DNA of 60,174 nt. Origin: an uncultured Dehalococcoidia bacterium (lineage in GTDB: Bacteria > Chloroflexota > Dehalococcoidia > SM23-28-2). The position numbers and the translations under genes are program-made. The stretch is from positions 1 to 60,174 of the forward strand of contig CAZEJO010000008.1 of NCBI GenBank assembly GCA_964512285.1, read 5' to 3'. Every line of letters starts with the position of its first letter. The first letter of the stretch is position 1. The notes under the pieces are model-generated. The model saw nothing but the letters and a program-made list of their open reading frames with translations, ran no database searches and had not been told where the DNA came from. Shown piece after piece: positions 1 through 60,174 of the stretch.

Positions 1-2
1 AG

Positions 3-161
3 TGGAACCTAGTGGATCGGGCGACGCTTGTCGCTGCCCAGCAAGACCCGGAGGCGTATCGGGGGCTGGTTGTGCGGGTGGCGGGCTACAGCGCCCTGTT
101 CACCGACCTCAACCGCGTCGTCCAGGACGAGCTCATCGCGCGGATGGAGCATACCGTCTGA
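3..161 (+). CDS. Glycyl radical enzyme (PFL/GRE superfamily), C-terminal fragment truncated by the window edge
   Basis: Frame 3 translates to WNLVDRATLVAAQQDPEAYRGLVVRVAGYSALFTDLNRVVQDELIARMEHTV*, containing the glycyl-radical loop RVAGYS and the typical QDELIAR end. Absent from the ORF track because there is no start codon. Confidence 0.93.
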   Translation, partial: WNLVDRATLVAAQQDPEAYRGLVVRVAGYSALFTDLNRVVQDELIARMEHTV

Positions 162-189
162 GGAACGGCGGGGAGCCACGAGTCGGCGC

Positions 190-3081
190 TCAGCGCTCGT
201 AGGCACCGATGTCGGGCGCGGCGTCACGAGGGTGGCCTTCGGCGTCGTCGGAGGGGGCATCGAGGGAACTGCCGGCGTCCACAGCGGGGCTGCCCGCCTG
301 TAGGTGCAGGTCCACGTCTGACCAGCCGGAGACAAAGATCGGGTCGGCCGTCACGTCTCCGTAGCCCTGGCCGGTGAAAGCGGCCCAGGTGCCGTCCGTG
401 ATCTCGGCGCGGGTGAACCAGGGGTCGTGCTCGCTCACGAACTCGGCCTCGATCTCGCCGTCGTCTCGGCTCCAGTAGAGGTTATCGTGCTCCGTTAGCT
501 GTACGCCTTCTCCCAGGTAGAGGCCGGTCGGTGAGCCTTGCTGCGGGCCGGTGTTGAAGGCGAAGATGTTGTTCACCAATGTCAGTTTGATCGCCGCCGA
601 GGCGCCGGTTTCGGGGTAGGCGGCGATGAAGGCATAGTCTCGGGCGCCGTAGTCAGGGCTGTACATATTGTAGGCGATGGTGTTGTTGACTACCTCGTAG
701 GTGCCGGGGTATACGCCCACCACCACCGGGTTGATCCCCTGTCCCCAGACGACGTTGTTCTCCATCCGGCCGCCGGCCCAGAGCTTGATGCCCTGCAGAT
801 GGTTACGCACGACCCTGTTGCGCCTCACGATGATGCCGGGGACGTTGCCAGCGGAATCGCGAGAGTTGAGGTCAATGCCGTCGCCGCCGTTATCGTGGAC
901 GTAGGAGTCCTCCACCAGGATGTACTGCCCCCGCGCCACCGACAGCCCGTCGCCGCCAAAATCGGCTCCTGGCGCTGACCCTGCGCCGTAGATTTCGAGC
1001 CGCCGGAAGGTCATCCGGTCGCAGGGGCCGGGGGTGCAGTCCACCGCCTCGTAATCGCAGTCGTGAAGGACGCTGTCCTCCAGAACGACGTCGCTCACCG
1101 GCCCGTACTCAGGGGCTTCATCGGAGTAGCCTACGGTGAAGCGGACGCTGGCCTCGCCGCCGGCCACGTCCAGGTGCGAAAGGAGAACGTGGTGGTTATC
1201 GCCCTCCAGGGTGACGCCCCAGACGGGGAAGTCCAGGACGGCAAAGCCGATCAGGTTCAGGTAGGCGGTATCGTGGGCCAGGGTCAGGCTGCCCTGGACG
1301 GTGGCCGTCTCGCTGGGAGCAGCGGCGAAGGTGATGGCGGCCTCGCTGGTGCCGGAGCGGGAGAAGGTCACATCCTCCGAGTAGCTACCGGTGCCGACGC
1401 AGACGGTGTCGCCGGGCTGAGCCGCATCGGCGGCGTGCTGAATGGTGTGCCAGGGAGCATCGGTGGTGCCGGGGTTGGCGTCGTCGCCGCTGGGAGCAAC
1501 ATGGTGGGTGCAGGTTATCGTGGGGTCTGGATCAGGCTGTGTCTGCTCCTTGCCGAGGGCAATGATCGCCTGCATGTGGTCGAGGCTCGTTAGGCTGCTG
1601 ATCTCGGGTTGGTCGGGGAACCAGCGCTGCCACGTCTGGGTCTGGGGGTCGATCCAGTAGGCCGCCGCCACCGTCGCCTCTGTGCAGCTCGCGACGGCCT
1701 GGTCGATGGGCGTGCCGTCTGTGCCAGGCCACACGGAGATCGCCCACTTGTCGACTTGCGGGCAGTTGCGCATCCCACCGGCAAACAACTCACTCAAAAT
1801 CAGATCAGTAACAGCACCAATCTCCTCTTGGCCATCAACACAAACAGCGTATTCCTGCGAGTAAGAATTCTTGCCATCCGTCTTCGTTATCTGATCGTAG
1901 CCGTGTCTCGCACAGTACGAATAGCTTTCCCCGCACTTGCCTTGCAGAAAGCTCCAGTCACCGCATTCACTGCCATCTGGGAAGATGCATATACCATACT
2001 GTCCTTCAGGTTCTTCGGCTATTCTGTAACCGTATCCCAACTCATAACAGTAGACAGTGGCAGGGTCTGGGATTTGGTAAGTCTCGCCATTAGAAGCCGA
2101 AGCAATATCGTCATCAAGGCCTTCGGAGGAGGGCTTGTCTCCGCCGCCCGTTTGCGGCCGGTCGTCCTCTGTCGAGGCCGCCGCCACAGCCGCGCTCCAT
2201 GCGATGATGCCCTGGCCGTCGTCGATTGCGATGAGATCGCTGATTTCGGGCCGATCGCGGAAATAGCGAATCCATGTCTGAGTGTCTCGGTTGATGCGAT
2301 ACGCGACATCGACCTGCTGAGAGCAAGACGCCAGGGCCTCCTCGATCGGCACGGCGTACTGGCCGCTCCAGGTGGCGACTGACCACTTGCCGGCCTGGGG
2401 ACAGTTGTACATCGTGTCGTCGGGCGACTCAGGGCCTGCCGTCCAGCCCAGGGCCTGCGCTTCGGCTTCCGGCGTGGGCGTAGGCGTGGGCGTAGGCGTA
2501 GGCGTGGGCGTGGGTGTAGGCGTGGGCGTAGGTGTGGGCGTGCGTGTAGGCAGCGGGACGCCGCCGTCATCGTAGTTGCCGAAGTCCACCGTCCAGAACC
2601 AGCCGTACAGCGACTGGGGGTTGTAAGCCCTGCCGACGCCGGCCACGACGAAGCCGTCGGTGAGCATGACGGCGTTGTGCCCCGGCGAGCTGCGCCAGCC
2701 TTCGAAGGCGCCCTCCGGTGTGCCGCTACCGGCTCGGATGACCTCGCCCCACAGGCTGGCCTGCGTATAGCCGAAGGCCAGCATGCGCTCCGACGGGTTG
2801 CGGCCCAGGGAGTCGGTGTGGTCCATGTAGTTGTACTGGGCCATGTCCTCGCTCATCCAGTGAGCGGCGGCGCTGAGTGTCGGCGAGACCTTGAGCGTCG
2901 ACAGGCCATGCTCCAACCGGTAGTCATTGATCAGGGCCAGCAGGGCGGCCTCGTCCTCGCTCAGGAGTGGCGTCTGACCGCGAACGTGGGATTGGCCCAC
3001 TGCCAGAAGCGATAGGAAGGCCGCAACCACCAGCGCGGCTCCAACAGCGAGAAGGAAGGGGTACCGTCTGGAGTTTCGCAT
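190..3081 (-). CDS. Secreted modular protein: CAP/SCP domain, PT linker, two copies of an NCPQ-x-x-KW domain, DUF333-like module, parallel beta-helix domain, choice-of-anchor-Q-like end
   Basis: N-terminal signal peptide; CAP motifs (LINDYR, HWMSEDM, W..SPGHNAVM, FWTVDFG); (PT)n; PATVYCYELG..GICIFPDGSECGDW; HVAPSGDD.NPGT...PWHTIQHA; DLHLQAGSPAVDAG..PDIGAYE. Confidence 0.85.
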   Translation of the reverse strand: MRNSRRYPFLLAVGAALVVAAFLSLLAVGQSHVRGQTPLLSEDEAALLALINDYRLEHGLSTLKVSPTLSAAAHWMSEDMAQYNYMDHTDSLGRNPSERMLAFGYTQASLWGEVIRAGSGTPEGAFEGWRSSPGHNAVMLTDGFVVAGVGRAYNPQSLYGWFWTVDFGNYDDGGVPLPTRTPTPTPTPTPTPTPTPTPTPTPTPEAEAQALGWTAGPESPDDTMYNCPQAGKWSVATWSGQYAVPIEEALASCSQQVDVAYRINRDTQTWIRYFRDRPEISDLIAIDDGQGIIAWSAAVAAASTEDDRPQTGGGDKPSSEGLDDDIASASNGETYQIPDPATVYCYELGYGYRIAEEPEGQYGICIFPDGSECGDWSFLQGKCGESYSYCARHGYDQITKTDGKNSYSQEYAVCVDGQEEIGAVTDLILSELFAGGMRNCPQVDKWAISVWPGTDGTPIDQAVASCTEATVAAAYWIDPQTQTWQRWFPDQPEISSLTSLDHMQAIIALGKEQTQPDPDPTITCTHHVAPSGDDANPGTTDAPWHTIQHAADAAQPGDTVCVGTGSYSEDVTFSRSGTSEAAITFAAAPSETATVQGSLTLAHDTAYLNLIGFAVLDFPVWGVTLEGDNHHVLLSHLDVAGGEASVRFTVGYSDEAPEYGPVSDVVLEDSVLHDCDYEAVDCTPGPCDRMTFRRLEIYGAGSAPGADFGGDGLSVARGQYILVEDSYVHDNGGDGIDLNSRDSAGNVPGIIVRRNRVVRNHLQGIKLWAGGRMENNVVWGQGINPVVVGVYPGTYEVVNNTIAYNMYSPDYGARDYAFIAAYPETGASAAIKLTLVNNIFAFNTGPQQGSPTGLYLGEGVQLTEHDNLYWSRDDGEIEAEFVSEHDPWFTRAEITDGTWAAFTGQGYGDVTADPIFVSGWSDVDLHLQAGSPAVDAGSSLDAPSDDAEGHPRDAAPDIGAYER
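2471..2541 (-). repeat. 6-bp tandem repeat encoding a Pro-Thr linker
   Basis: ggcgtg/ggcgta/ggtgtr units on the + strand, giving (TP)n in the 963-aa protein. Confidence 0.9.
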
Positions 3082-3090
3082 ACCTGCCCC

Positions 3091-3119
3091 ATCCTACTCA
3101 CAGGCGAGGGGATCTGCAA
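3091..3119 (-). promoter_or_regulatory. Putative sigma70 promoter, near-leaderless
   Basis: TTGCAG-N17-TAGGAT on the minus strand, with the -10 box only 9 nt upstream of the ATG at 3081. Confidence 0.5.
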
Positions 3120-3273
3120 GGGGGGAGGCCATCGATGATCAGCACAAACCACGTAGCCGAGGCGCAGCTCAAGGAGCTATTCGGGTGGCTGTGAGGCTCC
3201 GACGTGGCGGCGGTATAATACGTGCGTCTTTGGCTAGCGTGGGGGGCCACGACCAGAGGAAGGGAGGGCAGCG

Positions 3274-4167
3274 ATGCTCAAACACGAGTACGCTGATCTG
3301 AACGGCGTCCGGCTGCACTACGTGACCGCGGGAAAGGGCAAGCTGATAATGTTCGCCCACGGCTTTCCCGAGTTCTGGTACGAGTGGAAGAACCAACTCG
3401 CCGAGTTCGGCCGAGACCATCAGGCCGTGGCTCTCGACATGCGCGGCTACAACCTGTCATCAAAACCGGAAGATGTCGATCAATATCGGATTGGGTACCT
3501 GATCGAGGACCTGCGGGCGCTGGCAGAGCACCTCGGCCACAAGAAGTTCGTCCTTGTCGGCCACGACTGGGGCGGCGCCGTCGCGTGGGCATTCGCGATC
3601 TTCCATCCGGACTATCTCGAGAAGCTTATCATCATCAATGCGCCGCATCCGGGCGTGTTCGAGCGCGAGCTGCAAGAGAACCCGGCTCAGCAACGGGCCA
3701 GCCACTACATGCTGGTGTTCCGCCGTCCGCAGGCCGAGCAGATCATTTCGGCGAACGACTACGCTGCGCTGGTGGATGCTGTCTTGGCCGGTGGGCTCAA
3801 GCAGGGTTACTTCAGCGAGGAGGACCGCAGGGCGTACATCGAAGCGTGGTCACAGCCGGGCGCTCTCACCGGCGGCTTGAATTACTATCGGGCCGCGGGC
3901 ATCGGGCCGCCCACGGGGGAAGGCTCTGATTGGCGCGCGACGGAGAACGCGACCTCGGATCTGGCCGCGCTGACGGTGAGGGTGCCAACGCTGGTGATCT
4001 GGGGGGAGAAGGACGAGGCCCTGCTCACCGGCAACCTCGAGGGGCTTGACAGGTTCGTGCCCGATTTGACGGTAAAGCGCATCCCGGACGGCTCGCACTG
4101 GGTCATCCACGAGAAGCCGGAGCTGGTCAACTCCCACATACGAGAGTTCATCGCGGGCAAGCGGTAG
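3274..4167 (+). CDS. Alpha/beta hydrolase, epoxide-hydrolase family
   Basis: HGFPE, GHDWGG (Asp nucleophile), LNYYRA, GSHWV motifs; GGAGGG RBS. Confidence 0.9.
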   Translation: MLKHEYADLNGVRLHYVTAGKGKLIMFAHGFPEFWYEWKNQLAEFGRDHQAVALDMRGYNLSSKPEDVDQYRIGYLIEDLRALAEHLGHKKFVLVGHDWGGAVAWAFAIFHPDYLEKLIIINAPHPGVFERELQENPAQQRASHYMLVFRRPQAEQIISANDYAALVDAVLAGGLKQGYFSEEDRRAYIEAWSQPGALTGGLNYYRAAGIGPPTGEGSDWRATENATSDLAALTVRVPTLVIWGEKDEALLTGNLEGLDRFVPDLTVKRIPDGSHWVIHEKPELVNSHIREFIAGKR

Positions 4168-4212
4168 AATATCGGGCCTTCTGGGTCCGCGCGCCCGAGC
4201 GGGGGTCGCCGG

Positions 4213-4824
4213 TCAGCGGGCTTTCACCTCGGCGATGCCTCTCCTGAAGGCCTTCAGATTGGAGTCGAGCCTGTCAGCAGGCAGGCTTTCCTGGAGCTCC
4301 TGCTCGAACTCTTCCGGCGTTAGGGGCAGCACGTCGGCCCCCACGAGCGCTCCCGCCATGACGATGTTGGCGAGGATGGACGCGCCCAGGTCGAGGGCAA
4401 TGTCCGTGGCGTTGATCAGCCAGGACTTGCTTGATAGCTCTTCCAGCGCTTTCACTATCTCCTCAACGCTGGGATAGTGGGCAGCGCCGATGGCCACGGC
4501 CAACGGGTATACGGGCCTGGAGTTGGTGATAACGGTGACGTCTGGATTGCCGTATTGTCCCAGGACTCGCAGGGTCTCCACCGGCTCCAGACCGAGGATG
4601 ACGTTGGCCTGGCTGTGAGGGATGAGGGGGCCATATTGGGTCTCGCGCGAGATTCTCAGGTGGCTCATCACTGCTCCGCCCCGCTGGGAGGCGCCGTAGG
4701 TTTCGCCGATGGTCACGTGATGGCCGGTCCGCACCAGAGCGCTGCCCATGAGCTGTGTGATGAGGACGTTGCCCTGGCCGCCGACGCCGGTGACGATGAC
4801 GTTGAGAGGGTCTGTTCCTTCCAT
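4213..4824 (-). CDS. iorB: Indolepyruvate/aryl-pyruvate:ferredoxin oxidoreductase beta subunit
   Basis: TGVGGQG, ETYGASQRGGAV.SHLR, LEPVE. True start is MEGTD at 4824; the tracked ORF is over-extended into iorA. Confidence 0.9.
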   Translation of the reverse strand: MEGTDPLNVIVTGVGGQGNVLITQLMGSALVRTGHHVTIGETYGASQRGGAVMSHLRISRETQYGPLIPHSQANVILGLEPVETLRVLGQYGNPDVTVITNSRPVYPLAVAIGAAHYPSVEEIVKALEELSSKSWLINATDIALDLGASILANIVMAGALVGADVLPLTPEEFEQELQESLPADRLDSNLKAFRRGIAEVKAR

Positions 4825-4826
4825 GA

Positions 4827-6746
4827 TCAGGCTACCTCCCTGATGATGGCCGAAGCGGGACAGATGTCGGCGCACACCCCGCAGCCGTTGCAGATGACCT
4901 CGTCGATCTTGGCCGTCTGACTCTCGCTGTCCCAGACGAGGCCAGGGCACTGGAATACCCGCGTGCACAGGCGGGCGCAGCCGCAGCTCTCGCCGCGACA
5001 TTTGTCGCTGTCCACCCGAACCTTGTATGCGGGCTTCTCCTCTTCCTTGGCGCTGACCAAGGCGCACTTTCTCCTGGAGATCAGCACTCGCACGCCGCCG
5101 TCATCTTGCATCAGGTCAAGGAGCTTGTCGGTGGTGGCTTGGAGGTCAAAGGGGTCTGCCACCTCCACCCGTATGCCCAGCGAGCGACACAGTCCTTCCA
5201 TGTCCACGCTGGGCGCCGGCTCTCCCAGGGCGCTGGCTCCCGTTCCGGGATGAGGCTGGAAACCGGTCATAGCAGTGGCACTGTTGTCGAGGATGATCAA
5301 GGTGAAGTTGGACTGGTTGTAGACTCCGTTGATCAGGGCCGGGATGACGGCATGGAAGAAAGTGGAGTCGCCGCACACTGCCAATACGGGCTGGTCAAAA
5401 CCGAGCTTGGCCAGCTTGCCAAAGCCGGAGGCCAGGCCAGCGCCCGATCCCATGGCCTGGGCTGTCTTGAGCTGAAAGAATCCGGTGGGTCCTAGGCCCA
5501 TCGTGTAGCAGCCGATGTCGCCAGTGACGAAGCCGCCGCGCCCGTCTAGCTTGATGGCATTCTTCACCGACCAGAGGGTGGCCCGGTGGGGACAGCCGGC
5601 GCAGAAGCCGATCATCCTGTTCTGCACCAGGCTTCCGGTCAGCGCCTGCGCCTTCTTGGCGTAGTCGGGCTCGACGGCGATCCTCTCCCGGTTGAGAATG
5701 GAGCCTAGAGCTTGGATCACCTGATCTGGGTCCAACTCGCCGATGGAGGGCAAGTGACCGCTGCGCTTGCCGTAGAAGGTCAGGGGGCCAAGAGCGGAGA
5801 ACGTATCGCCGACCAGCTCCTTGAGGTTGCCTTCCAGGAAGGGGTCGACCTCCTCTACGATCAGCACCTTATTGGTTCGGGCCAGGTGCTGCTGCACCAG
5901 CTTCTCGGGTAGAGGCCAGGTGGTGCCGAGCTTCAGAATGCCCACAGAGTCCTCCAGGGCGAGGGCCTTCACCGCCTCCAAGGAGTAGTGCCAGCCGCTG
6001 CCGCAGGTAACTATCAGCAGGTCCGGCCACTTGGGGCCGGTGTACCAGTTGAAGGGGGACGACTCGAATATCTCCCTGGCCTTGGTCACCTTCTGATGCA
6101 AGAAGTTGTGCTTGATGGTAACGAGCAGGGGGGTGAACTGGCCGAGCATTGTGGGTGCGAACTTCGCCTCTCTGGTGGGGGGCACTGGCTCCCCGAGGCG
6201 TACGTCCCCGCGGGCGTGGGAGACCCGCGTTACGCTCCTGACCAGGCACACGTTCTTGATCTCCTCCGACAGTTCGAAAGCCCACTTGGTCATCTCCTTG
6301 GCTTCCTGAGAGTTGGAGGGCTCAAGGAGGGGGAGCTCGGCCCACTTGGCGAGGGGCCGGCTGTCTTGCTCGTTGGTGCTGGACGAGCCGGAGGGGTCGT
6401 CGCAGACCACCAGCACCAGGCCACCGACGGTTCCCGTCAGGTTGAGGTTCATCAGGAAGTCGGAGGCGACATTGAGGCCGTTCTGCTTCATGGCCACGAT
6501 AGCCCGCACGCCGGCAAAGGAGGCTGCGGCGGCGGCCTCCAGGGCCACCTTCTCGTTCACCGACCACTCGACGTAGATGTTCATCTCGTTGGCCACGTCG
6601 GCCAGGCTGGCGATGATCTCGGAGGAAGGATTGCCGGGATAGGCGGTGGCGAATCCCAGACCCGCCTCCAGCGCGCCGCGGGCGATGGCCTCGTTGCCCA
6701 TCAGAAGCTGGCTGGCGCCCGCCTCATATGCTGTGATGGTCGTCAT
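4827..6746 (-). CDS. iorA: Indolepyruvate/aryl-pyruvate:ferredoxin oxidoreductase alpha subunit
   Basis: MGNEAIARG, YPGNPSSE, NEKVALE, FCAGCPHR, GDIGCY, TPP motif GDSTFFH, C-terminal ferredoxin cysteines (CNGCGVC..ICP). Confidence 0.93.
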   Translation of the reverse strand: MTTITAYEAGASQLLMGNEAIARGALEAGLGFATAYPGNPSSEIIASLADVANEMNIYVEWSVNEKVALEAAAAASFAGVRAIVAMKQNGLNVASDFLMNLNLTGTVGGLVLVVCDDPSGSSSTNEQDSRPLAKWAELPLLEPSNSQEAKEMTKWAFELSEEIKNVCLVRSVTRVSHARGDVRLGEPVPPTREAKFAPTMLGQFTPLLVTIKHNFLHQKVTKAREIFESSPFNWYTGPKWPDLLIVTCGSGWHYSLEAVKALALEDSVGILKLGTTWPLPEKLVQQHLARTNKVLIVEEVDPFLEGNLKELVGDTFSALGPLTFYGKRSGHLPSIGELDPDQVIQALGSILNRERIAVEPDYAKKAQALTGSLVQNRMIGFCAGCPHRATLWSVKNAIKLDGRGGFVTGDIGCYTMGLGPTGFFQLKTAQAMGSGAGLASGFGKLAKLGFDQPVLAVCGDSTFFHAVIPALINGVYNQSNFTLIILDNSATAMTGFQPHPGTGASALGEPAPSVDMEGLCRSLGIRVEVADPFDLQATTDKLLDLMQDDGGVRVLISRRKCALVSAKEEEKPAYKVRVDSDKCRGESCGCARLCTRVFQCPGLVWDSESQTAKIDEVICNGCGVCADICPASAIIREVA

Positions 6747-6798
6747 CTCAGCAACCCCTTTCGAGCGTCATGGCCGCATGTCATGTTGAGTGCCATTG

Positions 6799-7911
6799 CT
6801 ATGACAGAAGCCTTTTCACGGCCTCGCTGGTCAGCTTGAGGTAGAGCAGGTCCTCATCGCTGCCGGTGGTCTCGATGATCTTCTCCAGCCCCCGCTTCTT
6901 CTTGGCGAGGGAGGCCTCTTTGAGATGGGCGAGGTTCTGCTCCGGCAGCGGTTCTGTCTCGATGACCCCCTTGGCTCGGGCTGCTTCCACCAGCTCGCTG
7001 CCGACGTCGCTCCGGACGATGAGCGTGTTCCAGCCCGCGATCCCTTCGGCGGCGCCGACCGAGACATCAGCGAACTCCGCCGTCAGGTCGATGCAGACAT
7101 CGCAGGTCGGCCTGACGAAAGGCCGCACGTCGTCGAGAGGGATGTCGATACGATCGGAGTTGGTGAAGACCTGGAAGAGATTGGCCGGCGGGGGAGGGAT
7201 ATCGAACTTGACTATCTGGTTGAGGGGCACTTTGTCTGCCAGGAAGGGGGCAAGGCCCTCGTAGCGAAGCGCCCAGGTGCAGAAGAGGCCGATGACCAGC
7301 TTCAGCTTGTCGATGTTGTTGCGGTTCTCCAGCGGCGAGGCTCTCATCTTGGCCAGGGCGAGCGCCTGGCAGGGGGTTCCCACCACGCCGATGCTCTGGG
7401 CATCCCCTTCTGCCTGCCGGTTGAACGCCGCCAGGGTGGGTGCGGCCACGAAGTTCGAGCCGGCGCAGCCGAGGACCTGGGTCTTGTTCTCGGCGGGGGT
7501 GCCGCTGGGGAGTATGCGCTCATCGCTGTTGGTGAGGACGGCCGAATCGATCAGCCCTTGATCGAGGGCGAAGCTGGCGAGGGCAGTGACGGTGCCGCCA
7601 AACTGGGCCTTGGACCTGATGGTTTCATCGCTGGCCCGGGCCAGCACGATCTCTCGCACTGTGCCCATCTCGTCGGCTGGGTAGGGGACGCCGAATACGG
7701 TCTGGCTGAGCAGGTCGAGGTCCAGTGAGGTGCGAGGGCAGAAGACGTAGCAGCGTCCCTGGCGCAGGTCGCACTCGTCCAGGGCAACGATCCTGCCGCG
7801 GTAGGCGACAAGGTAGGGGCACATGCCGACGCAGGCGCCGCAGAGGGTGCAAAGGTCTCGGGCCAGCACCTCGCTCTGGAGCTCGCGGCAACCCTTTACC
7901 TCTAGGCTCAT
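6799..7911 (-). CDS. FrhB/FdhB-family protein (F420 hydrogenase/dehydrogenase beta subunit) with N-terminal ferredoxin motif
   Basis: CTLCGACVGMCP, QFGGTVTAL, VGTPCQ, IGLFC, C.VC.DLTAEFADVSVG. Start MSLEV at 7911 follows a GGAAGGGAG RBS. Confidence 0.88.
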   Translation of the reverse strand: MSLEVKGCRELQSEVLARDLCTLCGACVGMCPYLVAYRGRIVALDECDLRQGRCYVFCPRTSLDLDLLSQTVFGVPYPADEMGTVREIVLARASDETIRSKAQFGGTVTALASFALDQGLIDSAVLTNSDERILPSGTPAENKTQVLGCAGSNFVAAPTLAAFNRQAEGDAQSIGVVGTPCQALALAKMRASPLENRNNIDKLKLVIGLFCTWALRYEGLAPFLADKVPLNQIVKFDIPPPPANLFQVFTNSDRIDIPLDDVRPFVRPTCDVCIDLTAEFADVSVGAAEGIAGWNTLIVRSDVGSELVEAARAKGVIETEPLPEQNLAHLKEASLAKKKRGLEKIIETTGSDEDLLYLKLTSEAVKRLLS

Positions 7912-8239
7912 ATCGTGCTCCCTTCCGCCCTTGCTCGGAATAGCGGCCAGGCCCGACAATGCGAACCCCGGCGCGTGAGCTACAGTCAGATCATATACTG
8001 TCGAGCGCGTCTGAGGAAGCGATGCGTTGGGGGCCAGCGAGCGGCTCGGTGTTGACAATCTGGCCGTTGCGACACAATACTAACGCGTCTCGCGCGGTTG
8101 TTTCGGGGACGTGCAGCGGAGGAGGCGGGAGTAGACTGCGCGCGAGGAGGGGGAGATGGAGCGCCTGCGCGCCGAGCTCCAGTGCTACCGCGATTCCATG
8201 CTGCCAGTGGTGCCGCCAAAAGGGGAGGCGGATAGCTAG

Positions 8240-8758
8240 TTGCCCACAGAAGCAATAGTCGGGCTGTTTACTCTTGGAGGCGTCGCGCTCGGTTTCGCGG
8301 GCCAATGGTTCATGGAAGGGCAGCGGGTACATAGGTCAAGGGTTGGAATGGTGAAGGCGATGCTCGGCGAGCTTAGGGCAAATGCAGCCGGTGCCGTTCG
8401 CGTTCTATACGCTGGCCCTGGAAACCGGTCGATGTTGTATTCTTCGGAAACTTGGCGGGCCGCGAACTTCGAACTGGCACAGTTCATACCGGATAACACG
8501 TATGAAGACCTCCTCCTCATCTATCAGTTACTTCCCGATATCCAGAGGCTTTCCGACACACCCCGAGTCGGATGGTCTGAAGATAAGGTGGACCTTGGAG
8601 TCAAAAGCTTGCTTAAGCAATGGATAGAACGTATCAAGCGTACAATGAATGACCTGCTCAAATTGCCTGAGGCGGCAACGTTCCGTCACCAATGGCACAT
8701 TCGTCCGGTAGAAGAGGATCTAGCGCACGAAGCGAAGAATGAGGCGGAGCGATCATGA
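8240..8758 (+). CDS. Hypothetical protein with N-terminal transmembrane helix
   Basis: 172-aa ORF with GGGAGG RBS and hydrophobic N-terminus; visibly more AT-rich than its neighbours. Confidence 0.6.
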   Translation: MPTEAIVGLFTLGGVALGFAGQWFMEGQRVHRSRVGMVKAMLGELRANAAGAVRVLYAGPGNRSMLYSSETWRAANFELAQFIPDNTYEDLLLIYQLLPDIQRLSDTPRVGWSEDKVDLGVKSLLKQWIERIKRTMNDLLKLPEAATFRHQWHIRPVEEDLAHEAKNEAERS

Positions 8759-8885
8759 TGCGACAGGGCAGGTTCACAGAAGCGCCACCCGCTGTGTGTA
8801 CTACCATTTGAGTTCTCTTGATTGACGTGGAGGACTCGACGGCCCTGACCCAGCGGCTCGGCGAAGCCAAGGCGAGGGAGGAAGG

Positions 8886-9779
8886 GTGATGGCCAGCCAG
8901 CAGCTTGAGGCGATCGTGAGGGTGTTGAGGTCGGGCCCGCCCATGATAGAGCTCAGCATCGAGGAGCAGCGTGCCACGTTCGAAAGGATGACCTCGCGGT
9001 TCCAGCCTGGGGAGGACGTACGCTGCGAGCGGCTGGATGCAGGGGGCGTTCCCGCCGAGTGGATCACCACCCCCGAAGCGGCGCACCAGCGGGTCGTCTA
9101 CTACCTCCACGGCGGTGGTTATGTGCTCGGTTCGATCAACACGCACCGCGAGATGATCTCTCGGATATCGCGGGCGGCGGGCGCAAGGGCCCTCGCCATC
9201 GACTACCGGCTGGCGCCGGAAAACCCGTTCCCCGCCGCAGTTGAAGACTGCACGGCTGCCTACCGCTGGCTGCTCTCCACAGGGGTGGATCCTGCCCGGC
9301 TGGTGATCGCCGGTGACTCTGCGGGTGGGGGATTAACGGTGGCCACCCTCGTGGCACTACGGGATGCGGGAGAGTCGCTGCCGGCGGCGGCGGTGTGCCT
9401 TTCGCCCTGGGTTGACCTGGAATGCTTTGGAGAATCCATGACTACCAAAGCCGAGGTAGACCCGCTGGTGCAGCGGGATGCCGGCGTCCGGTGGGCGAAT
9501 GCTTATCTTGGAGACACTCACCCCCACACACCCTTAGCGGCTCCTCTTCACGCTGACCTTACGGGGCTGCCCCCCCTGCTCATCCAGGTGGGCACAGAGG
9601 AGGCGCTGCTAGATGACTCCACTCGCCTCGCCGAGCGGGCAAAGTCGGCTGGTGTGGACGTGGCGCTCGAGGTCTGGGACGGTATGATCCACGTCTGGCA
9701 TTTCTTTGCCGAAATGCTGCCGGAGGGTCAGCAGGCTATCGACCGCATCGGCGAGTTCGTTCGGAAGCACACGGGCTGA
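8886..9779 (+). CDS. Family IV (HSL-like) esterase / lactone hydrolase
   Basis: HGGGY, DYRLAPE.PFPAA, GDSAGG, HVW motifs. Confidence 0.92.
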   Translation: MMASQQLEAIVRVLRSGPPMIELSIEEQRATFERMTSRFQPGEDVRCERLDAGGVPAEWITTPEAAHQRVVYYLHGGGYVLGSINTHREMISRISRAAGARALAIDYRLAPENPFPAAVEDCTAAYRWLLSTGVDPARLVIAGDSAGGGLTVATLVALRDAGESLPAAAVCLSPWVDLECFGESMTTKAEVDPLVQRDAGVRWANAYLGDTHPHTPLAAPLHADLTGLPPLLIQVGTEEALLDDSTRLAERAKSAGVDVALEVWDGMIHVWHFFAEMLPEGQQAIDRIGEFVRKHTG

Positions 9780-9858
9780 GCCTTCGAGCAGCCGGTGCGG
9801 CGGGAAGGCCGGCGCTTTCTGCTGAGCGGCTAGAGGCTCCTGTCGTGCAGGTCCGCTG

Positions 9859-10353
9859 CTAGCCCGGCATCGTTCCCCTGAGCATGGAAATGTTCTGGTC
9901 GCCCAGGGGGGCGATCAGTTCGAAAATGATTCCGCCAGGCTGGCGGGTATCCAGGTAGGCGTAAGCCTGGCCAAACGGGTCCTTTTGAAGCACCTGCAAT
10001 CCCATGGCTTCGGCCTGCGCCAGCTTGGCTGCGAAATCCTTGACAAAGAAGCCCAGGTGGTGGAGGCCCTCCCCGTGCTCACGCAGGAACTCAAGGTGCA
10101 CGCTGTCGCCTTCGAGGATCTGGATCAGTTCGATCTCGACCTGGCCGACGGTGGCAAAGGCTAGCCGGGCCTTGATGTACTTCTCCTCGCCGCGGTCCCA
10201 GACATTGGGCGCTCCCACCTCCCTTATATCCCACGGACCCATCCCGAAGGCGGACTCGTAAAAGGCTATGGCGCGGTCAATGTCTTCCACCACCACGCCT
10301 ATTTGGCCCACGGCGGGCAACTGGAGCTGCTGCTTGATATCGTCTGCTGTCAT
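9859..10353 (-). CDS. VOC/glyoxalase-family protein (methylmalonyl-CoA epimerase-like)
   Basis: QIGVVV.D, EIELIQ, GEGLHHLGF, FEL metal-binding pattern. Confidence 0.82.
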   Translation of the reverse strand: MTADDIKQQLQLPAVGQIGVVVEDIDRAIAFYESAFGMGPWDIREVGAPNVWDRGEEKYIKARLAFATVGQVEIELIQILEGDSVHLEFLREHGEGLHHLGFFVKDFAAKLAQAEAMGLQVLQKDPFGQAYAYLDTRQPGGIIFELIAPLGDQNISMLRGTMPG

Positions 10354-10389
10354 CACAAACCTCTCGTTTCTTCGTGCCCGCCAACGGTC

Positions 10390-11232
10390 TCAGGCGAAGC
10401 TCTTCGCCACCTCTGCATACCTATCCAGGAAGGGGAGAACCCTGTCTGCCGGCGCGGGTGGAAGCCAGAAGACGCAGCGCTCCACTCCCAGCTCGACGTA
10501 GTGCTGGATGACCTCGGGCCGGGAAGCCGCGCCGAAGACGGTGACCGGGATTGGCCCGCGACCGGCCTCGGCGGCCAGGCTGTTGAGCTCGGCGATGCAG
10601 TCGGATAGGGGCCTCTTAAGGACCACGGGGATGGGCATCCAGCCGTCGCTGTACTCCACCACCCGCTTAAGGGCGTGGGGCCCGTCGCCGCCCACGAAAA
10701 TCGGCGGGTGAGGCTTCTGGACGGGTTTCGGCCATGACCAGATGGGGTCGAAGTTGACGAAGCGGCCGTGGAACTCGGCCTCGTCCTGGGTCCAGATGGT
10801 CTTCATGGCCAGGATCTGCTCCCGCATCAGCTTCCAGCGCTGGGGCGGGTTGGTGCCGTGGTTCTCCATCTCTTCCAGGTTCCAGCCGGCGCCGATGCCG
10901 AACAGGAGCCGCCCGCGGGAGATGAAGTCCAGGCTGGCGACCTCCTTCGCGAGGGTGATGGTGTCGCGCTCGATCATCAGACAGACCCCCGTGCCGACCA
11001 GGAGGTGCTCTGTGGCCGTGGCGGCGGCGCTAAGGGCTACGAAGGGGTCCAGGCTGTGGGAGTATTCCTGGGGCAGCTCACCGCCGCCCGGCCATGGGGT
11101 TCGCCGGCTGGTGGGGATATGGGTGTGCTCTGGGAAGAAGAGCGACTCGAAGCCGCGCTCCTCCGCGGCCTTAGCGAGTTCTGCTGGACCAATGGAGTAG
11201 TCGGTGGGGAAAATTGTGACGCCGAACTTCAT
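10390..11232 (-). CDS. LLM-class F420-dependent oxidoreductase (Rv2161c-like)
   Basis: AEERGFESLFFPEHTHIP, DPFVAL, AKEVASLD.IS.GR, PKPVQKPHPPI.VGG. Confidence 0.9.
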   Translation of the reverse strand: MKFGVTIFPTDYSIGPAELAKAAEERGFESLFFPEHTHIPTSRRTPWPGGGELPQEYSHSLDPFVALSAAATATEHLLVGTGVCLMIERDTITLAKEVASLDFISRGRLLFGIGAGWNLEEMENHGTNPPQRWKLMREQILAMKTIWTQDEAEFHGRFVNFDPIWSWPKPVQKPHPPIFVGGDGPHALKRVVEYSDGWMPIPVVLKRPLSDCIAELNSLAAEAGRGPIPVTVFGAASRPEVIQHYVELGVERCVFWLPPAPADRVLPFLDRYAEVAKSFA

Positions 11233-11376
11233 AGGCTTCCTCCTGGTCTGATGAAGGGCAATGCGTGCGGGAGAAAGGTGACGCTCGCTGAGGGCACAAG
11301 GGGATGGGTCGGGCGACGGGGCTCTAATCTAGGGCTCTCTACCTGGAAAGCAAGCATTCTTGGTCTGCACGATCTG

Positions 11377-11399
11377 AAACGACACCAGCGTGTCGTTTT
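11377..11399. terminator. Hairpin, terminator-like, just downstream of the tRNA remnant
   Basis: aaacgacac-cagc-gtgtcgttt, a perfect 9-bp stem. Confidence 0.5.
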
Positions 11400-11412
11400 C
11401 GCATCCGGAATC

Positions 11413-11457
11413 TGGATGGCCGGGTGGGATTCGAACCGACGACTCGCGGATCAAAAG
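11413..11457 (-). pseudogene. 3' half of a tRNA gene (Lys-TTT or Gln-TTG like); possible att-site scar
   Basis: Minus strand reads CTTTTGA TCCGC GAGTC GTCGG TTCGAAT CCCAC CCGGCCA T CCA: anticodon loop, T-arm with one mismatch, acceptor strand and CCA. No 5' half or D-arm upstream. Confidence 0.75.
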
Positions 11458-11596
11458 TAGCAGACTTACGCCTTATTGTTAAGGCCCTAGATTGGAGATC
11501 TTCACAGAACCTTCAGGGAAACGTTGGGTGACTGGGGAGGAAATGGGCATATACTTGGCGGGCTATGCCAGCGCAAGCCGCTGGCCTGCCAGGTAT

Positions 11597-11657
11597 CGAA
11601 AAATCGATTGCCAACGATTGCTCTAGGCTTGACAGGCAATCATGAGAGTCGTAGCGT
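11597..11657 (+). promoter_or_regulatory. Sigma70 promoter with LacI-like operator half-sites for the sugar ABC operon
   Basis: TTGACA(11629)-N17-TAGCGT, preceded by aaatcgattgc and aacgattgc. Confidence 0.55.
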
Positions 11658-11702
11658 GTTATAGATCGAAGATTTCGCGCACGAGAGGGAAAGGAGGACC
11701 TT

Positions 11703-12992
11703 GTGTTTCACAGCAAGAGGTCGTATCTGCTACTCATCTTGTTCGCAATCACTGCCTTCGTGGGCCTGGGCTTTGTCGCGTGCGGCGATGATGGGGAGGA
11801 AGGCCCGCAGATCGGAAGCGTCGACGTCCTGGGCCTCTGGGGCGACGAAGAGCTCGTCTCCTTCGAGGCGATGGTTGCCCCTTGGGAGACGGACACAGGC
11901 GGCGACATGGCGTTCACCGGCACGCGGGACATCACCACCGTCCTCGCCACCCGGGTTGAGGGCGGCAACCCGCCCGATGTCGCCATCCCGGCGGAGGTAG
12001 GACGGTTTCAGCAGTTCGCTCGGGAAGGTAAGCTGACACCTCTCTCTGCCTGTAAGGGGCTGGAGGAGACGGTAAAGGCCAACTACCCTCAGGGGTTCAT
12101 CGACCTGGGCACCGTGGACGGCGTCCTGTACGGTTTCTTCATGAAGGCCGATACCAAGGGGACGATCTGGTACAATCCCAAGTTCTTCGCTGACAACGGC
12201 TACGAGCCGCTCACGGCCAGCAGCACCTGGGACGACCTCATCGCCCTTTCCGACCAGATCCTGGCGGACGGCACTCCGCCCTGGTCCATCGGTGTCGAGA
12301 GTGGTGAGGCCAGCGGCTGGCCCGGCACCGACTGGATTCAGCAGATCCTCCTGAACGAGGCCGGCGGCGACGTCTACGACGGCGTCATCGACGGCTCCGT
12401 CCCCTTCACGGATGCGAAGGTCAAGGATGCCTGGGAGAAGTTCGGCGAGATCGCGCTCACCGAGGGTTACACGGTGCAAGGGGGCGCCGAGGGGATCAAC
12501 GCCACGAACTTCGTAAACTCCAGCTACCCGCCCTTCGAGAGCCCGCCTACGGCGGCCATGGTCTACCTGGGCGGCTTCGCCTCCGGCTTCATCACCGATC
12601 AGTTCCCGGACGCTGTCGCTGGTGAAGACTTCGATTTCTTCCCGTTCCCTGGTGGTGGGGTCACCGGCGGTGCCAACATTGTCTACGCCTTCAACGGCGA
12701 TGAGACGACCTGCTCCTTCCTCAACTACCTGGCCAGCGCTGAGGCCCAGGCGATCTGGGTGAACAGGGGCGGCTTCACCTCCGTGAACAGCCAGGTGAGC
12801 CTGGATTCCTACCCTGACGCTGTGGCGCGTGCCCAGGCGGAGCAGCTCGCTACTGCCGAGCTCTTCCGCTTCGACCTGGACGACGCCATCGGCGGGGCGA
12901 TCCAGTTGGCGGAATTCGACGGCGTCACTCAGTACCTGGCGAACCCGGGCGACTTGGACGACATCCTGTCGGATATCGAGGCATCTCGGTAG
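11703..12992 (+). CDS. Sugar ABC transporter substrate-binding lipoprotein (alpha-glucoside AglE-like)
   Basis: Lipobox FVAC; GNPPDVA; WYNPK; GVESGEASGWPGTDWI; AGGAGG RBS. Confidence 0.9.
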   Translation: MFHSKRSYLLLILFAITAFVGLGFVACGDDGEEGPQIGSVDVLGLWGDEELVSFEAMVAPWETDTGGDMAFTGTRDITTVLATRVEGGNPPDVAIPAEVGRFQQFAREGKLTPLSACKGLEETVKANYPQGFIDLGTVDGVLYGFFMKADTKGTIWYNPKFFADNGYEPLTASSTWDDLIALSDQILADGTPPWSIGVESGEASGWPGTDWIQQILLNEAGGDVYDGVIDGSVPFTDAKVKDAWEKFGEIALTEGYTVQGGAEGINATNFVNSSYPPFESPPTAAMVYLGGFASGFITDQFPDAVAGEDFDFFPFPGGGVTGGANIVYAFNGDETTCSFLNYLASAEAQAIWVNRGGFTSVNSQVSLDSYPDAVARAQAEQLATAELFRFDLDDAIGGAIQLAEFDGVTQYLANPGDLDDILSDIEASR

Positions 12993-13016
12993 CAGGGCAT
13001 ATCGCGCTCAAGTAAC

Positions 13017-13058
13017 GCGGCGGGGTGGCCTCCGTCGGGCAGAGGCTTGCCCCGCCGC
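13017..13058 (+). other. Intercistronic stem-loop after the binding-protein gene
   Basis: gcggcgggg...ccccgccgc stem; typical mRNA-stabilising hairpin in ABC operons. Confidence 0.6.
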
Positions 13059-13076
13059 ACACGAGCGAGCCGATAG

Positions 13077-14006
13077 ATGGTCGGACGGCGGTGGTGGACC
13101 CCTTGGCTCTGGCTAGCGCCGGCGCTGGTCTTGCTGGGCGTATTTCTCGTCTATCCCGTCGTTGATACCATCCGCCGGAGCTTCCTAGATGAGCGATCGA
13201 AGAACTTCGTCGGGTTCGACAACTACCAGTTCATCATCGATAATCCGCAGCCCCTGGTGAGCGACACCCACTCGGCCCTCCTGAACAACGTCATGTGGCT
13301 CACTCTGTTCACCGTCATCACCGTCTGCCTGGGTCTCATCCTTGCCGTCCTCACCGGACGGGTGCGCTACGAGGCGGTGGCGAAATCGACCATCTTCATT
13401 CCCATGGCCGTCTCCTTCGTCGCCGCTTCTGTTATCTGGCGCTTCATGTACGAGTTCAACACCGAGATCGGCACCGTGAACGCGACGGTCACGTCACTGG
13501 GTGGCGAGCCGACCGCTTGGCTGCAGGACACCGGCGCGCCCCAGACCTGGTTGACCCAGCGAGGGCCGGACACGTTGCCGCAGCCAATTCAGATCAATAA
13601 CCTGGCCCTGATCCTGGTGGGCGTCTGGATGTGGACGGGTTTCGCGATGGTGGTTCTGTCCGCCGGGCTCAAGGGGATCTCTACGGAGGTTCTGGAGGCG
13701 GCCCGCGTGGACGGGGCGAACGAGTGGCAGATCTTCCGGCGGATCATCGTCCCCATTCTCTCGCCGACCATCGTGGTGGTCGCCACCACCCTGGTGATTC
13801 AGGGTCTCAAGAAGTTCGACCTGGTCTGGGTAATGACGGGGGGCCGCTTCAAAACGGACGTGGTGGCCACCCTGTTCTACAAGGAGGCGTTCCGCATCGG
13901 CGACTTCGGGGTGGGTGCCGCCCTGGCGGTGGTTCTCCTTCTCTGGGTGTTGCCGGTCATGGTTATTGGCATCCGGCGGTTTCAGTTCCAGGAGGAGACC
14001 CGCTAG
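13077..14006 (+). CDS. Sugar ABC transporter permease (MalF-like)
   Basis: EAA motif EAARVDGANEWQIF; multiple TM helices. Confidence 0.92.
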   Translation: MVGRRWWTPWLWLAPALVLLGVFLVYPVVDTIRRSFLDERSKNFVGFDNYQFIIDNPQPLVSDTHSALLNNVMWLTLFTVITVCLGLILAVLTGRVRYEAVAKSTIFIPMAVSFVAASVIWRFMYEFNTEIGTVNATVTSLGGEPTAWLQDTGAPQTWLTQRGPDTLPQPIQINNLALILVGVWMWTGFAMVVLSAGLKGISTEVLEAARVDGANEWQIFRRIIVPILSPTIVVVATTLVIQGLKKFDLVWVMTGGRFKTDVVATLFYKEAFRIGDFGVGAALAVVLLLWVLPVMVIGIRRFQFQEETR

Positions 14007-14950
14007 TGGCGAGGCGAAACCCCTCGACGACGGCAGTGGCGGCTTCGTCGCCGTTCACTCTCGCCCTGCAAACCGCGAGGCGTCTAGCGGGGCGGATGCC
14101 GCTCCATCTGGCCCTCATCGGCCTGATGGTTCTATGGAGCATCCCTACCATCGCTCTGCTGGTGAGTTCCTTCCGGGAGGCCACGGCAATTGCCTCCTCG
14201 GGCTGGTGGAATGCTATCAAGAATCCCTTCGCCCTGACCGTCGAGAACTACCAGACGGTGCTGGAGAAGCAGGGGATGGCCCGAGCATTTTTCAACAGCG
14301 TTATCATCACAGTGCCCAGCACCGCGCTGGTGATCCTAGTGGCCGCCTGGGCGGCCTATGCCTTCGCCTGGATGAGGTTCCCGGCGCGGAACTTGCTGTT
14401 CCTCTTGATGGTCGCCTTGCTGGTGGTGCCGGTGCAGATGACTCTCATCCCGGTGTTGCGGCTCTACACCGACCTAACCGTCGACGCTCAGCTGCCGATC
14501 CTGGGCGGGCGGGTCTTCGGCACCAGCAGCTACGTGGGCATCTGGCTGGCCCACACGGCCTACGGCCTGCCCTTCGCCATCTATCTCTTGCGCAACTTCT
14601 TCGGCTCGCTGCCGCGTGACCTCTTCGAATCGGCCTATCTGGACGGCGCATCGGATCTGAGGGTCTTCTTCCGTATCGTCCTTCCCCTATCGATGCCCGC
14701 CATCTCCGCCCTGGCGATCTTCCAGTTCCTTTGGGTTTGGAACGATCTGCTAGTAGCCCTGATCCTCCTGGGGGATCCTGACCTTGCGCCCATGACGCTG
14801 AAGATCTCGAATCTAGTCAGCTCCTTCGGAACCAACTATCAGGTGCTCACGTCGGCCGCCTTCATCTCCATGGCGCTGCCGCTGGTCATCTTCTTCGCCC
14901 TGCAACGCTACTTCGTGCAGGGGATCCTGGCCGGCGCCGTCAAGGGGTAG
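14006..14950 (+). CDS. Sugar ABC transporter permease (MalG-like)
   Basis: ESAYLDGAS, WNDLL, QRYFVQGILAGAVKG. GTG at 14006 overlaps the upstream stop and follows GGAGG. Confidence 0.9.
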   Translation: MARRNPSTTAVAASSPFTLALQTARRLAGRMPLHLALIGLMVLWSIPTIALLVSSFREATAIASSGWWNAIKNPFALTVENYQTVLEKQGMARAFFNSVIITVPSTALVILVAAWAAYAFAWMRFPARNLLFLLMVALLVVPVQMTLIPVLRLYTDLTVDAQLPILGGRVFGTSSYVGIWLAHTAYGLPFAIYLLRNFFGSLPRDLFESAYLDGASDLRVFFRIVLPLSMPAISALAIFQFLWVWNDLLVALILLGDPDLAPMTLKISNLVSSFGTNYQVLTSAAFISMALPLVIFFALQRYFVQGILAGAVKG

Positions 14951-15003
14951 AGCGCCTTCAGACGGGCGGCGATGATACAATGTTTTGGGAGTGAAAACGG
15001 GCG

Positions 15004-16119
15004 ATGGCAACGGTAACCTACGACCACGTGACGAAGCGGTTCGATACCGTCCTCGCGGTCAACGATTTCAACCTGGAGATCTCCGACAAGGAGTTTCTGG
15101 TACTGGTAGGCCCTTCCGGCTGCGGCAAGTCCACCGCCCTGCGGCTGCTGGCCGGCCTGGAAGAGATCACTGAGGGCAAGATCTACATCGGTGACCGGCT
15201 GGTCAACCACGTCCCTGCGAAGGACCGGGACATCGCTATGGTCTTCCAGTCCTACGCCCTCTATCCTCACATGTCCGTGCACGACAACATGGCCTTCGGC
15301 CTGACGTTGCGGAAGGTCCCCAAGGAGGAGATCGGCCGTCGGGTGCGTGAGGCGGCGCAGGTTCTGGGCATCGAGGATCTGCTCAAGCGGAAGCCGAGGC
15401 AGCTATCGGGCGGCCAGCGGCAGCGCGTGGCCCTGGGCCGGGCCATCGTGCGCGACCCGGCGGCGTTCCTTCTGGACGAACCCCTTTCGAACCTGGACGC
15501 CAAGCTGAGGGTGCAGACCCGGGCTGAGCTGAGCAAGCTCCACCAGCGGCTGGGCACCACCTTCATCTACGTTACCCATGACCAGGTGGAGGCTATGACC
15601 ATGGCCACGCGAATCGCCGTGATGAAGGATGGGTTGCTCCAGCAGGTGGGAGCGCCGCAGGAGCTGTACGACCGGCCCAGCAACGTTTTCGTCGCCGGCT
15701 TCATCGGGAGCCCGGCTATGAACTTCTTCCAGGCGAGGGTGAAGGGCCAGCGGGAGGAGATGCACCTGGACATCGACAGCTTTCAGGTGCCGGTCCCAGC
15801 TTCCTGGGTGGACGACCTCCTCCCCTACGCGGGGAAAGAGGTCATCTTCGGCATGCGGCCGGAGAACATCTGTGACCCAGACTGCCAGCCCCCAAGCACC
15901 GACGCGGCGCCAGTGACGGCTATGGTGGATGTCACCGAGGTCATGGGGAGCGAGGTCTTCCTTCACCTGATGGCGGACGGCAAGCCGTTCATGGCGCGAG
16001 TGGATCCCCGGACCAAGGCGCGTCCCGGTCAGGAGATACGGGTTGAATTCGATATGGCCCGGATGCACGTCTTCGCCTCGGAGACGGAGGAGGCCATCGG
16101 CTTAAGGGAGATGCGGTAG
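15004..16119 (+). CDS. Sugar ABC ATPase (MalK/UgpC family)
   Basis: GPSGCGKST, VFQSYALYPHM, LSGGQRQR, DEPLSNLD, FIGSPAMN, TOBE domain. Confidence 0.95.
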   Translation: MATVTYDHVTKRFDTVLAVNDFNLEISDKEFLVLVGPSGCGKSTALRLLAGLEEITEGKIYIGDRLVNHVPAKDRDIAMVFQSYALYPHMSVHDNMAFGLTLRKVPKEEIGRRVREAAQVLGIEDLLKRKPRQLSGGQRQRVALGRAIVRDPAAFLLDEPLSNLDAKLRVQTRAELSKLHQRLGTTFIYVTHDQVEAMTMATRIAVMKDGLLQQVGAPQELYDRPSNVFVAGFIGSPAMNFFQARVKGQREEMHLDIDSFQVPVPASWVDDLLPYAGKEVIFGMRPENICDPDCQPPSTDAAPVTAMVDVTEVMGSEVFLHLMADGKPFMARVDPRTKARPGQEIRVEFDMARMHVFASETEEAIGLREMR

Positions 16120-16154
16120 CCGTCTGCATGTGGACGACAGCGCACAAGGCGTCG

Positions 16155-16194
16155 TGGGGCGCCAATGTTCGAGTCGTATCTCCGCAGGTCAAGC
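16155..16194. repeat. 40-bp motif, copy 1 of 2 (direct repeat with 27741-27780)
   Basis: tggggcgccaatgt-N14-cgcaggtcaagc. Confidence 0.75.
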
Positions 16195-16289
16195 AGCCAG
16201 TCACTCGTAATCAAGAGGCTGGAAGCTGGCTGGCGACGCCCTGTTTCGGCTGCTGAGGGGCGCGGCGGCGCTGAGTCGAAGGAGGCACC

Positions 16290-17168
16290 ATGAGGCGAGA
16301 GGACGTCGCCTTCTATTCAGAGGGATGCCGACTGGCGGGATACCTCTATCTTCCCGATGACCTGAAGGGAGGGGAGCGAAGGCCGGCGGTAGTGCTGGCC
16401 CAGGGCTACAGCGGCGTCAAGGAGTTGATCCTTCCCGCGTACGCCGAGCGATTCGCCGGCGAGGGGTCGGTTGCCCTGACGTTCGACTACCGCGGCTTCG
16501 GGAGCAGCGAGGGGCAGCGCGGCAGGTTGCTGGCCCTGGAGCAGGTGGAGGACATCCGCAGTGCCGTGACCTACGTCCGCACTCGCTCAGAGGTAGATGC
16601 CGACCGGATCGGCCTGTGGGGGACCTCCTACGGTTGTGGACTGGTGGTCTACAGTGCGGCCCTGGACGAGCGAGTCAAGGCGGTTGTGGCGCAGATCGGC
16701 ATCGCCGATGGCCTGACCTCGGCCACCCGGGCGCTGAACCCTCAGCAGGTGGAGGTGCTGAGGGCGGGAATCGAGCAAGACCGCAAGCAGCGGGTGCTGA
16801 CCGGACGGGGGATGTATGTGGATCCGTTTGTCATCATCCCCGATCCGGAGATGAAGGCGTTCTTCGAGCGGCATTTTCCGACCATGCCTCACCTGAAGAC
16901 CCAGATTCTCTTCCAGTACGTGGAGGCGCACCTCGAGTTCAGTCCGATATCGGTGGTGGACCGCATTGCGCCGCGGGCGCTGCTGATCATCGCCGCCGAG
17001 CGCGATGTCATCTGCCCGGCCGACGAGCTGGAGCGCATGTACGAGCGCGCCGGCAACCCGAAGAAGTTTGCGCTGATGGAGGGCGTCACCCACTTCGAGT
17101 GCTATGAGGGCCAGGGCATGGAGCGCACGTGCGGCGAGGCCATCGAGTGGTACAAGGCTCACCTGTGA
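16290..17168 (+). CDS. Alpha/beta hydrolase (S15/CocE/FrsA-like)
   Basis: FDYRGFG.SEG, nucleophile elbow GTSYG, C-terminal His (THF); AAGGAGG RBS. Confidence 0.88.
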   Translation: MRREDVAFYSEGCRLAGYLYLPDDLKGGERRPAVVLAQGYSGVKELILPAYAERFAGEGSVALTFDYRGFGSSEGQRGRLLALEQVEDIRSAVTYVRTRSEVDADRIGLWGTSYGCGLVVYSAALDERVKAVVAQIGIADGLTSATRALNPQQVEVLRAGIEQDRKQRVLTGRGMYVDPFVIIPDPEMKAFFERHFPTMPHLKTQILFQYVEAHLEFSPISVVDRIAPRALLIIAAERDVICPADELERMYERAGNPKKFALMEGVTHFECYEGQGMERTCGEAIEWYKAHL

Positions 17169-17170
17169 GG

Positions 17171-18763
17171 TCAGTATCTTACTGACTTACCGTATTTCTC
17201 CCGCAAGACGGTCTTCAGAACCTTCATGGCCGGATTGCGGGGCAGGGCATCGATGAAATCGACGGACCGGGGCTTCTTGTAGCTGGCCAGGCGCTCCTTG
17301 CAGAAGTCGATGACCTCCTCCTCGGTCAGCGTTTCCCCCGGCTTGGTAACGACGATAGCCTTGACGTTCTCGCCCCACTGCTCATCGTAGACGCCGATGA
17401 CCGCCGCCTCCAGGATCTTGGGGTGCTTGTGGAGGACCTCCTCGATCTCCGCCGGATAGATGTTCTCGCCGCCGCTGACGATCATGTCCGTCTTGCGGTC
17501 CACGATGTATAGGAAGCCTTCCTCATCCTGGCGAACAGCGTCGCCTGAGTGGAACCAGCCGTTCCTGAAGGCCGCGGCGGTCGCCTCCGGGTTGTTGTAG
17601 TATTCCTTCATGATCGTGCGACCGCGATAGACGGCTTCGCCCACCTCGCCCACTGGCACATCCCGGTCCTGGTCGTCCACCACCCGGATCTCGACGAAGG
17701 GGAGGGCTCTGCCCACCGAGGCCACCTTTCGCTCCGCGTCGGAGGGCCTCAGCAGGGAGACCACCGCATTCGTCTCCGTCTGGCCGAAGCAGTCGAAGAT
17801 CTTGACGTGGGGGAAGGCTTCCATGATCCGTCTTCGCAGGTCGGTGGTCAGGATGGCCGCGCCTGTGATCCAAGCCTTCAGGGAGCTGGTATCGTACTTG
17901 TCGAGCCCGGGCATCTGCAGCAGGAAGTTGGCCATGGCGGGGATCAGGAGAACCGAGTCGCACTTCTCCCGCTCCAGCAGTTGCATGATCTCCACCGGGT
18001 TGAAGACCTCGGTGGTTAGGATGACTGTCGCCCCAAATAGGAGATTGGCCAAGCAAGTGCCAAAGGAGGCTAGATGGAAGATGGGAGGGGCAGCACAGGC
18101 TCGCCAGATCGACATGTCGCCGAGGTCGGGTTCGCGGCTGAGCTCAAGAATAGCCAGCGTCCAGATGATGGTCTGACCTTTATGGGTAAGGACGGCTCCC
18201 TTGGGCCTGCCGGTGGTTCCAGCGGTGTACATGATGAAGGCGGGATCGTCCTCCTCTACCAGGACCAGCGGCTCATCGTCGGGATACTTCTGGAGAAGGC
18301 TCTCGAAGTGATGCATCCCTTCCACCGGCTTCTCGCTCACAGAGATGTACTGCCTAACCTTGGGGAGGTCCTTCTGAATCCCTCTGACAGTGTTGACGAA
18401 AGCCTCTCCCAGGATGAAGGCCACGGCATCGGCATTGTCGACGATATACGCGATCTCTTCAGGGTGGAGGCGAAAGTTCAAGGGAACGGCTATCGCGCCG
18501 ATCTTGGCCATGGCAAGGTAGGCCTCCAGGTATTGGTTGCAGTTGAAGAGAAGGATGGCTACCTTCTCCCCTTTCTTCACTCCCATACCCATGAGGGCGT
18601 GCGCCAGGCAATTGATGCGGGCGTTGAACTCACGATAGGTCAGGCGCGTATCGCCGTAGATAACGGCCTCTCTATCGGGAAACTTGCGGGCGTTGCTGGC
18701 GATTATCTCCCCCAGAAGGAGCCTCTTTGCCAGCGCCTCTTCGATGGCCTGCTTCGATTGCAT
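17171..18763 (-). CDS. Acyl-CoA synthetase (long-chain fatty-acid--CoA ligase family)
   Basis: YTAGTTGRPKG, FGQTE, GWFHSGD, DRKTDMIVSGGENIYPAEIE, LPRNPAMKV. Confidence 0.93.
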   Translation of the reverse strand: MQSKQAIEEALAKRLLLGEIIASNARKFPDREAVIYGDTRLTYREFNARINCLAHALMGMGVKKGEKVAILLFNCNQYLEAYLAMAKIGAIAVPLNFRLHPEEIAYIVDNADAVAFILGEAFVNTVRGIQKDLPKVRQYISVSEKPVEGMHHFESLLQKYPDDEPLVLVEEDDPAFIMYTAGTTGRPKGAVLTHKGQTIIWTLAILELSREPDLGDMSIWRACAAPPIFHLASFGTCLANLLFGATVILTTEVFNPVEIMQLLEREKCDSVLLIPAMANFLLQMPGLDKYDTSSLKAWITGAAILTTDLRRRIMEAFPHVKIFDCFGQTETNAVVSLLRPSDAERKVASVGRALPFVEIRVVDDQDRDVPVGEVGEAVYRGRTIMKEYYNNPEATAAAFRNGWFHSGDAVRQDEEGFLYIVDRKTDMIVSGGENIYPAEIEEVLHKHPKILEAAVIGVYDEQWGENVKAIVVTKPGETLTEEEVIDFCKERLASYKKPRSVDFIDALPRNPAMKVLKTVLREKYGKSVRY

Positions 18764-18854
18764 GGCCCACCTCCGTTAGGATCGGCGCCATCAAGCTCAT
18801 CTCGCCCTGAGGTGTATCCCCTCTTGTGACTCTGGCGCCGGTGGCGGTGCCTCA

Positions 18855-18883
18855 ATCCTACCTGCAGTCGAGGGATTAGGCAA
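18855..18883 (-). promoter_or_regulatory. Putative sigma70 promoter of the acyl-CoA ligase
   Basis: TTGCCT-N17-TAGGAT on the minus strand. Confidence 0.5.
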
Positions 18884-19015
18884 GCAGCGGGGCAACGGGT
18901 TACGGCCGACCCGCCGCCACCACGAACCGCACGAGGGCTTTGGCTACCATCAGGGCGGCCGGGCCTATTATAATGGCCAGGCCGGACTGGCTTCCGTTGC
19001 AGAGGGGTGAGCTAT

Positions 19016-20692
19016 ATGTCTGAGGAAGAGAAGCTGCGAGAGATCGAGAGGGCACAGGAGGAGTACGAGAGGCTGGCTGCTCAGTTCTTTAGCCGCTACC
19101 CCCGGGTGACCGAGAGACGGACGACGTTTGGCGTGCCTCTCAAGCCTCTCTATACACCCCTGGACGTCGCCGGCAGCGACTACCTGCGCGACCTGGGCTT
19201 TCCGGCTGGCTACCCCCTCACCCGTGGGGCGAGCCCCTTGGGCTATCGCACCAAGGAATGGACGCGGCGGCAGGTGGTGGGGCTGGGCACGGCCGAGGAG
19301 ACTAATGAGAGGCTGCGCTATCTGTTCGAGCAGGGCCAGACGGGCTTCAGCGTGTGCGGCATGGGCTATGCTCCCTACGAATCGAGCGATGAGCGCTCGC
19401 TGGGGATTCTGGGTCGTGGCGGCGTCTGGATCGACACCCTGTACGACATCGAGACGCTGTTCCAGGGCATCGACATGGAACGGATCACAATCAACCAGAT
19501 CGGCGAGTCGGTGGCGATTTTCGCCATGATCCTCTCGGAGGCCCGGCGGCGGGGCATCCCCTTCGAGAACCTGCGGGGCACCATTCAGAACGTGGTCTTG
19601 CCAGGGGGTGAAGGGCCGGGGCTGCGAGGCAACCACGGCGTGGATGTGGTCGAGTACTGCTGCCGCCATCTGCCTCGCTGGAATCACACCAGCGTATCCG
19701 CCCGCGATGTCCGCGAGCAGGGCATCTCCTCGGTGCAAGAGATCGCTGTGGCCATGTACGGGGGAGTGGGCACGATCAATGCGGCTCTGGCCCGAGGGAT
19801 CGACATTGACGTCGTAGCACCTCGCGTGACGTTCTTCCTGAGCGCGGAGGACGAGTTCCTGGAGGAGGTGGCCAAGTATCGGGCGGCGCGGCGCATGTGG
19901 GCTCGCCTGATGCGCGAGCGGTTCGGCGCCAAGGACCCGCGCTCCTGGCTGATGCGTTTCCACGTCCAGACCTCGGCGATTAGCCTCACAGCCCAGCAGC
20001 CGCTGCAGAACATCATTCGCTCGACGATCCATGCGCTGGCTGCCGTGCTTGGCGGTGCGCAGTCCATGTCGGTCAACTCTTTTGATGAAGTCCTCGCCAT
20101 TCCCACCGAGGCGGCGGCCATCCTCTCGCTGCGCACTCAGCAGATCATCCTCCACGAGACGGACGCGGCGGTCGTGATCGACCCGCTGGGAGGCTCCTAT
20201 TGCATCGAGGCTCTGACCAACCAACTGGAGGATGAGGCGGGAAAGCTCCTGGCTCATCTGGAGGAGATGGGTGGGGAGAAGGCCTGGGCCTACATGTGGG
20301 AGGAGGCCCACCAGGCGGGCTACCGTCGCCAGCAGGCCGTCGATACAGGTGAAAGGGCGATGGTAGGGGTCAACTGCTACGTGATGGAGGAAGAAGAGGA
20401 GAAGGCGCTGGGGCTGGACGTCGGCCAGGTCTTCGAGTACGACCCCACCTGGCGGGACAAGCAGATCGCTCGCCTGGAGAAGGTGAAGCGAGAACGCGAC
20501 GCTCAGAAGGTCGAGGCGGCCAAGAAGCGGCTGGTGGCGGCTTATGAGGCCAGGGAGAACATCGTCGAGCCGATGATGGAGGCGGTGCAGGCCTATCTGA
20601 GCATCGGCGAGATCGTCGAGCTGCTGGCGGCAGTGTACGGTCTGGATGAGCTGGAGAAGCGGCACGGCTTCTATTTGAGCTTCCTCTACTAG
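19016..20692 (+). CDS. B12-dependent acyl-CoA mutase large (substrate-binding) subunit, divergent active site
   Basis: YPLTRG, WTRRQ, TAEETNER, GTIQN, EEVAKYRAARRMW, FHVQT, ALAAVLGGAQS, NSFDE, DPLGGSY. ATG at 19016 follows GAGGGG. Confidence 0.92.
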   Translation: MSEEEKLREIERAQEEYERLAAQFFSRYPRVTERRTTFGVPLKPLYTPLDVAGSDYLRDLGFPAGYPLTRGASPLGYRTKEWTRRQVVGLGTAEETNERLRYLFEQGQTGFSVCGMGYAPYESSDERSLGILGRGGVWIDTLYDIETLFQGIDMERITINQIGESVAIFAMILSEARRRGIPFENLRGTIQNVVLPGGEGPGLRGNHGVDVVEYCCRHLPRWNHTSVSARDVREQGISSVQEIAVAMYGGVGTINAALARGIDIDVVAPRVTFFLSAEDEFLEEVAKYRAARRMWARLMRERFGAKDPRSWLMRFHVQTSAISLTAQQPLQNIIRSTIHALAAVLGGAQSMSVNSFDEVLAIPTEAAAILSLRTQQIILHETDAAVVIDPLGGSYCIEALTNQLEDEAGKLLAHLEEMGGEKAWAYMWEEAHQAGYRRQQAVDTGERAMVGVNCYVMEEEEEKALGLDVGQVFEYDPTWRDKQIARLEKVKRERDAQKVEAAKKRLVAAYEARENIVEPMMEAVQAYLSIGEIVELLAAVYGLDELEKRHGFYLSFLY

Positions 20693-20747
20693 AGGGTAAG
20701 ACCAGGCAGGGCTGAAGCCCCGCAGCTACGATCCTCTGGAGTGACCT

Positions 20748-21158
20748 ATGACTGGAGAGAAGAAGATTCGCTTCCTGCTGGTGGCCGACACGCCCGGTCA
20801 CACCACCGGTTACTACGTGGTGGCCAGGGCCCTGCGGGAAGCCGGCATCGAGGTGATCCTGGGCGGCTTTCAGCAGCCGTCCGGCATGGTAGAGGCGGCG
20901 GCGCAGGAAGACGTGGACTACATCGGCTACCGCATCATGGATCGAGAGCCGTGCCTTGTCGTCTCCCTGCTGATGGAGCGGCTGAAGGAGAGGGGGCTGG
21001 AGCACGTTCAGGTGGTGGCAGGAGGCATCATCCCCAGGCAGGACATTCCCAAGCTCAAGGCGATGGGCGTGGGCCAGATCTTCCGGCCGGGCGCGAAGCT
21101 GGCGGACATTGTGGCCTACGTGAAGGGCCACGCCCCCAGGAGCGCTGGGTCGGCTTGA
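20748..21158 (+). CDS. Acyl-CoA mutase small cobalamin-binding subunit
   Basis: GHTTG..VVARALREAGIEVI, QEDVD.IG, AGGIIP..D, GV..IF.PG. Confidence 0.9.
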   Translation: MTGEKKIRFLLVADTPGHTTGYYVVARALREAGIEVILGGFQQPSGMVEAAAQEDVDYIGYRIMDREPCLVVSLLMERLKERGLEHVQVVAGGIIPRQDIPKLKAMGVGQIFRPGAKLADIVAYVKGHAPRSAGSA

Positions 21159-21299
21159 CGTTCCCCACCAGGCCGGACCGTCCATTCTGGCAGCCGCTCT
21201 GAGCACGCAAACGGGTGGCTCTACGTCATAGCGAAGGCGGGGGGATACACAATCCTACCAGCTCCACACAGCCGGGTCATTTGCTCTCCCTGAATGGAA

Positions 21300-21329
21300 T
21301 TGCTATCTTGTGGCTACGCGGACTATATT
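21300..21329 (+). promoter_or_regulatory. Putative sigma70 promoter of the acx operon
   Basis: TTGCTA-N18-TATATT in an AT-rich stretch about 50 nt upstream of acxA. Confidence 0.45.
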
Positions 21330-21380
21330 AAATTCTTGGTCTTTGCTCTTGGTGCAGATACGTCTGTGGGGAGAGGCTAG

Positions 21381-23507
21381 ATGACGGAAGCGCGAGTGTT
21401 CGCTATCGATGCCGGTGGCACCATGACCGACGCCTTTGTGGTGCTGGAGGACGGGCGGTTCGCGGTTGGGAAAGCGCAGACCACGCCGGACGATGAGTCC
21501 GAGGGCGTCCTGAGATCGTTTGAAGATGCCATCGCCGGCCTGGACGGGGACACCGGGGCGGCCGCGACGGGCCTGGCCGCCACCATCTACTCGGGCACGC
21601 TTATGCTCAACCGTCTGCTTCAGCGAGAGGGAGAGGGGGGCATAGGCGTCATCACGACCGCCGGCTTCGAGGATGTCCTGCGCTTCGGTCGGGCGTTCCA
21701 ATCGTATGCCGGCTACCCATACAGTGAGCGGCTCCACGCCAGGTCGCACGGCTACCCGGAGCCTATCGTTCCCCGCAGCCTCGTGCGGGGGGTGCGGGGG
21801 CGTATCCACCTCATCGGGATGGAGATGATCCCGCTGTACGAGGGGGAAGCACGGGAGGCCATCGGCTACCTGCTGGATCGGGGAGTGAGGGCCGTCTGCA
21901 TCTGCTTCCTCTACTCGTACCAGAACCCCAGCCACGAGCGGCGGATGGCCGAGATCGCGCGAGAGGTCATGAGCGAGCGCGGCGTGGACATCCCTTTGTA
22001 CCTATCAAGCGAGCAGAACCCCGTTCGGGGCGAACTGCCACGGCTGAACAGCTTGATCCTGGAGGTCTACGCCGCCCGGCCGTCGCGGCTCCAGCTCGTC
22101 CGGATGCGAGAGCGGCTCAAGGAGCTGGGGTCGCCTGCTCCTTTCCGCATCCTTACCTCCTACGGCGGAACTGTCTCCCCAGAGCACGAGTGGCTGGTCT
22201 CCACGCTCGTCTCCGGTCCCATCGGCGGGATTATCGGGGCAAACCGTCTGGGAGATCACCTGGGGATCGACAACCTGGTGTGCGCCGACATCGGCGGAAC
22301 GAGCTTTGACGTCGGCCTGATCACCGAGGGCCACCATGCCATCCGTACCGAATGGGCGTTGGCGCAGTTCGTGCTCAACACTCCGATGATCGCCATGGAC
22401 TCCATCGGGGCGGGCACGGGCACCTACGTGAGGCTCGACCCGGTGATCCGGCGCATCAACCTGGGGCCCGATTCCGCTGGCCATCGCGTGGGAGTCTGCT
22501 ACGAGGCCGGCGGGGTGGATACGCCGACAGTCACCGACTGTCACGTGGTTTTGGGCTACGTGAATCCCGACTACTTCCTCGGCGGGGAAATTCCGCTGAG
22601 TGCGGAGCGAGCGCGGCAGGCGCTCAAGGATAAGATCGCCCAGCCGCTAGGGATAGAGCCCGAGGAGGTGGCCTGGGGGATTATCCAGCTCCTGGAGACG
22701 CAGATGCGGGATCACCTCGCGGCCATGATCCTCGGCCTCGGGTACTCGCCGGAGAACTACCACCTGCTGACGTACGGGGGCGGCGGGCCTCTGCATGTGG
22801 CAGCGCTGAGCCGGGGGTTGCAGTTTGAGGGGGTTCTAGTGCCCTCGTGGGCAGCGGCCTTCTCCGCCTACGGCTGCGCCTGTGCGGACTGCGCCTATCG
22901 CTACGACCGTACGGTCGACAAGGTTCTGCCGCCCGATCGCTCAGGTCACCAGGCGGTTGCAGGGCTGCTGCGCCATGCCTGGGCTGAGATCCGCGAGCGC
23001 CTCGCTGGGGAACTGGGCCGCGATGGCCTCGACCCAGAGCGTATGGTCTTCCAGCCCTATGTGCGAATGCAGTACCGGGGCATGCTGGACGACCTGGAGA
23101 TTCCTTCGCCTTCAGCGGAGCCCTCTCCCGAAGACCTGGATGCCATCATCGCCGAGTACGAGCGTCTCTTCGAGCGCATCTTCGCGCGGGCGGCGAAAAG
23201 CGCTGAGGCGGGCTACGTAGTGACCAAGGCCATCGGGGTTGGCATCGTGCCCACGGAGAAGCCGCGCATTCCCGAGCTGCCTCTCCAGGGCCAGGAGCCG
23301 GCGAAAGGCTCCATGAAGGGGCGGCGTCAGATTTTCTGGGACGGGTCCTGGACGACGGCGGAGCTCTTCGAGATGGATAGGCTCCAGCCGGGGAACGTTG
23401 TGGCAGGCCCCGCCGTTGTGGAGGCTCCGGCGACTACCCTTCTGGTGCCCCCAGGATGGCGGGCCAACCTGGACAAGAACCTAATCTTCAGGGTGGAGGA
23501 GGTATAG
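21381..23507 (+). CDS. acxA: Acetone carboxylase-like beta subunit (hydantoinase A/oxoprolinase family)
   Basis: IDAGGTMTD.F, GKAQTTP.DES, YSGT.MLNR, VSGPIGG, DIGGTSFD, DSIGAGTG, LGPDSAG, YGGGGPLH. Confidence 0.88.
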   Translation: MTEARVFAIDAGGTMTDAFVVLEDGRFAVGKAQTTPDDESEGVLRSFEDAIAGLDGDTGAAATGLAATIYSGTLMLNRLLQREGEGGIGVITTAGFEDVLRFGRAFQSYAGYPYSERLHARSHGYPEPIVPRSLVRGVRGRIHLIGMEMIPLYEGEAREAIGYLLDRGVRAVCICFLYSYQNPSHERRMAEIAREVMSERGVDIPLYLSSEQNPVRGELPRLNSLILEVYAARPSRLQLVRMRERLKELGSPAPFRILTSYGGTVSPEHEWLVSTLVSGPIGGIIGANRLGDHLGIDNLVCADIGGTSFDVGLITEGHHAIRTEWALAQFVLNTPMIAMDSIGAGTGTYVRLDPVIRRINLGPDSAGHRVGVCYEAGGVDTPTVTDCHVVLGYVNPDYFLGGEIPLSAERARQALKDKIAQPLGIEPEEVAWGIIQLLETQMRDHLAAMILGLGYSPENYHLLTYGGGGPLHVAALSRGLQFEGVLVPSWAAAFSAYGCACADCAYRYDRTVDKVLPPDRSGHQAVAGLLRHAWAEIRERLAGELGRDGLDPERMVFQPYVRMQYRGMLDDLEIPSPSAEPSPEDLDAIIAEYERLFERIFARAAKSAEAGYVVTKAIGVGIVPTEKPRIPELPLQGQEPAKGSMKGRRQIFWDGSWTTAELFEMDRLQPGNVVAGPAVVEAPATTLLVPPGWRANLDKNLIFRVEEV

Positions 23508-23511
23508 GCTC

Positions 23512-25728
23512 ATGGCTCGGGCAAAGGGCGACGTAGGTGGCGCTCCCATCGGCTGGGACGGGAAGACCGTTCTGGCGATGCTGGAAGAGAGCGAGCGCCT
23601 GTTCCAGGAAACGGGGCGCTATCAGGGCATCGATCGGCTTGAGCTCAAGGAAGGAGACCACTTCCGATACGAGCGGGCTTTTGCCAAGTTGCGCGGCGCT
23701 CTGGTGGCTGCCCGCGAGACCGCGCTGCACATATCGGCCTCCCCCATCGTGCGCAACATCGGCGAGCTGTGCTTCGCCCTCTACACGCCCGAGGGCGATT
23801 CCGTCGCCGTCTCCACCGGCATCATGGTCCACGTTCACACCATGAGCGAGGCTCTCAAGTGGATGGTTCGCAATAACTACGAACGCGACCCCGGCATTCG
23901 GCCTGGCGACATATTTACCAACAACGACCCCGACGTGGGGAACGTCCACACCACTGACGTGCACACCATGGTTCCTATCTTCTGGGAGGATGAGCTTATC
24001 GGCTGGGCCAGCGGGGTAACCCATCAGGTGGATATCGGCGCCAATACGCCGGGCCACGACCCAATCACGCCCACCAGTCGGTTTGAGGACGGCTTCCACC
24101 TGACCTGCGAGCGGATCGGGGAGAATGAGCAGATCCGCCAGGATCACCGCCTCCGCTCACAGCGGCAGGTGCGTTCCCCCTTGTACTGGGACCTGGACGA
24201 GAAGTGCCGCGCGGCTGGCGCTTACCTGATCCGTGACGCTGTTCATCGCTTCATTGCTGAAGAAGGCATTGACTACTACAAGCGCTTCACGCGGGAGGTG
24301 GTGGAGGAAGGCCGGCGCATCTTCATGGCACGAGTCCGAGAGCGGCTGCTGCCCGGCCGCTACCGGGCTGCAGCCTTCGTTGGCATTCCATGGAAGGAAG
24401 AGGCGTGGCAGCCGAAGGCCCGCAAAGACTTCATCTGCCACTCTCCCATGGAGATCGTCATTGGCCGGGACGGTGACTTCTTCCTCACCATGGAGGGAGC
24501 GAGCGCGCCAGGTTTCCATGCGTTCAACTGCGCCGAAGGGCCGATGCAGGGAGCGATCTGGGTGCTGCTCTCTCAGATGCTTGTCTACGACGGCAAGGTG
24601 AACGATGGGTCATACCTGGCGCTGCGCCATTACTTCCCGCCGGGAACCTGGTGCAACGCCCAGGATCCCCAACTGTCGTACTCCACGCCGTGGGCCTTTC
24701 TCATCCCCGCTTTCACCGGCCTCACTCGTTGCCTGTCCAGAGCGTTGTTTGCCCGCGGCTATCGGGAGGAGGTGGTCTCCGGCTACGGCTTCACCGGAGA
24801 CGCCATCCAGGGAGGCGGCACCCTCGCTTTCAACGGCGAGTACTGGCCGGCCGCTAATTTCGAGATAAGCGCCGTCGGCCTGGGCGCCAGCGCCGTGCGC
24901 GACGGGCTGGACTGGGGCTACGCCATGTGGAACCCGGAGTCGGACCAGGGCGATGCCGAACTGTGGGAGCTGTTAGAGATAGGAATTCCCTATCTAGCCC
25001 GGCGGGTAAAGGCGAACACGGCTGGCTACGGCAAGTACCGCGGCGGTTCGGGCTGGGAAGCTTTGCGGCTGCTCGTGGGGAACCGTGATGCTGAACTCTA
25101 CATGGCCCGGGCGGACGGGCTGACCTTCATGGGCTCCGGGATCTTCGGCGGTTATCCGCAGGCGACCAGCTACCGCCTCTGGAGCAGAGGCAGTGAGATT
25201 ATGGATCGGGCTGCCAAAGGGCAACCCTACCCCCTGGGCGACGACCCGGACACGGAGGAGTTTGAACAGCTAGTGGGTGGCGAGGTAACGCGAAGAGCCA
25301 CCGCGATGATGATGCCGGAGATCTTCCACGACAGAGATGTGCTCCACTACGTTCTTTCCGGTGGACCCGGCTGCGGTGACCCTCTGGAGCGCTCTGGGCA
25401 GCGGGTGGTGGACGATATCAATGATGGCATCTTCAGCGAGCGCACTGCGAGAGACGTGTTCGGCGTTGTGGCCAACCGCGACGAGGGGCAGGAGAAGTGG
25501 ACGTTGGACAAGGAAGCGACGGACGCGCGACGGCAGGAGATCCGACGCCTGCGGGCCGAACGCTCTGTGCCCTACGAGGAGTTCTGGCAGCGCGAGCGTC
25601 AGCTCATCGAAGAGGGGCAGTTGGGCGAGCCCGTTCGGGGCATGCTTCGCGAAAGCATGGGTCTATCGCAAGCTTGGGCGCAGGAGTTTCGGGCCTTCTG
25701 GAAGCTGCCCGAGGGCTTCCAGCCGTAG
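23512..25728 (+). CDS. acxB: Acetone carboxylase-like alpha subunit (hydantoinase B family)
   Basis: PIGWDGKT, ARETA..ISASPIV...GELCF, GNVH..D, GVTH..D (metal-ligand positions), LDEK.R.AG, WNPE.D.G, GYGKYRGG.G. Confidence 0.88.
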   Translation: MARAKGDVGGAPIGWDGKTVLAMLEESERLFQETGRYQGIDRLELKEGDHFRYERAFAKLRGALVAARETALHISASPIVRNIGELCFALYTPEGDSVAVSTGIMVHVHTMSEALKWMVRNNYERDPGIRPGDIFTNNDPDVGNVHTTDVHTMVPIFWEDELIGWASGVTHQVDIGANTPGHDPITPTSRFEDGFHLTCERIGENEQIRQDHRLRSQRQVRSPLYWDLDEKCRAAGAYLIRDAVHRFIAEEGIDYYKRFTREVVEEGRRIFMARVRERLLPGRYRAAAFVGIPWKEEAWQPKARKDFICHSPMEIVIGRDGDFFLTMEGASAPGFHAFNCAEGPMQGAIWVLLSQMLVYDGKVNDGSYLALRHYFPPGTWCNAQDPQLSYSTPWAFLIPAFTGLTRCLSRALFARGYREEVVSGYGFTGDAIQGGGTLAFNGEYWPAANFEISAVGLGASAVRDGLDWGYAMWNPESDQGDAELWELLEIGIPYLARRVKANTAGYGKYRGGSGWEALRLLVGNRDAELYMARADGLTFMGSGIFGGYPQATSYRLWSRGSEIMDRAAKGQPYPLGDDPDTEEFEQLVGGEVTRRATAMMMPEIFHDRDVLHYVLSGGPGCGDPLERSGQRVVDDINDGIFSERTARDVFGVVANRDEGQEKWTLDKEATDARRQEIRRLRAERSVPYEEFWQRERQLIEEGQLGEPVRGMLRESMGLSQAWAQEFRAFWKLPEGFQP

Positions 25729-25738
25729 GAGGGGCGAG

Positions 25739-26230
25739 ATGGACAGACGAGTGGCCGAGGACTTGATCGACGGGCGGCTATCCTGGCCTCAGCTTAGAGA
25801 GATCCTCTTCCATCCTAAGGACCCTGAGCGGTTCCAGGTAGTCATGGACATCTTGCGAGAGCGCCTCGGCTGGGAAGAACCGGTTCTCCTCCCTCTAGCC
25901 GAGCACCTCTACGTGGTGCAGAAGGGAAGCCAGCGGGTGGTGCGCTGCGACTGCGGGTTCGAGTTCGGGGACTGCCGCGAAAACTGGAAGACGAAGGCGC
26001 GGGTCCTTGTGCGCAACGACGAATCGCTGCTGCGGGAGCTCTACCCGCAGATGATGCACAGTGACCCCGAGTGGATGGAGCTGCGGGAGTTCTACTGCCC
26101 GGGCTGCTTCGCCCTGCTGGAGGTTGAGGCGGTGCCTCCCGGCTATCCGGTCATGTTCGATTTCGAGCCCGACATCGATGGATTCTACGAATGGTTGGGG
26201 TTGCCGCTGCCGTCAAGCATCAGCGATTAG
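25739..26230 (+). CDS. acxC: Acetone carboxylase-like gamma subunit
   Basis: KDPERF, PLAEHLYVV, CDCG.EFGD.RENWK, REFYCPGC, P.YPV..DFEPDIDGFY. Start MDRRV follows GGAGG. Confidence 0.9.
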   Translation: MDRRVAEDLIDGRLSWPQLREILFHPKDPERFQVVMDILRERLGWEEPVLLPLAEHLYVVQKGSQRVVRCDCGFEFGDCRENWKTKARVLVRNDESLLRELYPQMMHSDPEWMELREFYCPGCFALLEVEAVPPGYPVMFDFEPDIDGFYEWLGLPLPSSISD

Positions 26231-26253
26231 TTGTGGGGCGGTGGGGTGCTGGC

Positions 26254-27675
26254 CTAGGCGGCGAAGGCGGAGGCCCAGCGAACTGCCTCCGACAGATGCG
26301 AGCGAAGTACTTCGAAGCTGAAGTATCGTTTGCCTACGTCAATGTTGTGATGGGTGACGTTCTGGCGCTCCTTCTGATCCGTCAGAAGCGTCACCATCTC
26401 CTGCGCCGCGCTGGCTAACACTCCGGCGGGTACGCGGACGAGTCCTGCCGGGTCGCTCTCCTCCAGCACGGTGTCTCCCAGCGAGATGACCCGCACGCCC
26501 TTTGGTGCGATGTCTTCTCTGAAGACGGGGTATTCGAATACCGCCACGGGGAGGCCAGCGGCAAAGGCCTCCAGCAGTTGGTTGCCGAATCCCTCCCAGC
26601 CTGACGGGTAGAGCACAAAGTCGGCCATCGTGTACATATCGGGGTAAAGGGCATAGAATCTCTCCTCCGCCACACGTAGGGGAAGAACCTCGTCTCCCAC
26701 ATACAGCCAGTCGACCTTCAGCGTATCGAGCAGGGCGGAGAGGCTTTCTCGGTAATCGGCGAAGGCGCGTTCGGGTCTGCCCGCCAGAACGAGCACGATC
26801 CGACTCTCCTGGCTGAACACCTCGCCGTGGTACAGGGTTTTGCCGACTATGTCTCGGCGAAGACCCTGCAATACGGCGGCCAGGTGAGCCGCCAACTCTA
26901 TCTGCTTATTCGGCACGATACGAGCTCCGACGAAGAGCACAACATCAGACCTGTCGATACCATGCTTGGCCCGGAGTTCCCCTCGGATCCTTGCGTAATC
27001 TGGGGCATCGAGCCGGTGGCGAAAATCCATGGTGTCGTGGATGATTCCGGCCCGGACGCCCCTTGTGCCGAGAGCCCTCTGGTTGCGCGTGTTGATCGTC
27101 CAGTGGGAGAGGTTCGGCATCTTGGGAGGGAAATACCCATCAAGCAGCGACTGCGCGAATCTGCACGTCGCGGTGAACTTGTAGGCCCCTTCGCTGAGGA
27201 TATCGTGGTGGATCGCCACACAGGGCAGGCGCAGGTCTGCGAGCAGCTCGGCGAGACTGACCGTGGCCACGGGATGAACGGGCAGCGATAGCATGTTGTG
27301 GACAAAGAGCATGTCCGGCGCCAAGGTCTTGATCCCATCGCTCAGTTCTCGCTTCAGCTCTGCGACGGCTCGCCCGAAAGCGCGCTCAAGGTCGGCCTCG
27401 TCGGCGAAGTCAGTGATCCCGTGGCCGAAGAGATTGTTCATCATCACCGCCACATCTTGGCGGTCGAATTCCAGCGCCGGCACGGAGAGGTCTGCCCAAT
27501 CGTAGGCCGAGCAGACGGCGACCTGATGGCCCATCGCTTCGAGAAGGGCCTGGCGCTTCATGATCTCGAGGGATACGCCGTCAGTACCAGCCGAGTCGGT
27601 CACATCTGCCGCGGTTCGGCGGCCGCCTTCAGCGCGCGTCCGGGCGGAGCGGAAGTGGACAATGAGCACCTTCAT
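26254..27675 (-). CDS. GT4 glycosyltransferase (MggS / mannosylglucosylglycerate-synthase-like)
   Basis: GTDGVSLE, HHD, RIVPNKQIE, YPS.WEGFGNQLLEA. Confidence 0.82.
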   Translation of the reverse strand: MKVLIVHFRSARTRAEGGRRTAADVTDSAGTDGVSLEIMKRQALLEAMGHQVAVCSAYDWADLSVPALEFDRQDVAVMMNNLFGHGITDFADEADLERAFGRAVAELKRELSDGIKTLAPDMLFVHNMLSLPVHPVATVSLAELLADLRLPCVAIHHDILSEGAYKFTATCRFAQSLLDGYFPPKMPNLSHWTINTRNQRALGTRGVRAGIIHDTMDFRHRLDAPDYARIRGELRAKHGIDRSDVVLFVGARIVPNKQIELAAHLAAVLQGLRRDIVGKTLYHGEVFSQESRIVLVLAGRPERAFADYRESLSALLDTLKVDWLYVGDEVLPLRVAEERFYALYPDMYTMADFVLYPSGWEGFGNQLLEAFAAGLPVAVFEYPVFREDIAPKGVRVISLGDTVLEESDPAGLVRVPAGVLASAAQEMVTLLTDQKERQNVTHHNIDVGKRYFSFEVLRSHLSEAVRWASAFAA

Positions 27676-27740
27676 GCAGTCGACTCCGTTCCTTGAAAGG
27701 TGGTCTCTTTTCCATGGTACCGGTCAATAGCGGTTGCCTA

Positions 27741-27780
27741 TGGGGTGCCAATATGCCATCCGGCTGTTCGCAGGTCAAGC
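27741..27780. repeat. 40-bp motif, copy 2 of 2; doubles as putative minus-strand promoter of the GT4 gene
   Basis: tggggtgccaatat-N14-cgcaggtcaagc; the reverse strand reads TTGACC-N17-CATATT. Confidence 0.7.
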
Positions 27781-27829
27781 GGTCACGGAGTCGTGGTCGT
27801 AGTGCAGAAGGCTGCCCGGGCTCCGACCC

Positions 27830-29107
27830 TTAGTGAGCGGGGAGCTCCACCGTGAGGGTGGTGCCCGTGCCTGGGGAGCTGTCGACTCGTATCGAGCCCC
27901 GGTGACCTTCCACGATCCACTTGGCGATCGCCAACCCCAGGCCGGTCCCTCCCTCGGCTCGGGAGCGTGCCTTGTCCGCTCGGTAGAAGCGGTCGAAGAC
28001 ATGGGGGAGGGCCTCCGGCGGGATGCCGCTGCCCGAGTCCCTGACGCACACCACCGCCTTGCCGCCATCTGCCTCCAGCGTCAGTTCCACTATCCCCGCG
28101 GCGTCCGTGAACTTGATGGCGTTGTCGAGCAGGATGAGCAGAAGCTCTCTTAGGCGCACCTCATCCCCCTGGACCCGGACCTGTCCGTCGACGCGGACGT
28201 CTAGCTGAAGCTCCTTCTTGTCGGTCAGCACCCTCACCTGCTTTCCCACGTCTTCCACCAAGTCGTGGAGGGCAATTTCCGTGAAGGTGAAGGGGGTTGT
28301 GCCGGCGTCGGCCTTTGTCAGGGTCAGCATCTGGCTGACCAGAGTGCTCAGCCCGTCGGTCTCCCGAATGATGTCGTTCAGGGAAGGCATGTTGGCTCGA
28401 ACGGGCTCCTCGGGATGGCGCTGTAGGAGCTCAGCGTTGGCCCGGATCAGCGATAGAGGCGTGCGCAGCTCGTGGGAGGCATCGGCCACGAAGACCCGCT
28501 GACGGTCCATAGCAGCGCCTATGGGCCGGAGAACCCGGCCGGCGAGGAAGAAGCCGCCGACGAGGGCAAGCGCTAACCCGCCGCCGCCGCCGCCGCCGAG
28601 AATGAATATCAGGCGACGCAGGGCCTCTTTTTCGGGCTCAATGCTCCTGCCCACCTGCAGTGCCACATCAAGCGCCTGGGGGCCCCTTATGGGCACCACA
28701 TACACGCGCAGGCTCTCGTCGGTGGAGGAGTCCGTGTTCTCGAAAGCGGGGTCGCCGTCCAGCGCCTTCTCGATGGTCTCCTGACTTGCCAGGCCGTTGG
28801 GGTCGACGTTGGCCGTGCTCGCCAGCAGCTCGCCGTCGCGGTCGACCAGGGCGTAGAAGTAGCCGCCTGCGGTGAAGGTGGGCCCCACGATGACGTTTAC
28901 GGGAGACTGCTCGGGTCGAATCTGCTGGCCGAGCCTCGGAGCCAGCACGCGCACCTCGGTGGTGGCGCGGTCGCGCAGGCTGTCGTCGACGGCGTCGAAG
29001 AGGACGGCGTGGGCGGTGAAGTAAACAACGACGCCGAGCACGGTCAGGATCAGAGCCAGGACAGCCACGAACCAGAGGGTCAGACGCCAGCGTGTTGAAG
29101 CAAACAT
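27830..29107 (-). CDS. Membrane sensor histidine kinase
   Basis: Two TM helices; H-box FVADASHELRTPL; N-box LLDNAIKF; DSGSGI; FDRFYR; GTGLGLAI. Confidence 0.95.
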   Translation of the reverse strand: MFASTRWRLTLWFVAVLALILTVLGVVVYFTAHAVLFDAVDDSLRDRATTEVRVLAPRLGQQIRPEQSPVNVIVGPTFTAGGYFYALVDRDGELLASTANVDPNGLASQETIEKALDGDPAFENTDSSTDESLRVYVVPIRGPQALDVALQVGRSIEPEKEALRRLIFILGGGGGGGLALALVGGFFLAGRVLRPIGAAMDRQRVFVADASHELRTPLSLIRANAELLQRHPEEPVRANMPSLNDIIRETDGLSTLVSQMLTLTKADAGTTPFTFTEIALHDLVEDVGKQVRVLTDKKELQLDVRVDGQVRVQGDEVRLRELLLILLDNAIKFTDAAGIVELTLEADGGKAVVCVRDSGSGIPPEALPHVFDRFYRADKARSRAEGGTGLGLAIAKWIVEGHRGSIRVDSSPGTGTTLTVELPAH

Positions 29108-29109
29108 AA

Positions 29110-29781
29110 CTATCGACCGAGGAAGTAGCCGACGCCGCGGATCGTGCCGATGAGCTTGTCGGGGTGTCCCTTGTCAACCTTGCGTCGGACGTAGGAAACG
29201 TAGACATCCACCAGATTGGAATCGGGCGTGTGGTCGTAGCCCCAGAGGTGATCGAGGATCTGGGTGCGGGTGACCACGCGCCCCTCGTTGCGCATGAGGA
29301 ACTCCAGCAGAGCGAACTCCTTGGGGCTCAGCTCGATGACGCGGCCAGCCCGTTCGGCGCGTCGTCGGTTCAAGTCCAGCACCAGGTCAGCGGACTGGAG
29401 CCGTTCGGGCTCGCGGGCCTGGACGCGACGGCGACCCAGGGCACGCAGGCGGGCCAGGAGCTCCTGGAAGGCGAATGGCTTGGTGAGGTAGTCGTCGGCG
29501 CCGGCGTCCAAGCCCCGCACGCGGTCGTTCACGTCGTCGAGGGCGGTGAGCAGGATGACAGGTGTATCCACGCGGTTCTTGCGCAGCGACTGGCAGACTT
29601 CGATGCCGTCGAGCCCCGGCAGTAGGATGTCAAGGACGATGACGTCGTGGGAGCCCTCCATGGCCATGGCCAGCCCCTCCTCGCCGTCGTAGGCCAGGTC
29701 GACTGTGTGGCCCTCCTCCTCCAGTACGCGCCGTATCACTCGGGCCAGGCGTCGTTCGTCCTCTACCACCAATGTGTACAT
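29110..29781 (-). CDS. OmpR/PhoB-family response regulator
   Basis: LVVEDE, LDILLP, GLDAGADDYLTKPF, winged helix VDVYVSYVRRK..TIRGVGY. Confidence 0.95.
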   Translation of the reverse strand: MYTLVVEDERRLARVIRRVLEEEGHTVDLAYDGEEGLAMAMEGSHDVIVLDILLPGLDGIEVCQSLRKNRVDTPVILLTALDDVNDRVRGLDAGADDYLTKPFAFQELLARLRALGRRRVQAREPERLQSADLVLDLNRRRAERAGRVIELSPKEFALLEFLMRNEGRVVTRTQILDHLWGYDHTPDSNLVDVYVSYVRRKVDKGHPDKLIGTIRGVGYFLGR

Positions 29782-29804
29782 GCTCACCTGCCCTTGGTGC
29801 ATCT

Positions 29805-29907
29805 ATTGTAGACGAAAAACATTAAGAAAACATTAAAGACATTCTGGCCCAATGTTGAGGGACTCTAATACGTTTCCAATGTGGCCTTAAGGTTGGTGGG
29901 CTAATCT
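29805..29907. promoter_or_regulatory. Divergent promoters carrying 11-bp-spaced direct repeats (OmpR-type boxes)
   Basis: Minus strand: TTAATGT x2 then N8-TACAAT. Plus strand: ctaatac/ccaatgt/ttaaggt at 11-bp spacing then N8-TAATCT. Confidence 0.65.
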
Positions 29908-29973
29908 GTGTAGCAGTGGTTGTTTGTGGGGATGGAGGAGTCCTAGGGTCTCCTCCAGGTAGGCAAAGGAGGT

Positions 29974-30897
29974 ATGGTGATGGCCAAGAATCGACTAGTG
30001 CGGGCGGGGATAGCAGTGGTGGCCCTGCTCGCGGTTGTGGGAAGTGCTGCCTTCCTCATCGCTGCCGCTGATAGCGCAGGCTCGACGAAGGCCTCTGCGG
30101 CAGCGTCCGCAACGGAGAGCCAGTCGGAAAATCCCTGGTTAGGGGTGACGCTAGCTCGCACTCCAGACGGCGTTACCATCGCTCAGGTTATCGCCGACAG
30201 CCCCGCCGACGCAGCGGGCCTGCAGCGGGGCGATGTCATCGAAGCCGTCGATGGGACCGAGGTCGACAATACGAGCGAATTCCGCGATCAGCTCGCCGAC
30301 AAGAACGTCGGTGACACCGTGACCTTGAGCATATCCCGCGACGGCCAGGCTCAGGATGTTGCCGTCACCCTGGAGGCGCAGCCAGAGGCGCTTCCACGGG
30401 CGATTCCCTTGCTGCCGGAACTGGAAGGCATACCGTCGGGTGAGATGTTCGGCCACATCCTCGGCGGACAGTTCAATCTGACAGACGAGGAGGGCAACCC
30501 CGTCACAGTCGTCCTGGAGGCAGGGACCGTCGCGAGCGTTGACGCCGATGCTGGCACGCTGACGGTGGACCTGAACGCTGGCGGCACCAAGACCTACACG
30601 GTGGAGGACGATGACCTCATCTGTCGGGGCGGTCTCTCCGACCTGGAGGAAGGCGACAACGTCACGGTCATGACGGTGGGCGACGACGTACGCGCCGTGC
30701 TCCCAGGTGGCGGGCTGGGCTTCCTTCCCGGCCTGGGTGGAAAGCACGGCCGGTTCGGCTTCGGTGAAGGCCCATTCGGTGATCGGGGCTTCAATCGTGG
30801 CGGATTCGGCGATCGGGGCTTCGAGAATGGCGGTTTCGGTTCGTTCTCTGTGCCGGACGCTGGTCCCAACAACGCCGCCTCCGGTACAGGGCTGTAA
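29974..30897 (+). CDS. Secreted/anchored PDZ-domain protein with Gly/Phe-rich tail
   Basis: Signal/anchor helix; PWLGV..V.ADSPADAAGLQRGDVI.AVDG (PDZ); FGDRGF repeats; AAGGAGG RBS. Confidence 0.85.
   Translation: MVMAKNRLVRAGIAVVALLAVVGSAAFLIAAADSAGSTKASAAASATESQSENPWLGVTLARTPDGVTIAQVIADSPADAAGLQRGDVIEAVDGTEVDNTSEFRDQLADKNVGDTVTLSISRDGQAQDVAVTLEAQPEALPRAIPLLPELEGIPSGEMFGHILGGQFNLTDEEGNPVTVVLEAGTVASVDADAGTLTVDLNAGGTKTYTVEDDDLICRGGLSDLEEGDNVTVMTVGDDVRAVLPGGGLGFLPGLGGKHGRFGFGEGPFGDRGFNRGGFGDRGFENGGFGSFSVPDAGPNNAASGTGL
30775..30840 (+). repeat. 30-bp tandem repeat encoding FGDRGFxxGG
   Basis: ttcggtgatcggggcttcaatcgtggcgga / ttcggcgatcggggcttcgagaatggcggt / ttcggt. Confidence 0.8.
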
Positions 30898-30906
30898 GCT
30901 AGACCG

Positions 30907-30928
30907 GGGCTGAGATCAATCTCAGCCC
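30907..30928 (+). terminator. Hairpin downstream of the PDZ gene
   Basis: gggctgaga-tcaa-tctcagccc; no strong U-tract. Confidence 0.5.
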
Positions 30929-31248
30929 TAATGAGAATGCCCCCTCGGGAGCGCCTCCTCCCGCTGTGGCAGCGATGGGAGGTGAGTAGGCGCAGAAGTC
31001 GCGAGGGCTGCCGGACTAGGAGAGCAGACATCCGGCAGCCCTCCGCGCTTCGCGGCTCACCTGCGACAGGCTTAAGTTGGCCGCTGCAATGCTGTTTGTG
31101 GCGGCATTTTCGATTAGCCAAGCCAGTGCGTCGGCTACGTCTGTTTGACTGTAAGACGTCTGCAAGCCATCATATGGTTACTTGAATCAGTGGTCTACCG
31201 ATGTGCGGTAGGCTTGCGTCATCTTCACAGGCAAGGAGCTGGGGACTC

Positions 31249-33135
31249 ATGGGAATGATCGATAGGAGAAGGCCTCGCTGGCTTGTGCTCTTGGCTGTGC
31301 TGATAGCCGTTGCGGTGGGAGGCTTCTTGGTCTACTACTTCTGGTTCACTGACAACGGCTCCGATGGGGAAGCCTTCAACACGTACACGGTGACCACGAG
31401 CACCATTCGCTTCAGCGTCACTACCTCGGGCGAGGCAAAAGCGGTGAGGGACACGGTGGCCAGCTTCGGCATAGCGGGCAGGGTGGAGTCTATCGACGTA
31501 AAGCTGGGCGATGAGGTCAAGACAGACCAGGAGCTGGCCAGCCTGGAAACCGACACCCTGGAGAATCAGCTAGCCACGGCCGAGGCAAATCTTCTGTCGG
31601 CGCGCATCCGGCTACAGCAGATCGAAGACGGGGCCTCTGACGCCGAGAAGGCAGCCGCTCAAGAGGCGGTGGTGAGCGCTCAAGTGGCATATGACACAGC
31701 CTCGGATAACCTGGATGATCTGCTGGACGGACCTTCTGATGCTGAGCTGTCTGCGGCGGAGGAGAGAGTAAGGAGCGCTGAATCAGCGCTTCTTGCTGCC
31801 CAGGATAGCCTGAGGAAGCTGGAGGAGGGCGCTTCGGAGGCCGATCTGGCGGCCGCTGAGGCTAATGTGGCAATCGCCGAGGCGAACCTGACGAGCGCCA
31901 AGAGTCTGCGAACAAGCGCCAAGGCGAACGTGCAGTCGACGGAAGCAGCTCTCCAGGGCGCCGCTGAGGCCTATTGCGACGCCGACGACCATATCTTCGA
32001 CATCTGCGAGGACTTCTCCGATGACTTCTCCATCCCCCTCACCAAGCACCAAATCAATCAACTCAACGATTCCATTAACCCTGAGGAAGACCCGGAAGCG
32101 GCCCTCGTTGCGGCGACCAGCGCTCTCATCCAGGCCAACTCAGTTTACAGCAGCGCGCTGGCAAGCGAAGGCGATGCCAATGCAGCCGTTGGGGCTGCCG
32201 AGATCGCTCTTGCATCCGCCCAGGAAGCTCTCGACGAGGTGAAAGAGGGGGCCGACCCAGAGGAGATTGCTACGGCCGAAGCAGCGGTGACAGCGGCCGA
32301 GCAGGCCCTGGAAGCGGCTCAGCTACAACTGGACGAGCTTCGCGATGGGCCGACCGAGTCTGACATTGCCGCCGCCCAGGGCGCAGTCGACACTGCGGCC
32401 GCGAATTTGGCGACAGCCATAGCGACCAGGGATGATGTCTTTGCTGGCGCTGACCAAGAGGACATCGACTTGCAGACTCAGCAGGTGCAGATCGCTGAGT
32501 TGGCAGTGAAGCAGGCTCGCGAGAACCTGGAGGACGCGAAGCTGATAGCGCCCTTCGATGGCACTGTCGCAGCGGTTAACATCAGCGAGGGCGATCTGGT
32601 CACCTCGGCTACCCCGGCCATGACTCTGCTCACGCCTGATGCCCTGGAGGTGGAGCTGACTCTTGGCGAGACGGACCTGCCCAGCGTGAGGGTTGGTCAC
32701 AAGGGGCTCATCATCTTCGATGCCATCCTGGAGAAGGCTTATCCGCTGACAGTAACGGAAATAGGCCTGGCTCCCACCATAGAGCAGGGCGTGGTCATTT
32801 ATCTTGCCACCGCCCAGCTTGATGGGTTCGATGCCAACGCTGACGTTCGGCCGGCTCCAGGCATGAGTGGATCGGCCGTTATTGTTACCGAGGAAAAGGC
32901 CGGTGTCCTGGCTGTACCCAACACGGCCATTAGGCGTCGCGGGCAGGACAAGGTCGTTGAGGTAGTGAGCGACGGCAAGCTCGAGACCAGGAAGGTCCAG
33001 ACAGGCGCTAGTGACGCTGAAAAGACGGAGGTCCTCAGCGGCCTGAAGGTTGGCGATGTGGTGAAGCTCCCAGGCAGCGTTTCGGTTGAGGAGGCAGCGG
33101 GGGAAGCGGAGGAACTTCCGGCCGGTCTTCGCTAG
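31249..33135 (+). CDS. MacA/HlyD-type membrane-fusion adaptor with a long repeated helical hairpin
   Basis: N-terminal TM; GRVESIDVKLGDEV and LIAPFDGTV lipoyl-like halves; PGMSG; VPNTAI; EVLSGL..GD. Start uncertain (31201-31255). Confidence 0.88.
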   Translation: MGMIDRRRPRWLVLLAVLIAVAVGGFLVYYFWFTDNGSDGEAFNTYTVTTSTIRFSVTTSGEAKAVRDTVASFGIAGRVESIDVKLGDEVKTDQELASLETDTLENQLATAEANLLSARIRLQQIEDGASDAEKAAAQEAVVSAQVAYDTASDNLDDLLDGPSDAELSAAEERVRSAESALLAAQDSLRKLEEGASEADLAAAEANVAIAEANLTSAKSLRTSAKANVQSTEAALQGAAEAYCDADDHIFDICEDFSDDFSIPLTKHQINQLNDSINPEEDPEAALVAATSALIQANSVYSSALASEGDANAAVGAAEIALASAQEALDEVKEGADPEEIATAEAAVTAAEQALEAAQLQLDELRDGPTESDIAAAQGAVDTAAANLATAIATRDDVFAGADQEDIDLQTQQVQIAELAVKQARENLEDAKLIAPFDGTVAAVNISEGDLVTSATPAMTLLTPDALEVELTLGETDLPSVRVGHKGLIIFDAILEKAYPLTVTEIGLAPTIEQGVVIYLATAQLDGFDANADVRPAPGMSGSAVIVTEEKAGVLAVPNTAIRRRGQDKVVEVVSDGKLETRKVQTGASDAEKTEVLSGLKVGDVVKLPGSVSVEEAAGEAEELPAGLR

Positions 33136-33150
33136 GCAGCAATTCGCACC

Positions 33151-33897
33151 ATGGTCAAGCTGACCGATATCACCAAGGTCTACCACGCTGGCGATGTGCC
33201 AGTGCCCGCTCTGCGAGGGATCAACCTGGAGATACGGGAGGGCGAGTTCCTGGCCATCATGGGGCCTTCGGGCTCCGGCAAGTCTACCCTCCTGAATATC
33301 CTCGGCTGCCTGGACAAACCCACGTCAGGGACTTATGAACTCGATGGCCTGACGGTCAGTGCGTTCGATGAGGAGCGGCTGGCGGTGCTCCGTAATCGCA
33401 AGATCGGCTTCGTCTTCCAGAGCTTCAACCTCCTTCGTCGCCTATCAGCTATCGAGCAGGTGGAGCTACCCTTGCTCTATCGCAGGACGCCCAACCGGCG
33501 GCAGCTAGCGCATCAGGCGCTTGTTGACATGGGACTGTCCGACCGCACAGCGCACCGGCCGCCGCAGCTTTCGGGAGGCGAACAGCAGCGGGTGGCCATT
33601 GCCCGTTGCCTTGTGACGAGTCCTGCACTGGTGCTGGCTGACGAGCCGACAGGCGCCCTGGATACTAATACCGGCCACGATATCATGCACATCTTTCAGC
33701 GACTCAACGCGGAGCGGGACATAACCATTGCCCTTGTGACGCACGAAGAGGAGATCGCCGCCTACGCTCACAGAGTCATTCGGCTTCAAGATGGGCAGAT
33801 CGTCAGCGATGAGGTGATGCCATCGTCGAAGGGATCACCAAGGGCGGGAAAACCCTCGCTCGGTGGTGACGGTGGAAGAGAGGCTTCGACGGCATGA
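33151..33897 (+). CDS. ABC ATPase, MacB/LolD family
   Basis: [40 protein letters not shown]. Confidence 0.95.
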
Positions 33898-35171
33898 GTA
33901 TCATCGACACCATCCGTACTGCCTTGGCCGCGCTGGCTGCGAACAAGCTGCGCTCGTCGCTGACCATGCTTGGCATCATCATCGGAGTGAGCGCGGTCAT
34001 CACCCTCATGGCGGTGGGTCAAGGTTCTCAGAAAGGCGTGACGGAGCGTCTTCGGGGGCTGGGGAGCAATCTTATCTTCATCAGGCCCGGGCAGTCTCAG
34101 GCATCGAATGTTCAGGCGGCGGTATATGGGGGGCAGGCACTGACCTTGGTGGACACGGATGCCTACGCGATCAATGACCCCGAGCGGTTTCCCTATGTGG
34201 AGGGCGTGGCGCCGCAGATCGACTTCGAGGGCAGACTGATCGCCGGTGGCGAGAACACGACCACCACCATCATCGGCACTACGCCCGATTACCAGTATGT
34301 ACGCGATTTCTATGTGGCGAATGGCCAGTTCCTCAGTGAAGACGATATTACCCGCAAAGGCCTTGTGGCTGTGCTGGGAGACAGGGTGGCCGATATGCTC
34401 TTCGGTGACAGCGACCCCGTCGGCAAGTCCGTGCGTCTAGCGGTGGGCCCTGGCGGCATGATCTCATTCAACTTCCGGGTCATCGGCGTCATGGAGCCGA
34501 AAGGGGCTACGGTCACCGGCGATGAGGATGACCTGATGTTCATACCCCTGCCGACGATGCAGGCCCGTATTCCCATCCTGAGGAATCCTCAGGGGCTCAG
34601 CAACGTGTTCCAGATCTCGGTAAAGGTGAGCGATAGGGGTGACTTCGAGCAAGCGGAGGAGGAGATAGGGGCCTTACTCCGCGAGCGTCACAACGTGGAA
34701 GAGGATGACTTCGAGATTCTAACTCAGACTGACGTGGCCAACTTGCAGGCCGCTGAGACCGAGATATCTCAGACGCTGTGGGCGGCGATGGCGGCCATCG
34801 CCGGCATCTCCCTAGCGGTCGGCGGGATCGGCATCATGAACATCATGCTGGTCTCGGTCACGGAGCGCACCCGCGAGATAGGCATCCGCAAGGCCATAGG
34901 AGCGACGCGGGGCGACATTCTTATGCAGTTCCTGGTTGAAGCTCTGATGGTCACGATGGCCGGTGGAGCCATCGGGGTTATTCTGGGCATTACGCTCTCG
35001 ACGATGGCGGACGGACGCACCATCCTGGAGCAGAGCGTGCGGGCGGATGTCTCGGCGGTGGCCGTGATCCTGGCCTTCAGCGTGTCCGCGGTTATTGGCC
35101 TGTTCTTTGGTATCTATCCCGCTTTCAACGCCTCTCGCCTCAACCCCATTGAGGCCTTGCACCACGAATAG
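33894..35171 (+). CDS. ABC permease, MacB/FtsX family
   Basis: NKLRSSLTMLGIIIG, VGGIGIMNIMLVSVTERTREIGIRKAIGA, GIYPA..ASRLNPIEAL. Confidence 0.95.
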   Translation: MSIIDTIRTALAALAANKLRSSLTMLGIIIGVSAVITLMAVGQGSQKGVTERLRGLGSNLIFIRPGQSQASNVQAAVYGGQALTLVDTDAYAINDPERFPYVEGVAPQIDFEGRLIAGGENTTTTIIGTTPDYQYVRDFYVANGQFLSEDDITRKGLVAVLGDRVADMLFGDSDPVGKSVRLAVGPGGMISFNFRVIGVMEPKGATVTGDEDDLMFIPLPTMQARIPILRNPQGLSNVFQISVKVSDRGDFEQAEEEIGALLRERHNVEEDDFEILTQTDVANLQAAETEISQTLWAAMAAIAGISLAVGGIGIMNIMLVSVTERTREIGIRKAIGATRGDILMQFLVEALMVTMAGGAIGVILGITLSTMADGRTILEQSVRADVSAVAVILAFSVSAVIGLFFGIYPAFNASRLNPIEALHHE

Positions 35172-35189
35172 GGACGGCAGAGCCTATTT

Positions 35190-35918
35190 CTACTGGAGGG
35201 CTTCGACCATCCGTTCGTCCAGAGTGCGGATGATGTCCTCCACCTCCTGTCCAGGTGTGGCGCCGCCTATTGCACTCACGATGATGTAAGCGGTGGCTCG
35301 TCCTCGGCGAATAGCGACCAGGTGGGATATGAAGTCAATGTCAATATCGAACTCCGCGTCCTCCGGGTGGAGTGTGCCTGTGAGAAGGGCTGCCAGCGTC
35401 TCATCACCGATGGTGGGGAACGACATCGGTTCGCTCTCAAGGGCGATCACACCGGGGACGAGGGCCATACTCCGGCTGGAGTCAGCAGCTACCTCTCTGC
35501 CCCATTCCATGCCGGCCACAGCTCCCTCGGCCGTCTCGAAGAGGCTCAGTGAGACGCTGACCGAGGCAGTGCCGCCGTTGATAAAGGTGCCCGTAGGGTC
35601 GTTCGTCATATAGTTGGCGTCATATCCCAGCAGGCGGCCCCATTCATTGAAGCGGTCAAGAGCCGCTTGGGATCCCTCCGGATCGGTTGCGGCGGCTTCC
35701 TCGTTGTCCGTGAATTCCTCTTCCTCCAGGGCAAAGCCGGCGGGCACATCATCCAGTGTCAGGGCTATGCTCTTGAGCGTGGCCTCCAGCGTTGGCCTGT
35801 CCGTCGGAACCGTCGTTGCGGAGGATCCTTCCTCGTCACCTCCGCCGCCGCAGCCAACGCCAACGACCAGCGGAACCGCGACGAAAGCAAGAGCGAGTGC
35901 GATGAGCCAAGTTCTCAT
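35190..35918 (-). CDS. Hypothetical lipoprotein
   Basis: Start MRTWL follows GGAGG; hydrophobic signal with VGC lipobox; acidic body. Confidence 0.7.
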   Translation of the reverse strand: MRTWLIALALAFVAVPLVVGVGCGGGGDEEGSSATTVPTDRPTLEATLKSIALTLDDVPAGFALEEEEFTDNEEAAATDPEGSQAALDRFNEWGRLLGYDANYMTNDPTGTFINGGTASVSVSLSLFETAEGAVAGMEWGREVAADSSRSMALVPGVIALESEPMSFPTIGDETLAALLTGTLHPEDAEFDIDIDFISHLVAIRRGRATAYIIVSAIGGATPGQEVEDIIRTLDERMVEALQ

Positions 35919-36111
35919 AGTGACCTCCCATCGTGTTCGTGCGCCACGCCGTCGTCGAGCGATGCTGCTTAGCGCCTGTGGCTGGTTGATCAGCCGCGGC
36001 GGGAAGAGGGTGGTGAGCATCGCGGGTTTGGCAGAGCACACCGCCCTCGATTATAGCAGGTGTGGCGGCAATAGTGCGCGGGTGTTCCGTAGATTGGTGG
36101 CCAGCTTGCAG

Positions 36112-39100
36112 TTATCGTTTTCGCCGGCTGGCTGCGCGGGCAGCTACCAGCGGCCTGTCTGCGCTCGCTGATTTTGCGGAGACTGCCCGCTTCTGGCCTC
36201 GTCTCTTGACCATCGCTAGAAATGCCTTTACCACCACAGGATCAAACTGAGTACCAGCACCGCGCTCTATCACAGCCATGGCTTCCTCTTTGCTCTCGGC
36301 CTTGCGATAGGCTCGCTCGTGCGTGAGGGCGTCAAACACATCCAGCACGCTGAGGATGCGCGCCTCGAGCGGGATGTCTTCGCCAGCCAGGCCGTCGGGG
36401 TAGCCGGCGCCGTCAAAGCGCTCATGGTGGTGCCGAACGATCGGAACCAACCGTTCGAAGCCCTTGACCTGGGAGACGAGGGTGGCCCCGACGACGGGGT
36501 GGTCTTTGATGTTGGCGAATTCCCTTTCGGTCAGCTTGCCAGGCTTGTTGAGGATGCCCTCGCTGACGGTGACCTTGCCAATGTCGTGCAGAAGGGCAGC
36601 GATGCGAATGTCCGTCACTCGTTCGGGAGAAAGCCCCATCTCCTCGGCGAGGGCCACGCCCTGCTCGCTCATGCGTTCAGGGTGTCCGCGGATGTACCGG
36701 TCCTTGATCTCGGCCGCTGCGCCTACGGTGGCAAGGACTTGCAGGTCCGGGTCTTCAAGAGCTTGAGCAACGCCGGCATCCTTCAGCGCCACAGCAATGG
36801 AACTGGCGACGCTGGACACGATCCTCGCCTGCTGCTCATGCAGGGCCTCGGGTCGGAAGGCGGCTCCGCGTGCTGAACCTGCGGCCCCGCCTTGCCGGCT
36901 GACCAAGGCGGAGACCAATGACTGGATGTCCTCTCTCTGGCCCATGATGTCACGAGCCCGTGCTACCCACTTGGCGTTGTACAGGGTAGCGTCTGCTATT
37001 CTCACCAACTCGTCCGCAGTTGCTCCGTCATCGGGGAAGCAAGCCACGCCGGCGGTGAGAGCCAGGCGATTTGCACCATCGCCGTCCATCTGTTTGAGTC
37101 TCTTAGCGATGCGCTTATTCATGCGGTCAACTGCGGTCTCTGCCTTTGATGGGTCGGCGTGCGGCAGTATCGCCGCGAACTCGTCGCCACCGTAGCGGAA
37201 GGCGATGTCTGAGCGGCGCAGACCCGCCTGGATGCAGTCAGCCACGAGGCACAGCATTTCGTCGCCCACCTGGTGCCCACGGGACTCGTTGAAACGCTTG
37301 AAGTCGTCGACGTCCATCAGCAGCAGGGCGAAACTGTGATCGTACCGCTTGGATCGGTCTATCTCCTCAGCCAGGCGCTGGTAGAAGTAGGTGTGGTCAT
37401 AGAGGCCGGTGAGGCTGTCGGTGATGGCTCTCAGCTCCAACTCGCTGTGGAGCCTCTCTCGTTCCTCTTCCGCCCGCTTGTGCTCGCTGATGTCCACGAA
37501 TGAACCCATGATGCAAAGAGGTTTGCCAGCCGCGTCTATGACCGTAGTTGCGGAAAGCTGAACATCGAACGTTGAACCGTCTTTCTTCGCAGCAACTAGT
37601 TCGCCTAGCCACCCCCCCCTATCACGCAACGCTCTTCCCACCTCGCGAGCTTTCTCTTTGGCCTGCCAGAATTCTGTAACATGCTTTCCCAGTAACTCGC
37701 TGGCATGGTCATATCCCCACATTTTCAGCAAGGAAGGATTCACGTAGGTCATGTTACCTTCAGAGTCAGCCAAGGCGATGCCATTGATGGATGCTTCTAT
37801 GGCACAATCCTTTGTCCTCAACGCCTCCTCTGCCCGTTTGCGCTCGCTGATGTCTCTCATCACGGCGGTGAAGGCTTGGGGCCTCCCTTGCGCGTCCACG
37901 ACGGACGAGGCGCTCAACTCGGCGGCGAAAGAGGTGCCATCTTTTCTGAGGAGAGTGTATTCAGCGTTTCGAGTAGTCCCCGTTTCCAGCGTCCTCTGCA
38001 TATTCTCTACTGCGCGCTGCCGGTCTTCGGGAGCAATGAACTCCAGGGAATTTCTGCCGATCAGTTCTTCCGCGTTGTCGTACCGGAGTAGCATCACGGC
38101 CTGGTGGTTGACCATGATGATATTGGTGTTCAGGTCGCTCAGTATGATGGCGTCGGGAGAGGTTTCAACCAGACTGCGGTAGCGCTCCTCGCTCTCCCGC
38201 AGTGCTTCCTCTGCCTGCTTGCGTTCGCTGATGTCGCGTGTGATGCCCAGGATGCCCACGGGCTTGCCGTCTGGGTCGCGCAGGAACTTCATGTTCATCT
38301 CGGTCCAGATGGTGGAGCCGTCCTTGCAGTACATCTCGAGCTCCAGCGTCCGCGACCGGCGCGGGTCGCCCCGCTCCGGCCTTTTCATGGTCAGCTCTTC
38401 TGCTAGAGTCTTCCTGGCAACCTCAATGGAGGCAGGAGTCATGGTTTCTGTGATCGAGGCGCCCATCATTTCCTCAACGGTATAGCCGCGCATATGCTTG
38501 ATGGAGGGACTCATATAGGTGTATCTCAGGTCTAGGTCCACGGTCCAGATGAGGTCTGAGGTGTTCTCGGCAAGTAGACGGTAGCGTTCCTCGCTCTCCC
38601 GCAGCGCTTCCTCCGCCCGCTTGCGCTCACTGACGTCACGGCCAATACCTAGTACCAGAGTCTGGTCTCCGATCTTTACCGGGAATCCCCTCGTTTCCAC
38701 TGCAACGTGCTTGCCGTCTTTCCGGATTAGGGTGAACTCGTCCGGCCCAGCGGGTGCCCCCTGTACAAGTTTGGCCACGGTCGCAGCCGCTTCTGACAGT
38801 TGCTCTCGAGGAAGCAGGTTCGACTCCAGCAAGTTCTTTCCAATCAGTTCCTCTTTCTTATAACCGGTTAACTCCTCTGCGGCTCTATTGGCGTCGACGA
38901 AGTTGCCCCGTAAGTCATGCAAGTAGTAGGCATCCGGTGCAAATTCGAATAGTATCCTTAGCCGCTCCTCCGAGCTTGCCAGCGCTTCCTCCGCCTGCTT
39001 GCGGTCGGTAATGTCTCGGCCGGTAATCTGGACTCCGGCGTATTGGCCTTCGTCATCGAAGAGGGGATAGCCGTCCCATTCCACCACTCTCACTCCCATC

Positions 39101-40059
39101 GGCGTGACCTGGCGATTCACGAACCGCCTTGTTGGCCCCCTCTTCGCTTTTGTCTCTCGGATCACCTGGGCAGTTGACTCTATGTCGTCGGGATGGAGGG
39201 AAGCTGTGGAGTCGGTACTGAGCAGTTCCTCTCTCGTCTTTCCATAGAATTGGCAGGCGGCGTCGTTGAGGAAGGTCCAGTTGCCGTGCTTATCCAGCTT
39301 CACGATGATGTCGCCGGTCAGGTTGGTGGTATCGATGTATTCTTGCGTCTTAGCCGATAGGGCATCCGTCATCCGCTTGCGCTCGGCCAGGTGCTCAAGC
39401 CAATGGTGTAGCTGCGCGGCCGAGGGGTCATCGCTGAGGGAATCGGATGGGTTCACGTAGTAGAAGTTGTCGTAGACCATTGTACCAACAACGGCGATAG
39501 GGTGAGTACACAGCACGTCCAAGAGCATCGCTGGGGTGAAGGCTCGCTGGTCGTACTGGCAGATGGCCAGGCAGTTGCTGCCGGGGAAAAACTTGTTCAG
39601 CTTGGCTTCGTACTCGATCAGCCGTTCGGAGCCGGCTAGCCCCCGCAGCGCCCAGCTCATCTCACCGGTGACGCGCAGAGCCGAGTAGCCCTGGGCCAGG
39701 GCCCGGTCCATCTCGGTCCGCAGCAGGGCGATCATCCCGTCCGGGTCAAAGACGCCCCGCTGCATGTAGCTTTCGTCGTGGGTGAGAATCGCTAGTTGCC
39801 CGCGGGCCAGGTAGGATTCGACATGCAGCCCGTCGTCTCGCAAATAGTCCAGGATGGCCTCGGCGGTGTGGGCATCGACGATGTAGAGCACCTTCTCGCC
39901 CCGCTCCAGCCCTTGGCGCAGGAAGGACGTGAGCACGGTCCGATGCTCTTCTTCGGTCTTGTAGAGACAACAGGCGTGATCGCCTGGGCCTAGCTCCGCT
40001 ATGGTGCGTGGATAGTGAGTATCCAGCGTGGCCTTTCTTGGCCTGGCGCTATCTGACAA
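36112..40059 (-). CDS. MEDS - 5xPAS - GGDEF - HD-GYP c-di-GMP signalling protein
   Basis: GDHACCLY..GL..GE, GEMSWAL, CQYD (MEDS); five PAS/PAC units ending in DI(T/S)/DVS; RRSD I-site with RYGGDEF; HDIGK and HHERFDGAGYP. Confidence 0.92.
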   Translation of the reverse strand: MSDSARPRKATLDTHYPRTIAELGPGDHACCLYKTEEEHRTVLTSFLRQGLERGEKVLYIVDAHTAEAILDYLRDDGLHVESYLARGQLAILTHDESYMQRGVFDPDGMIALLRTEMDRALAQGYSALRVTGEMSWALRGLAGSERLIEYEAKLNKFFPGSNCLAICQYDQRAFTPAMLLDVLCTHPIAVVGTMVYDNFYYVNPSDSLSDDPSAAQLHHWLEHLAERKRMTDALSAKTQEYIDTTNLTGDIIVKLDKHGNWTFLNDAACQFYGKTREELLSTDSTASLHPDDIESTAQVIRETKAKRGPTRRFVNRQVTPMGVRVVEWDGYPLFDDEGQYAGVQITGRDITDRKQAEEALASSEERLRILFEFAPDAYYLHDLRGNFVDANRAAEELTGYKKEELIGKNLLESNLLPREQLSEAAATVAKLVQGAPAGPDEFTLIRKDGKHVAVETRGFPVKIGDQTLVLGIGRDVSERKRAEEALRESEERYRLLAENTSDLIWTVDLDLRYTYMSPSIKHMRGYTVEEMMGASITETMTPASIEVARKTLAEELTMKRPERGDPRRSRTLELEMYCKDGSTIWTEMNMKFLRDPDGKPVGILGITRDISERKQAEEALRESEERYRSLVETSPDAIILSDLNTNIIMVNHQAVMLLRYDNAEELIGRNSLEFIAPEDRQRAVENMQRTLETGTTRNAEYTLLRKDGTSFAAELSASSVVDAQGRPQAFTAVMRDISERKRAEEALRTKDCAIEASINGIALADSEGNMTYVNPSLLKMWGYDHASELLGKHVTEFWQAKEKAREVGRALRDRGGWLGELVAAKKDGSTFDVQLSATTVIDAAGKPLCIMGSFVDISEHKRAEEERERLHSELELRAITDSLTGLYDHTYFYQRLAEEIDRSKRYDHSFALLLMDVDDFKRFNESRGHQVGDEMLCLVADCIQAGLRRSDIAFRYGGDEFAAILPHADPSKAETAVDRMNKRIAKRLKQMDGDGANRLALTAGVACFPDDGATADELVRIADATLYNAKWVARARDIMGQREDIQSLVSALVSRQGGAAGSARGAAFRPEALHEQQARIVSSVASSIAVALKDAGVAQALEDPDLQVLATVGAAAEIKDRYIRGHPERMSEQGVALAEEMGLSPERVTDIRIAALLHDIGKVTVSEGILNKPGKLTEREFANIKDHPVVGATLVSQVKGFERLVPIVRHHHERFDGAGYPDGLAGEDIPLEARILSVLDVFDALTHERAYRKAESKEEAMAVIERGAGTQFDPVVVKAFLAMVKRRGQKRAVSAKSASADRPLVAARAASRRKR

Positions 40060-40583
40060 GATTGGGCTCCCCCTGGTCTGAAAGCAGCGTCGTGGGTGCT
40101 AGTCCTCCTTCGAGATAGGGTCTGACTAGGGCCGATTTGCCAATGGGGAGGCAGCGCCGGGGGCCGTTTGGCCTTCGCGGGGTGTGCTGGGGGAGTGCCC
40201 AGCAAGCCCGTCGTGAGGCGGCTGCGCGCTTTCAGCTGGAGGCCGCGTTTGCTCTTGTCTCCACTATGTAGGACGCTTGGGAGGGAAATCGGTTACAGGC
40301 TTTGGCGCCCGGCGGGAGATGATCTGGGGTGGCGTAGGGAGCCAGTGTGCAACAGTGGGCATGTCCAGGCGTCTATATCCTGTGGGAAGGAGTGATCTCG
40401 TAGGCGTCAGTCTACGGTGATCGTTTCGCCATCGGTAGCGACCGACCCCGCGGTCTGACCGCGATGCTGAGTGGGCCCTTGGGAGATGCTCTCTCCACGG
40501 GGCACCACCGCCAGGCACCGGCTCCCAGCCGTGGACACTCTCCCTACTGAAAGGCCGTTCGATAGGCTGCTGGAGGAGGTGCC

Positions 40584-42014
40584 GTGATCGCAAGATTTGC
40601 CGCTGTCTCCGCGTTGCTGAGATTTGTTGGGACAGGCATTAGGGGCGTTTGGCGGTGGGTGACGGGCTACGCTTTCGCATGGCAGTTCACCCTGCAGTTC
40701 ACCCTGGTGTTCGCCCTGATCAGCCTCGTGCTGGTCAGCCTCACCGGCCTTGGTCTCAGTAGTTATCTGGCCAGCTCTATTAAGGAGGGCGAGATCGATG
40801 ATGCGGCCGAGCACGCTGGGGAGCAGGTATCTCGACTCGTCATGACTCGTCTGTCGCCGGGGCAGGCTATTACACCCCTGACGGGGGAGCAGTACGCTGA
40901 GATCGACACCTTCGTCCAGAGTGAAATCGTGTCGGCCGACACGGTTCGGGTGAGGCTCTGGGGGCAGGATGGTACCCTGCTGTATTCATCGGACAGTCCA
41001 GGCCAGATTGGACAGGACTTTGCCCTTGATCAGAGGCTAGCGGCCGCCTTCAGCGGCAGCATTGCCTCTCAGGTGGCGGATAGCTCAGATGATCTGGGGG
41101 GTCCTGCCAGCGTGGACTCCGGCTCGGTGCTGGCGGTCTATGCTCCTCTGGCCTTTGAAGGTGAGGCCGATGTGGCGGCTGCCGTGGAGGTACATCAGGT
41201 CTACGGCCCCATCGCCGACCGTATCGAGAGTTCACAGACGGTTGTCTACATAGCGGTGGCTGGTGCCTTGGGCTTCTTGTATGCGGTCCTTTTGGTCATC
41301 GTCGGGCGGGGCTCTGCCATCATGGGCAGGCAGAGGCGCCAGATGATGTTCCGTAGCCAGGAGCTGAAGCGTAGCCACGATTCGCTGCTGCAGATTCTAT
41401 CCGCTGCCCTGGACCTGCGGGATCAGGCGACCAAAGGGCATACCCTGCGGCTAGCGCGTCTGGCTATGGCTATAGGGGGTGAGCTTGGCTTCTCTGATGA
41501 GGAGCTGAGTCACCTGGAGCAAGCGGCGATGCTTCACAATATGACCAAGTTGGAGTTGCCGAGGACGATTCTAGTCAAGCCTGGCCCGCTGACGGACGAC
41601 GAGTGGTATAAGATGCAGAGGCATCCGGAGGTGGGCTACGAGATGGTGAGGGATGCCCCCTTCCTTCAGGAGGCGGGGCAGATCATTCTTAATCACCACG
41701 AGCGATATGACGGCGGGGGATATCCTCGCGGTCTCGTAGGGGAGAAGATACCCCTGGCGGCGCGCGTACTCGCTGTGGCTGATACGTACGATGCCATGAT
41801 CTCCGATCGTCCCTATCGCAAGGCAGTGTCCCATGCCGCTGCTGTGAGAGAGATCGAGGAGAGCGCCGGCAAACAGTTCGACGCTAAGGTGGTAGAGGCT
41901 TTTCTGGAGGCCAACCGCAAAGGGTTGATTGAGGACAAGGCCTTCCCGCAGGAGCAGGACGAGGAGGCGGCGGTCGCCGGTCTGGTGGCACCAGGGGCGT
42001 CGGAGGAAGCCTGA
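40584..42014 (+). CDS. Membrane-anchored HD-GYP domain protein with degenerate HD motif
   Basis: Two TMs around an extracytoplasmic domain; T.GHT.R, LHNMTK (HD to HN), HHERYDGGGYP, AVADTYDAM.SDRPYR. Confidence 0.85.
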   Translation: MIARFAAVSALLRFVGTGIRGVWRWVTGYAFAWQFTLQFTLVFALISLVLVSLTGLGLSSYLASSIKEGEIDDAAEHAGEQVSRLVMTRLSPGQAITPLTGEQYAEIDTFVQSEIVSADTVRVRLWGQDGTLLYSSDSPGQIGQDFALDQRLAAAFSGSIASQVADSSDDLGGPASVDSGSVLAVYAPLAFEGEADVAAAVEVHQVYGPIADRIESSQTVVYIAVAGALGFLYAVLLVIVGRGSAIMGRQRRQMMFRSQELKRSHDSLLQILSAALDLRDQATKGHTLRLARLAMAIGGELGFSDEELSHLEQAAMLHNMTKLELPRTILVKPGPLTDDEWYKMQRHPEVGYEMVRDAPFLQEAGQIILNHHERYDGGGYPRGLVGEKIPLAARVLAVADTYDAMISDRPYRKAVSHAAAVREIEESAGKQFDAKVVEAFLEANRKGLIEDKAFPQEQDEEAAVAGLVAPGASEEA

Positions 42015-42440
42015 CCCGGACCGATCTGCCTCGGCATTCTTCACACAAGGTTCAGAGAAAGATTGCCCCATCCTGTCCCTCAAGTTCGGCCCGCCCTAGG
42101 GCATACCGCGTCAAACCCTGAGGCGGTTCGGTGGGGCTGTCGAGGTTGAGTGTGCGATGGGGGGAGCATCAGTGTGATGAACGGCGTGCCAGACGATGCC
42201 GCTGCACTCCAACGCCCTCGTGTAACAGTGCGCCCTCGTGTGCGTCTCCTCCCATGGTGGGAAGTAGACGCCATATCGAAATACCGAAATAGCGAAGGCG
42301 TAGTAGGCTTTCGGGGTCTAGTGAAGGCCTCGCCCCGCAGTGGTAGCTGCGGGCACACCAAGCAGCACGAGCTGTGATCGGAGTCGCGGGGCCCAGCTAG
42401 AAGAACGCCGAATCGCCGGCAGCGGACGACGAAGGATCTG

Positions 42441-42500
42441 ACTCCCGGCGGGCCGCATAGCCAAACAGGGGCTATGTTACCCGCCGGGAGTGTCTTTTTA
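42441..42500 (+). terminator. Long hairpin with U-tract (terminator/attenuator-like)
   Basis: actcccggcggg..gcatagcc-loop-ggctatgt..cccgccgggagt followed by gtcttttta. Confidence 0.6.
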
Positions 42501-42643
42501 GCCACGGCAGAGGTGTCGGGCAAGAGGGACGAGGGTGACAAGCGAGAACCTGACAGATCGTGAGTTGCTCATGTCGCGGGGTGGTGGCGCCGATCGTTCG
42601 GGTGTTCACGGCTCCCACGTGGCTGCCATTCGAGAAGACAAGT

Positions 42644-43030
42644 ATGGTTAGCGACATTCTCTTCGCGATCCTCGTGGTCGGGGATGACGGAAGTGTGGTC
42701 AGGATACCGTGGCTTTCCTTGCGTCGCGCAAGGTCTGGCACTGCCGGCGGCGGGGACTCGAAAGTCCTGGAACAGCAGCCCTCAGACCCGACAATCCAGG
42801 AACTTCAGGTTCCTAACGGCGAGGGAGGAGCGGTTCTGGACTGGCTTCGGCAGGTCAACGAGCGAACAGAGAGTTCGCCTGTCTGGCTGGTCACATCCGC
42901 CCGTGGCACCGAGGAGGCGACTGGCCTTGACGACTCTCGGTGGCGTCGCTCTCTGGCCAGGCCCTTCGAGCCGTGGGATCTGATCGCGATGCTGGAGGAC
43001 CTTCTGCTGGCAAAGGACGGGCCTTACTAG
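42644..43030 (+). CDS. Degenerate stand-alone receiver (REC) domain or pseudogene
   Basis: ILVVGDD, Q-E-L.VPNGEG..VL.WLR, PV.LVTSA and LARPF resemble a receiver fold, but the phospho-Asp and Lys are substituted. Confidence 0.5.
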   Translation: MVSDILFAILVVGDDGSVVRIPWLSLRRARSGTAGGGDSKVLEQQPSDPTIQELQVPNGEGGAVLDWLRQVNERTESSPVWLVTSARGTEEATGLDDSRWRRSLARPFEPWDLIAMLEDLLLAKDGPY

Positions 43031-43067
43031 GCATGGCTGCCCCAAGAGGGAATGGTGGTCTCCCTAT

Positions 43068-44150
43068 CTAGGGGGAGGTTACCTCCACCACCCGCTTGAT
43101 GTCCTGCGATGACCGCTCCAGGGCCTCGGCAAAGCGCTCAATTGGATAGCGGCTGGTGATCATGCGGGAGAGAACGCCCGGCCAGCGGGCCTCGATCTCC
43201 TGCAGGTGGCGGACACCCGCCTCGAAGTGACGGCGGTTAGCGTTCACCGTGCCGAAGACGGCCTTGTTCATCAGCACCATCTCCAGGTTGAGGTGGTCCG
43301 CCGCGATCTGGAGCGTCCTTGAGCCTCCGCTTACGCCGGTGAGACAGACGATGCCGTTGGGGCCGATCATGTCCATGGCGTCGAAGGCGAGAGGGCTGAA
43401 GCCGGTTGCCTCCACGACGATATCCAGAGGCCCGATCTCCCTCTCCAATTCATGACCAAGCGGCCGCTCCTCTGCGCAGATGAAGTTCGCCCCTATCGAT
43501 TCGGTCACGTCGCGCTTGATCTTCTGCTCAGACCGGTTGTAGATGTGAACCTCGACGTTCTCCAGGCGCAGGGCCATCGCAGCCAGAAGACCTATCGTTC
43601 CCGCGCCCAGCACCATCGCTCGCTGGGGCTGCCACACCATACGGGACTGGATCCGCTTGATCTGCTCGACTGCCTTCTCCACGATGGACAGAGGTTCCAG
43701 CAGGACGGCGAACGGCGACAGCTCCTGCGAGACCTCCACCAGGAACTTCGGCGCCTCCACGTAGAGTTCGGCCAGGAACCCGTGGCGTCCCTTGATGCCT
43801 CGCTCCGTGTACTGGCCGTTCAGGCACATGTCCCACTCGTCTGCGGCGCAGTTGCGGCAGGGCACGGGGTCCGGCCGCCGAACGATGGCCACGACCCAGT
43901 CGCCGGGGGAGAGCCCTTCGGCGCCAGCGGTCACCTCTTGGACCTGGCCCAGCGACTCGTGGCCGATGATCAGGTAGTCTTCGCCAGGCGGCGCCTCCCC
44001 GTACTGACCCTCGAGGATCTCGATGTCGGTTCCGTCCAGTCCCACCTGGCGCACCCGGACGAGGACTTCGCCCCGCTGGGGCTGCGGGTCAGGTACCTCT
44101 GCAAGTCGGCCGCTTCCTTGTTCTCTGGGGGTGACAATCACTGCTCTCAT
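43068..44150 (-). CDS. Zn-dependent glucose 1-dehydrogenase (MDR superfamily, archaeal type)
   Basis: GLDGTD, GHESLG, VRRP, ERGIKG.HGF, LLEPLS..EKA, GAGTIG, GTVNA..HF. Start MRAVI at 44150. Confidence 0.87.
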   Translation of the reverse strand: MRAVIVTPREQGSGRLAEVPDPQPQRGEVLVRVRQVGLDGTDIEILEGQYGEAPPGEDYLIIGHESLGQVQEVTAGAEGLSPGDWVVAIVRRPDPVPCRNCAADEWDMCLNGQYTERGIKGRHGFLAELYVEAPKFLVEVSQELSPFAVLLEPLSIVEKAVEQIKRIQSRMVWQPQRAMVLGAGTIGLLAAMALRLENVEVHIYNRSEQKIKRDVTESIGANFICAEERPLGHELEREIGPLDIVVEATGFSPLAFDAMDMIGPNGIVCLTGVSGGSRTLQIAADHLNLEMVLMNKAVFGTVNANRRHFEAGVRHLQEIEARWPGVLSRMITSRYPIERFAEALERSSQDIKRVVEVTSP

Positions 44151-44425
44151 GGTGTGGTCTCCTGACCGCCAGTGTCGAGGGCACGCTTTGGCTATGAGTG
44201 ACAAGATATTAGCACAGCGACGCGCGCCGTCAAGGTTCTGGGCGAGTGCACTCATGCATCGTGACCGGCTCTTTGCCTGGCTGCGATACTGACGCCCTCC
44301 AGCCAGGGCCATATTAGGCGAATAATCCGCGGAAAACTCTGTAACATTCGCTGGCATGGCCCGTCTTTCATTGCAGGCAGAATCTGTTTCAGCCATAACG
44401 TTGGGTCCCCTTCCCTTGGCCGGGG

Positions 44426-44470
44426 AAAAAGTGTCTGCCGGTGGGATACTCCACCGGCAGACACTCTTTT
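44426..44470. terminator. Bidirectional intrinsic terminator
   Basis: aaaa-agtgtctgccggtgg-loop-ccaccggcagacact-ctttt, a 15-bp stem with A/T tracts on both sides. Confidence 0.8.
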
Positions 44471-44506
44471 GCTCAGTGATGATTTAGGCTCTGGCCTTTG
44501 TTTCTC

Positions 44507-45220
44507 TTAAGACGTGGGGCGAATTTTGGCGATCAAGAAGGCAGCGTGGACGGTGTCCAGCTTGCACGTGAGGCGGGGTAGTTGGGGTGGAAGGGGGTAG
44601 TAGCCGGCGAATGTTAGGCGCTCTATCCAGAAGCCGTGATAGTGGCATAGTTCTGCCAAGCCCTGAAAGCTGAAGACGAGCATACGGCTATCGCTCTGAG
44701 AGGGATGGTGCATCGCCTGCAGTGGCTCGGAGGCAACATCCATCTTGGTTTCGTTCGATACGGGCACTGGCACAGCCTCCATTCCTAGGGGCAGGGAGAA
44801 GCGGCTGTGCCAACTGGCCAGGTTGTTGATGGAGAGGATAGCGTAGCCGTCGGGGCGAAGCACCCGTTTGACCTCCTCAAGGAAGAGATCGATGTTGATC
44901 AGGTGCTCGATGATCTGGTCGGCGTGAACGATGTTGAAGAAACAGCTCTTGTAGGGCAGTGGGGCGTTGAGGTCGCTCTTGGTGACGATGACCCCTCGGT
45001 CGGTGGCGTCCTCGATGCGGTCGTAGGCGCAGTCGATGCCGTAGGCCTCCGACACGCGGGCACGGCAGGCAACCTGGACGGTGAACTCGCCATCGCCGCA
45101 GCCGCAGTCTAGAAGGCGGCCGTGGGCGCGGGGTTCAATGACATCCAGGATCGCTTCCTTGTTGGTCCGCTCGCTCTGCCTGTAGACTCTGTGTAGATAC
45201 GCAATTTCTTTCCTTCCCAT
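44507..45220 (-). CDS. Class I SAM-dependent methyltransferase
   Basis: LLDCGCGDG, DLNAPLPY, IIEHL, RVLRPDG. Confidence 0.85.
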   Translation of the reverse strand: MGRKEIAYLHRVYRQSERTNKEAILDVIEPRAHGRLLDCGCGDGEFTVQVACRARVSEAYGIDCAYDRIEDATDRGVIVTKSDLNAPLPYKSCFFNIVHADQIIEHLINIDLFLEEVKRVLRPDGYAILSINNLASWHSRFSLPLGMEAVPVPVSNETKMDVASEPLQAMHHPSQSDSRMLVFSFQGLAELCHYHGFWIERLTFAGYYPLPPQLPRLTCKLDTVHAAFLIAKIRPTS

Positions 45221-45394
45221 GTGAACAGTCAAGAGAATCGCAGCCCTCCTTGTAGCAGACCTCCTGTGCAGGCAGAGGCTGAGGTCATGATCGGCCGTAA
45301 GTCTGACAGTAAGAATGACGGTACGTTGGCTTCGCCTGTTACCGCTCGAAAGTTAAAACTGGCGACGTGTCGCCGTATCTGAACAGGGCGAAGG

Positions 45395-45423
45395 TTGGCT
45401 GTGAGAGACGGGGCGGCTATCAT
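45395..45423 (+). promoter_or_regulatory. Sigma70 promoter, copy 1 of 3
   Basis: TTGGCT-N17-TATCAT; also present at 46826-46854 and 48257-48285. Confidence 0.7.
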
Positions 45424-45438
45424 CTAACCTGTACTGAG

Positions 45439-46764
45439 ATGATGGAGAGGGCAACTTCTACGCTGGTTCGGGCAGTGCCTTTCTACTACGGCTGGTGGGT
45501 GGCCGTCGCCGCGGCTGGCATCATAATGGTCGCCAGCGCCTCGCCCCTGTACGTTTTCAGCGCCCTGATTGAGCCTCTGGAAGATGAGTTCGGCTGGTCG
45601 CGAGCGGCTATCGGTGCCGGTCCGTCCATCGGCGCGGTCATGTTTGGGTTGAGTACCCCCATAGCCGGCTACCTAGTGGACCGTATCGGTGTGCGCCGCC
45701 TGCTGGTGGTGGGCGTGCTGCTGGTGGGCGGCGGCAACATCTTGATCAGCCAGATTCAGGCCCTCTGGCACTTTTACATCGCCGTGACGCTTATTGGCGT
45801 CGGCATGAGCCTGGCTGGCCTGCCAGTGTGCGCAGTAGCCGTCGCTCACTGGTTTGCGAAAAGGCGTGGGCGCGCTCTGGGCATCGTGAGCGCTGGCGCT
45901 GGGGCAACCGGGATCATGGTGGTGCTGACCCCCTTGCTAGTAGCTCTCTTCGACGGCCGCGCTGGTGTGATGGTGCTGGGCATCATCCAGTTGATCATCT
46001 GCATTCCTCTCGCCTTGACAGTGCGCGACCGGCCGGAGGAGATCGGCCTTCTGCCCGATGGTGAGCCTCTTGCCCCAGGCGAGGCATCGGCCAGCCCCTC
46101 GCCGGAGACGGTGGAGAGGGAAGGTGGGCAAAGCGGCATGGAGCAGCCGCAGGAGCTTACCCTAGGCCAGGCGCTGCGGGCGCGCTCTTTCTGGCTACTG
46201 GCGCCGGCTCTGGTTCTGACCTGGGTGGGCAGCTTGGCGGTCATCGTCCACTTGATACCTTACCTCGATGAATCGGGGGGCTTCACAGAGGAAGGGGCTG
46301 CACTCATCGCGATGGGCATCCCCTTCGGCAGCCTGATAGGGAGGCTGGGCTTTGGCTGGCTGGCCGACTACATGAACAAGCGCTGGCTGCTGACGGCGGC
46401 TTGGATCCTGCAGGGTTCGGGCATCCTTATCTTCGCTGCTGTGCACAGCCCCTGGCAGGCCATCATATTCCTGATTGTGTTCACCCCCGGCTATGGTGGT
46501 GCCATTACCATGTTGCCCGCTCTCCTGTCAGAGTATTTTGGGCTGCGGGCCCTTGGCGGCATCCAGGGGCTGCTTTGGGGCTCAGGTACGCTTGGCGGCT
46601 TTCTTGGGCCGATCTTGGCTGGAGTGGTCTACGATGGGGTGGATAGCTATCGGCCTACCTTTCTCGTAATGGGGCTGGCTGCCTTGACTGCCGTCGTACT
46701 GATCCAGATGATGGGCAGACCGCGAGCCTCGGCGGGGGAGCCGACCGGCGCGCCTGCGGCCTAG
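45439..46764 (+). CDS. MFS transporter (OFA/MCT-like), paralogue 1
   Basis: FYYGWWV, EFGWSRA, GYLVDR.G.R, WF.KRRGRALG, GRLGFGWLAD; 12-TM pattern. Confidence 0.92.
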   Translation: MMERATSTLVRAVPFYYGWWVAVAAAGIIMVASASPLYVFSALIEPLEDEFGWSRAAIGAGPSIGAVMFGLSTPIAGYLVDRIGVRRLLVVGVLLVGGGNILISQIQALWHFYIAVTLIGVGMSLAGLPVCAVAVAHWFAKRRGRALGIVSAGAGATGIMVVLTPLLVALFDGRAGVMVLGIIQLIICIPLALTVRDRPEEIGLLPDGEPLAPGEASASPSPETVEREGGQSGMEQPQELTLGQALRARSFWLLAPALVLTWVGSLAVIVHLIPYLDESGGFTEEGAALIAMGIPFGSLIGRLGFGWLADYMNKRWLLTAAWILQGSGILIFAAVHSPWQAIIFLIVFTPGYGGAITMLPALLSEYFGLRALGGIQGLLWGSGTLGGFLGPILAGVVYDGVDSYRPTFLVMGLAALTAVVLIQMMGRPRASAGEPTGAPAA

Positions 46765-46867
46765 AGACGAGGGCGCACCCTTTTCCGCGCGCCTCCGAGG
46801 AGCGCTGGCTGAACGCGAGCGAGGGTTGGCTGCGAGAGACGGGCCGGCTATCATCTAACTTGTGTTG
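46745..46867 (+). repeat. 123-bp direct repeat (gene end + intergenic + promoter), copy A
   Basis: Matches 48176-48298 with 8 mismatches by manual count. Confidence 0.9.
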
Positions 46868-46872
46868 GGAGC

Positions 46873-48195
46873 ATGAAGCGACCAAGTTCTGTGCTGGCTC
46901 GGGTAGTGCCCTTCTACTACGGCTGGTGGGTGGTCATCGCCGCGGCCACCATCATACTCATCGCCAGCGCCGGGCCGCTATACCTTTTCGGCACCCTGGT
47001 CGATCCCCTGGAGGAGGAGTTTGGCTGGTCGCGCGCTGCTATCGGTGCTGGCCCCTCCATCGCCGCTCTGATGGCGGGGCTGACTGTGCCCGTGGCTGGC
47101 TATCTGGTGGACCGCGTCGGTGTGCGCCCCCTGCTGGTGGCGGGCGTGACGTTGGTGGGCGGCGGCTTCCTGGCCCTTAGCCAGATCCAGACGCTCTGGC
47201 AGTTCTACATCTCCGTAGCGGTTATCGCCATCGGCATGAGCCTGGCCGCGCTGCAGGTGTGCCAGGTAGCCATCGCTCACTGGTTTGTGAAAAGGCGGGG
47301 ACGCGCTCTGGGCATCTTGGGCGCGGGTGAGGGGGCAGCCGGCGTGATGGTGCTGCTGACGGCCTTGCTCATAGCTCTCTTCGAATGGCGCGCTGGCCTA
47401 ATGATCGTGGGCGTCGGCCAGTTGGCTATCTGCATGACTCTGGCTCTGACGGTGCGCCAGCGGCCGGAGGAGATGGGCCTCCTGCCGGATGGTGAGCCTT
47501 CCGGCCTGAGCCAGGCGTCGGGGAGCCCGCCGCCGGAGGCCGTGAACGGCCAAGCTGGGAGCAGTAGCATAGGGCCGGAGGAAGGGCTAACCATAGGCCA
47601 GGCGCTGCGGACACGCTCCTTCTGGCTGCTGACGTCGGCGCTGATTCTGGGCTGGATAGGTGCCTTGGCGATCATCGTCCATGTGATAGCTTACCTTGAC
47701 GAATCGGGCGGCTTCACCGAGGAAGGGGCTGCGCTCATCGCGATGGGCATCCCCTTCGGCAGCCTAGTGGGGAGAGTCGGCTTTGGCTGGCTGGCTGACT
47801 ACCTGAACAAGCGGTCGCTGCTGGCGACGGCCTGGACCCTGCAAGGCCTGGGCATCCTCATCTTCGCTGCCGTTCATAGTCCCTGGCAGGCCGTTGTGTT
47901 CCTGGTGGTGTTCGCCCCGGCCTTCGGTGGTGCCATTACCGTACTGCCCACTCTGCAGGCGGAGTATTTCGGCTTGCGCGCCTTTGGCACCATTCAGGGG
48001 CTTATGTGGGGCATGGCCACCTTGGCGCCGCTTGTTGGTCCGATCTTCGCCGGGGCGGTCTACGACATGGTGGATACCTATCGGCCCGCCTTCTTGATCA
48101 TGGGGCTGAGCGCTCTGGCGGCCGCCCCCGCTGTGCTGATGACACGAAGGCCGACCGCCTGGGCGGGGAAGCCGGCCGGCGCGCCTGCGGCCTAG
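46873..48195 (+). CDS. MFS transporter, paralogue 2
   Basis: Same motifs as paralogue 1; shares YLDESGGFTEEGAALIAMGIPFGSL. Confidence 0.92.
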   Translation: MKRPSSVLARVVPFYYGWWVVIAAATIILIASAGPLYLFGTLVDPLEEEFGWSRAAIGAGPSIAALMAGLTVPVAGYLVDRVGVRPLLVAGVTLVGGGFLALSQIQTLWQFYISVAVIAIGMSLAALQVCQVAIAHWFVKRRGRALGILGAGEGAAGVMVLLTALLIALFEWRAGLMIVGVGQLAICMTLALTVRQRPEEMGLLPDGEPSGLSQASGSPPPEAVNGQAGSSSIGPEEGLTIGQALRTRSFWLLTSALILGWIGALAIIVHVIAYLDESGGFTEEGAALIAMGIPFGSLVGRVGFGWLADYLNKRSLLATAWTLQGLGILIFAAVHSPWQAVVFLVVFAPAFGGAITVLPTLQAEYFGLRAFGTIQGLMWGMATLAPLVGPIFAGAVYDMVDTYRPAFLIMGLSALAAAPAVLMTRRPTAWAGKPAGAPAA

Positions 48196-48298
48196 AGACG
48201 AGGGCGCACCCTTCTCCGCGCGCCTCGGGAGAGCGCTGGCTGGATGCGGGCGAGGGTTGGCTGCGAGAGACGGGGCGGCTATCATCTAACTTGTGTTG
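48176..48298 (+). repeat. 123-bp direct repeat, copy B
   Basis: See 46745-46867. Confidence 0.9.
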
Positions 48299-48342
48299 AG
48301 AGCTGGCGGACGCCGGCTCTCTGGCCAAGTTAAGGAGCGGCC

Positions 48343-49623
48343 TTGTTCTACGGATGGTGGGTGGTCTTCGGCTCCGCCGGTATCATCTTTCTGACCGGCG
48401 GCACCTTCTTCTACGGCTTTGGAATGCTGATCACGCCCATGACCGAGGAGTTCGGCTGGTCGCGGGCCTCGATTGCCGGCGCCTTCTCGCTCAGGACAGA
48501 GCTTGGGGGAGTGTGGGCTCCTGTCGTTGGCTATCTGGTCGATCGGGTGGGACCCCGGCGCCTGCTGCTGACGGGGGTGTTCCTAGTCGGGACGGGTTTC
48601 ATTCTCCTCAGCCGCATCCAGGCGGTGTGGCAATTGTACGCCGTTGCGGCGCTGATCGCCATCGGCATAGGCGCTACCGCCGGCCCCGTAGCGATGGCAG
48701 CGGTCGCTTACTGGTTCCACAAGAAGCGGGGCCGGGCTTTGGCGTTGATGACGGTCGGCGGTGGCAGCAGCGGCGTGATGGTGGTAGTGCTGGCCGCGCT
48801 GATAGCTGCCTTCGATTGGCGCACGGCTCTGATCATCACGGGTTTCACCCAGTGGGTTGTCTGCATCCCGCTGGCCCTGATCGTGCGTAACCGGCCTCAG
48901 GACCTGGGCCTTCTGCCGGATGGCGAGCCTGTCCTCCCGGTTGGGCAACAAGCGGCCGCTGATGAACGTCAGGCCGCCTCGGCGGACGAGGTGGCCGCCT
49001 GTCAGGATGAGGGCCTCACCATGGGCCAGGCGCTAGGCAACCGCTCCTTCTGGTTGGTGGCCTCTGGCATGGGCCTGATCGGCTTGGGCAGCGTGGCCGT
49101 CATTGCCCATCAGGTCGCATTCCTGGAAGAAGAAATGGACTTTCCACCGCTGGTGGCCTCGCTGGCGCAGATGGCCGTGCCGATAGTGAGCCTGGCGGGC
49201 CGACTGGGCTTCGGCTGGCTGGCCGACTATGTGGACAAGCGAAAGGTGCTGGCCATAGCTTACCTTTTCATTGCTGTGGGCATCGTTCTGATGGCCACGG
49301 TTCAGAGTGCTTGGCAGGTTCCTCTGTACCTAATGATCTTCGCTCCGGGCTGGGGTGGCTCTATCTCCGTACGGCCAGCTCTTCAGGCGGAGTACTTTGG
49401 CCTGCGAGCCTTTGGCGGCATCCAGGGCCTGATGTACTTCGTAGCCGGTGTGGGTAGCTTCACTGGTCCCATCTTCGCTGGGGTGATCTACGACGTAACG
49501 GATAGCTATCGGCTCGCCTTCCTGATAGTGGGGCTGGTTGTGCTGGTGGCTGTCCCTGCTGTGCTGGCGGCGGGAAGGCCACGAACGGAAGCGGCGACGG
49601 TGTCGGTCGGCCGCGAGGGCTAG
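48343..49623 (+). CDS. MFS transporter, paralogue 3 (more diverged)
   Basis: FYGWWV, EFGWSRA, GYLVDRVGPR, EYFGLRAFGGIQG; TTG start after AAGGAG. Confidence 0.9.
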   Translation: MFYGWWVVFGSAGIIFLTGGTFFYGFGMLITPMTEEFGWSRASIAGAFSLRTELGGVWAPVVGYLVDRVGPRRLLLTGVFLVGTGFILLSRIQAVWQLYAVAALIAIGIGATAGPVAMAAVAYWFHKKRGRALALMTVGGGSSGVMVVVLAALIAAFDWRTALIITGFTQWVVCIPLALIVRNRPQDLGLLPDGEPVLPVGQQAAADERQAASADEVAACQDEGLTMGQALGNRSFWLVASGMGLIGLGSVAVIAHQVAFLEEEMDFPPLVASLAQMAVPIVSLAGRLGFGWLADYVDKRKVLAIAYLFIAVGIVLMATVQSAWQVPLYLMIFAPGWGGSISVRPALQAEYFGLRAFGGIQGLMYFVAGVGSFTGPIFAGVIYDVTDSYRLAFLIVGLVVLVAVPAVLAAGRPRTEAATVSVGREG

Positions 49624-49633
49624 GAATCGCTGC

Positions 49634-50188
49634 TCAGGTCTTCGTGAGGGCGACGTGCTGAGCGCAGAGAGGGCATTCGGCGGGGTCGTAGCTGGGCAGC
49701 TCGAGCGTCAGGCAGGCGAAGAAGGGCACGCCGAAGTCTGAGCGACCGGCGGTGCGATCTACCAGGACTGCCACCCCGATGGGCTCGCCTCCCTCGGCTC
49801 GTACCGCATCCAGAACGTCGCGGATGCTGCCGCCGGTGGTAAGAACATCGTCCACCACCAGCGTGCGCTCGCCTGGGGCCACCCGAAAGCCGCGGCCGAA
49901 GCGTCGTCCCTCCTCCACCTTCTCGGCGAAGATGCCCCTAACGCCCAACTGGCGGGCTACCTCGTAGCCGAGGATGATCCCGCCGGTGGTCGGCGCCGCC
50001 ACCAGTTGTACTCCCTGGGGGCGAAAGTGGTCGGCCATGAGACGACAGAGCCTTTCAGTGTGGGACGGTTGCTCCAAGAGGCGAAACTTCTCTACATACA
50101 TGGGGGAGTGGCGGCCGGAGGTCAGCAGGAAATGGCCATCGAGGATGGCCCCCACCTGCCGAAGCAGGGCCTCGATCTCATTCGCCAT
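49634..50188 (-). CDS. pyrE: Orotate phosphoribosyltransferase
   Basis: GHFLLTSGRHS..Y, PRPP motif VVDDVLTTGGS, CPLC tail. Confidence 0.93.
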   Translation of the reverse strand: MANEIEALLRQVGAILDGHFLLTSGRHSPMYVEKFRLLEQPSHTERLCRLMADHFRPQGVQLVAAPTTGGIILGYEVARQLGVRGIFAEKVEEGRRFGRGFRVAPGERTLVVDDVLTTGGSIRDVLDAVRAEGGEPIGVAVLVDRTAGRSDFGVPFFACLTLELPSYDPAECPLCAQHVALTKT

Positions 50189-50909
50189 CTTGGTCCCCTG
50201 AGTCCTCGTTGGCGAAGGAGAGGGAGTGGTTGGGAGCCATGCCCACGTCCGAGAGAGGCCAGTAGGAGAACCAGGTCTTGCCGATGATGCTCGATTCTTC
50301 GATGGGCCCGAACTGGCGCGAGTCGCTGCTGTTGTTGCGGTGGTCGCCCAGGACGAAGTAGTGACCCTCCTCGATGTACCAGGGGCCGCAGGGGCAGTTG
50401 GTGGCGCCTTGGGTATATGACTCGTTTATGGGTTCATCGTTAATGTAGACTACTCCACTGCGGATCTCCACTTTATCCCCGGGCACGCCGATGATCCGTT
50501 TGATGAAGTCGCGGTCTGGGTACTTGGGCGCCTCGAAGACCACCACATCACCCCGCTCGGGGCTACCGAACAGATGGTGGGTGGAGTTCTCGCCGGCGTC
50601 ATAGAAGGGGAGGAAGTCGAAGAGACCCATGTCGAACTGGGCGTAGGCCAGCTTGTTGACGATGATGTACTGGCCGTTGTCCAGGCTGGGGAGCATGCTG
50701 CGCCCTTCCACCTTGAAGTTCTGGACGGTGGCGCGGACGGCCAGGAAGATAAGCAGGGCCAGAAGGAGCGTCTCTACCACCTCCCGAAAGATGGTGAGGT
50801 AGCGCCGCCGTCGGTGCGGAGGAGGCGCCATCACCGGGGGCGGGGAAGGCGGTTCAAATAGCCGTTCTGGCGTCAGCCCTGGCTCTATCTGTCGAGGTTC
50901 CCACTGCAT
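50178..50909 (-). CDS. lepB: Signal peptidase I
   Basis: SMLPSL, RGDVVVF, FIKRIIG.PGD, FVLGD.RNNSSDSR. Confidence 0.93.
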   Translation of the reverse strand: MQWEPRQIEPGLTPERLFEPPSPPPVMAPPPHRRRRYLTIFREVVETLLLALLIFLAVRATVQNFKVEGRSMLPSLDNGQYIIVNKLAYAQFDMGLFDFLPFYDAGENSTHHLFGSPERGDVVVFEAPKYPDRDFIKRIIGVPGDKVEIRSGVVYINDEPINESYTQGATNCPCGPWYIEEGHYFVLGDHRNNSSDSRQFGPIEESSIIGKTWFSYWPLSDVGMAPNHSLSFANEDSGDQDGE

Positions 50910-51074
50910 GGCTACACTATGGAGAGTCCGAATGAATGCTCTCCCTTAGGATCCTAGTATACCAAATACAGATAACGCTGGCACGCGCTCAGAAGTTTCG
51001 CCGCACTCTTTCGTCCCTCTGCTAGAATAGCTCTGGGCCTGCTCAGAGGAGCGAAGCCCCGCTGAGGGAGGTCG

Positions 51075-51665
51075 ATGGTTATCGCCGACGAAGAACAGCT
51101 CGTCCAGAGCAGCCGGAAGGGGGACCTGGACGCTTTCAACGCTCTGGTGCAGGCCTACCAGCGCCAGGTCTATAACCTCTGTCTGCGGATGCTGGGCGCA
51201 GCGGCGGCTGAGGATGCGGCTCAGGAGGCTTTCACCACTGCCTACCGTCGCCTTGACAGCTTTCGAGGCGGCAACTTTCGGGCCTGGCTCCTGCGCATCG
51301 CCTCCAACATCTGTTGCGATGAACTGCGCCGCCACCGCAGCCGGCCGACAGCATCACTGGACGCGGCGCTGGAAGCGGGCTCGCCGGCGGATGTCCCCTC
51401 CCATCAGGCCGGACCGGAGGAAGAGACCCTGCGCAGCGAGTTGGGCCAGCATCTGCAGCAGGGGCTGGCCACCCTGCCGGCGGAGCAGCGGCTGGTGATC
51501 ATTCTCCGCGATATCCACGGCCTGAGCTACGAGGAACTGACAGAGACCCTGCACTGCTCCCTGGGGACGGTGAAGTCGCGCATCGCCCGTGGCCGCGCCA
51601 GGATGCGCGAGTACTTGATGGCGCGACGGGAACTTCTGCCTCGTCGGTTCCGTCATAAAGAGTGA
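51075..51665 (+). CDS. ECF RNA polymerase sigma factor
   Basis: GD.DAF, AEDAAQEAF, FRAWLLRIA.N, GLSYEE, GTVKSRIARGR. Confidence 0.94.
   Translation: MVIADEEQLVQSSRKGDLDAFNALVQAYQRQVYNLCLRMLGAAAAEDAAQEAFTTAYRRLDSFRGGNFRAWLLRIASNICCDELRRHRSRPTASLDAALEAGSPADVPSHQAGPEEETLRSELGQHLQQGLATLPAEQRLVIILRDIHGLSYEELTETLHCSLGTVKSRIARGRARMREYLMARRELLPRRFRHKE
51629..51656 (+). promoter_or_regulatory. Putative ECF-dependent promoter inside the 3' end of the sigma gene
   Basis: GGAACT-N16-CGTCAT, 15 nt upstream of the anti-sigma start. Confidence 0.6.
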
Positions 51666-51671
51666 GGACTA

Positions 51672-52610
51672 GTGATGCTGGGAGTATTGGGACAATTTCG
51701 CCACCGCCGCTTTCGGCGCGACCTTTCTGCCTATGTGGACGACATGCTTTCCGAGAGGGCGCGCCGTCGCCTGGAGGCCCATCTCGATTCTTGCGAGGCC
51801 TGTCGTCAGGAGCTGGCAGAGCTGCGGGCTACCGTCGAGGCTCTGGGCAGCCTGCCCATGGCCGAGGCGCCCCGCTCGTTCACTCTGGCGGCCGCTCCCA
51901 TCGCGGAGGCACGCCCGCGGCCAGCGGCCAGGCGGCTGGAGTTCGGCCTGCGTCTGGCCACGGCGACCGCCGCCTTCGCCCTGACCGTGGTGCTGATCGG
52001 CGACTTCGCCGGCCTTCCCGGCGGAGGTGATGAGGAGGAGGAGTGGGTGCGGGGGGAACTCTACTCTGCAACGCAGGGGACGCCACCAGCGCCAGAAGCG
52101 GCGTCTGCGGGGACGCCGGAGCCCTATGGCGTCACGGAGATGCCTAATATCTCAGACGTTCCTGATATCTTGGAAGCTCCTGGCATCTCAGACGTGCAGC
52201 GGGAGGAGTCAGCGGCCGACGAGACGCCAGCGGCCGATCAGACGGCAGCACCGCCGGAAGGGACACCCATCGAGACGCCAGCAGCTCCCTTGCCTGGTGT
52301 CACAGAGCCTCGTGGAGAGGAGCCGACAGTCGGCGCGGTCGTCTCAGAGGAAGAACCCTCAGAGAAGGCAACGCTCGAGGGGGCGGAGGTCGAAGAGGAA
52401 GTTGGGGCTGGCGCGGTGGGGGCAGAGGTGGAGGATGAAGCTGAGGCTGGCGCCGTGGAGAACCAAGCTGTCGGCGAGGAGGATGGCGGTGGCCTCTCGC
52501 GGGAGGAGGTCGTGCGCTGGCTGGAGATCGGCCTGGGCGCCGGCGTAGGCGTTCTTGTGATTGTTTGGGCTCTTGCCCGTTTTCAGAGAAGCATGGGAAA
52601 CCGACCGTAG
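51672..52610 (+). CDS. Zinc-finger (ZAS) transmembrane anti-sigma factor
   Basis: LSAYVD, HLDSCEAC (HxxxCxxC), PRSFTL, TM, acidic disordered region, second TM. Confidence 0.88.
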   Translation: MMLGVLGQFRHRRFRRDLSAYVDDMLSERARRRLEAHLDSCEACRQELAELRATVEALGSLPMAEAPRSFTLAAAPIAEARPRPAARRLEFGLRLATATAAFALTVVLIGDFAGLPGGGDEEEEWVRGELYSATQGTPPAPEAASAGTPEPYGVTEMPNISDVPDILEAPGISDVQREESAADETPAADQTAAPPEGTPIETPAAPLPGVTEPRGEEPTVGAVVSEEEPSEKATLEGAEVEEEVGAGAVGAEVEDEAEAGAVENQAVGEEDGGGLSREEVVRWLEIGLGAGVGVLVIVWALARFQRSMGNRP

Positions 52611-52629
52611 CACAGAGGAGGCGATCATC

Positions 52630-53436
52630 ATGAAGAAAGGGATAGGGGTTCTGCTGATAGCGGGGGCGCTTTTGGCCCTTGTTCTGCTGGCTGCCTGTGG
52701 TTCAGACTCATCGGCCTCGCCGCAGGAGTCGGCGCCTGCGACTTCGTCGGAGCCGTTGTCGTCGGCACATTCGCTGACGTCCGCTAGCCAGGCCAGTAAC
52801 TCGGAGGCGCAGGGGTTAAGCGTGAGCGGCGAGGGGCGGGCCTCGGCCGCGCCCGATGTGGCCGTGCTGGGCCTGGGCGTCTCGGTCAAGGCGGCCTCGG
52901 TCGGGGAGGCCAACAGCCAGACCCAGGACGCCATGAGCGACCTGCTGGACTCGCTGGAGGACAACGGCGTCCAGGAGAAAGACATCCAGACCAGCCAGTT
53001 CAGCGTCTACCCGGAGTACGACTACCGCAACAACGAGCAGATCCTGACCGGCTATCGGGTTACGCACATGCTCCAGGTGAAGGTGCGGGACATCGACAAG
53101 GCGGGCGAGGTCATCGACGATGCCGTGGAGGCGGGCGGCGACCTGCTCCAAGTGCAAAGCATCTCCTTCACCATCGACGACACGACGGCCCTGCGCAGTG
53201 AGGCCCGCGCGGAAGCGGTGGCCGACGCCCAGAGCAAGGCCGAGGAACTGGCCACTCTGGCCGGAGTGAGTCTGGGCAAGCCTATCTACATCAGCGAATC
53301 CATCTCCACGCCCTACTCGCAGCCCTACTACGACCGCGGGGGCGTGTATGCGATGGAGGCAGAGGCAGTTACCGAGATCAGTACCGGCGAGCTGGAGGTA
53401 GTGGTCAGCGTCTACATGACCTACACAATCGAGTAG
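52630..53436 (+). CDS. SIMPL/DUF541 lipoprotein
   Basis: Lipobox LAAC; SVSGEG..APDVA; DIQT..FSVYPEY; A..KAEELA..AGV.LG. Confidence 0.9.
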   Translation: MKKGIGVLLIAGALLALVLLAACGSDSSASPQESAPATSSEPLSSAHSLTSASQASNSEAQGLSVSGEGRASAAPDVAVLGLGVSVKAASVGEANSQTQDAMSDLLDSLEDNGVQEKDIQTSQFSVYPEYDYRNNEQILTGYRVTHMLQVKVRDIDKAGEVIDDAVEAGGDLLQVQSISFTIDDTTALRSEARAEAVADAQSKAEELATLAGVSLGKPIYISESISTPYSQPYYDRGGVYAMEAEAVTEISTGELEVVVSVYMTYTIE

Positions 53437-53458
53437 CTATTCTGAAGGGAGACGGTCA

Positions 53459-54451
53459 ATGAAGACAAGGCTCACACTCGTACCCTTGGCGTTAGTAGCA
53501 ATGGGACTGGTCGCCTTGGCTGTGGCCTGTGGCGACGGAGGTCCCAAGGTGACTGTCGAGAAGGGTCTGGCGGCGGCCGCGGAACAACACGTAGAAGGCG
53601 AGGCTGCCTCGGAGAGCGCGTCGCTGGCCCTGCAGTGGTCGGGAATGGGCGCTCCGGCAGCCGTGCCCGGTGCTCTGGGCACTAGAGCCGGCATGTCGGA
53701 GTCGTATGGTCTTGGAGGGGCCTTGGCTCCCTCTGCCCAGGGTGTCGCCGCTGGTCTAACCGTCCAGGGCTACGGACGCGCTACCGCCTCCGCTGACTCT
53801 GCCCGCGTGCAGTTCGTAGTCACGCAAGGCTACGGCTACTACGCCGAGCCCGTGCCGGACGAACTCTGGCCCGTACCCGAGGGGGAGGTGCCGCGCGAGA
53901 TCGCTCCGGTCTCACCGCCGCCCATCACTGAGGCTGACCTAGAACCGCTGGTCGATGCCATCAAGGCTCAGGGCGTGTCGGACGCCGACATCGAGGTCGT
54001 CATCTACCCAACAGGTGGCTACTACTACGACCCCTACGGTGGGCAGAGCGCTCGTGTGACGGTGACCCTGAGCGACATGGAGAAGGTCGGGCCGGTAGTG
54101 GACGCTGGTACGCAGGTCGTCAACGAGAGCGGCACCCTCTACCTCCAGAACGTGGGCGTTCTGTACAGCGTGGATGACTGCTCCGCTCTCCTGCGCGAGG
54201 CCCGCCGGGCGGCGGTGGAGGACGGCCGCGAGAACGCTGAGGGGCTGGCCGATGCGCTGGAGGTCTCCGTCGGCGATATCCTGGCCGCCTCCGAGTACGT
54301 CTACAGCCCGCTCGGGCTCTCGCCCTGCGACCCGGCCTTCGATACCTACTACCCCCAACTCTACGATTATGAGGGCATGGCCTACGATCCGGCGATGCCG
54401 GCGGAGGTGCAGATCGTCTCCAACGTGGGCCTGACCTACGCCATCGAATAG
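53459..54451 (+). CDS. SIMPL/DUF541 lipoprotein (diverged paralogue)
   Basis: Lipobox AVAC; TVQGYG.A.A.AD; AR.AAVED...AE.LA.AL.V.VG. Confidence 0.8.
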   Translation: MKTRLTLVPLALVAMGLVALAVACGDGGPKVTVEKGLAAAAEQHVEGEAASESASLALQWSGMGAPAAVPGALGTRAGMSESYGLGGALAPSAQGVAAGLTVQGYGRATASADSARVQFVVTQGYGYYAEPVPDELWPVPEGEVPREIAPVSPPPITEADLEPLVDAIKAQGVSDADIEVVIYPTGGYYYDPYGGQSARVTVTLSDMEKVGPVVDAGTQVVNESGTLYLQNVGVLYSVDDCSALLREARRAAVEDGRENAEGLADALEVSVGDILAASEYVYSPLGLSPCDPAFDTYYPQLYDYEGMAYDPAMPAEVQIVSNVGLTYAIE

Positions 54452-54461
54452 CGTCTACCTT

Positions 54462-54512
54462 GGCGACCGGGGAGGGCGGACGGATCGGCTCCGTCCGTTC
54501 TCTCCGGTTGCC
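54462..54512 (+). terminator. Long hairpin after the SIMPL genes
   Basis: ggcgaccggggagggcggacgga / tccgtccgttctctccggttgcc. Confidence 0.6.
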
Positions 54513-54536
54513 CTGTCTCCTAGCGAATGCTAGAAT
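54508..54536 (+). promoter_or_regulatory. Sigma70 promoter of the rib operon
   Basis: TTGCCC-N17-TAGAAT with extended TG. Confidence 0.65.
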
Positions 54537-54682
54537 GACGTCACCGAAGGCAGAGGTGGCTGGCCAGCGGTGGTTTTCAGCGTTTGCTCCATCCGTGAGA
54601 AGGTAGGCCAGGGGCGTCTGGTAACTGATCCCCTGGCAAACGGCCGCAATCAAGACCCCCCGAGAAGAACGGACTGATCTCC

Positions 54683-55777
54683 ATGGACTACATGCAGCGG
54701 GCTCTGGCCCTGGCCGGCCAGGCCCTTGGACGAGTCAGCCCCAATCCGGCGGTGGGCGCCGTCCTGGTGCGCGACGAGAAGGTGGTGGGCGAGGGCTTCA
54801 CACGGCCGCCGGGAGGGCCTCATGCCGAGGTCGTGGCCCTGGAGCAGGCGGGCGAGGCCGCTCGCGGCGCTACCCTCTACGCCAGCCTGGAGCCCTGCTG
54901 CCACCAGGGACGGACGCCGCCCTGCACCGATGCCATCATCGCTGCCGGCGTGGCCGAGGTGCACATGGCGATGCTTGACCCCGACTCCAACGTGAACGGC
55001 CGCGGTCAAGAGGAGCTAGCGGCGGCGGGCATCGCTGTGCAGGTGGGCGAATGCGAGGAGGAGGCGCGGCGGCTCAACGAGGCCTACATCAAGCATCGTA
55101 CCACCGGTCTCCCTTTCGTCATCGCCAAGTTCGCCGCCAGCCTGGACGGTCGTATCGCTGCCGCCAGCGGCGATTCCCGCTGGATCAGCGGGCCCCAGAG
55201 CCTCCGGTGGGCCCATGAGCAGCGAACGACGGTGGATGCTATCATGGTAGGGGCGAACACCATCGTGGTGGACAACCCCCAGCTCACCGCTCGCCCCGGT
55301 GGACAGGAGAGCGAACGTCAGCCCTTGCGTATCGTGGTCGATAGCGGTGACCGCACGCCAGCGGATGCTTGCGTGCTTCAGGGGCCGGGGCGGGCACTCA
55401 TCGCCACCAGCGAAGATTCCGGCCCTTCTTGGCGACGAGCCTTGGAGACGGCTGGGGCGGAGGTGCTGGTGCTGCCCGGCGATGGCGATTCCCTCGACCT
55501 GGGGGCGCTGCTGAAGGCGCTGGCCGAACGGGGAGTCCTATCGCTGCTGGTGGAGGGAGGAGGTATCCTCCTGGGCTCCGTTTTCGACCAAGGGCTGGTG
55601 GACAAGGTGCAGGTTATCATCGCGCCGATGATCATCGGTGCTGGCGAGGCACCGGCGGCGGTGGCTGGTCGGGGGGCCCATCGGCTGGCCCAGGCCTGGC
55701 GCCTGCGAGATGTGACAGTAGAACGATTGGGGGACGATATTCTTGTCACGGGATATCCAATGGAGAGGGGTGAGTAG
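54683..55777 (+). CDS. ribD: Riboflavin biosynthesis deaminase/reductase
   Basis: PNPAVGAV, HAE, LEPCCHQGRTPPC, SLDGRIA, DNPQLTAR, VEGG. Confidence 0.96.
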   Translation: MDYMQRALALAGQALGRVSPNPAVGAVLVRDEKVVGEGFTRPPGGPHAEVVALEQAGEAARGATLYASLEPCCHQGRTPPCTDAIIAAGVAEVHMAMLDPDSNVNGRGQEELAAAGIAVQVGECEEEARRLNEAYIKHRTTGLPFVIAKFAASLDGRIAAASGDSRWISGPQSLRWAHEQRTTVDAIMVGANTIVVDNPQLTARPGGQESERQPLRIVVDSGDRTPADACVLQGPGRALIATSEDSGPSWRRALETAGAEVLVLPGDGDSLDLGALLKALAERGVLSLLVEGGGILLGSVFDQGLVDKVQVIIAPMIIGAGEAPAAVAGRGAHRLAQAWRLRDVTVERLGDDILVTGYPMERGE

Positions 55778-56365
55778 ATGTTCACGGGCATCGTTGAGGA
55801 GGCAGGGACGGTAAAGGAAGCGGAGCGGGGACGACTGGTCATCGCTTGCAAGAAGGTCGTGCGAGGGACGCATCTGGGCGACAGCATCGCCATCAATGGG
55901 GTGGACCTGACGGTGGCTCACATGGAGGAGGACTGCTTCACCTCCAACGTCATGCCGGAGACCTATCGCCGCAGCAACCTCGGCCAGTTGAAGCCGGGCG
56001 ACCTGGTGAACCTGGAGCGTGCCCTTACCCTCAGCGACCGGCTGGGCGGCCATGTGGTGCGGGGGGTAGTGGAGGCCACCGGCACTCTTCTCTCCATCAC
56101 GCCCGAGGAGGACGCGGTCATAGTCCGCTACTCCGCTCCGCCCGAGATCATGCGCTACGTCATCGTCAAGGGGCCCGTCGCTATTGACGGCGTGAGCCTT
56201 ACGGTGGTAGACCGCGATGAGAGTTCGTTCGCTGTGTCCCTGGTGCTCTACACTCAGGATGTTACTAACCTCACTCGCAAGAAGCCTGGAGATACGGTAA
56301 ACTTAGAATCGGACATCATAGCTCGCTACATAGATCAGTTGCTCAAGGAGAGGAGCTCTGACTAG
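55778..56365 (+). CDS. ribE: Riboflavin synthase (alpha chain)
   Basis: MFTGIVEE, GDSIAINGVDLT, VNLERA, RLGGH.V.G, DGVSLT. Confidence 0.96.
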   Translation: MFTGIVEEAGTVKEAERGRLVIACKKVVRGTHLGDSIAINGVDLTVAHMEEDCFTSNVMPETYRRSNLGQLKPGDLVNLERALTLSDRLGGHVVRGVVEATGTLLSITPEEDAVIVRYSAPPEIMRYVIVKGPVAIDGVSLTVVDRDESSFAVSLVLYTQDVTNLTRKKPGDTVNLESDIIARYIDQLLKERSSD

Positions 56366-56412
56366 CGAATGTCTAGCGAGCAGGACTCGGCCGGGGGAGT
56401 GAGGGTAAAGCC

Positions 56413-57621
56413 GTGGTGATGGCAACCGTTGAAGAGGCAATTCAGGAGTATCGTCAGGGGCGCTTCGTCATCATTGTCGATGATGAGGATAGGGAGAACG
56501 AGGGGGATCTCACCCTTGCCGCCCAGTTCGTGACGCCCGAGGCCATCAACTTCATGACCAGATACGGTCGTGGCCTCGTCTGCAGCCCCATGACGGGCGA
56601 GCGACTGGACGAGCTGCGTGTCCCGATGATGGTGGGCGAGAACAAGTCGCGCTTTGGCACGGCCTTCACCGTCTCTGTGGAGGCGCGTGACGGCGTTAGC
56701 ACGGGCATCTCAGCCCACGACCGGGCCCGGACGGTGCGTGTTCTCATCGATCCGGCCACCAGGCCTGAGGATCTGGTGATGCCGGGGCACATGTTCCCAC
56801 TGCGCGCCCGCGAAGGGGGCGTGCTGGTGAGAGCGGGTCAGACCGAGGCCGCGATGGACCTGGCCCGTCTGTCTGGCCTCTATCCGGCGGCGGTGCTCTG
56901 CGAGATCATGAAGGCCGACGGCACGATGGCTCGTCTGCCCGACCTCAAGCGGTTCGCTGGGCGCCATCATCTGAAGATCATCAGCGTCAACCAGCTTATC
57001 GGCTACCGGATCCAGCGTGAGAGGCTGGTGCAGCGAGTGGCCGAGACTAAGTTACCCACCCGCTGGGGTGATATTCGCCTGATCGCCTACCGCAGCATGA
57101 TAGACCCCGACGAGCATGCCGCCCTGGTGATAGGCGATATCTCCACGCCGGAGCCGGTGCTGGTGCGCATGCACAGCCAGTGCGTCACGGGCGACGTTTT
57201 CCACAGCCTACGCTGCGACTGCGGCGAGCAGGTGGAGCTAGCCATGGAACGCATCGCTGGGGAGGGAAGAGGGGTCTTCGTTTACATGCGCCAGGAGGGG
57301 CGGGGCATCGGCTTCTGCAACAAGATCCGAGCCTACGCTCTCCAGGATGGGCAGGGCCTGGACACGGTGGAGGCCAACGAGGCGCTGGGCTTCCCCGCTG
57401 ACCGCCGCGACTACGGCATCGGCATGCAGATTCTGGTGGACCTGGGACTCAAGCGGATCCGCCTGCTCACCAATAACCCCCAGAAGCGGGTGGGCCTGGA
57501 GGGCTACGGCCTGGAGGTGGTGGAGCGAATCCCCATTATCGCCCCGCCGAACCCTCACAACATGCGTTATCTGGAGACCAAGCGCGACAAGTTGGGCCAC
57601 TTGCTGGACATCATGTCCTGA
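56413..57621 (+). CDS. ribBA: DHBP synthase / GTP cyclohydrolase II
   Basis: DDEDRENEGD, GISAHDRA, PGH.FPL, HSQC.TGD.F.S.RCDC, QEGRGIG, TNNP.K. Confidence 0.96.
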   Translation: MVMATVEEAIQEYRQGRFVIIVDDEDRENEGDLTLAAQFVTPEAINFMTRYGRGLVCSPMTGERLDELRVPMMVGENKSRFGTAFTVSVEARDGVSTGISAHDRARTVRVLIDPATRPEDLVMPGHMFPLRAREGGVLVRAGQTEAAMDLARLSGLYPAAVLCEIMKADGTMARLPDLKRFAGRHHLKIISVNQLIGYRIQRERLVQRVAETKLPTRWGDIRLIAYRSMIDPDEHAALVIGDISTPEPVLVRMHSQCVTGDVFHSLRCDCGEQVELAMERIAGEGRGVFVYMRQEGRGIGFCNKIRAYALQDGQGLDTVEANEALGFPADRRDYGIGMQILVDLGLKRIRLLTNNPQKRVGLEGYGLEVVERIPIIAPPNPHNMRYLETKRDKLGHLLDIMS

Positions 57622-57634
57622 CAGGAGGTATTTC

Positions 57635-58111
57635 TTGGCCGGCAAGACCTTCGAAGGACGTCTGCGAGGCGAGGGTGTGAGCATAGCCATTGTCGTCTCG
57701 CGCTTCAACGATCTGATAACCCGCCAGCTCCTGGCGGGCGCTGAGGATGGCCTGAGATGCCATGACGTGGAGGCGGAGAGGGTGGATGTGGCCTGGGTGC
57801 CCGGCTCCTTCGAGATCCCCGTGGTCGCTCGCAAGCTCGCCGAGAGCGGCCGTTACCAGGCGGTGGTCTGCCTGGGGGCGGTCATCCGGGGAGAGACGCC
57901 CCACTTCGAGTACGTAGCAAGCCAGGTCAGCAGCGGCATCGCCCGGGTCGGTCTGGAGACGGGCGTGCCCGCTATCTTCGGCATCATCACCGCCGACAGC
58001 CTGGAGGAAGCCCTGGAGCGAGCGGGCGGGAAGATGGGCAACAAAGGCTACGACGCGGTGGTGTCAGCCATCGAGATGGCCAACCTGATGCGGGGGATGG
58101 CCGGCGACTAG
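57635..58111 (+). CDS. ribH: 6,7-dimethyl-8-ribityllumazine synthase
   Basis: SRFN, VPGSFEIP, LGAVIRGETPHFEYV, RAGGKMGNKG; TTG start after AGGAGG. Confidence 0.95.
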   Translation: MAGKTFEGRLRGEGVSIAIVVSRFNDLITRQLLAGAEDGLRCHDVEAERVDVAWVPGSFEIPVVARKLAESGRYQAVVCLGAVIRGETPHFEYVASQVSSGIARVGLETGVPAIFGIITADSLEEALERAGGKMGNKGYDAVVSAIEMANLMRGMAGD

Positions 58112-58192
58112 GCGCTGCTCTCCTGAGCGTTGCCTCTGCGGGGATTGCCAGCTTTTTCTTTGGAGATGGTTCTGCGTTGGGTCGCTTAGCGT

Positions 58193-58447
58193 CTATTCGG
58201 TCACCCGATAGACTTGGTCACCGCTGCGGCAGCGCTCCTGCACCTTGATCCCCACCGAGTCCCCTGGGCCAGCCTCTTGGACGGTGTCGTGCTCGATCTG
58301 CATTGAGTCCACCGCCTGCTGGACGTCGGTGGTGTGACCCTTGATGTGGATGGTATCGCCCACCTTGAGGCGGCCGCTGAGATCAATGCCCGCCACACCT
58401 ATGCGGGCGAAGTAGTCTCTTACCCGACCGATCTCTTCTTCAGCCAT
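58193..58447 (-). CDS. Small EF-Tu domain-2-like beta-barrel protein (translation elongation factor-like)
   Basis: MAEEEIG.V.DYF.RIGVAGI, LKVGDTIHIKGHTTD, SMQIEH, GD.VY; GGAGG RBS. Confidence 0.85.
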   Translation of the reverse strand: MAEEEIGRVRDYFARIGVAGIDLSGRLKVGDTIHIKGHTTDVQQAVDSMQIEHDTVQEAGPGDSVGIKVQERCRSGDQVYRVTE

Positions 58448-58610
58448 GGCAGCCTCCATTCGCCTGGCCAAACGCACCCTTTTGACAGGGAATTTATCAC
58501 TGGTGGGCAAGATTTTCAATAGTCTGTGAGGCAAAGCATGGCATAATTCATTGTGTCTTTCAGACATATGTTTAAGTGGGGAAAATACTGCAAAACAGTG
58601 CTTACGCTTG

Positions 58611-58639
58611 TTGACACTGAGGCTTGCCCATTATACAAT
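58611..58639 (+). promoter_or_regulatory. Near-consensus sigma70 promoter
   Basis: TTGACA-N17-TACAAT. Confidence 0.8.
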
Positions 58640-58693
58640 CTGCCATGCGTCTCGAAAATCGTTGAAGATTTAGGGGACTTTAGGGAGGTTTGA

Positions 58694-59374
58694 ATGCGTT
58701 CTCGGCCTGCTCGTGAGGCCACGCAAGATCAGAGTCGCCCTAGCCGCTGGATCAGCCTCAGCCGGGCGTGCAATCTATTGGGGGTGAACGAATCGACCTT
58801 GCGTCGCTGGGCTGATGCTGGCTACGTTCGCTCTTTCCGCACCCCGGGTGGTCATCGCCGCTTTGCCGAGGACGACCTACGAGCGCTGATGGCCGGTCAG
58901 GGGCGGCCCGGCCCCGCCAGCTACGGCTCGCTGGGCCACCTGGCTCTGATGCGCATTCGCCGCCGCCTTCAGCGAGGCAAGAAGAGCCAGGCCCACTGGT
59001 ACACGGGCGTGCCTGAGGGTGATAGGGAGCGATTCCGTTCCCTGGGCCAGCGCCTGGTGAATCTAGTCTCCGAGTACCTGGGCCGGGGAAGCCGCCGCTC
59101 TCGACTCATGGATGAGGCGCGCCAGATTGGCGAGCAGTACGGAAAAGAGTTCGCCGATAAGCGGCTCCCCGTACGTGACGCCGTGGAGGCCTTCATCTTC
59201 TTTCGCAAGGGGCTGGATGACGCGGCCATAGAGCTGGCGCATCGGGGCAATCTATCGGCGGAGGAAGCGGTGGAGGTGTGGGAACTGATGGCCGGCCTGG
59301 CCGACCAGATCCTCCTGGCGATGGCGGGCGCCTACGAAAAGGTGCGACCCGCGCAGGCTGCTTCGGCGCGCTAG
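58694..59374 (+). CDS. BldC/MerR-like (HTH_17) DNA-binding protein with helical C-terminal domain
   Basis: SLSRAC.LLGV..STLRRWADAG....RTPGGHRRF. Confidence 0.85.
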   Translation: MRSRPAREATQDQSRPSRWISLSRACNLLGVNESTLRRWADAGYVRSFRTPGGHRRFAEDDLRALMAGQGRPGPASYGSLGHLALMRIRRRLQRGKKSQAHWYTGVPEGDRERFRSLGQRLVNLVSEYLGRGSRRSRLMDEARQIGEQYGKEFADKRLPVRDAVEAFIFFRKGLDDAAIELAHRGNLSAEEAVEVWELMAGLADQILLAMAGAYEKVRPAQAASAR

Positions 59375-59405
59375 TAGCTGTTCTCACCGGCGGCCAGGTT
59401 GTAGG

Positions 59406-60104
59406 ATGCTCGATTCGATTCGCGCCGTTGCCTTCGACTGCTACGGCACCATCGTCCGGTTCACCATTTCTGATTTCGTCGGTACCATGGCCGAGATCGC
59501 CCGCGCCCAGGGCCTTGAGGTCGAGTCGGAGGCCCTCTGGGACCGGTTCGTGGAGGCGGCCTTGGTCTTTCGGGGCGAGAACGTGGCCAAGCCCACCTAT
59601 CGCCGCTACGACGAGGCCTGGGCTTTCCAGTTCGAGCGGGCAACACGGGATCTGGGCTTCGAGAGCGATGGCGCTCTGGCCGCCCTTCGCCTCAAGGAGA
59701 AGCTGTCCGAGGCGGAGGCCTATGCGGATGTGGCCGAGGTGGTGGAAGCGCTGCGAGGCCGCTATCAGCTGTCCATCCTGTCCAACGCCGATGACGATTT
59801 CCTCCACGCCTGCCTGGCCAGGAACGGCCTGCAGTTCGATGTTGTGGTCTCCTCGGAGGTGGCTCAGGCCCTCAAGCCGGACCCTGCCATCTTCGCTCAT
59901 CTAGCGGGGGTGCTGGGCCTGGAGCGACACGAGATCCTCTACGTCGGCGACAATCCCATGCCCGACATCGTGGGTGCCCGACAGGCGGGGGTCCCAGTGG
60001 CCTGGCTGAATCGCTCTGGCCGTCCCCTGCCTGATGACGTGCCCGAGCCCGACCTCCAGGTTGGCAGTCTGCGCGACCTTTTGACTGCGCTCCCGGGCGG
60101 ATAG
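59406..60104 (+). CDS. HAD-superfamily hydrolase
   Basis: FDCYGT, LSNAD, KPDP.IF, VGDN...DIVGA. Confidence 0.9.
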   Translation: MLDSIRAVAFDCYGTIVRFTISDFVGTMAEIARAQGLEVESEALWDRFVEAALVFRGENVAKPTYRRYDEAWAFQFERATRDLGFESDGALAALRLKEKLSEAEAYADVAEVVEALRGRYQLSILSNADDDFLHACLARNGLQFDVVVSSEVAQALKPDPAIFAHLAGVLGLERHEILYVGDNPMPDIVGARQAGVPVAWLNRSGRPLPDDVPEPDLQVGSLRDLLTALPGG

Positions 60105-60174
60105 CCCGCAGGGGGCCAGTCCGTCTTGTTTGCCTGTCGGGGTTAGTGTATACTTTTGTCTAACCGTATACTCA

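What the first reader, a model, noticed from the sequence alone, without database searches (positions are those of the whole stretch)
19016..20692. Acyl-CoA mutase with an active site matching no characterised subfamily I know
Seen, aligned by eye to P. shermanii MCM numbering: RQY89AG becomes RQVVG; SVAFD becomes SVCGM; GTIQND..R207 becomes GTIQNVVLPGGEGPG; SISGY243H244..E247 becomes SVSARDVRE. The scaffold is intact (Q197, E247, FH.QT, NSFDE). Established: the 89-equivalent residue sets specificity (Tyr MCM, Phe ICM, Ile HCM, Leu pivalyl-CoA mutase). Inference: Val plus Arg-Asp in place of Tyr-His implies a new, probably non-dicarboxylate substrate.
Basis: partly seen in the sequence, partly recalled or inferred. 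Interest (0 to 1): 0.8.

Follow-up and report, generated by a model that had tools for sequence, protein, structure and literature searches.

The report
Uncharacterised B12 acyl-CoA mutase subfamily
This gene and the small gene after it encode a two-part vitamin-B12 enzyme of the kind that rearranges carbon skeletons, from a conserved branch whose substrate pocket and B12-binding motif differ from every solved relative, so its reaction is unknown.

Summary
The ORF 19016-20692(+) is a full-length acyl-CoA mutase large subunit. It has Val for Tyr89, SVCGM for SVAFD, a loop 7 residues shorter in place of the Arg207 loop, and Arg-Asp for Tyr243-His244. The CoA and adenosyl scaffold is kept.

This is not decay. 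The same substitutions hold across a clade of at least 121 proteins at 57-96% identity. V90, G118, G120, Y121 and R233 are present in 121/121, and Asn/Asp234 in 121/121. dN/dS is 0.13-0.15.

The clade has support 1.0 and falls outside the clade holding MCM-, ICM- and HCM-type sequences. It always travels with its own small B12-binding subunit (20748-21158), found in 43 of 44 loci with room. That subunit is also atypical: D-x-x-G-H-x-x-G for DxHxxG, and GYRIM for the SxL motif. N-terminal fusions of the two parts exist.

The adjacent hydantoinase/acetone-carboxylase-like genes are not a conserved partner. Recurrent neighbours are CoA ligases or transferases, TRAP transporters, enoyl-CoA hydratases and further mutases.

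The substrate remains unknown. I rate it a new variant of a known kind.

The parts
19016..20692 (+). Large (substrate-binding, TIM-barrel) subunit of the atypical acyl-CoA mutase; the longest ORF starts at GTG 19007, the likely start is ATG 19016
   Evidence: PF01642 475.7 bits over profile 2-512. TIGR00641 450 bits, above its cut-off. Best solved relative is HcmA 4r3u, E 9e-108, with Foldseek TM 0.76. Family-invariant V90, G118, G120, Y121 and R233. dN/dS 0.13-0.15.
20748..21158 (+). Small B12-binding subunit partner, with atypical motifs DTPGHTTG (for DxHxxG) and IGYRIMD (for the SxL motif)
   Evidence: PF02310 50.6 bits and TIGR00640 95 bits. In the alignment to 2yxb and HcmB 4r3u_C, Pro16 lies opposite the canonical Asp while His and Gly are kept. 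A family-type small subunit follows the large one in 43 of 44 loci with room. The motifs are conserved.
17171..18763 (-). Divergently transcribed AMP-forming acyl-CoA synthetase; a plausible supplier of the CoA ester
   Evidence: PF00501 and PF13193. NF004837 521 bits, above its cut-off. Kept next to the mutase at 85-90% identity in L090, L091, L097, L098, L113, L114, L125 and L128, but not in L092 or in distant relatives.
21381..23507 (+). Hydantoinase A/oxoprolinase-like subunit; adjacent to the mutase but not a conserved partner
   Evidence: PF01968, PF19278 and PF05378. Below the ApcC and CapA equivalog cut-offs. Found beside the mutase only in the window and in L090, out of 42 loci compared. 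A 222-base gap separates it from the small subunit.
23512..25728 (+). Hydantoinase B-like subunit
   Evidence: PF02538 231 bits.
25739..26230 (+). Acetone-carboxylase gamma-like small subunit
   Evidence: PF08882 135 bits. The start at ATG 25739 has GGAGG upstream.

Best explanation
19016-20692 and 20748-21158 encode the large and small subunits of a functional adenosylcobalamin-dependent acyl-CoA mutase. It belongs to a distinct, conserved and so far uncharacterised subfamily.

Inferred mechanism, by homology: the small subunit binds the cobamide with its conserved His as the lower ligand. Binding of an acyl-CoA in the large subunit's barrel triggers Co-C homolysis. The 5'-deoxyadenosyl radical abstracts a hydrogen, and the thioester group migrates to the neighbouring carbon.

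Shown here: the pocket that selects the substrate is rebuilt.
- A small Val sits at the Tyr89 position.
- Gly-Met-Gly-Tyr replaces Phe-Asp-Leu-x.
- A short Gly/Pro-rich acidic loop (PxGEGP) replaces the Arg207 loop.
- Arg-Asn (Arg-Asp in this genus) replaces Tyr243-His244.

Inference: the substrate differs from methylmalonyl-, isobutyryl- and 2-hydroxyisobutyryl-CoA. Asn/Asp234 takes over His244's hydrogen bond to the thioester oxygen. Invariant Arg233 anchors a polar, possibly carboxylate, group. The variable hydrophobic positions 196, 198 and 200 accommodate a substituent that differs between subclades.

The acid is probably imported (ABC transporter here, TRAP elsewhere) and activated by the neighbouring CoA ligase or by CoA-transferases.
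For: - Fold and scaffold: full-length Pfam and TIGRFAM matches; HcmA and MCM are the best solved relatives; T86, R88, Q89, Q194, H319, Q321, T322, D360 and E361 are each 121/121.
- Selection: dN/dS is 0.126-0.152 in the 10 pairs computed.
- Family characters: V90 121/121; G118 121/121; M119 117/121; G120 and Y121 121/121; P199 118/121; G201 120/121; E/D202 114/121; R233 121/121; N234 117/121 plus D 4/121.
- Distinct clade: of the 150 representatives listed at 50% clustering, one full-length one stands for the family (62% identity), and the next full-length hit is 45%. Tree support is 1.0, and the clade lies outside the 75-member clade with MCM-, ICM- and HCM-type motifs.
- Partner: a family-type small subunit is on the same strand in 43 of 44 loci with room, 39 of them within 555 bases. 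His and Gly of the B12 motif are kept. Four of the 120 listed homologues are N-terminal B12-domain fusions carrying the same atypical motif.
- Cofactor support: the genome encodes one MeaB chaperone.
- Context: acyl-CoA metabolism recurs next to relatives, including CoA ligases, family III and acetyl-CoA-type CoA-transferases, ECH, ACAD, TRAP transporters and further mutases with MeaB.
- Weak hint of co-transcription: contigs from RNA-labelled libraries of relatives bridge the large and small subunit genes.
Against: - No activity, cofactor-binding or substrate data exist.
- His244, kept in every solved relative, is absent. The canonical Asp of DxHxxG and the Ser of SxL are replaced. Catalysis or cobamide binding could therefore be impaired or different.
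- The AlphaFold model is only moderate: pLDDT 73.9, and below 50 over residues 64-90 and 356-377, which include the RQV and NSFDE motifs. No coordinates were available to check that R233 points into the pocket.
- No PduO-type adenosyltransferase was found in the 87%-complete genome.
- Gene neighbourhoods are heterogeneous and name no substrate.
- RNA-library contigs may contain DNA.
- Many loci in the counts are near-identical copies (for example L091 = L098, and L109/L120/L124/L126/L154), so the counts overstate independence.
Confidence: 0.72

Rival explanations
1. It belongs to an already characterised or proposed subfamily that I could not compare. Candidates are ethylmalonyl-CoA mutase, pivalyl-CoA mutase, the Kyrpidia (R)-3-hydroxybutyryl-CoA mutase, phenylsuccinyl/benzylmalonyl-CoA mutase IaaGH, and the alkylmalonyl-CoA mutases ActD/MatB.
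For: - IaaGH sits in an operon for indoleacetate catabolism with a CoA ligase, a family III CoA-transferase and an ACAD (PMC8360864, introduction and passages read).
- ActD/MatB are split mutases of the 'HCM subclass', with distant relatives in thermophiles (PMC5719088, passages read).
- HcmA is also this protein's best solved relative.
- Some relatives' loci carry two family III CoA-transferases, an SDR, ACADs and ECH.
- NCBIfam returned no ECM-, HCM- or PCM-specific model for any of the 11 mutase sequences scanned, so failing its cut-offs excludes little.
Against: - None of the 120 best homologues carries a specific name or comes from a named isolate.
- No family member was found on 72,556 plasmids, where the best hit is 43%.
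- The window's cluster has no family III CoA-transferase or ACAD.
- From recall, not tested: ECM keeps Tyr89, Arg207 and His244 and is a C-terminal fusion; PCM has Leu at position 89 and keeps His.
- Dicarboxyl-CoA mutases are expected to keep the Arg207 loop, which is deleted here.
Confidence: 0.13
2. It is a non-catalytic or regulatory mutase paralogue. It would resemble the inactive beta subunit of Propionibacterium MCM, stabilising, loading or regulating a neighbouring canonical mutase.
For: - The catalytic His244 and Tyr243 are lost.
- The Asp of the Asp-His pair and the SxL motif of the B12 domain are altered.
- In about 13 of the 26 relatives' loci annotated, another mutase large subunit lies within about 7 kb, sometimes with MeaB. 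These are L091/L098, L096, L100, L101, L108, L109, L119, L120, L122, L129 and L148 by Pfam, plus L154 by tblastn alone.
Against: - Inactive beta subunits have lost the CoA and adenosyl scaffold and the B12 His. Here these are invariant.
- The replaced pocket residues are themselves invariant across phyla (R233, GMGY), as expected for a working site.
- The protein keeps its own B12 subunit and exists as B12-mutase fusions.
- In this window no other mutase lies nearby; the paralogues are on contigs C4 and C60.
Confidence: 0.08
3. It works with the adjacent hydantoinase/acetone-carboxylase-like enzyme in one pathway. An ATP-dependent carboxylation or ring opening would be followed by CoA activation and then skeletal rearrangement.
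For: - The genes share a strand and lie in the order mutL-mutS-hyuA-hyuB-gamma.
- The arrangement recurs in one genome of the same genus (L090).
- Contigs from an RNA-labelled library cover both modules.
Against: - The module is present beside the mutase in only 2 of the 43 places compared: the window plus L090 of 42 loci.
- Other genomes of the same genus have an ADP-forming CoA-ligase-like gene (L091/L098) or unrelated genes (L092) there.
- A 222-base gap separates the two modules.
- RNA-library contigs of relatives diverge right after the small subunit, at 21167.
- I could construct no chemically sensible role for a mutase after a beta-keto acid.
Confidence: 0.07

Closest known systems
2-hydroxyisobutyryl-CoA mutase HcmAB (Aquincola tertiaricarbonis, PDB 4R3U)
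   Same: - Two-subunit architecture of similar sizes (561 + 136 aa here).
- Best sequence match among solved structures: 364 bits, E 9e-108 for the large subunit and 64 bits for the small.
- Best fold match, TM 0.76.
- Shared TxRQ, GTxQ, FHxQT and NxxDE scaffold.
   Different: - HcmA has RQIAG, STDFD, an unshortened QADILKEY...loop and SGYH. This protein has RQVVG, SVCGM, a loop 7 residues shorter than in human MCM, and SARD.
- HcmB has the canonical LDGHDRG and GVSLL motifs, against DTPGHTTG and GYRIM here.
- In the tree, HCM-motif sequences (P0142) sit in the canonical clade, not with this family.
Methylmalonyl-CoA mutase (P. shermanii 1REQ, human 2XIJ)
   Same: Same fold and radical-enzyme scaffold. 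The genome has its own canonical copy on contig C60 with RQYAG, SVAFD, ARGTY and SGYH.
   Different: - Tyr89, the Arg207 loop, Tyr243 and His244 are all replaced.
- NF006944 scores 369 bits against a cut-off of 876.
- The B12 domain is a separate protein.
Isobutyryl-CoA mutase / IcmF (PDB 4XC6)
   Same: Same superfamily. The fused members of this family carry the B12 domain at the N-terminus, as IcmF does.
   Different: - Only 136 bits over residues 178-544.
- NF045497 scores 171 bits against a cut-off of 1500.
- There is no G-protein domain.
- The genome's ICM-like paralogue on C4 keeps SGYH and a Gln-type loop.
Proposed alkyl/aryl-substituted malonyl-CoA mutases (IaaGH; ActD/MatB)
   Same: They are split mutases described as the HCM subclass (ActD/MatB) or as MCM-like (IaaGH). 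They act on substrates that have both a carboxylate and a bulky hydrophobic group. That would suit a pocket with a new Arg and enlarged hydrophobic space (PMC8360864, PMC5719088; passages read).
   Different: No sequence was available for comparison. The companion genes of those pathways (CCR and epimerase; IaaL and IaaF) are absent from the window.

Membership tests
Acyl-CoA mutase superfamily (PF01642 / TIGR00641) | Full-length mutase barrel domain | tested here: met
   PF01642 475.7 bits over profile 2-512/512. TIGR00641 450.4 bits against a cut-off of 303.8. Foldseek to 4r3u gives TM 0.76.
Acyl-CoA mutase superfamily (PF01642 / TIGR00641) | Conserved CoA- and adenosyl-binding scaffold (TxRQ, GTxQ, FHxQT, NxxDE) | tested here: met
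   T86, R88, Q89, Q194, H319, Q321, T322, D360 and E361 are each 121/121.
Acyl-CoA mutase superfamily (PF01642 / TIGR00641) | B12-binding domain with the DxHxxG, SxL and GG motifs | tested here: inconclusive
   His, Gly and GG are present. The canonical Asp aligns with Pro16 (variable in the family), with an invariant Asp two residues upstream. SxL is replaced by R-I-M.
Acyl-CoA mutase superfamily (PF01642 / TIGR00641) | Adenosylcobalamin-dependent 1,2-rearrangement activity | not testable with these tools
   Needs an enzyme assay.
Methylmalonyl-CoA mutase | Tyr89, Arg207, Tyr243 and His244; NF006944 cut-off | tested here: not met
   Val, a deleted loop, Arg and Asp occupy these positions. NF006944 scores 369 bits against 876.
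Isobutyryl-CoA mutase / IcmF | Phe at the Tyr89 position and Gln at the Arg207 position (recalled), with SGYH kept; NF045497 cut-off | tested here: not met
   Val90, no alignable loop residue, and SARD. NF045497 scores 171 bits against 1500.
2-hydroxyisobutyryl-CoA mutase | Ile90 and Asp117 (RQIAG, STDFD) | tested here: not met
   The alignment to 4r3u_A shows V90 and C117.
   Val in 121/121. No PCM reference sequence was available, so other features are untested.
Ethylmalonyl-CoA mutase | Tyr89, Arg207 and His244 kept, with a C-terminal B12 domain in one chain (recalled) | not testable with these tools
   No named ECM sequence and no ECM model turned up in NCBIfam. By recall the features are not met.
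IaaGH-type phenylsuccinyl-CoA mutase pathway | Operon with a family III CoA-transferase (IaaL) and a decarboxylating ACAD (IaaF) | tested here: not met
   Neither is in the window's cluster. Family III transferases, ACADs or both occur beside some distant relatives (L092, L102, L108, L129, L149). No IaaG sequence was available.

The most novel reading that the evidence does not exclude
The family catalyses a rearrangement not yet assigned to any mutase. One example would be the substituted succinyl-CoA/alkyl- or aryl-malonyl-CoA interconversion long postulated in anaerobic hydrocarbon and aromatic-acid catabolism; another would be a different polar branched acyl-CoA. It would use Arg233 as a new anchor and Asn/Asp234 in place of the otherwise universal His244. 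Its co-evolved B12 domain (displaced Asp, Arg-x-Met for Ser-x-Leu) would bind the cobamide in a modified way, or prefer a cobamide with a different lower ligand.
Probability: 0.3. Interest if true: 0.8.

Novelty: new variant of a known kind. Interest (0 to 1): 0.55.

Why it matters
Only a handful of acyl-CoA mutase specificities are known: MCM, ICM/IcmF, ECM, HCM/RCM and PCM. Each new one exposed a metabolic route and gave a tool for making branched building blocks.

This clade is conserved in several bacterial phyla of sediments and groundwater. It lacks the Tyr-His pair kept in every solved relative, and it carries an altered cobalamin-binding signature. It should therefore either perform a new rearrangement or show that the accepted catalytic residues are dispensable.

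The adjacent CoA ligase offers a cheap experimental handle on the substrate.

The searches also show that this is one of many divergent mutase-like clades in metagenomes. The family's chemical range is probably much wider than the characterised set.

Tried and rejected
- The search for related loci on genome contigs with the family alignment chose generic peptide patterns.
- NCBIfam cannot discriminate subfamilies. Only four mutase models answered for any of the 11 mutases scanned.
- tblastn against plasmids, run to harvest named ECM/HCM references, gave only 'methylmalonyl-CoA mutase (family protein)' or 'acyl-CoA mutase large subunit family protein' names. The best identity was 43%.
- ESM Atlas gave only generic 'acyl-CoA mutase large subunit' clusters.
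- Rfam found nothing in the window, so there is no cobalamin riboswitch.
- The promoter and terminator scans were at chance level.
- Papers with the residue tables were not held: PMC4551191, PMC3346121 and PMC4392272. PMC2847961 and PMC6759758 held nothing useful on residues.
- Six literature searches found no description of this clade or of a mutase with these motifs.
- The listing of 3-hydroxyisobutyrate dehydrogenase sequences in the 90% cluster of P0050 is not due to similarity or fusion. I drew no conclusion from it.
- Family not found in 400 other genomes of the phylum sample.
- Family not found in 301 genomes of the phylum of L031's genome. At most 4 candidates per genome were scored there, so misses are possible.
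- Family not found in the five genomes of L008, L014, L019, L031 and L053.
- I considered an iaa-like pathway and an acetone-related pathway for the window. Both were rejected for lack of the companion genes and lack of conserved linkage.
- Complex prediction was not used, because a large/small subunit pair would pass by likeness to solved structures.
- Depth figures and uncovered parts in the laid runs were not interpreted.
Full report
**What is there**

The window is 60 kb of about 63% G+C. It is contig C8 of a 1.89-Mb, 65-contig, 87%-complete genome whose name the tools do not give.

The finding covers an ORF on the + strand from GTG 19007, or ATG 19016, to 20692. Among orthologues, the two residues after the GTG start (positions 2-3) vary while the sequence from the Met onward is conserved. 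A GAGGGG lies 9 nt upstream of the ATG.

The protein matches Pfam MM_CoA_mutase over the whole profile (475.7 bits). It also passes TIGR00641 (450 bits, cut-off 304). It is far below the equivalog cut-offs for MCM (369 vs 876) and IcmF (171 vs 1500).

**Check of the observation**

- RQVVG lies opposite RQYAG (human MCM), RQIAG (HcmA, 4r3u) and RQFAG of 5req. Foldseek's listing titles 5req as the Y89F mutant, so V90 is the Tyr89 equivalent.
- SVCGM lies opposite SVAFD and STDFD.
- SARD lies opposite SGYH.
- The GTIQ...EY segment is 27 residues against 34 in human MCM. The stretch bearing Arg207 has no counterpart.
- An Arg in 'GLRGN' aligns with the Arg/Lys of the downstream 'PSMR/K' motif of canonical enzymes, not with Arg207.

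The scaffold motifs are intact.

**Is it decay?**

No, for four reasons.

1. The word-index search listed 120 best homologues at 57-96% identity. Eight thousand candidates were scored, and all had E <= 0.001. In an alignment of these plus the query (n = 121):

| Position | Count |
|---|---|
| V90 | 121/121 |
| Position 91 | V 69, M 41, I 10, L 1 |
| Position 117 | C 84, T 35, A 2 |
| G118 | 121/121 |
| M119 | 117/121 |
| G120, Y121 | 121/121 |
| P199 | 118/121 |
| G201 | 120/121 |
| E/D202 | 114/121 |
| G208 | 121/121 |
| N209 | 120/121 |
| R233 | 121/121 |
| Position 234 | N 117, D 4 |
| R236 | 121/121 |

The Asp at 234 is the minority state (4 of 121).

2. dN/dS between the window's gene and five orthologues was 0.126-0.152 in the ten pairs computed. 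The orthologues came from three genomes of the same genus and two metagenome contigs. The script then stopped on an identical pair.

3. In the exhaustive search of 50%-identity representatives, 15,856 proteins had E <= 0.001. Among the 150 listed, one full-length representative stands for the family (P0036, 62%). There are also fragments: P0123, P0229 and P0246. P0124 (52%, two stretches) carries canonical motifs. The next full-length hit drops to 45%.

4. I built a FastTree of 143 sequences on 539 columns. It held 18 family members, the genome's two paralogues, and 123 of the 147 representatives P0125-P0271. The 24 representatives outside 480-760 aa were dropped. The family is a clade with support 1.0. 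Its sisters are P0125 and P0126, which also have Arg at the Tyr243 position. It lies outside the 75-member clade that contains sequences with MCM-type (RQYAG/ARGTY/SGYH), ICM-type and HCM-type (RQIAG/STDFD) motifs, including the genome's own MCM.

The same search shows many other mutase-like representatives with unrecognisable pocket motifs. This is one of many uncharacterised branches, though an unusually well conserved one.

**The partner**

Fifty-five bases downstream lies a 136-aa B12-binding protein at 20748-21158 (PF02310 50.6 bits; TIGR00640 95 bits).

I compared 51 loci, taken from genomes of the same order, a sample of another phylum, and a metagenome pattern scan.
- 49 carried a family large subunit.
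- 44 of those had at least 316 bases downstream.
- 43 of the 44 had a family-type small subunit on the same strand.
- 39 were within 555 bases, and 4 lay about 2.2-2.5 kb away behind a second mutase gene.
- The exception, L123, ends 1.9 kb downstream.
- Several loci are near-identical copies, so the independent number is smaller. There were 39 distinct small-subunit sequences.

The small subunit is itself atypical. Aligned to 2yxb and HcmB (4r3u_C), 'DTPGHTTG' lies opposite 'GLDGHDRG'. His and Gly are kept, but the canonical Asp faces Pro16. 'IGYRIM' lies opposite 'IGVSIL/GVSLL', so the Ser-x-Leu motif is Arg-x-Met.

Across relatives, D[ST]xGH[STA][TA]GY was read in 42 of 43 and IGYRIMD-like in 40 of 43; the regular expression failed on the rest. 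Canonical small subunits in the same loci have LDGHDRG or FDPHDRG.

Four of the 120 listed homologues (P0078, P0081, P0097, P0099, 674 aa) are fusions. The atypical B12 domain sits at the N-terminus of the mutase. This supports the view that the two parts work together.

**Surroundings**

In the window the pair is flanked upstream by several genes:
- a divergent AMP-forming acyl-CoA synthetase (17171-18763);
- an alpha/beta hydrolase (16290-17168);
- a sugar-type ABC transporter (11703-16119).

Downstream, after a 222-base gap, lie hydantoinase A-like, hydantoinase B-like and acetone-carboxylase-gamma-like genes (21381-26230).

The carboxylase-like module is not a conserved partner. Of 42 loci compared by tblastn it accompanies the mutase only in L090, a genome of the same genus. 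Other genomes of that genus have an ADP-forming CoA-ligase-like gene overlapping the small subunit's end (L091 = L098), or unrelated genes (L092). The CoA synthetase is kept in the genus (85-90% identity in eight loci) but not beyond it.

I annotated 26 loci with Pfam (281 ORFs). By my reading, the recurrent neighbours are:
- **A CoA-activating enzyme.** AMP-forming ligases are in L091/L098, L146, L147 and L148. Two family III CoA-transferases are in L092 and in L102. Acetyl-CoA hydrolase/transferase is in L092 and L115.
- **TRAP transporters**, often with three or four DctP genes (L109, L120, L146, L147, L150).
- **Enoyl-CoA hydratase** (L096, L100, L108, L119, L146).
- **Acyl-CoA dehydrogenases** (L108, L112, L129, L149).
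- **TetR or GntR regulators.**
- **MmgE/PrpD proteins** (L120, L146, L147).
- **A further mutase large subunit** within about 7 kb, in roughly half of the loci, with MeaB in L109/L120.

Some of these neighbouring mutases are themselves unusual: RQYAG and Arg are kept, but AGAH replaces SGYH and FGNVCG replaces FHxQT.

The picture is catabolism of imported organic acids as CoA esters. It names no substrate.

**Distribution**

| Sample | Genomes with the family |
|---|---|
| Other genomes of the same genus | 5 of 9 |
| Family f85 (same order) | 1 of 6 |
| Family f87 (same order) | 0 of 43 |
| Evenly drawn phylum sample | 0 of 400 others |
| Phylum of L014's genome (a Desulfarculaceae MAG by its record title) | 9 of 351 |
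| Phylum of L031's genome (at most 4 candidates per genome scored) | 0 of 301 |

Source names on homologues mention Nitrospinae, Thermodesulfobacteriota, Rokubacteria/NC10, Binatia, Spirochaetota and Pseudomonadota MAGs. No isolate is named.

Runs labelled salt marsh, marsh, estuary and marine sediment metagenomes hold the stretch. Three hold half or more of its words, and one of those may be the source.

The genome also has a canonical MCM (C60) and an ICM-like paralogue (C4) and one MeaB. No PduO-type adenosyltransferase was found.

**Structure**

AlphaFold2 with a 20-sequence alignment gave pLDDT 73.9 and pTM 0.78. Confidence is low at residues 64-90, 323-331 and 356-377. Foldseek's best hits are HcmA (TM 0.76) and then the MCMs and IcmF. 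The statement that R233 and D234 line the pocket rests on their alignment with Tyr243 and His244, whose roles in MCM I recall from the literature.

**Expression hint**

Contigs from two RNA-labelled libraries belong to relatives; most pieces are 90-95% alike. They cover the large subunit and bridge into the small subunit, with an 18-letter spacer where the window has 65 bases. They then diverge after 21167. DNA can be present in such libraries, so this is only a weak hint of co-transcription.

**How it most likely works**

Shown:
- a complete mutase scaffold;
- a dedicated His-bearing B12 subunit;
- purifying selection;
- a rebuilt but invariant pocket.

Inferred:
- It is an adenosylcobalamin-dependent 1,2-acyl shift on a CoA ester that is none of the known substrates.
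- Asn/Asp234 substitutes for His244's hydrogen bond to the thioester oxygen.
- Arg233 anchors a polar or carboxylate group.
- Val90 and Gly118 enlarge the old carboxylate pocket.
- The variable positions 196 (Y/W/V/C), 198 and 200 (G/W) fit a substituent that differs between subclades.

A substituted dicarboxyl-CoA is at least as plausible but equally unproven. Precedents are the phenylsuccinyl/benzylmalonyl-CoA mutase IaaGH (PMC8360864, introduction and passages read) and the proposed hexylmalonyl-CoA mutase ActD/MatB (PMC5719088, passages read).

**Comparison with the known, and novelty**

It works like an acyl-CoA mutase and is a member of that superfamily. It fails the defining residues of MCM, ICM/IcmF and HCM, all tested here. 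It fails those of PCM on one residue, by recall. ECM, RCM, IaaG and ActD could not be tested, for want of sequences.

Six full-text searches found no description of this clade. The key JBC papers are not in the library, and supplements were not consulted.

I rate it a new variant of a known kind, with moderate-to-high interest for B12 enzymology.

Noticed in passing
window 21381-26230 (+): This is a three-gene hydantoinase A / hydantoinase B / acetone-carboxylase-gamma-like module. It scores far below the acetophenone carboxylase and caprolactamase equivalog cut-offs. It is an uncharacterised ATP-dependent carboxylase or ring-opening enzyme. Beside the mutase it occurs only here and in one genome of the same genus.
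   Followed up: partly
G000 contig C4:73731-75275 (locus L082): This is a third mutase paralogue of the genome. It has ICM-like pocket residues (Phe, AQKE loop, SGYH) but reads WTMRMFAG, with Met where the scaffold Gln of RQ[YF] normally sits.
   Followed up: no
L096:7378-9030, L108:12752-14401, L129:8141-10240, L109:631-2289: These mutase large subunits lie beside relatives of the family. They score about 680-700 bits on Pfam and keep RQYAG and the Arg207-type loop. They have AGAH or CGAH for SGYH and lack FHxQT (FGNVCG or VFASGGA instead). They form another distinct pocket type of unknown assignment.
   Followed up: partly
L101, L119, L122, L108, L148: Up to three different mutase large-subunit genes, with two small subunits, sit in one cluster. 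The cluster also holds TetR, ECH and sometimes ACAD genes. A very divergent type among them reads WLKSLIVCY / PCGYD.
   Followed up: no
cluster of P0050: The 90%-identity cluster of a family member lists five 267-299-aa sequences, four of them named 3-hydroxyisobutyrate dehydrogenase by their source. They come from the same long contigs, yet show no sequence similarity to the mutase. This may be a clustering artefact or overlapping gene calls.
   Followed up: partly
window 36112-40059 (-): This is a 1315-aa signalling protein. It has a MEDS domain, five PAS domains, GGDEF and an HD-GYP-type HD_5 domain. A separate HD_5 protein follows at 40584-42014.
   Followed up: no
window 4827-11232: This is a group of redox genes: a TPP-dependent 2-oxoacid:ferredoxin oxidoreductase-like protein, an FrhB/FdhB-like F420-related subunit, a glyoxalase-fold protein and a luciferase-like oxidoreductase. 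A luciferase-like gene and a TPP enzyme also lie near the mutase in L107.
   Followed up: no
window 20696-20762: In contigs of two RNA-labelled libraries from relatives, the spacer between the large and small subunit genes is 18 letters instead of 65. The contigs diverge from the window right after the small subunit, at 21167.
   Followed up: partly
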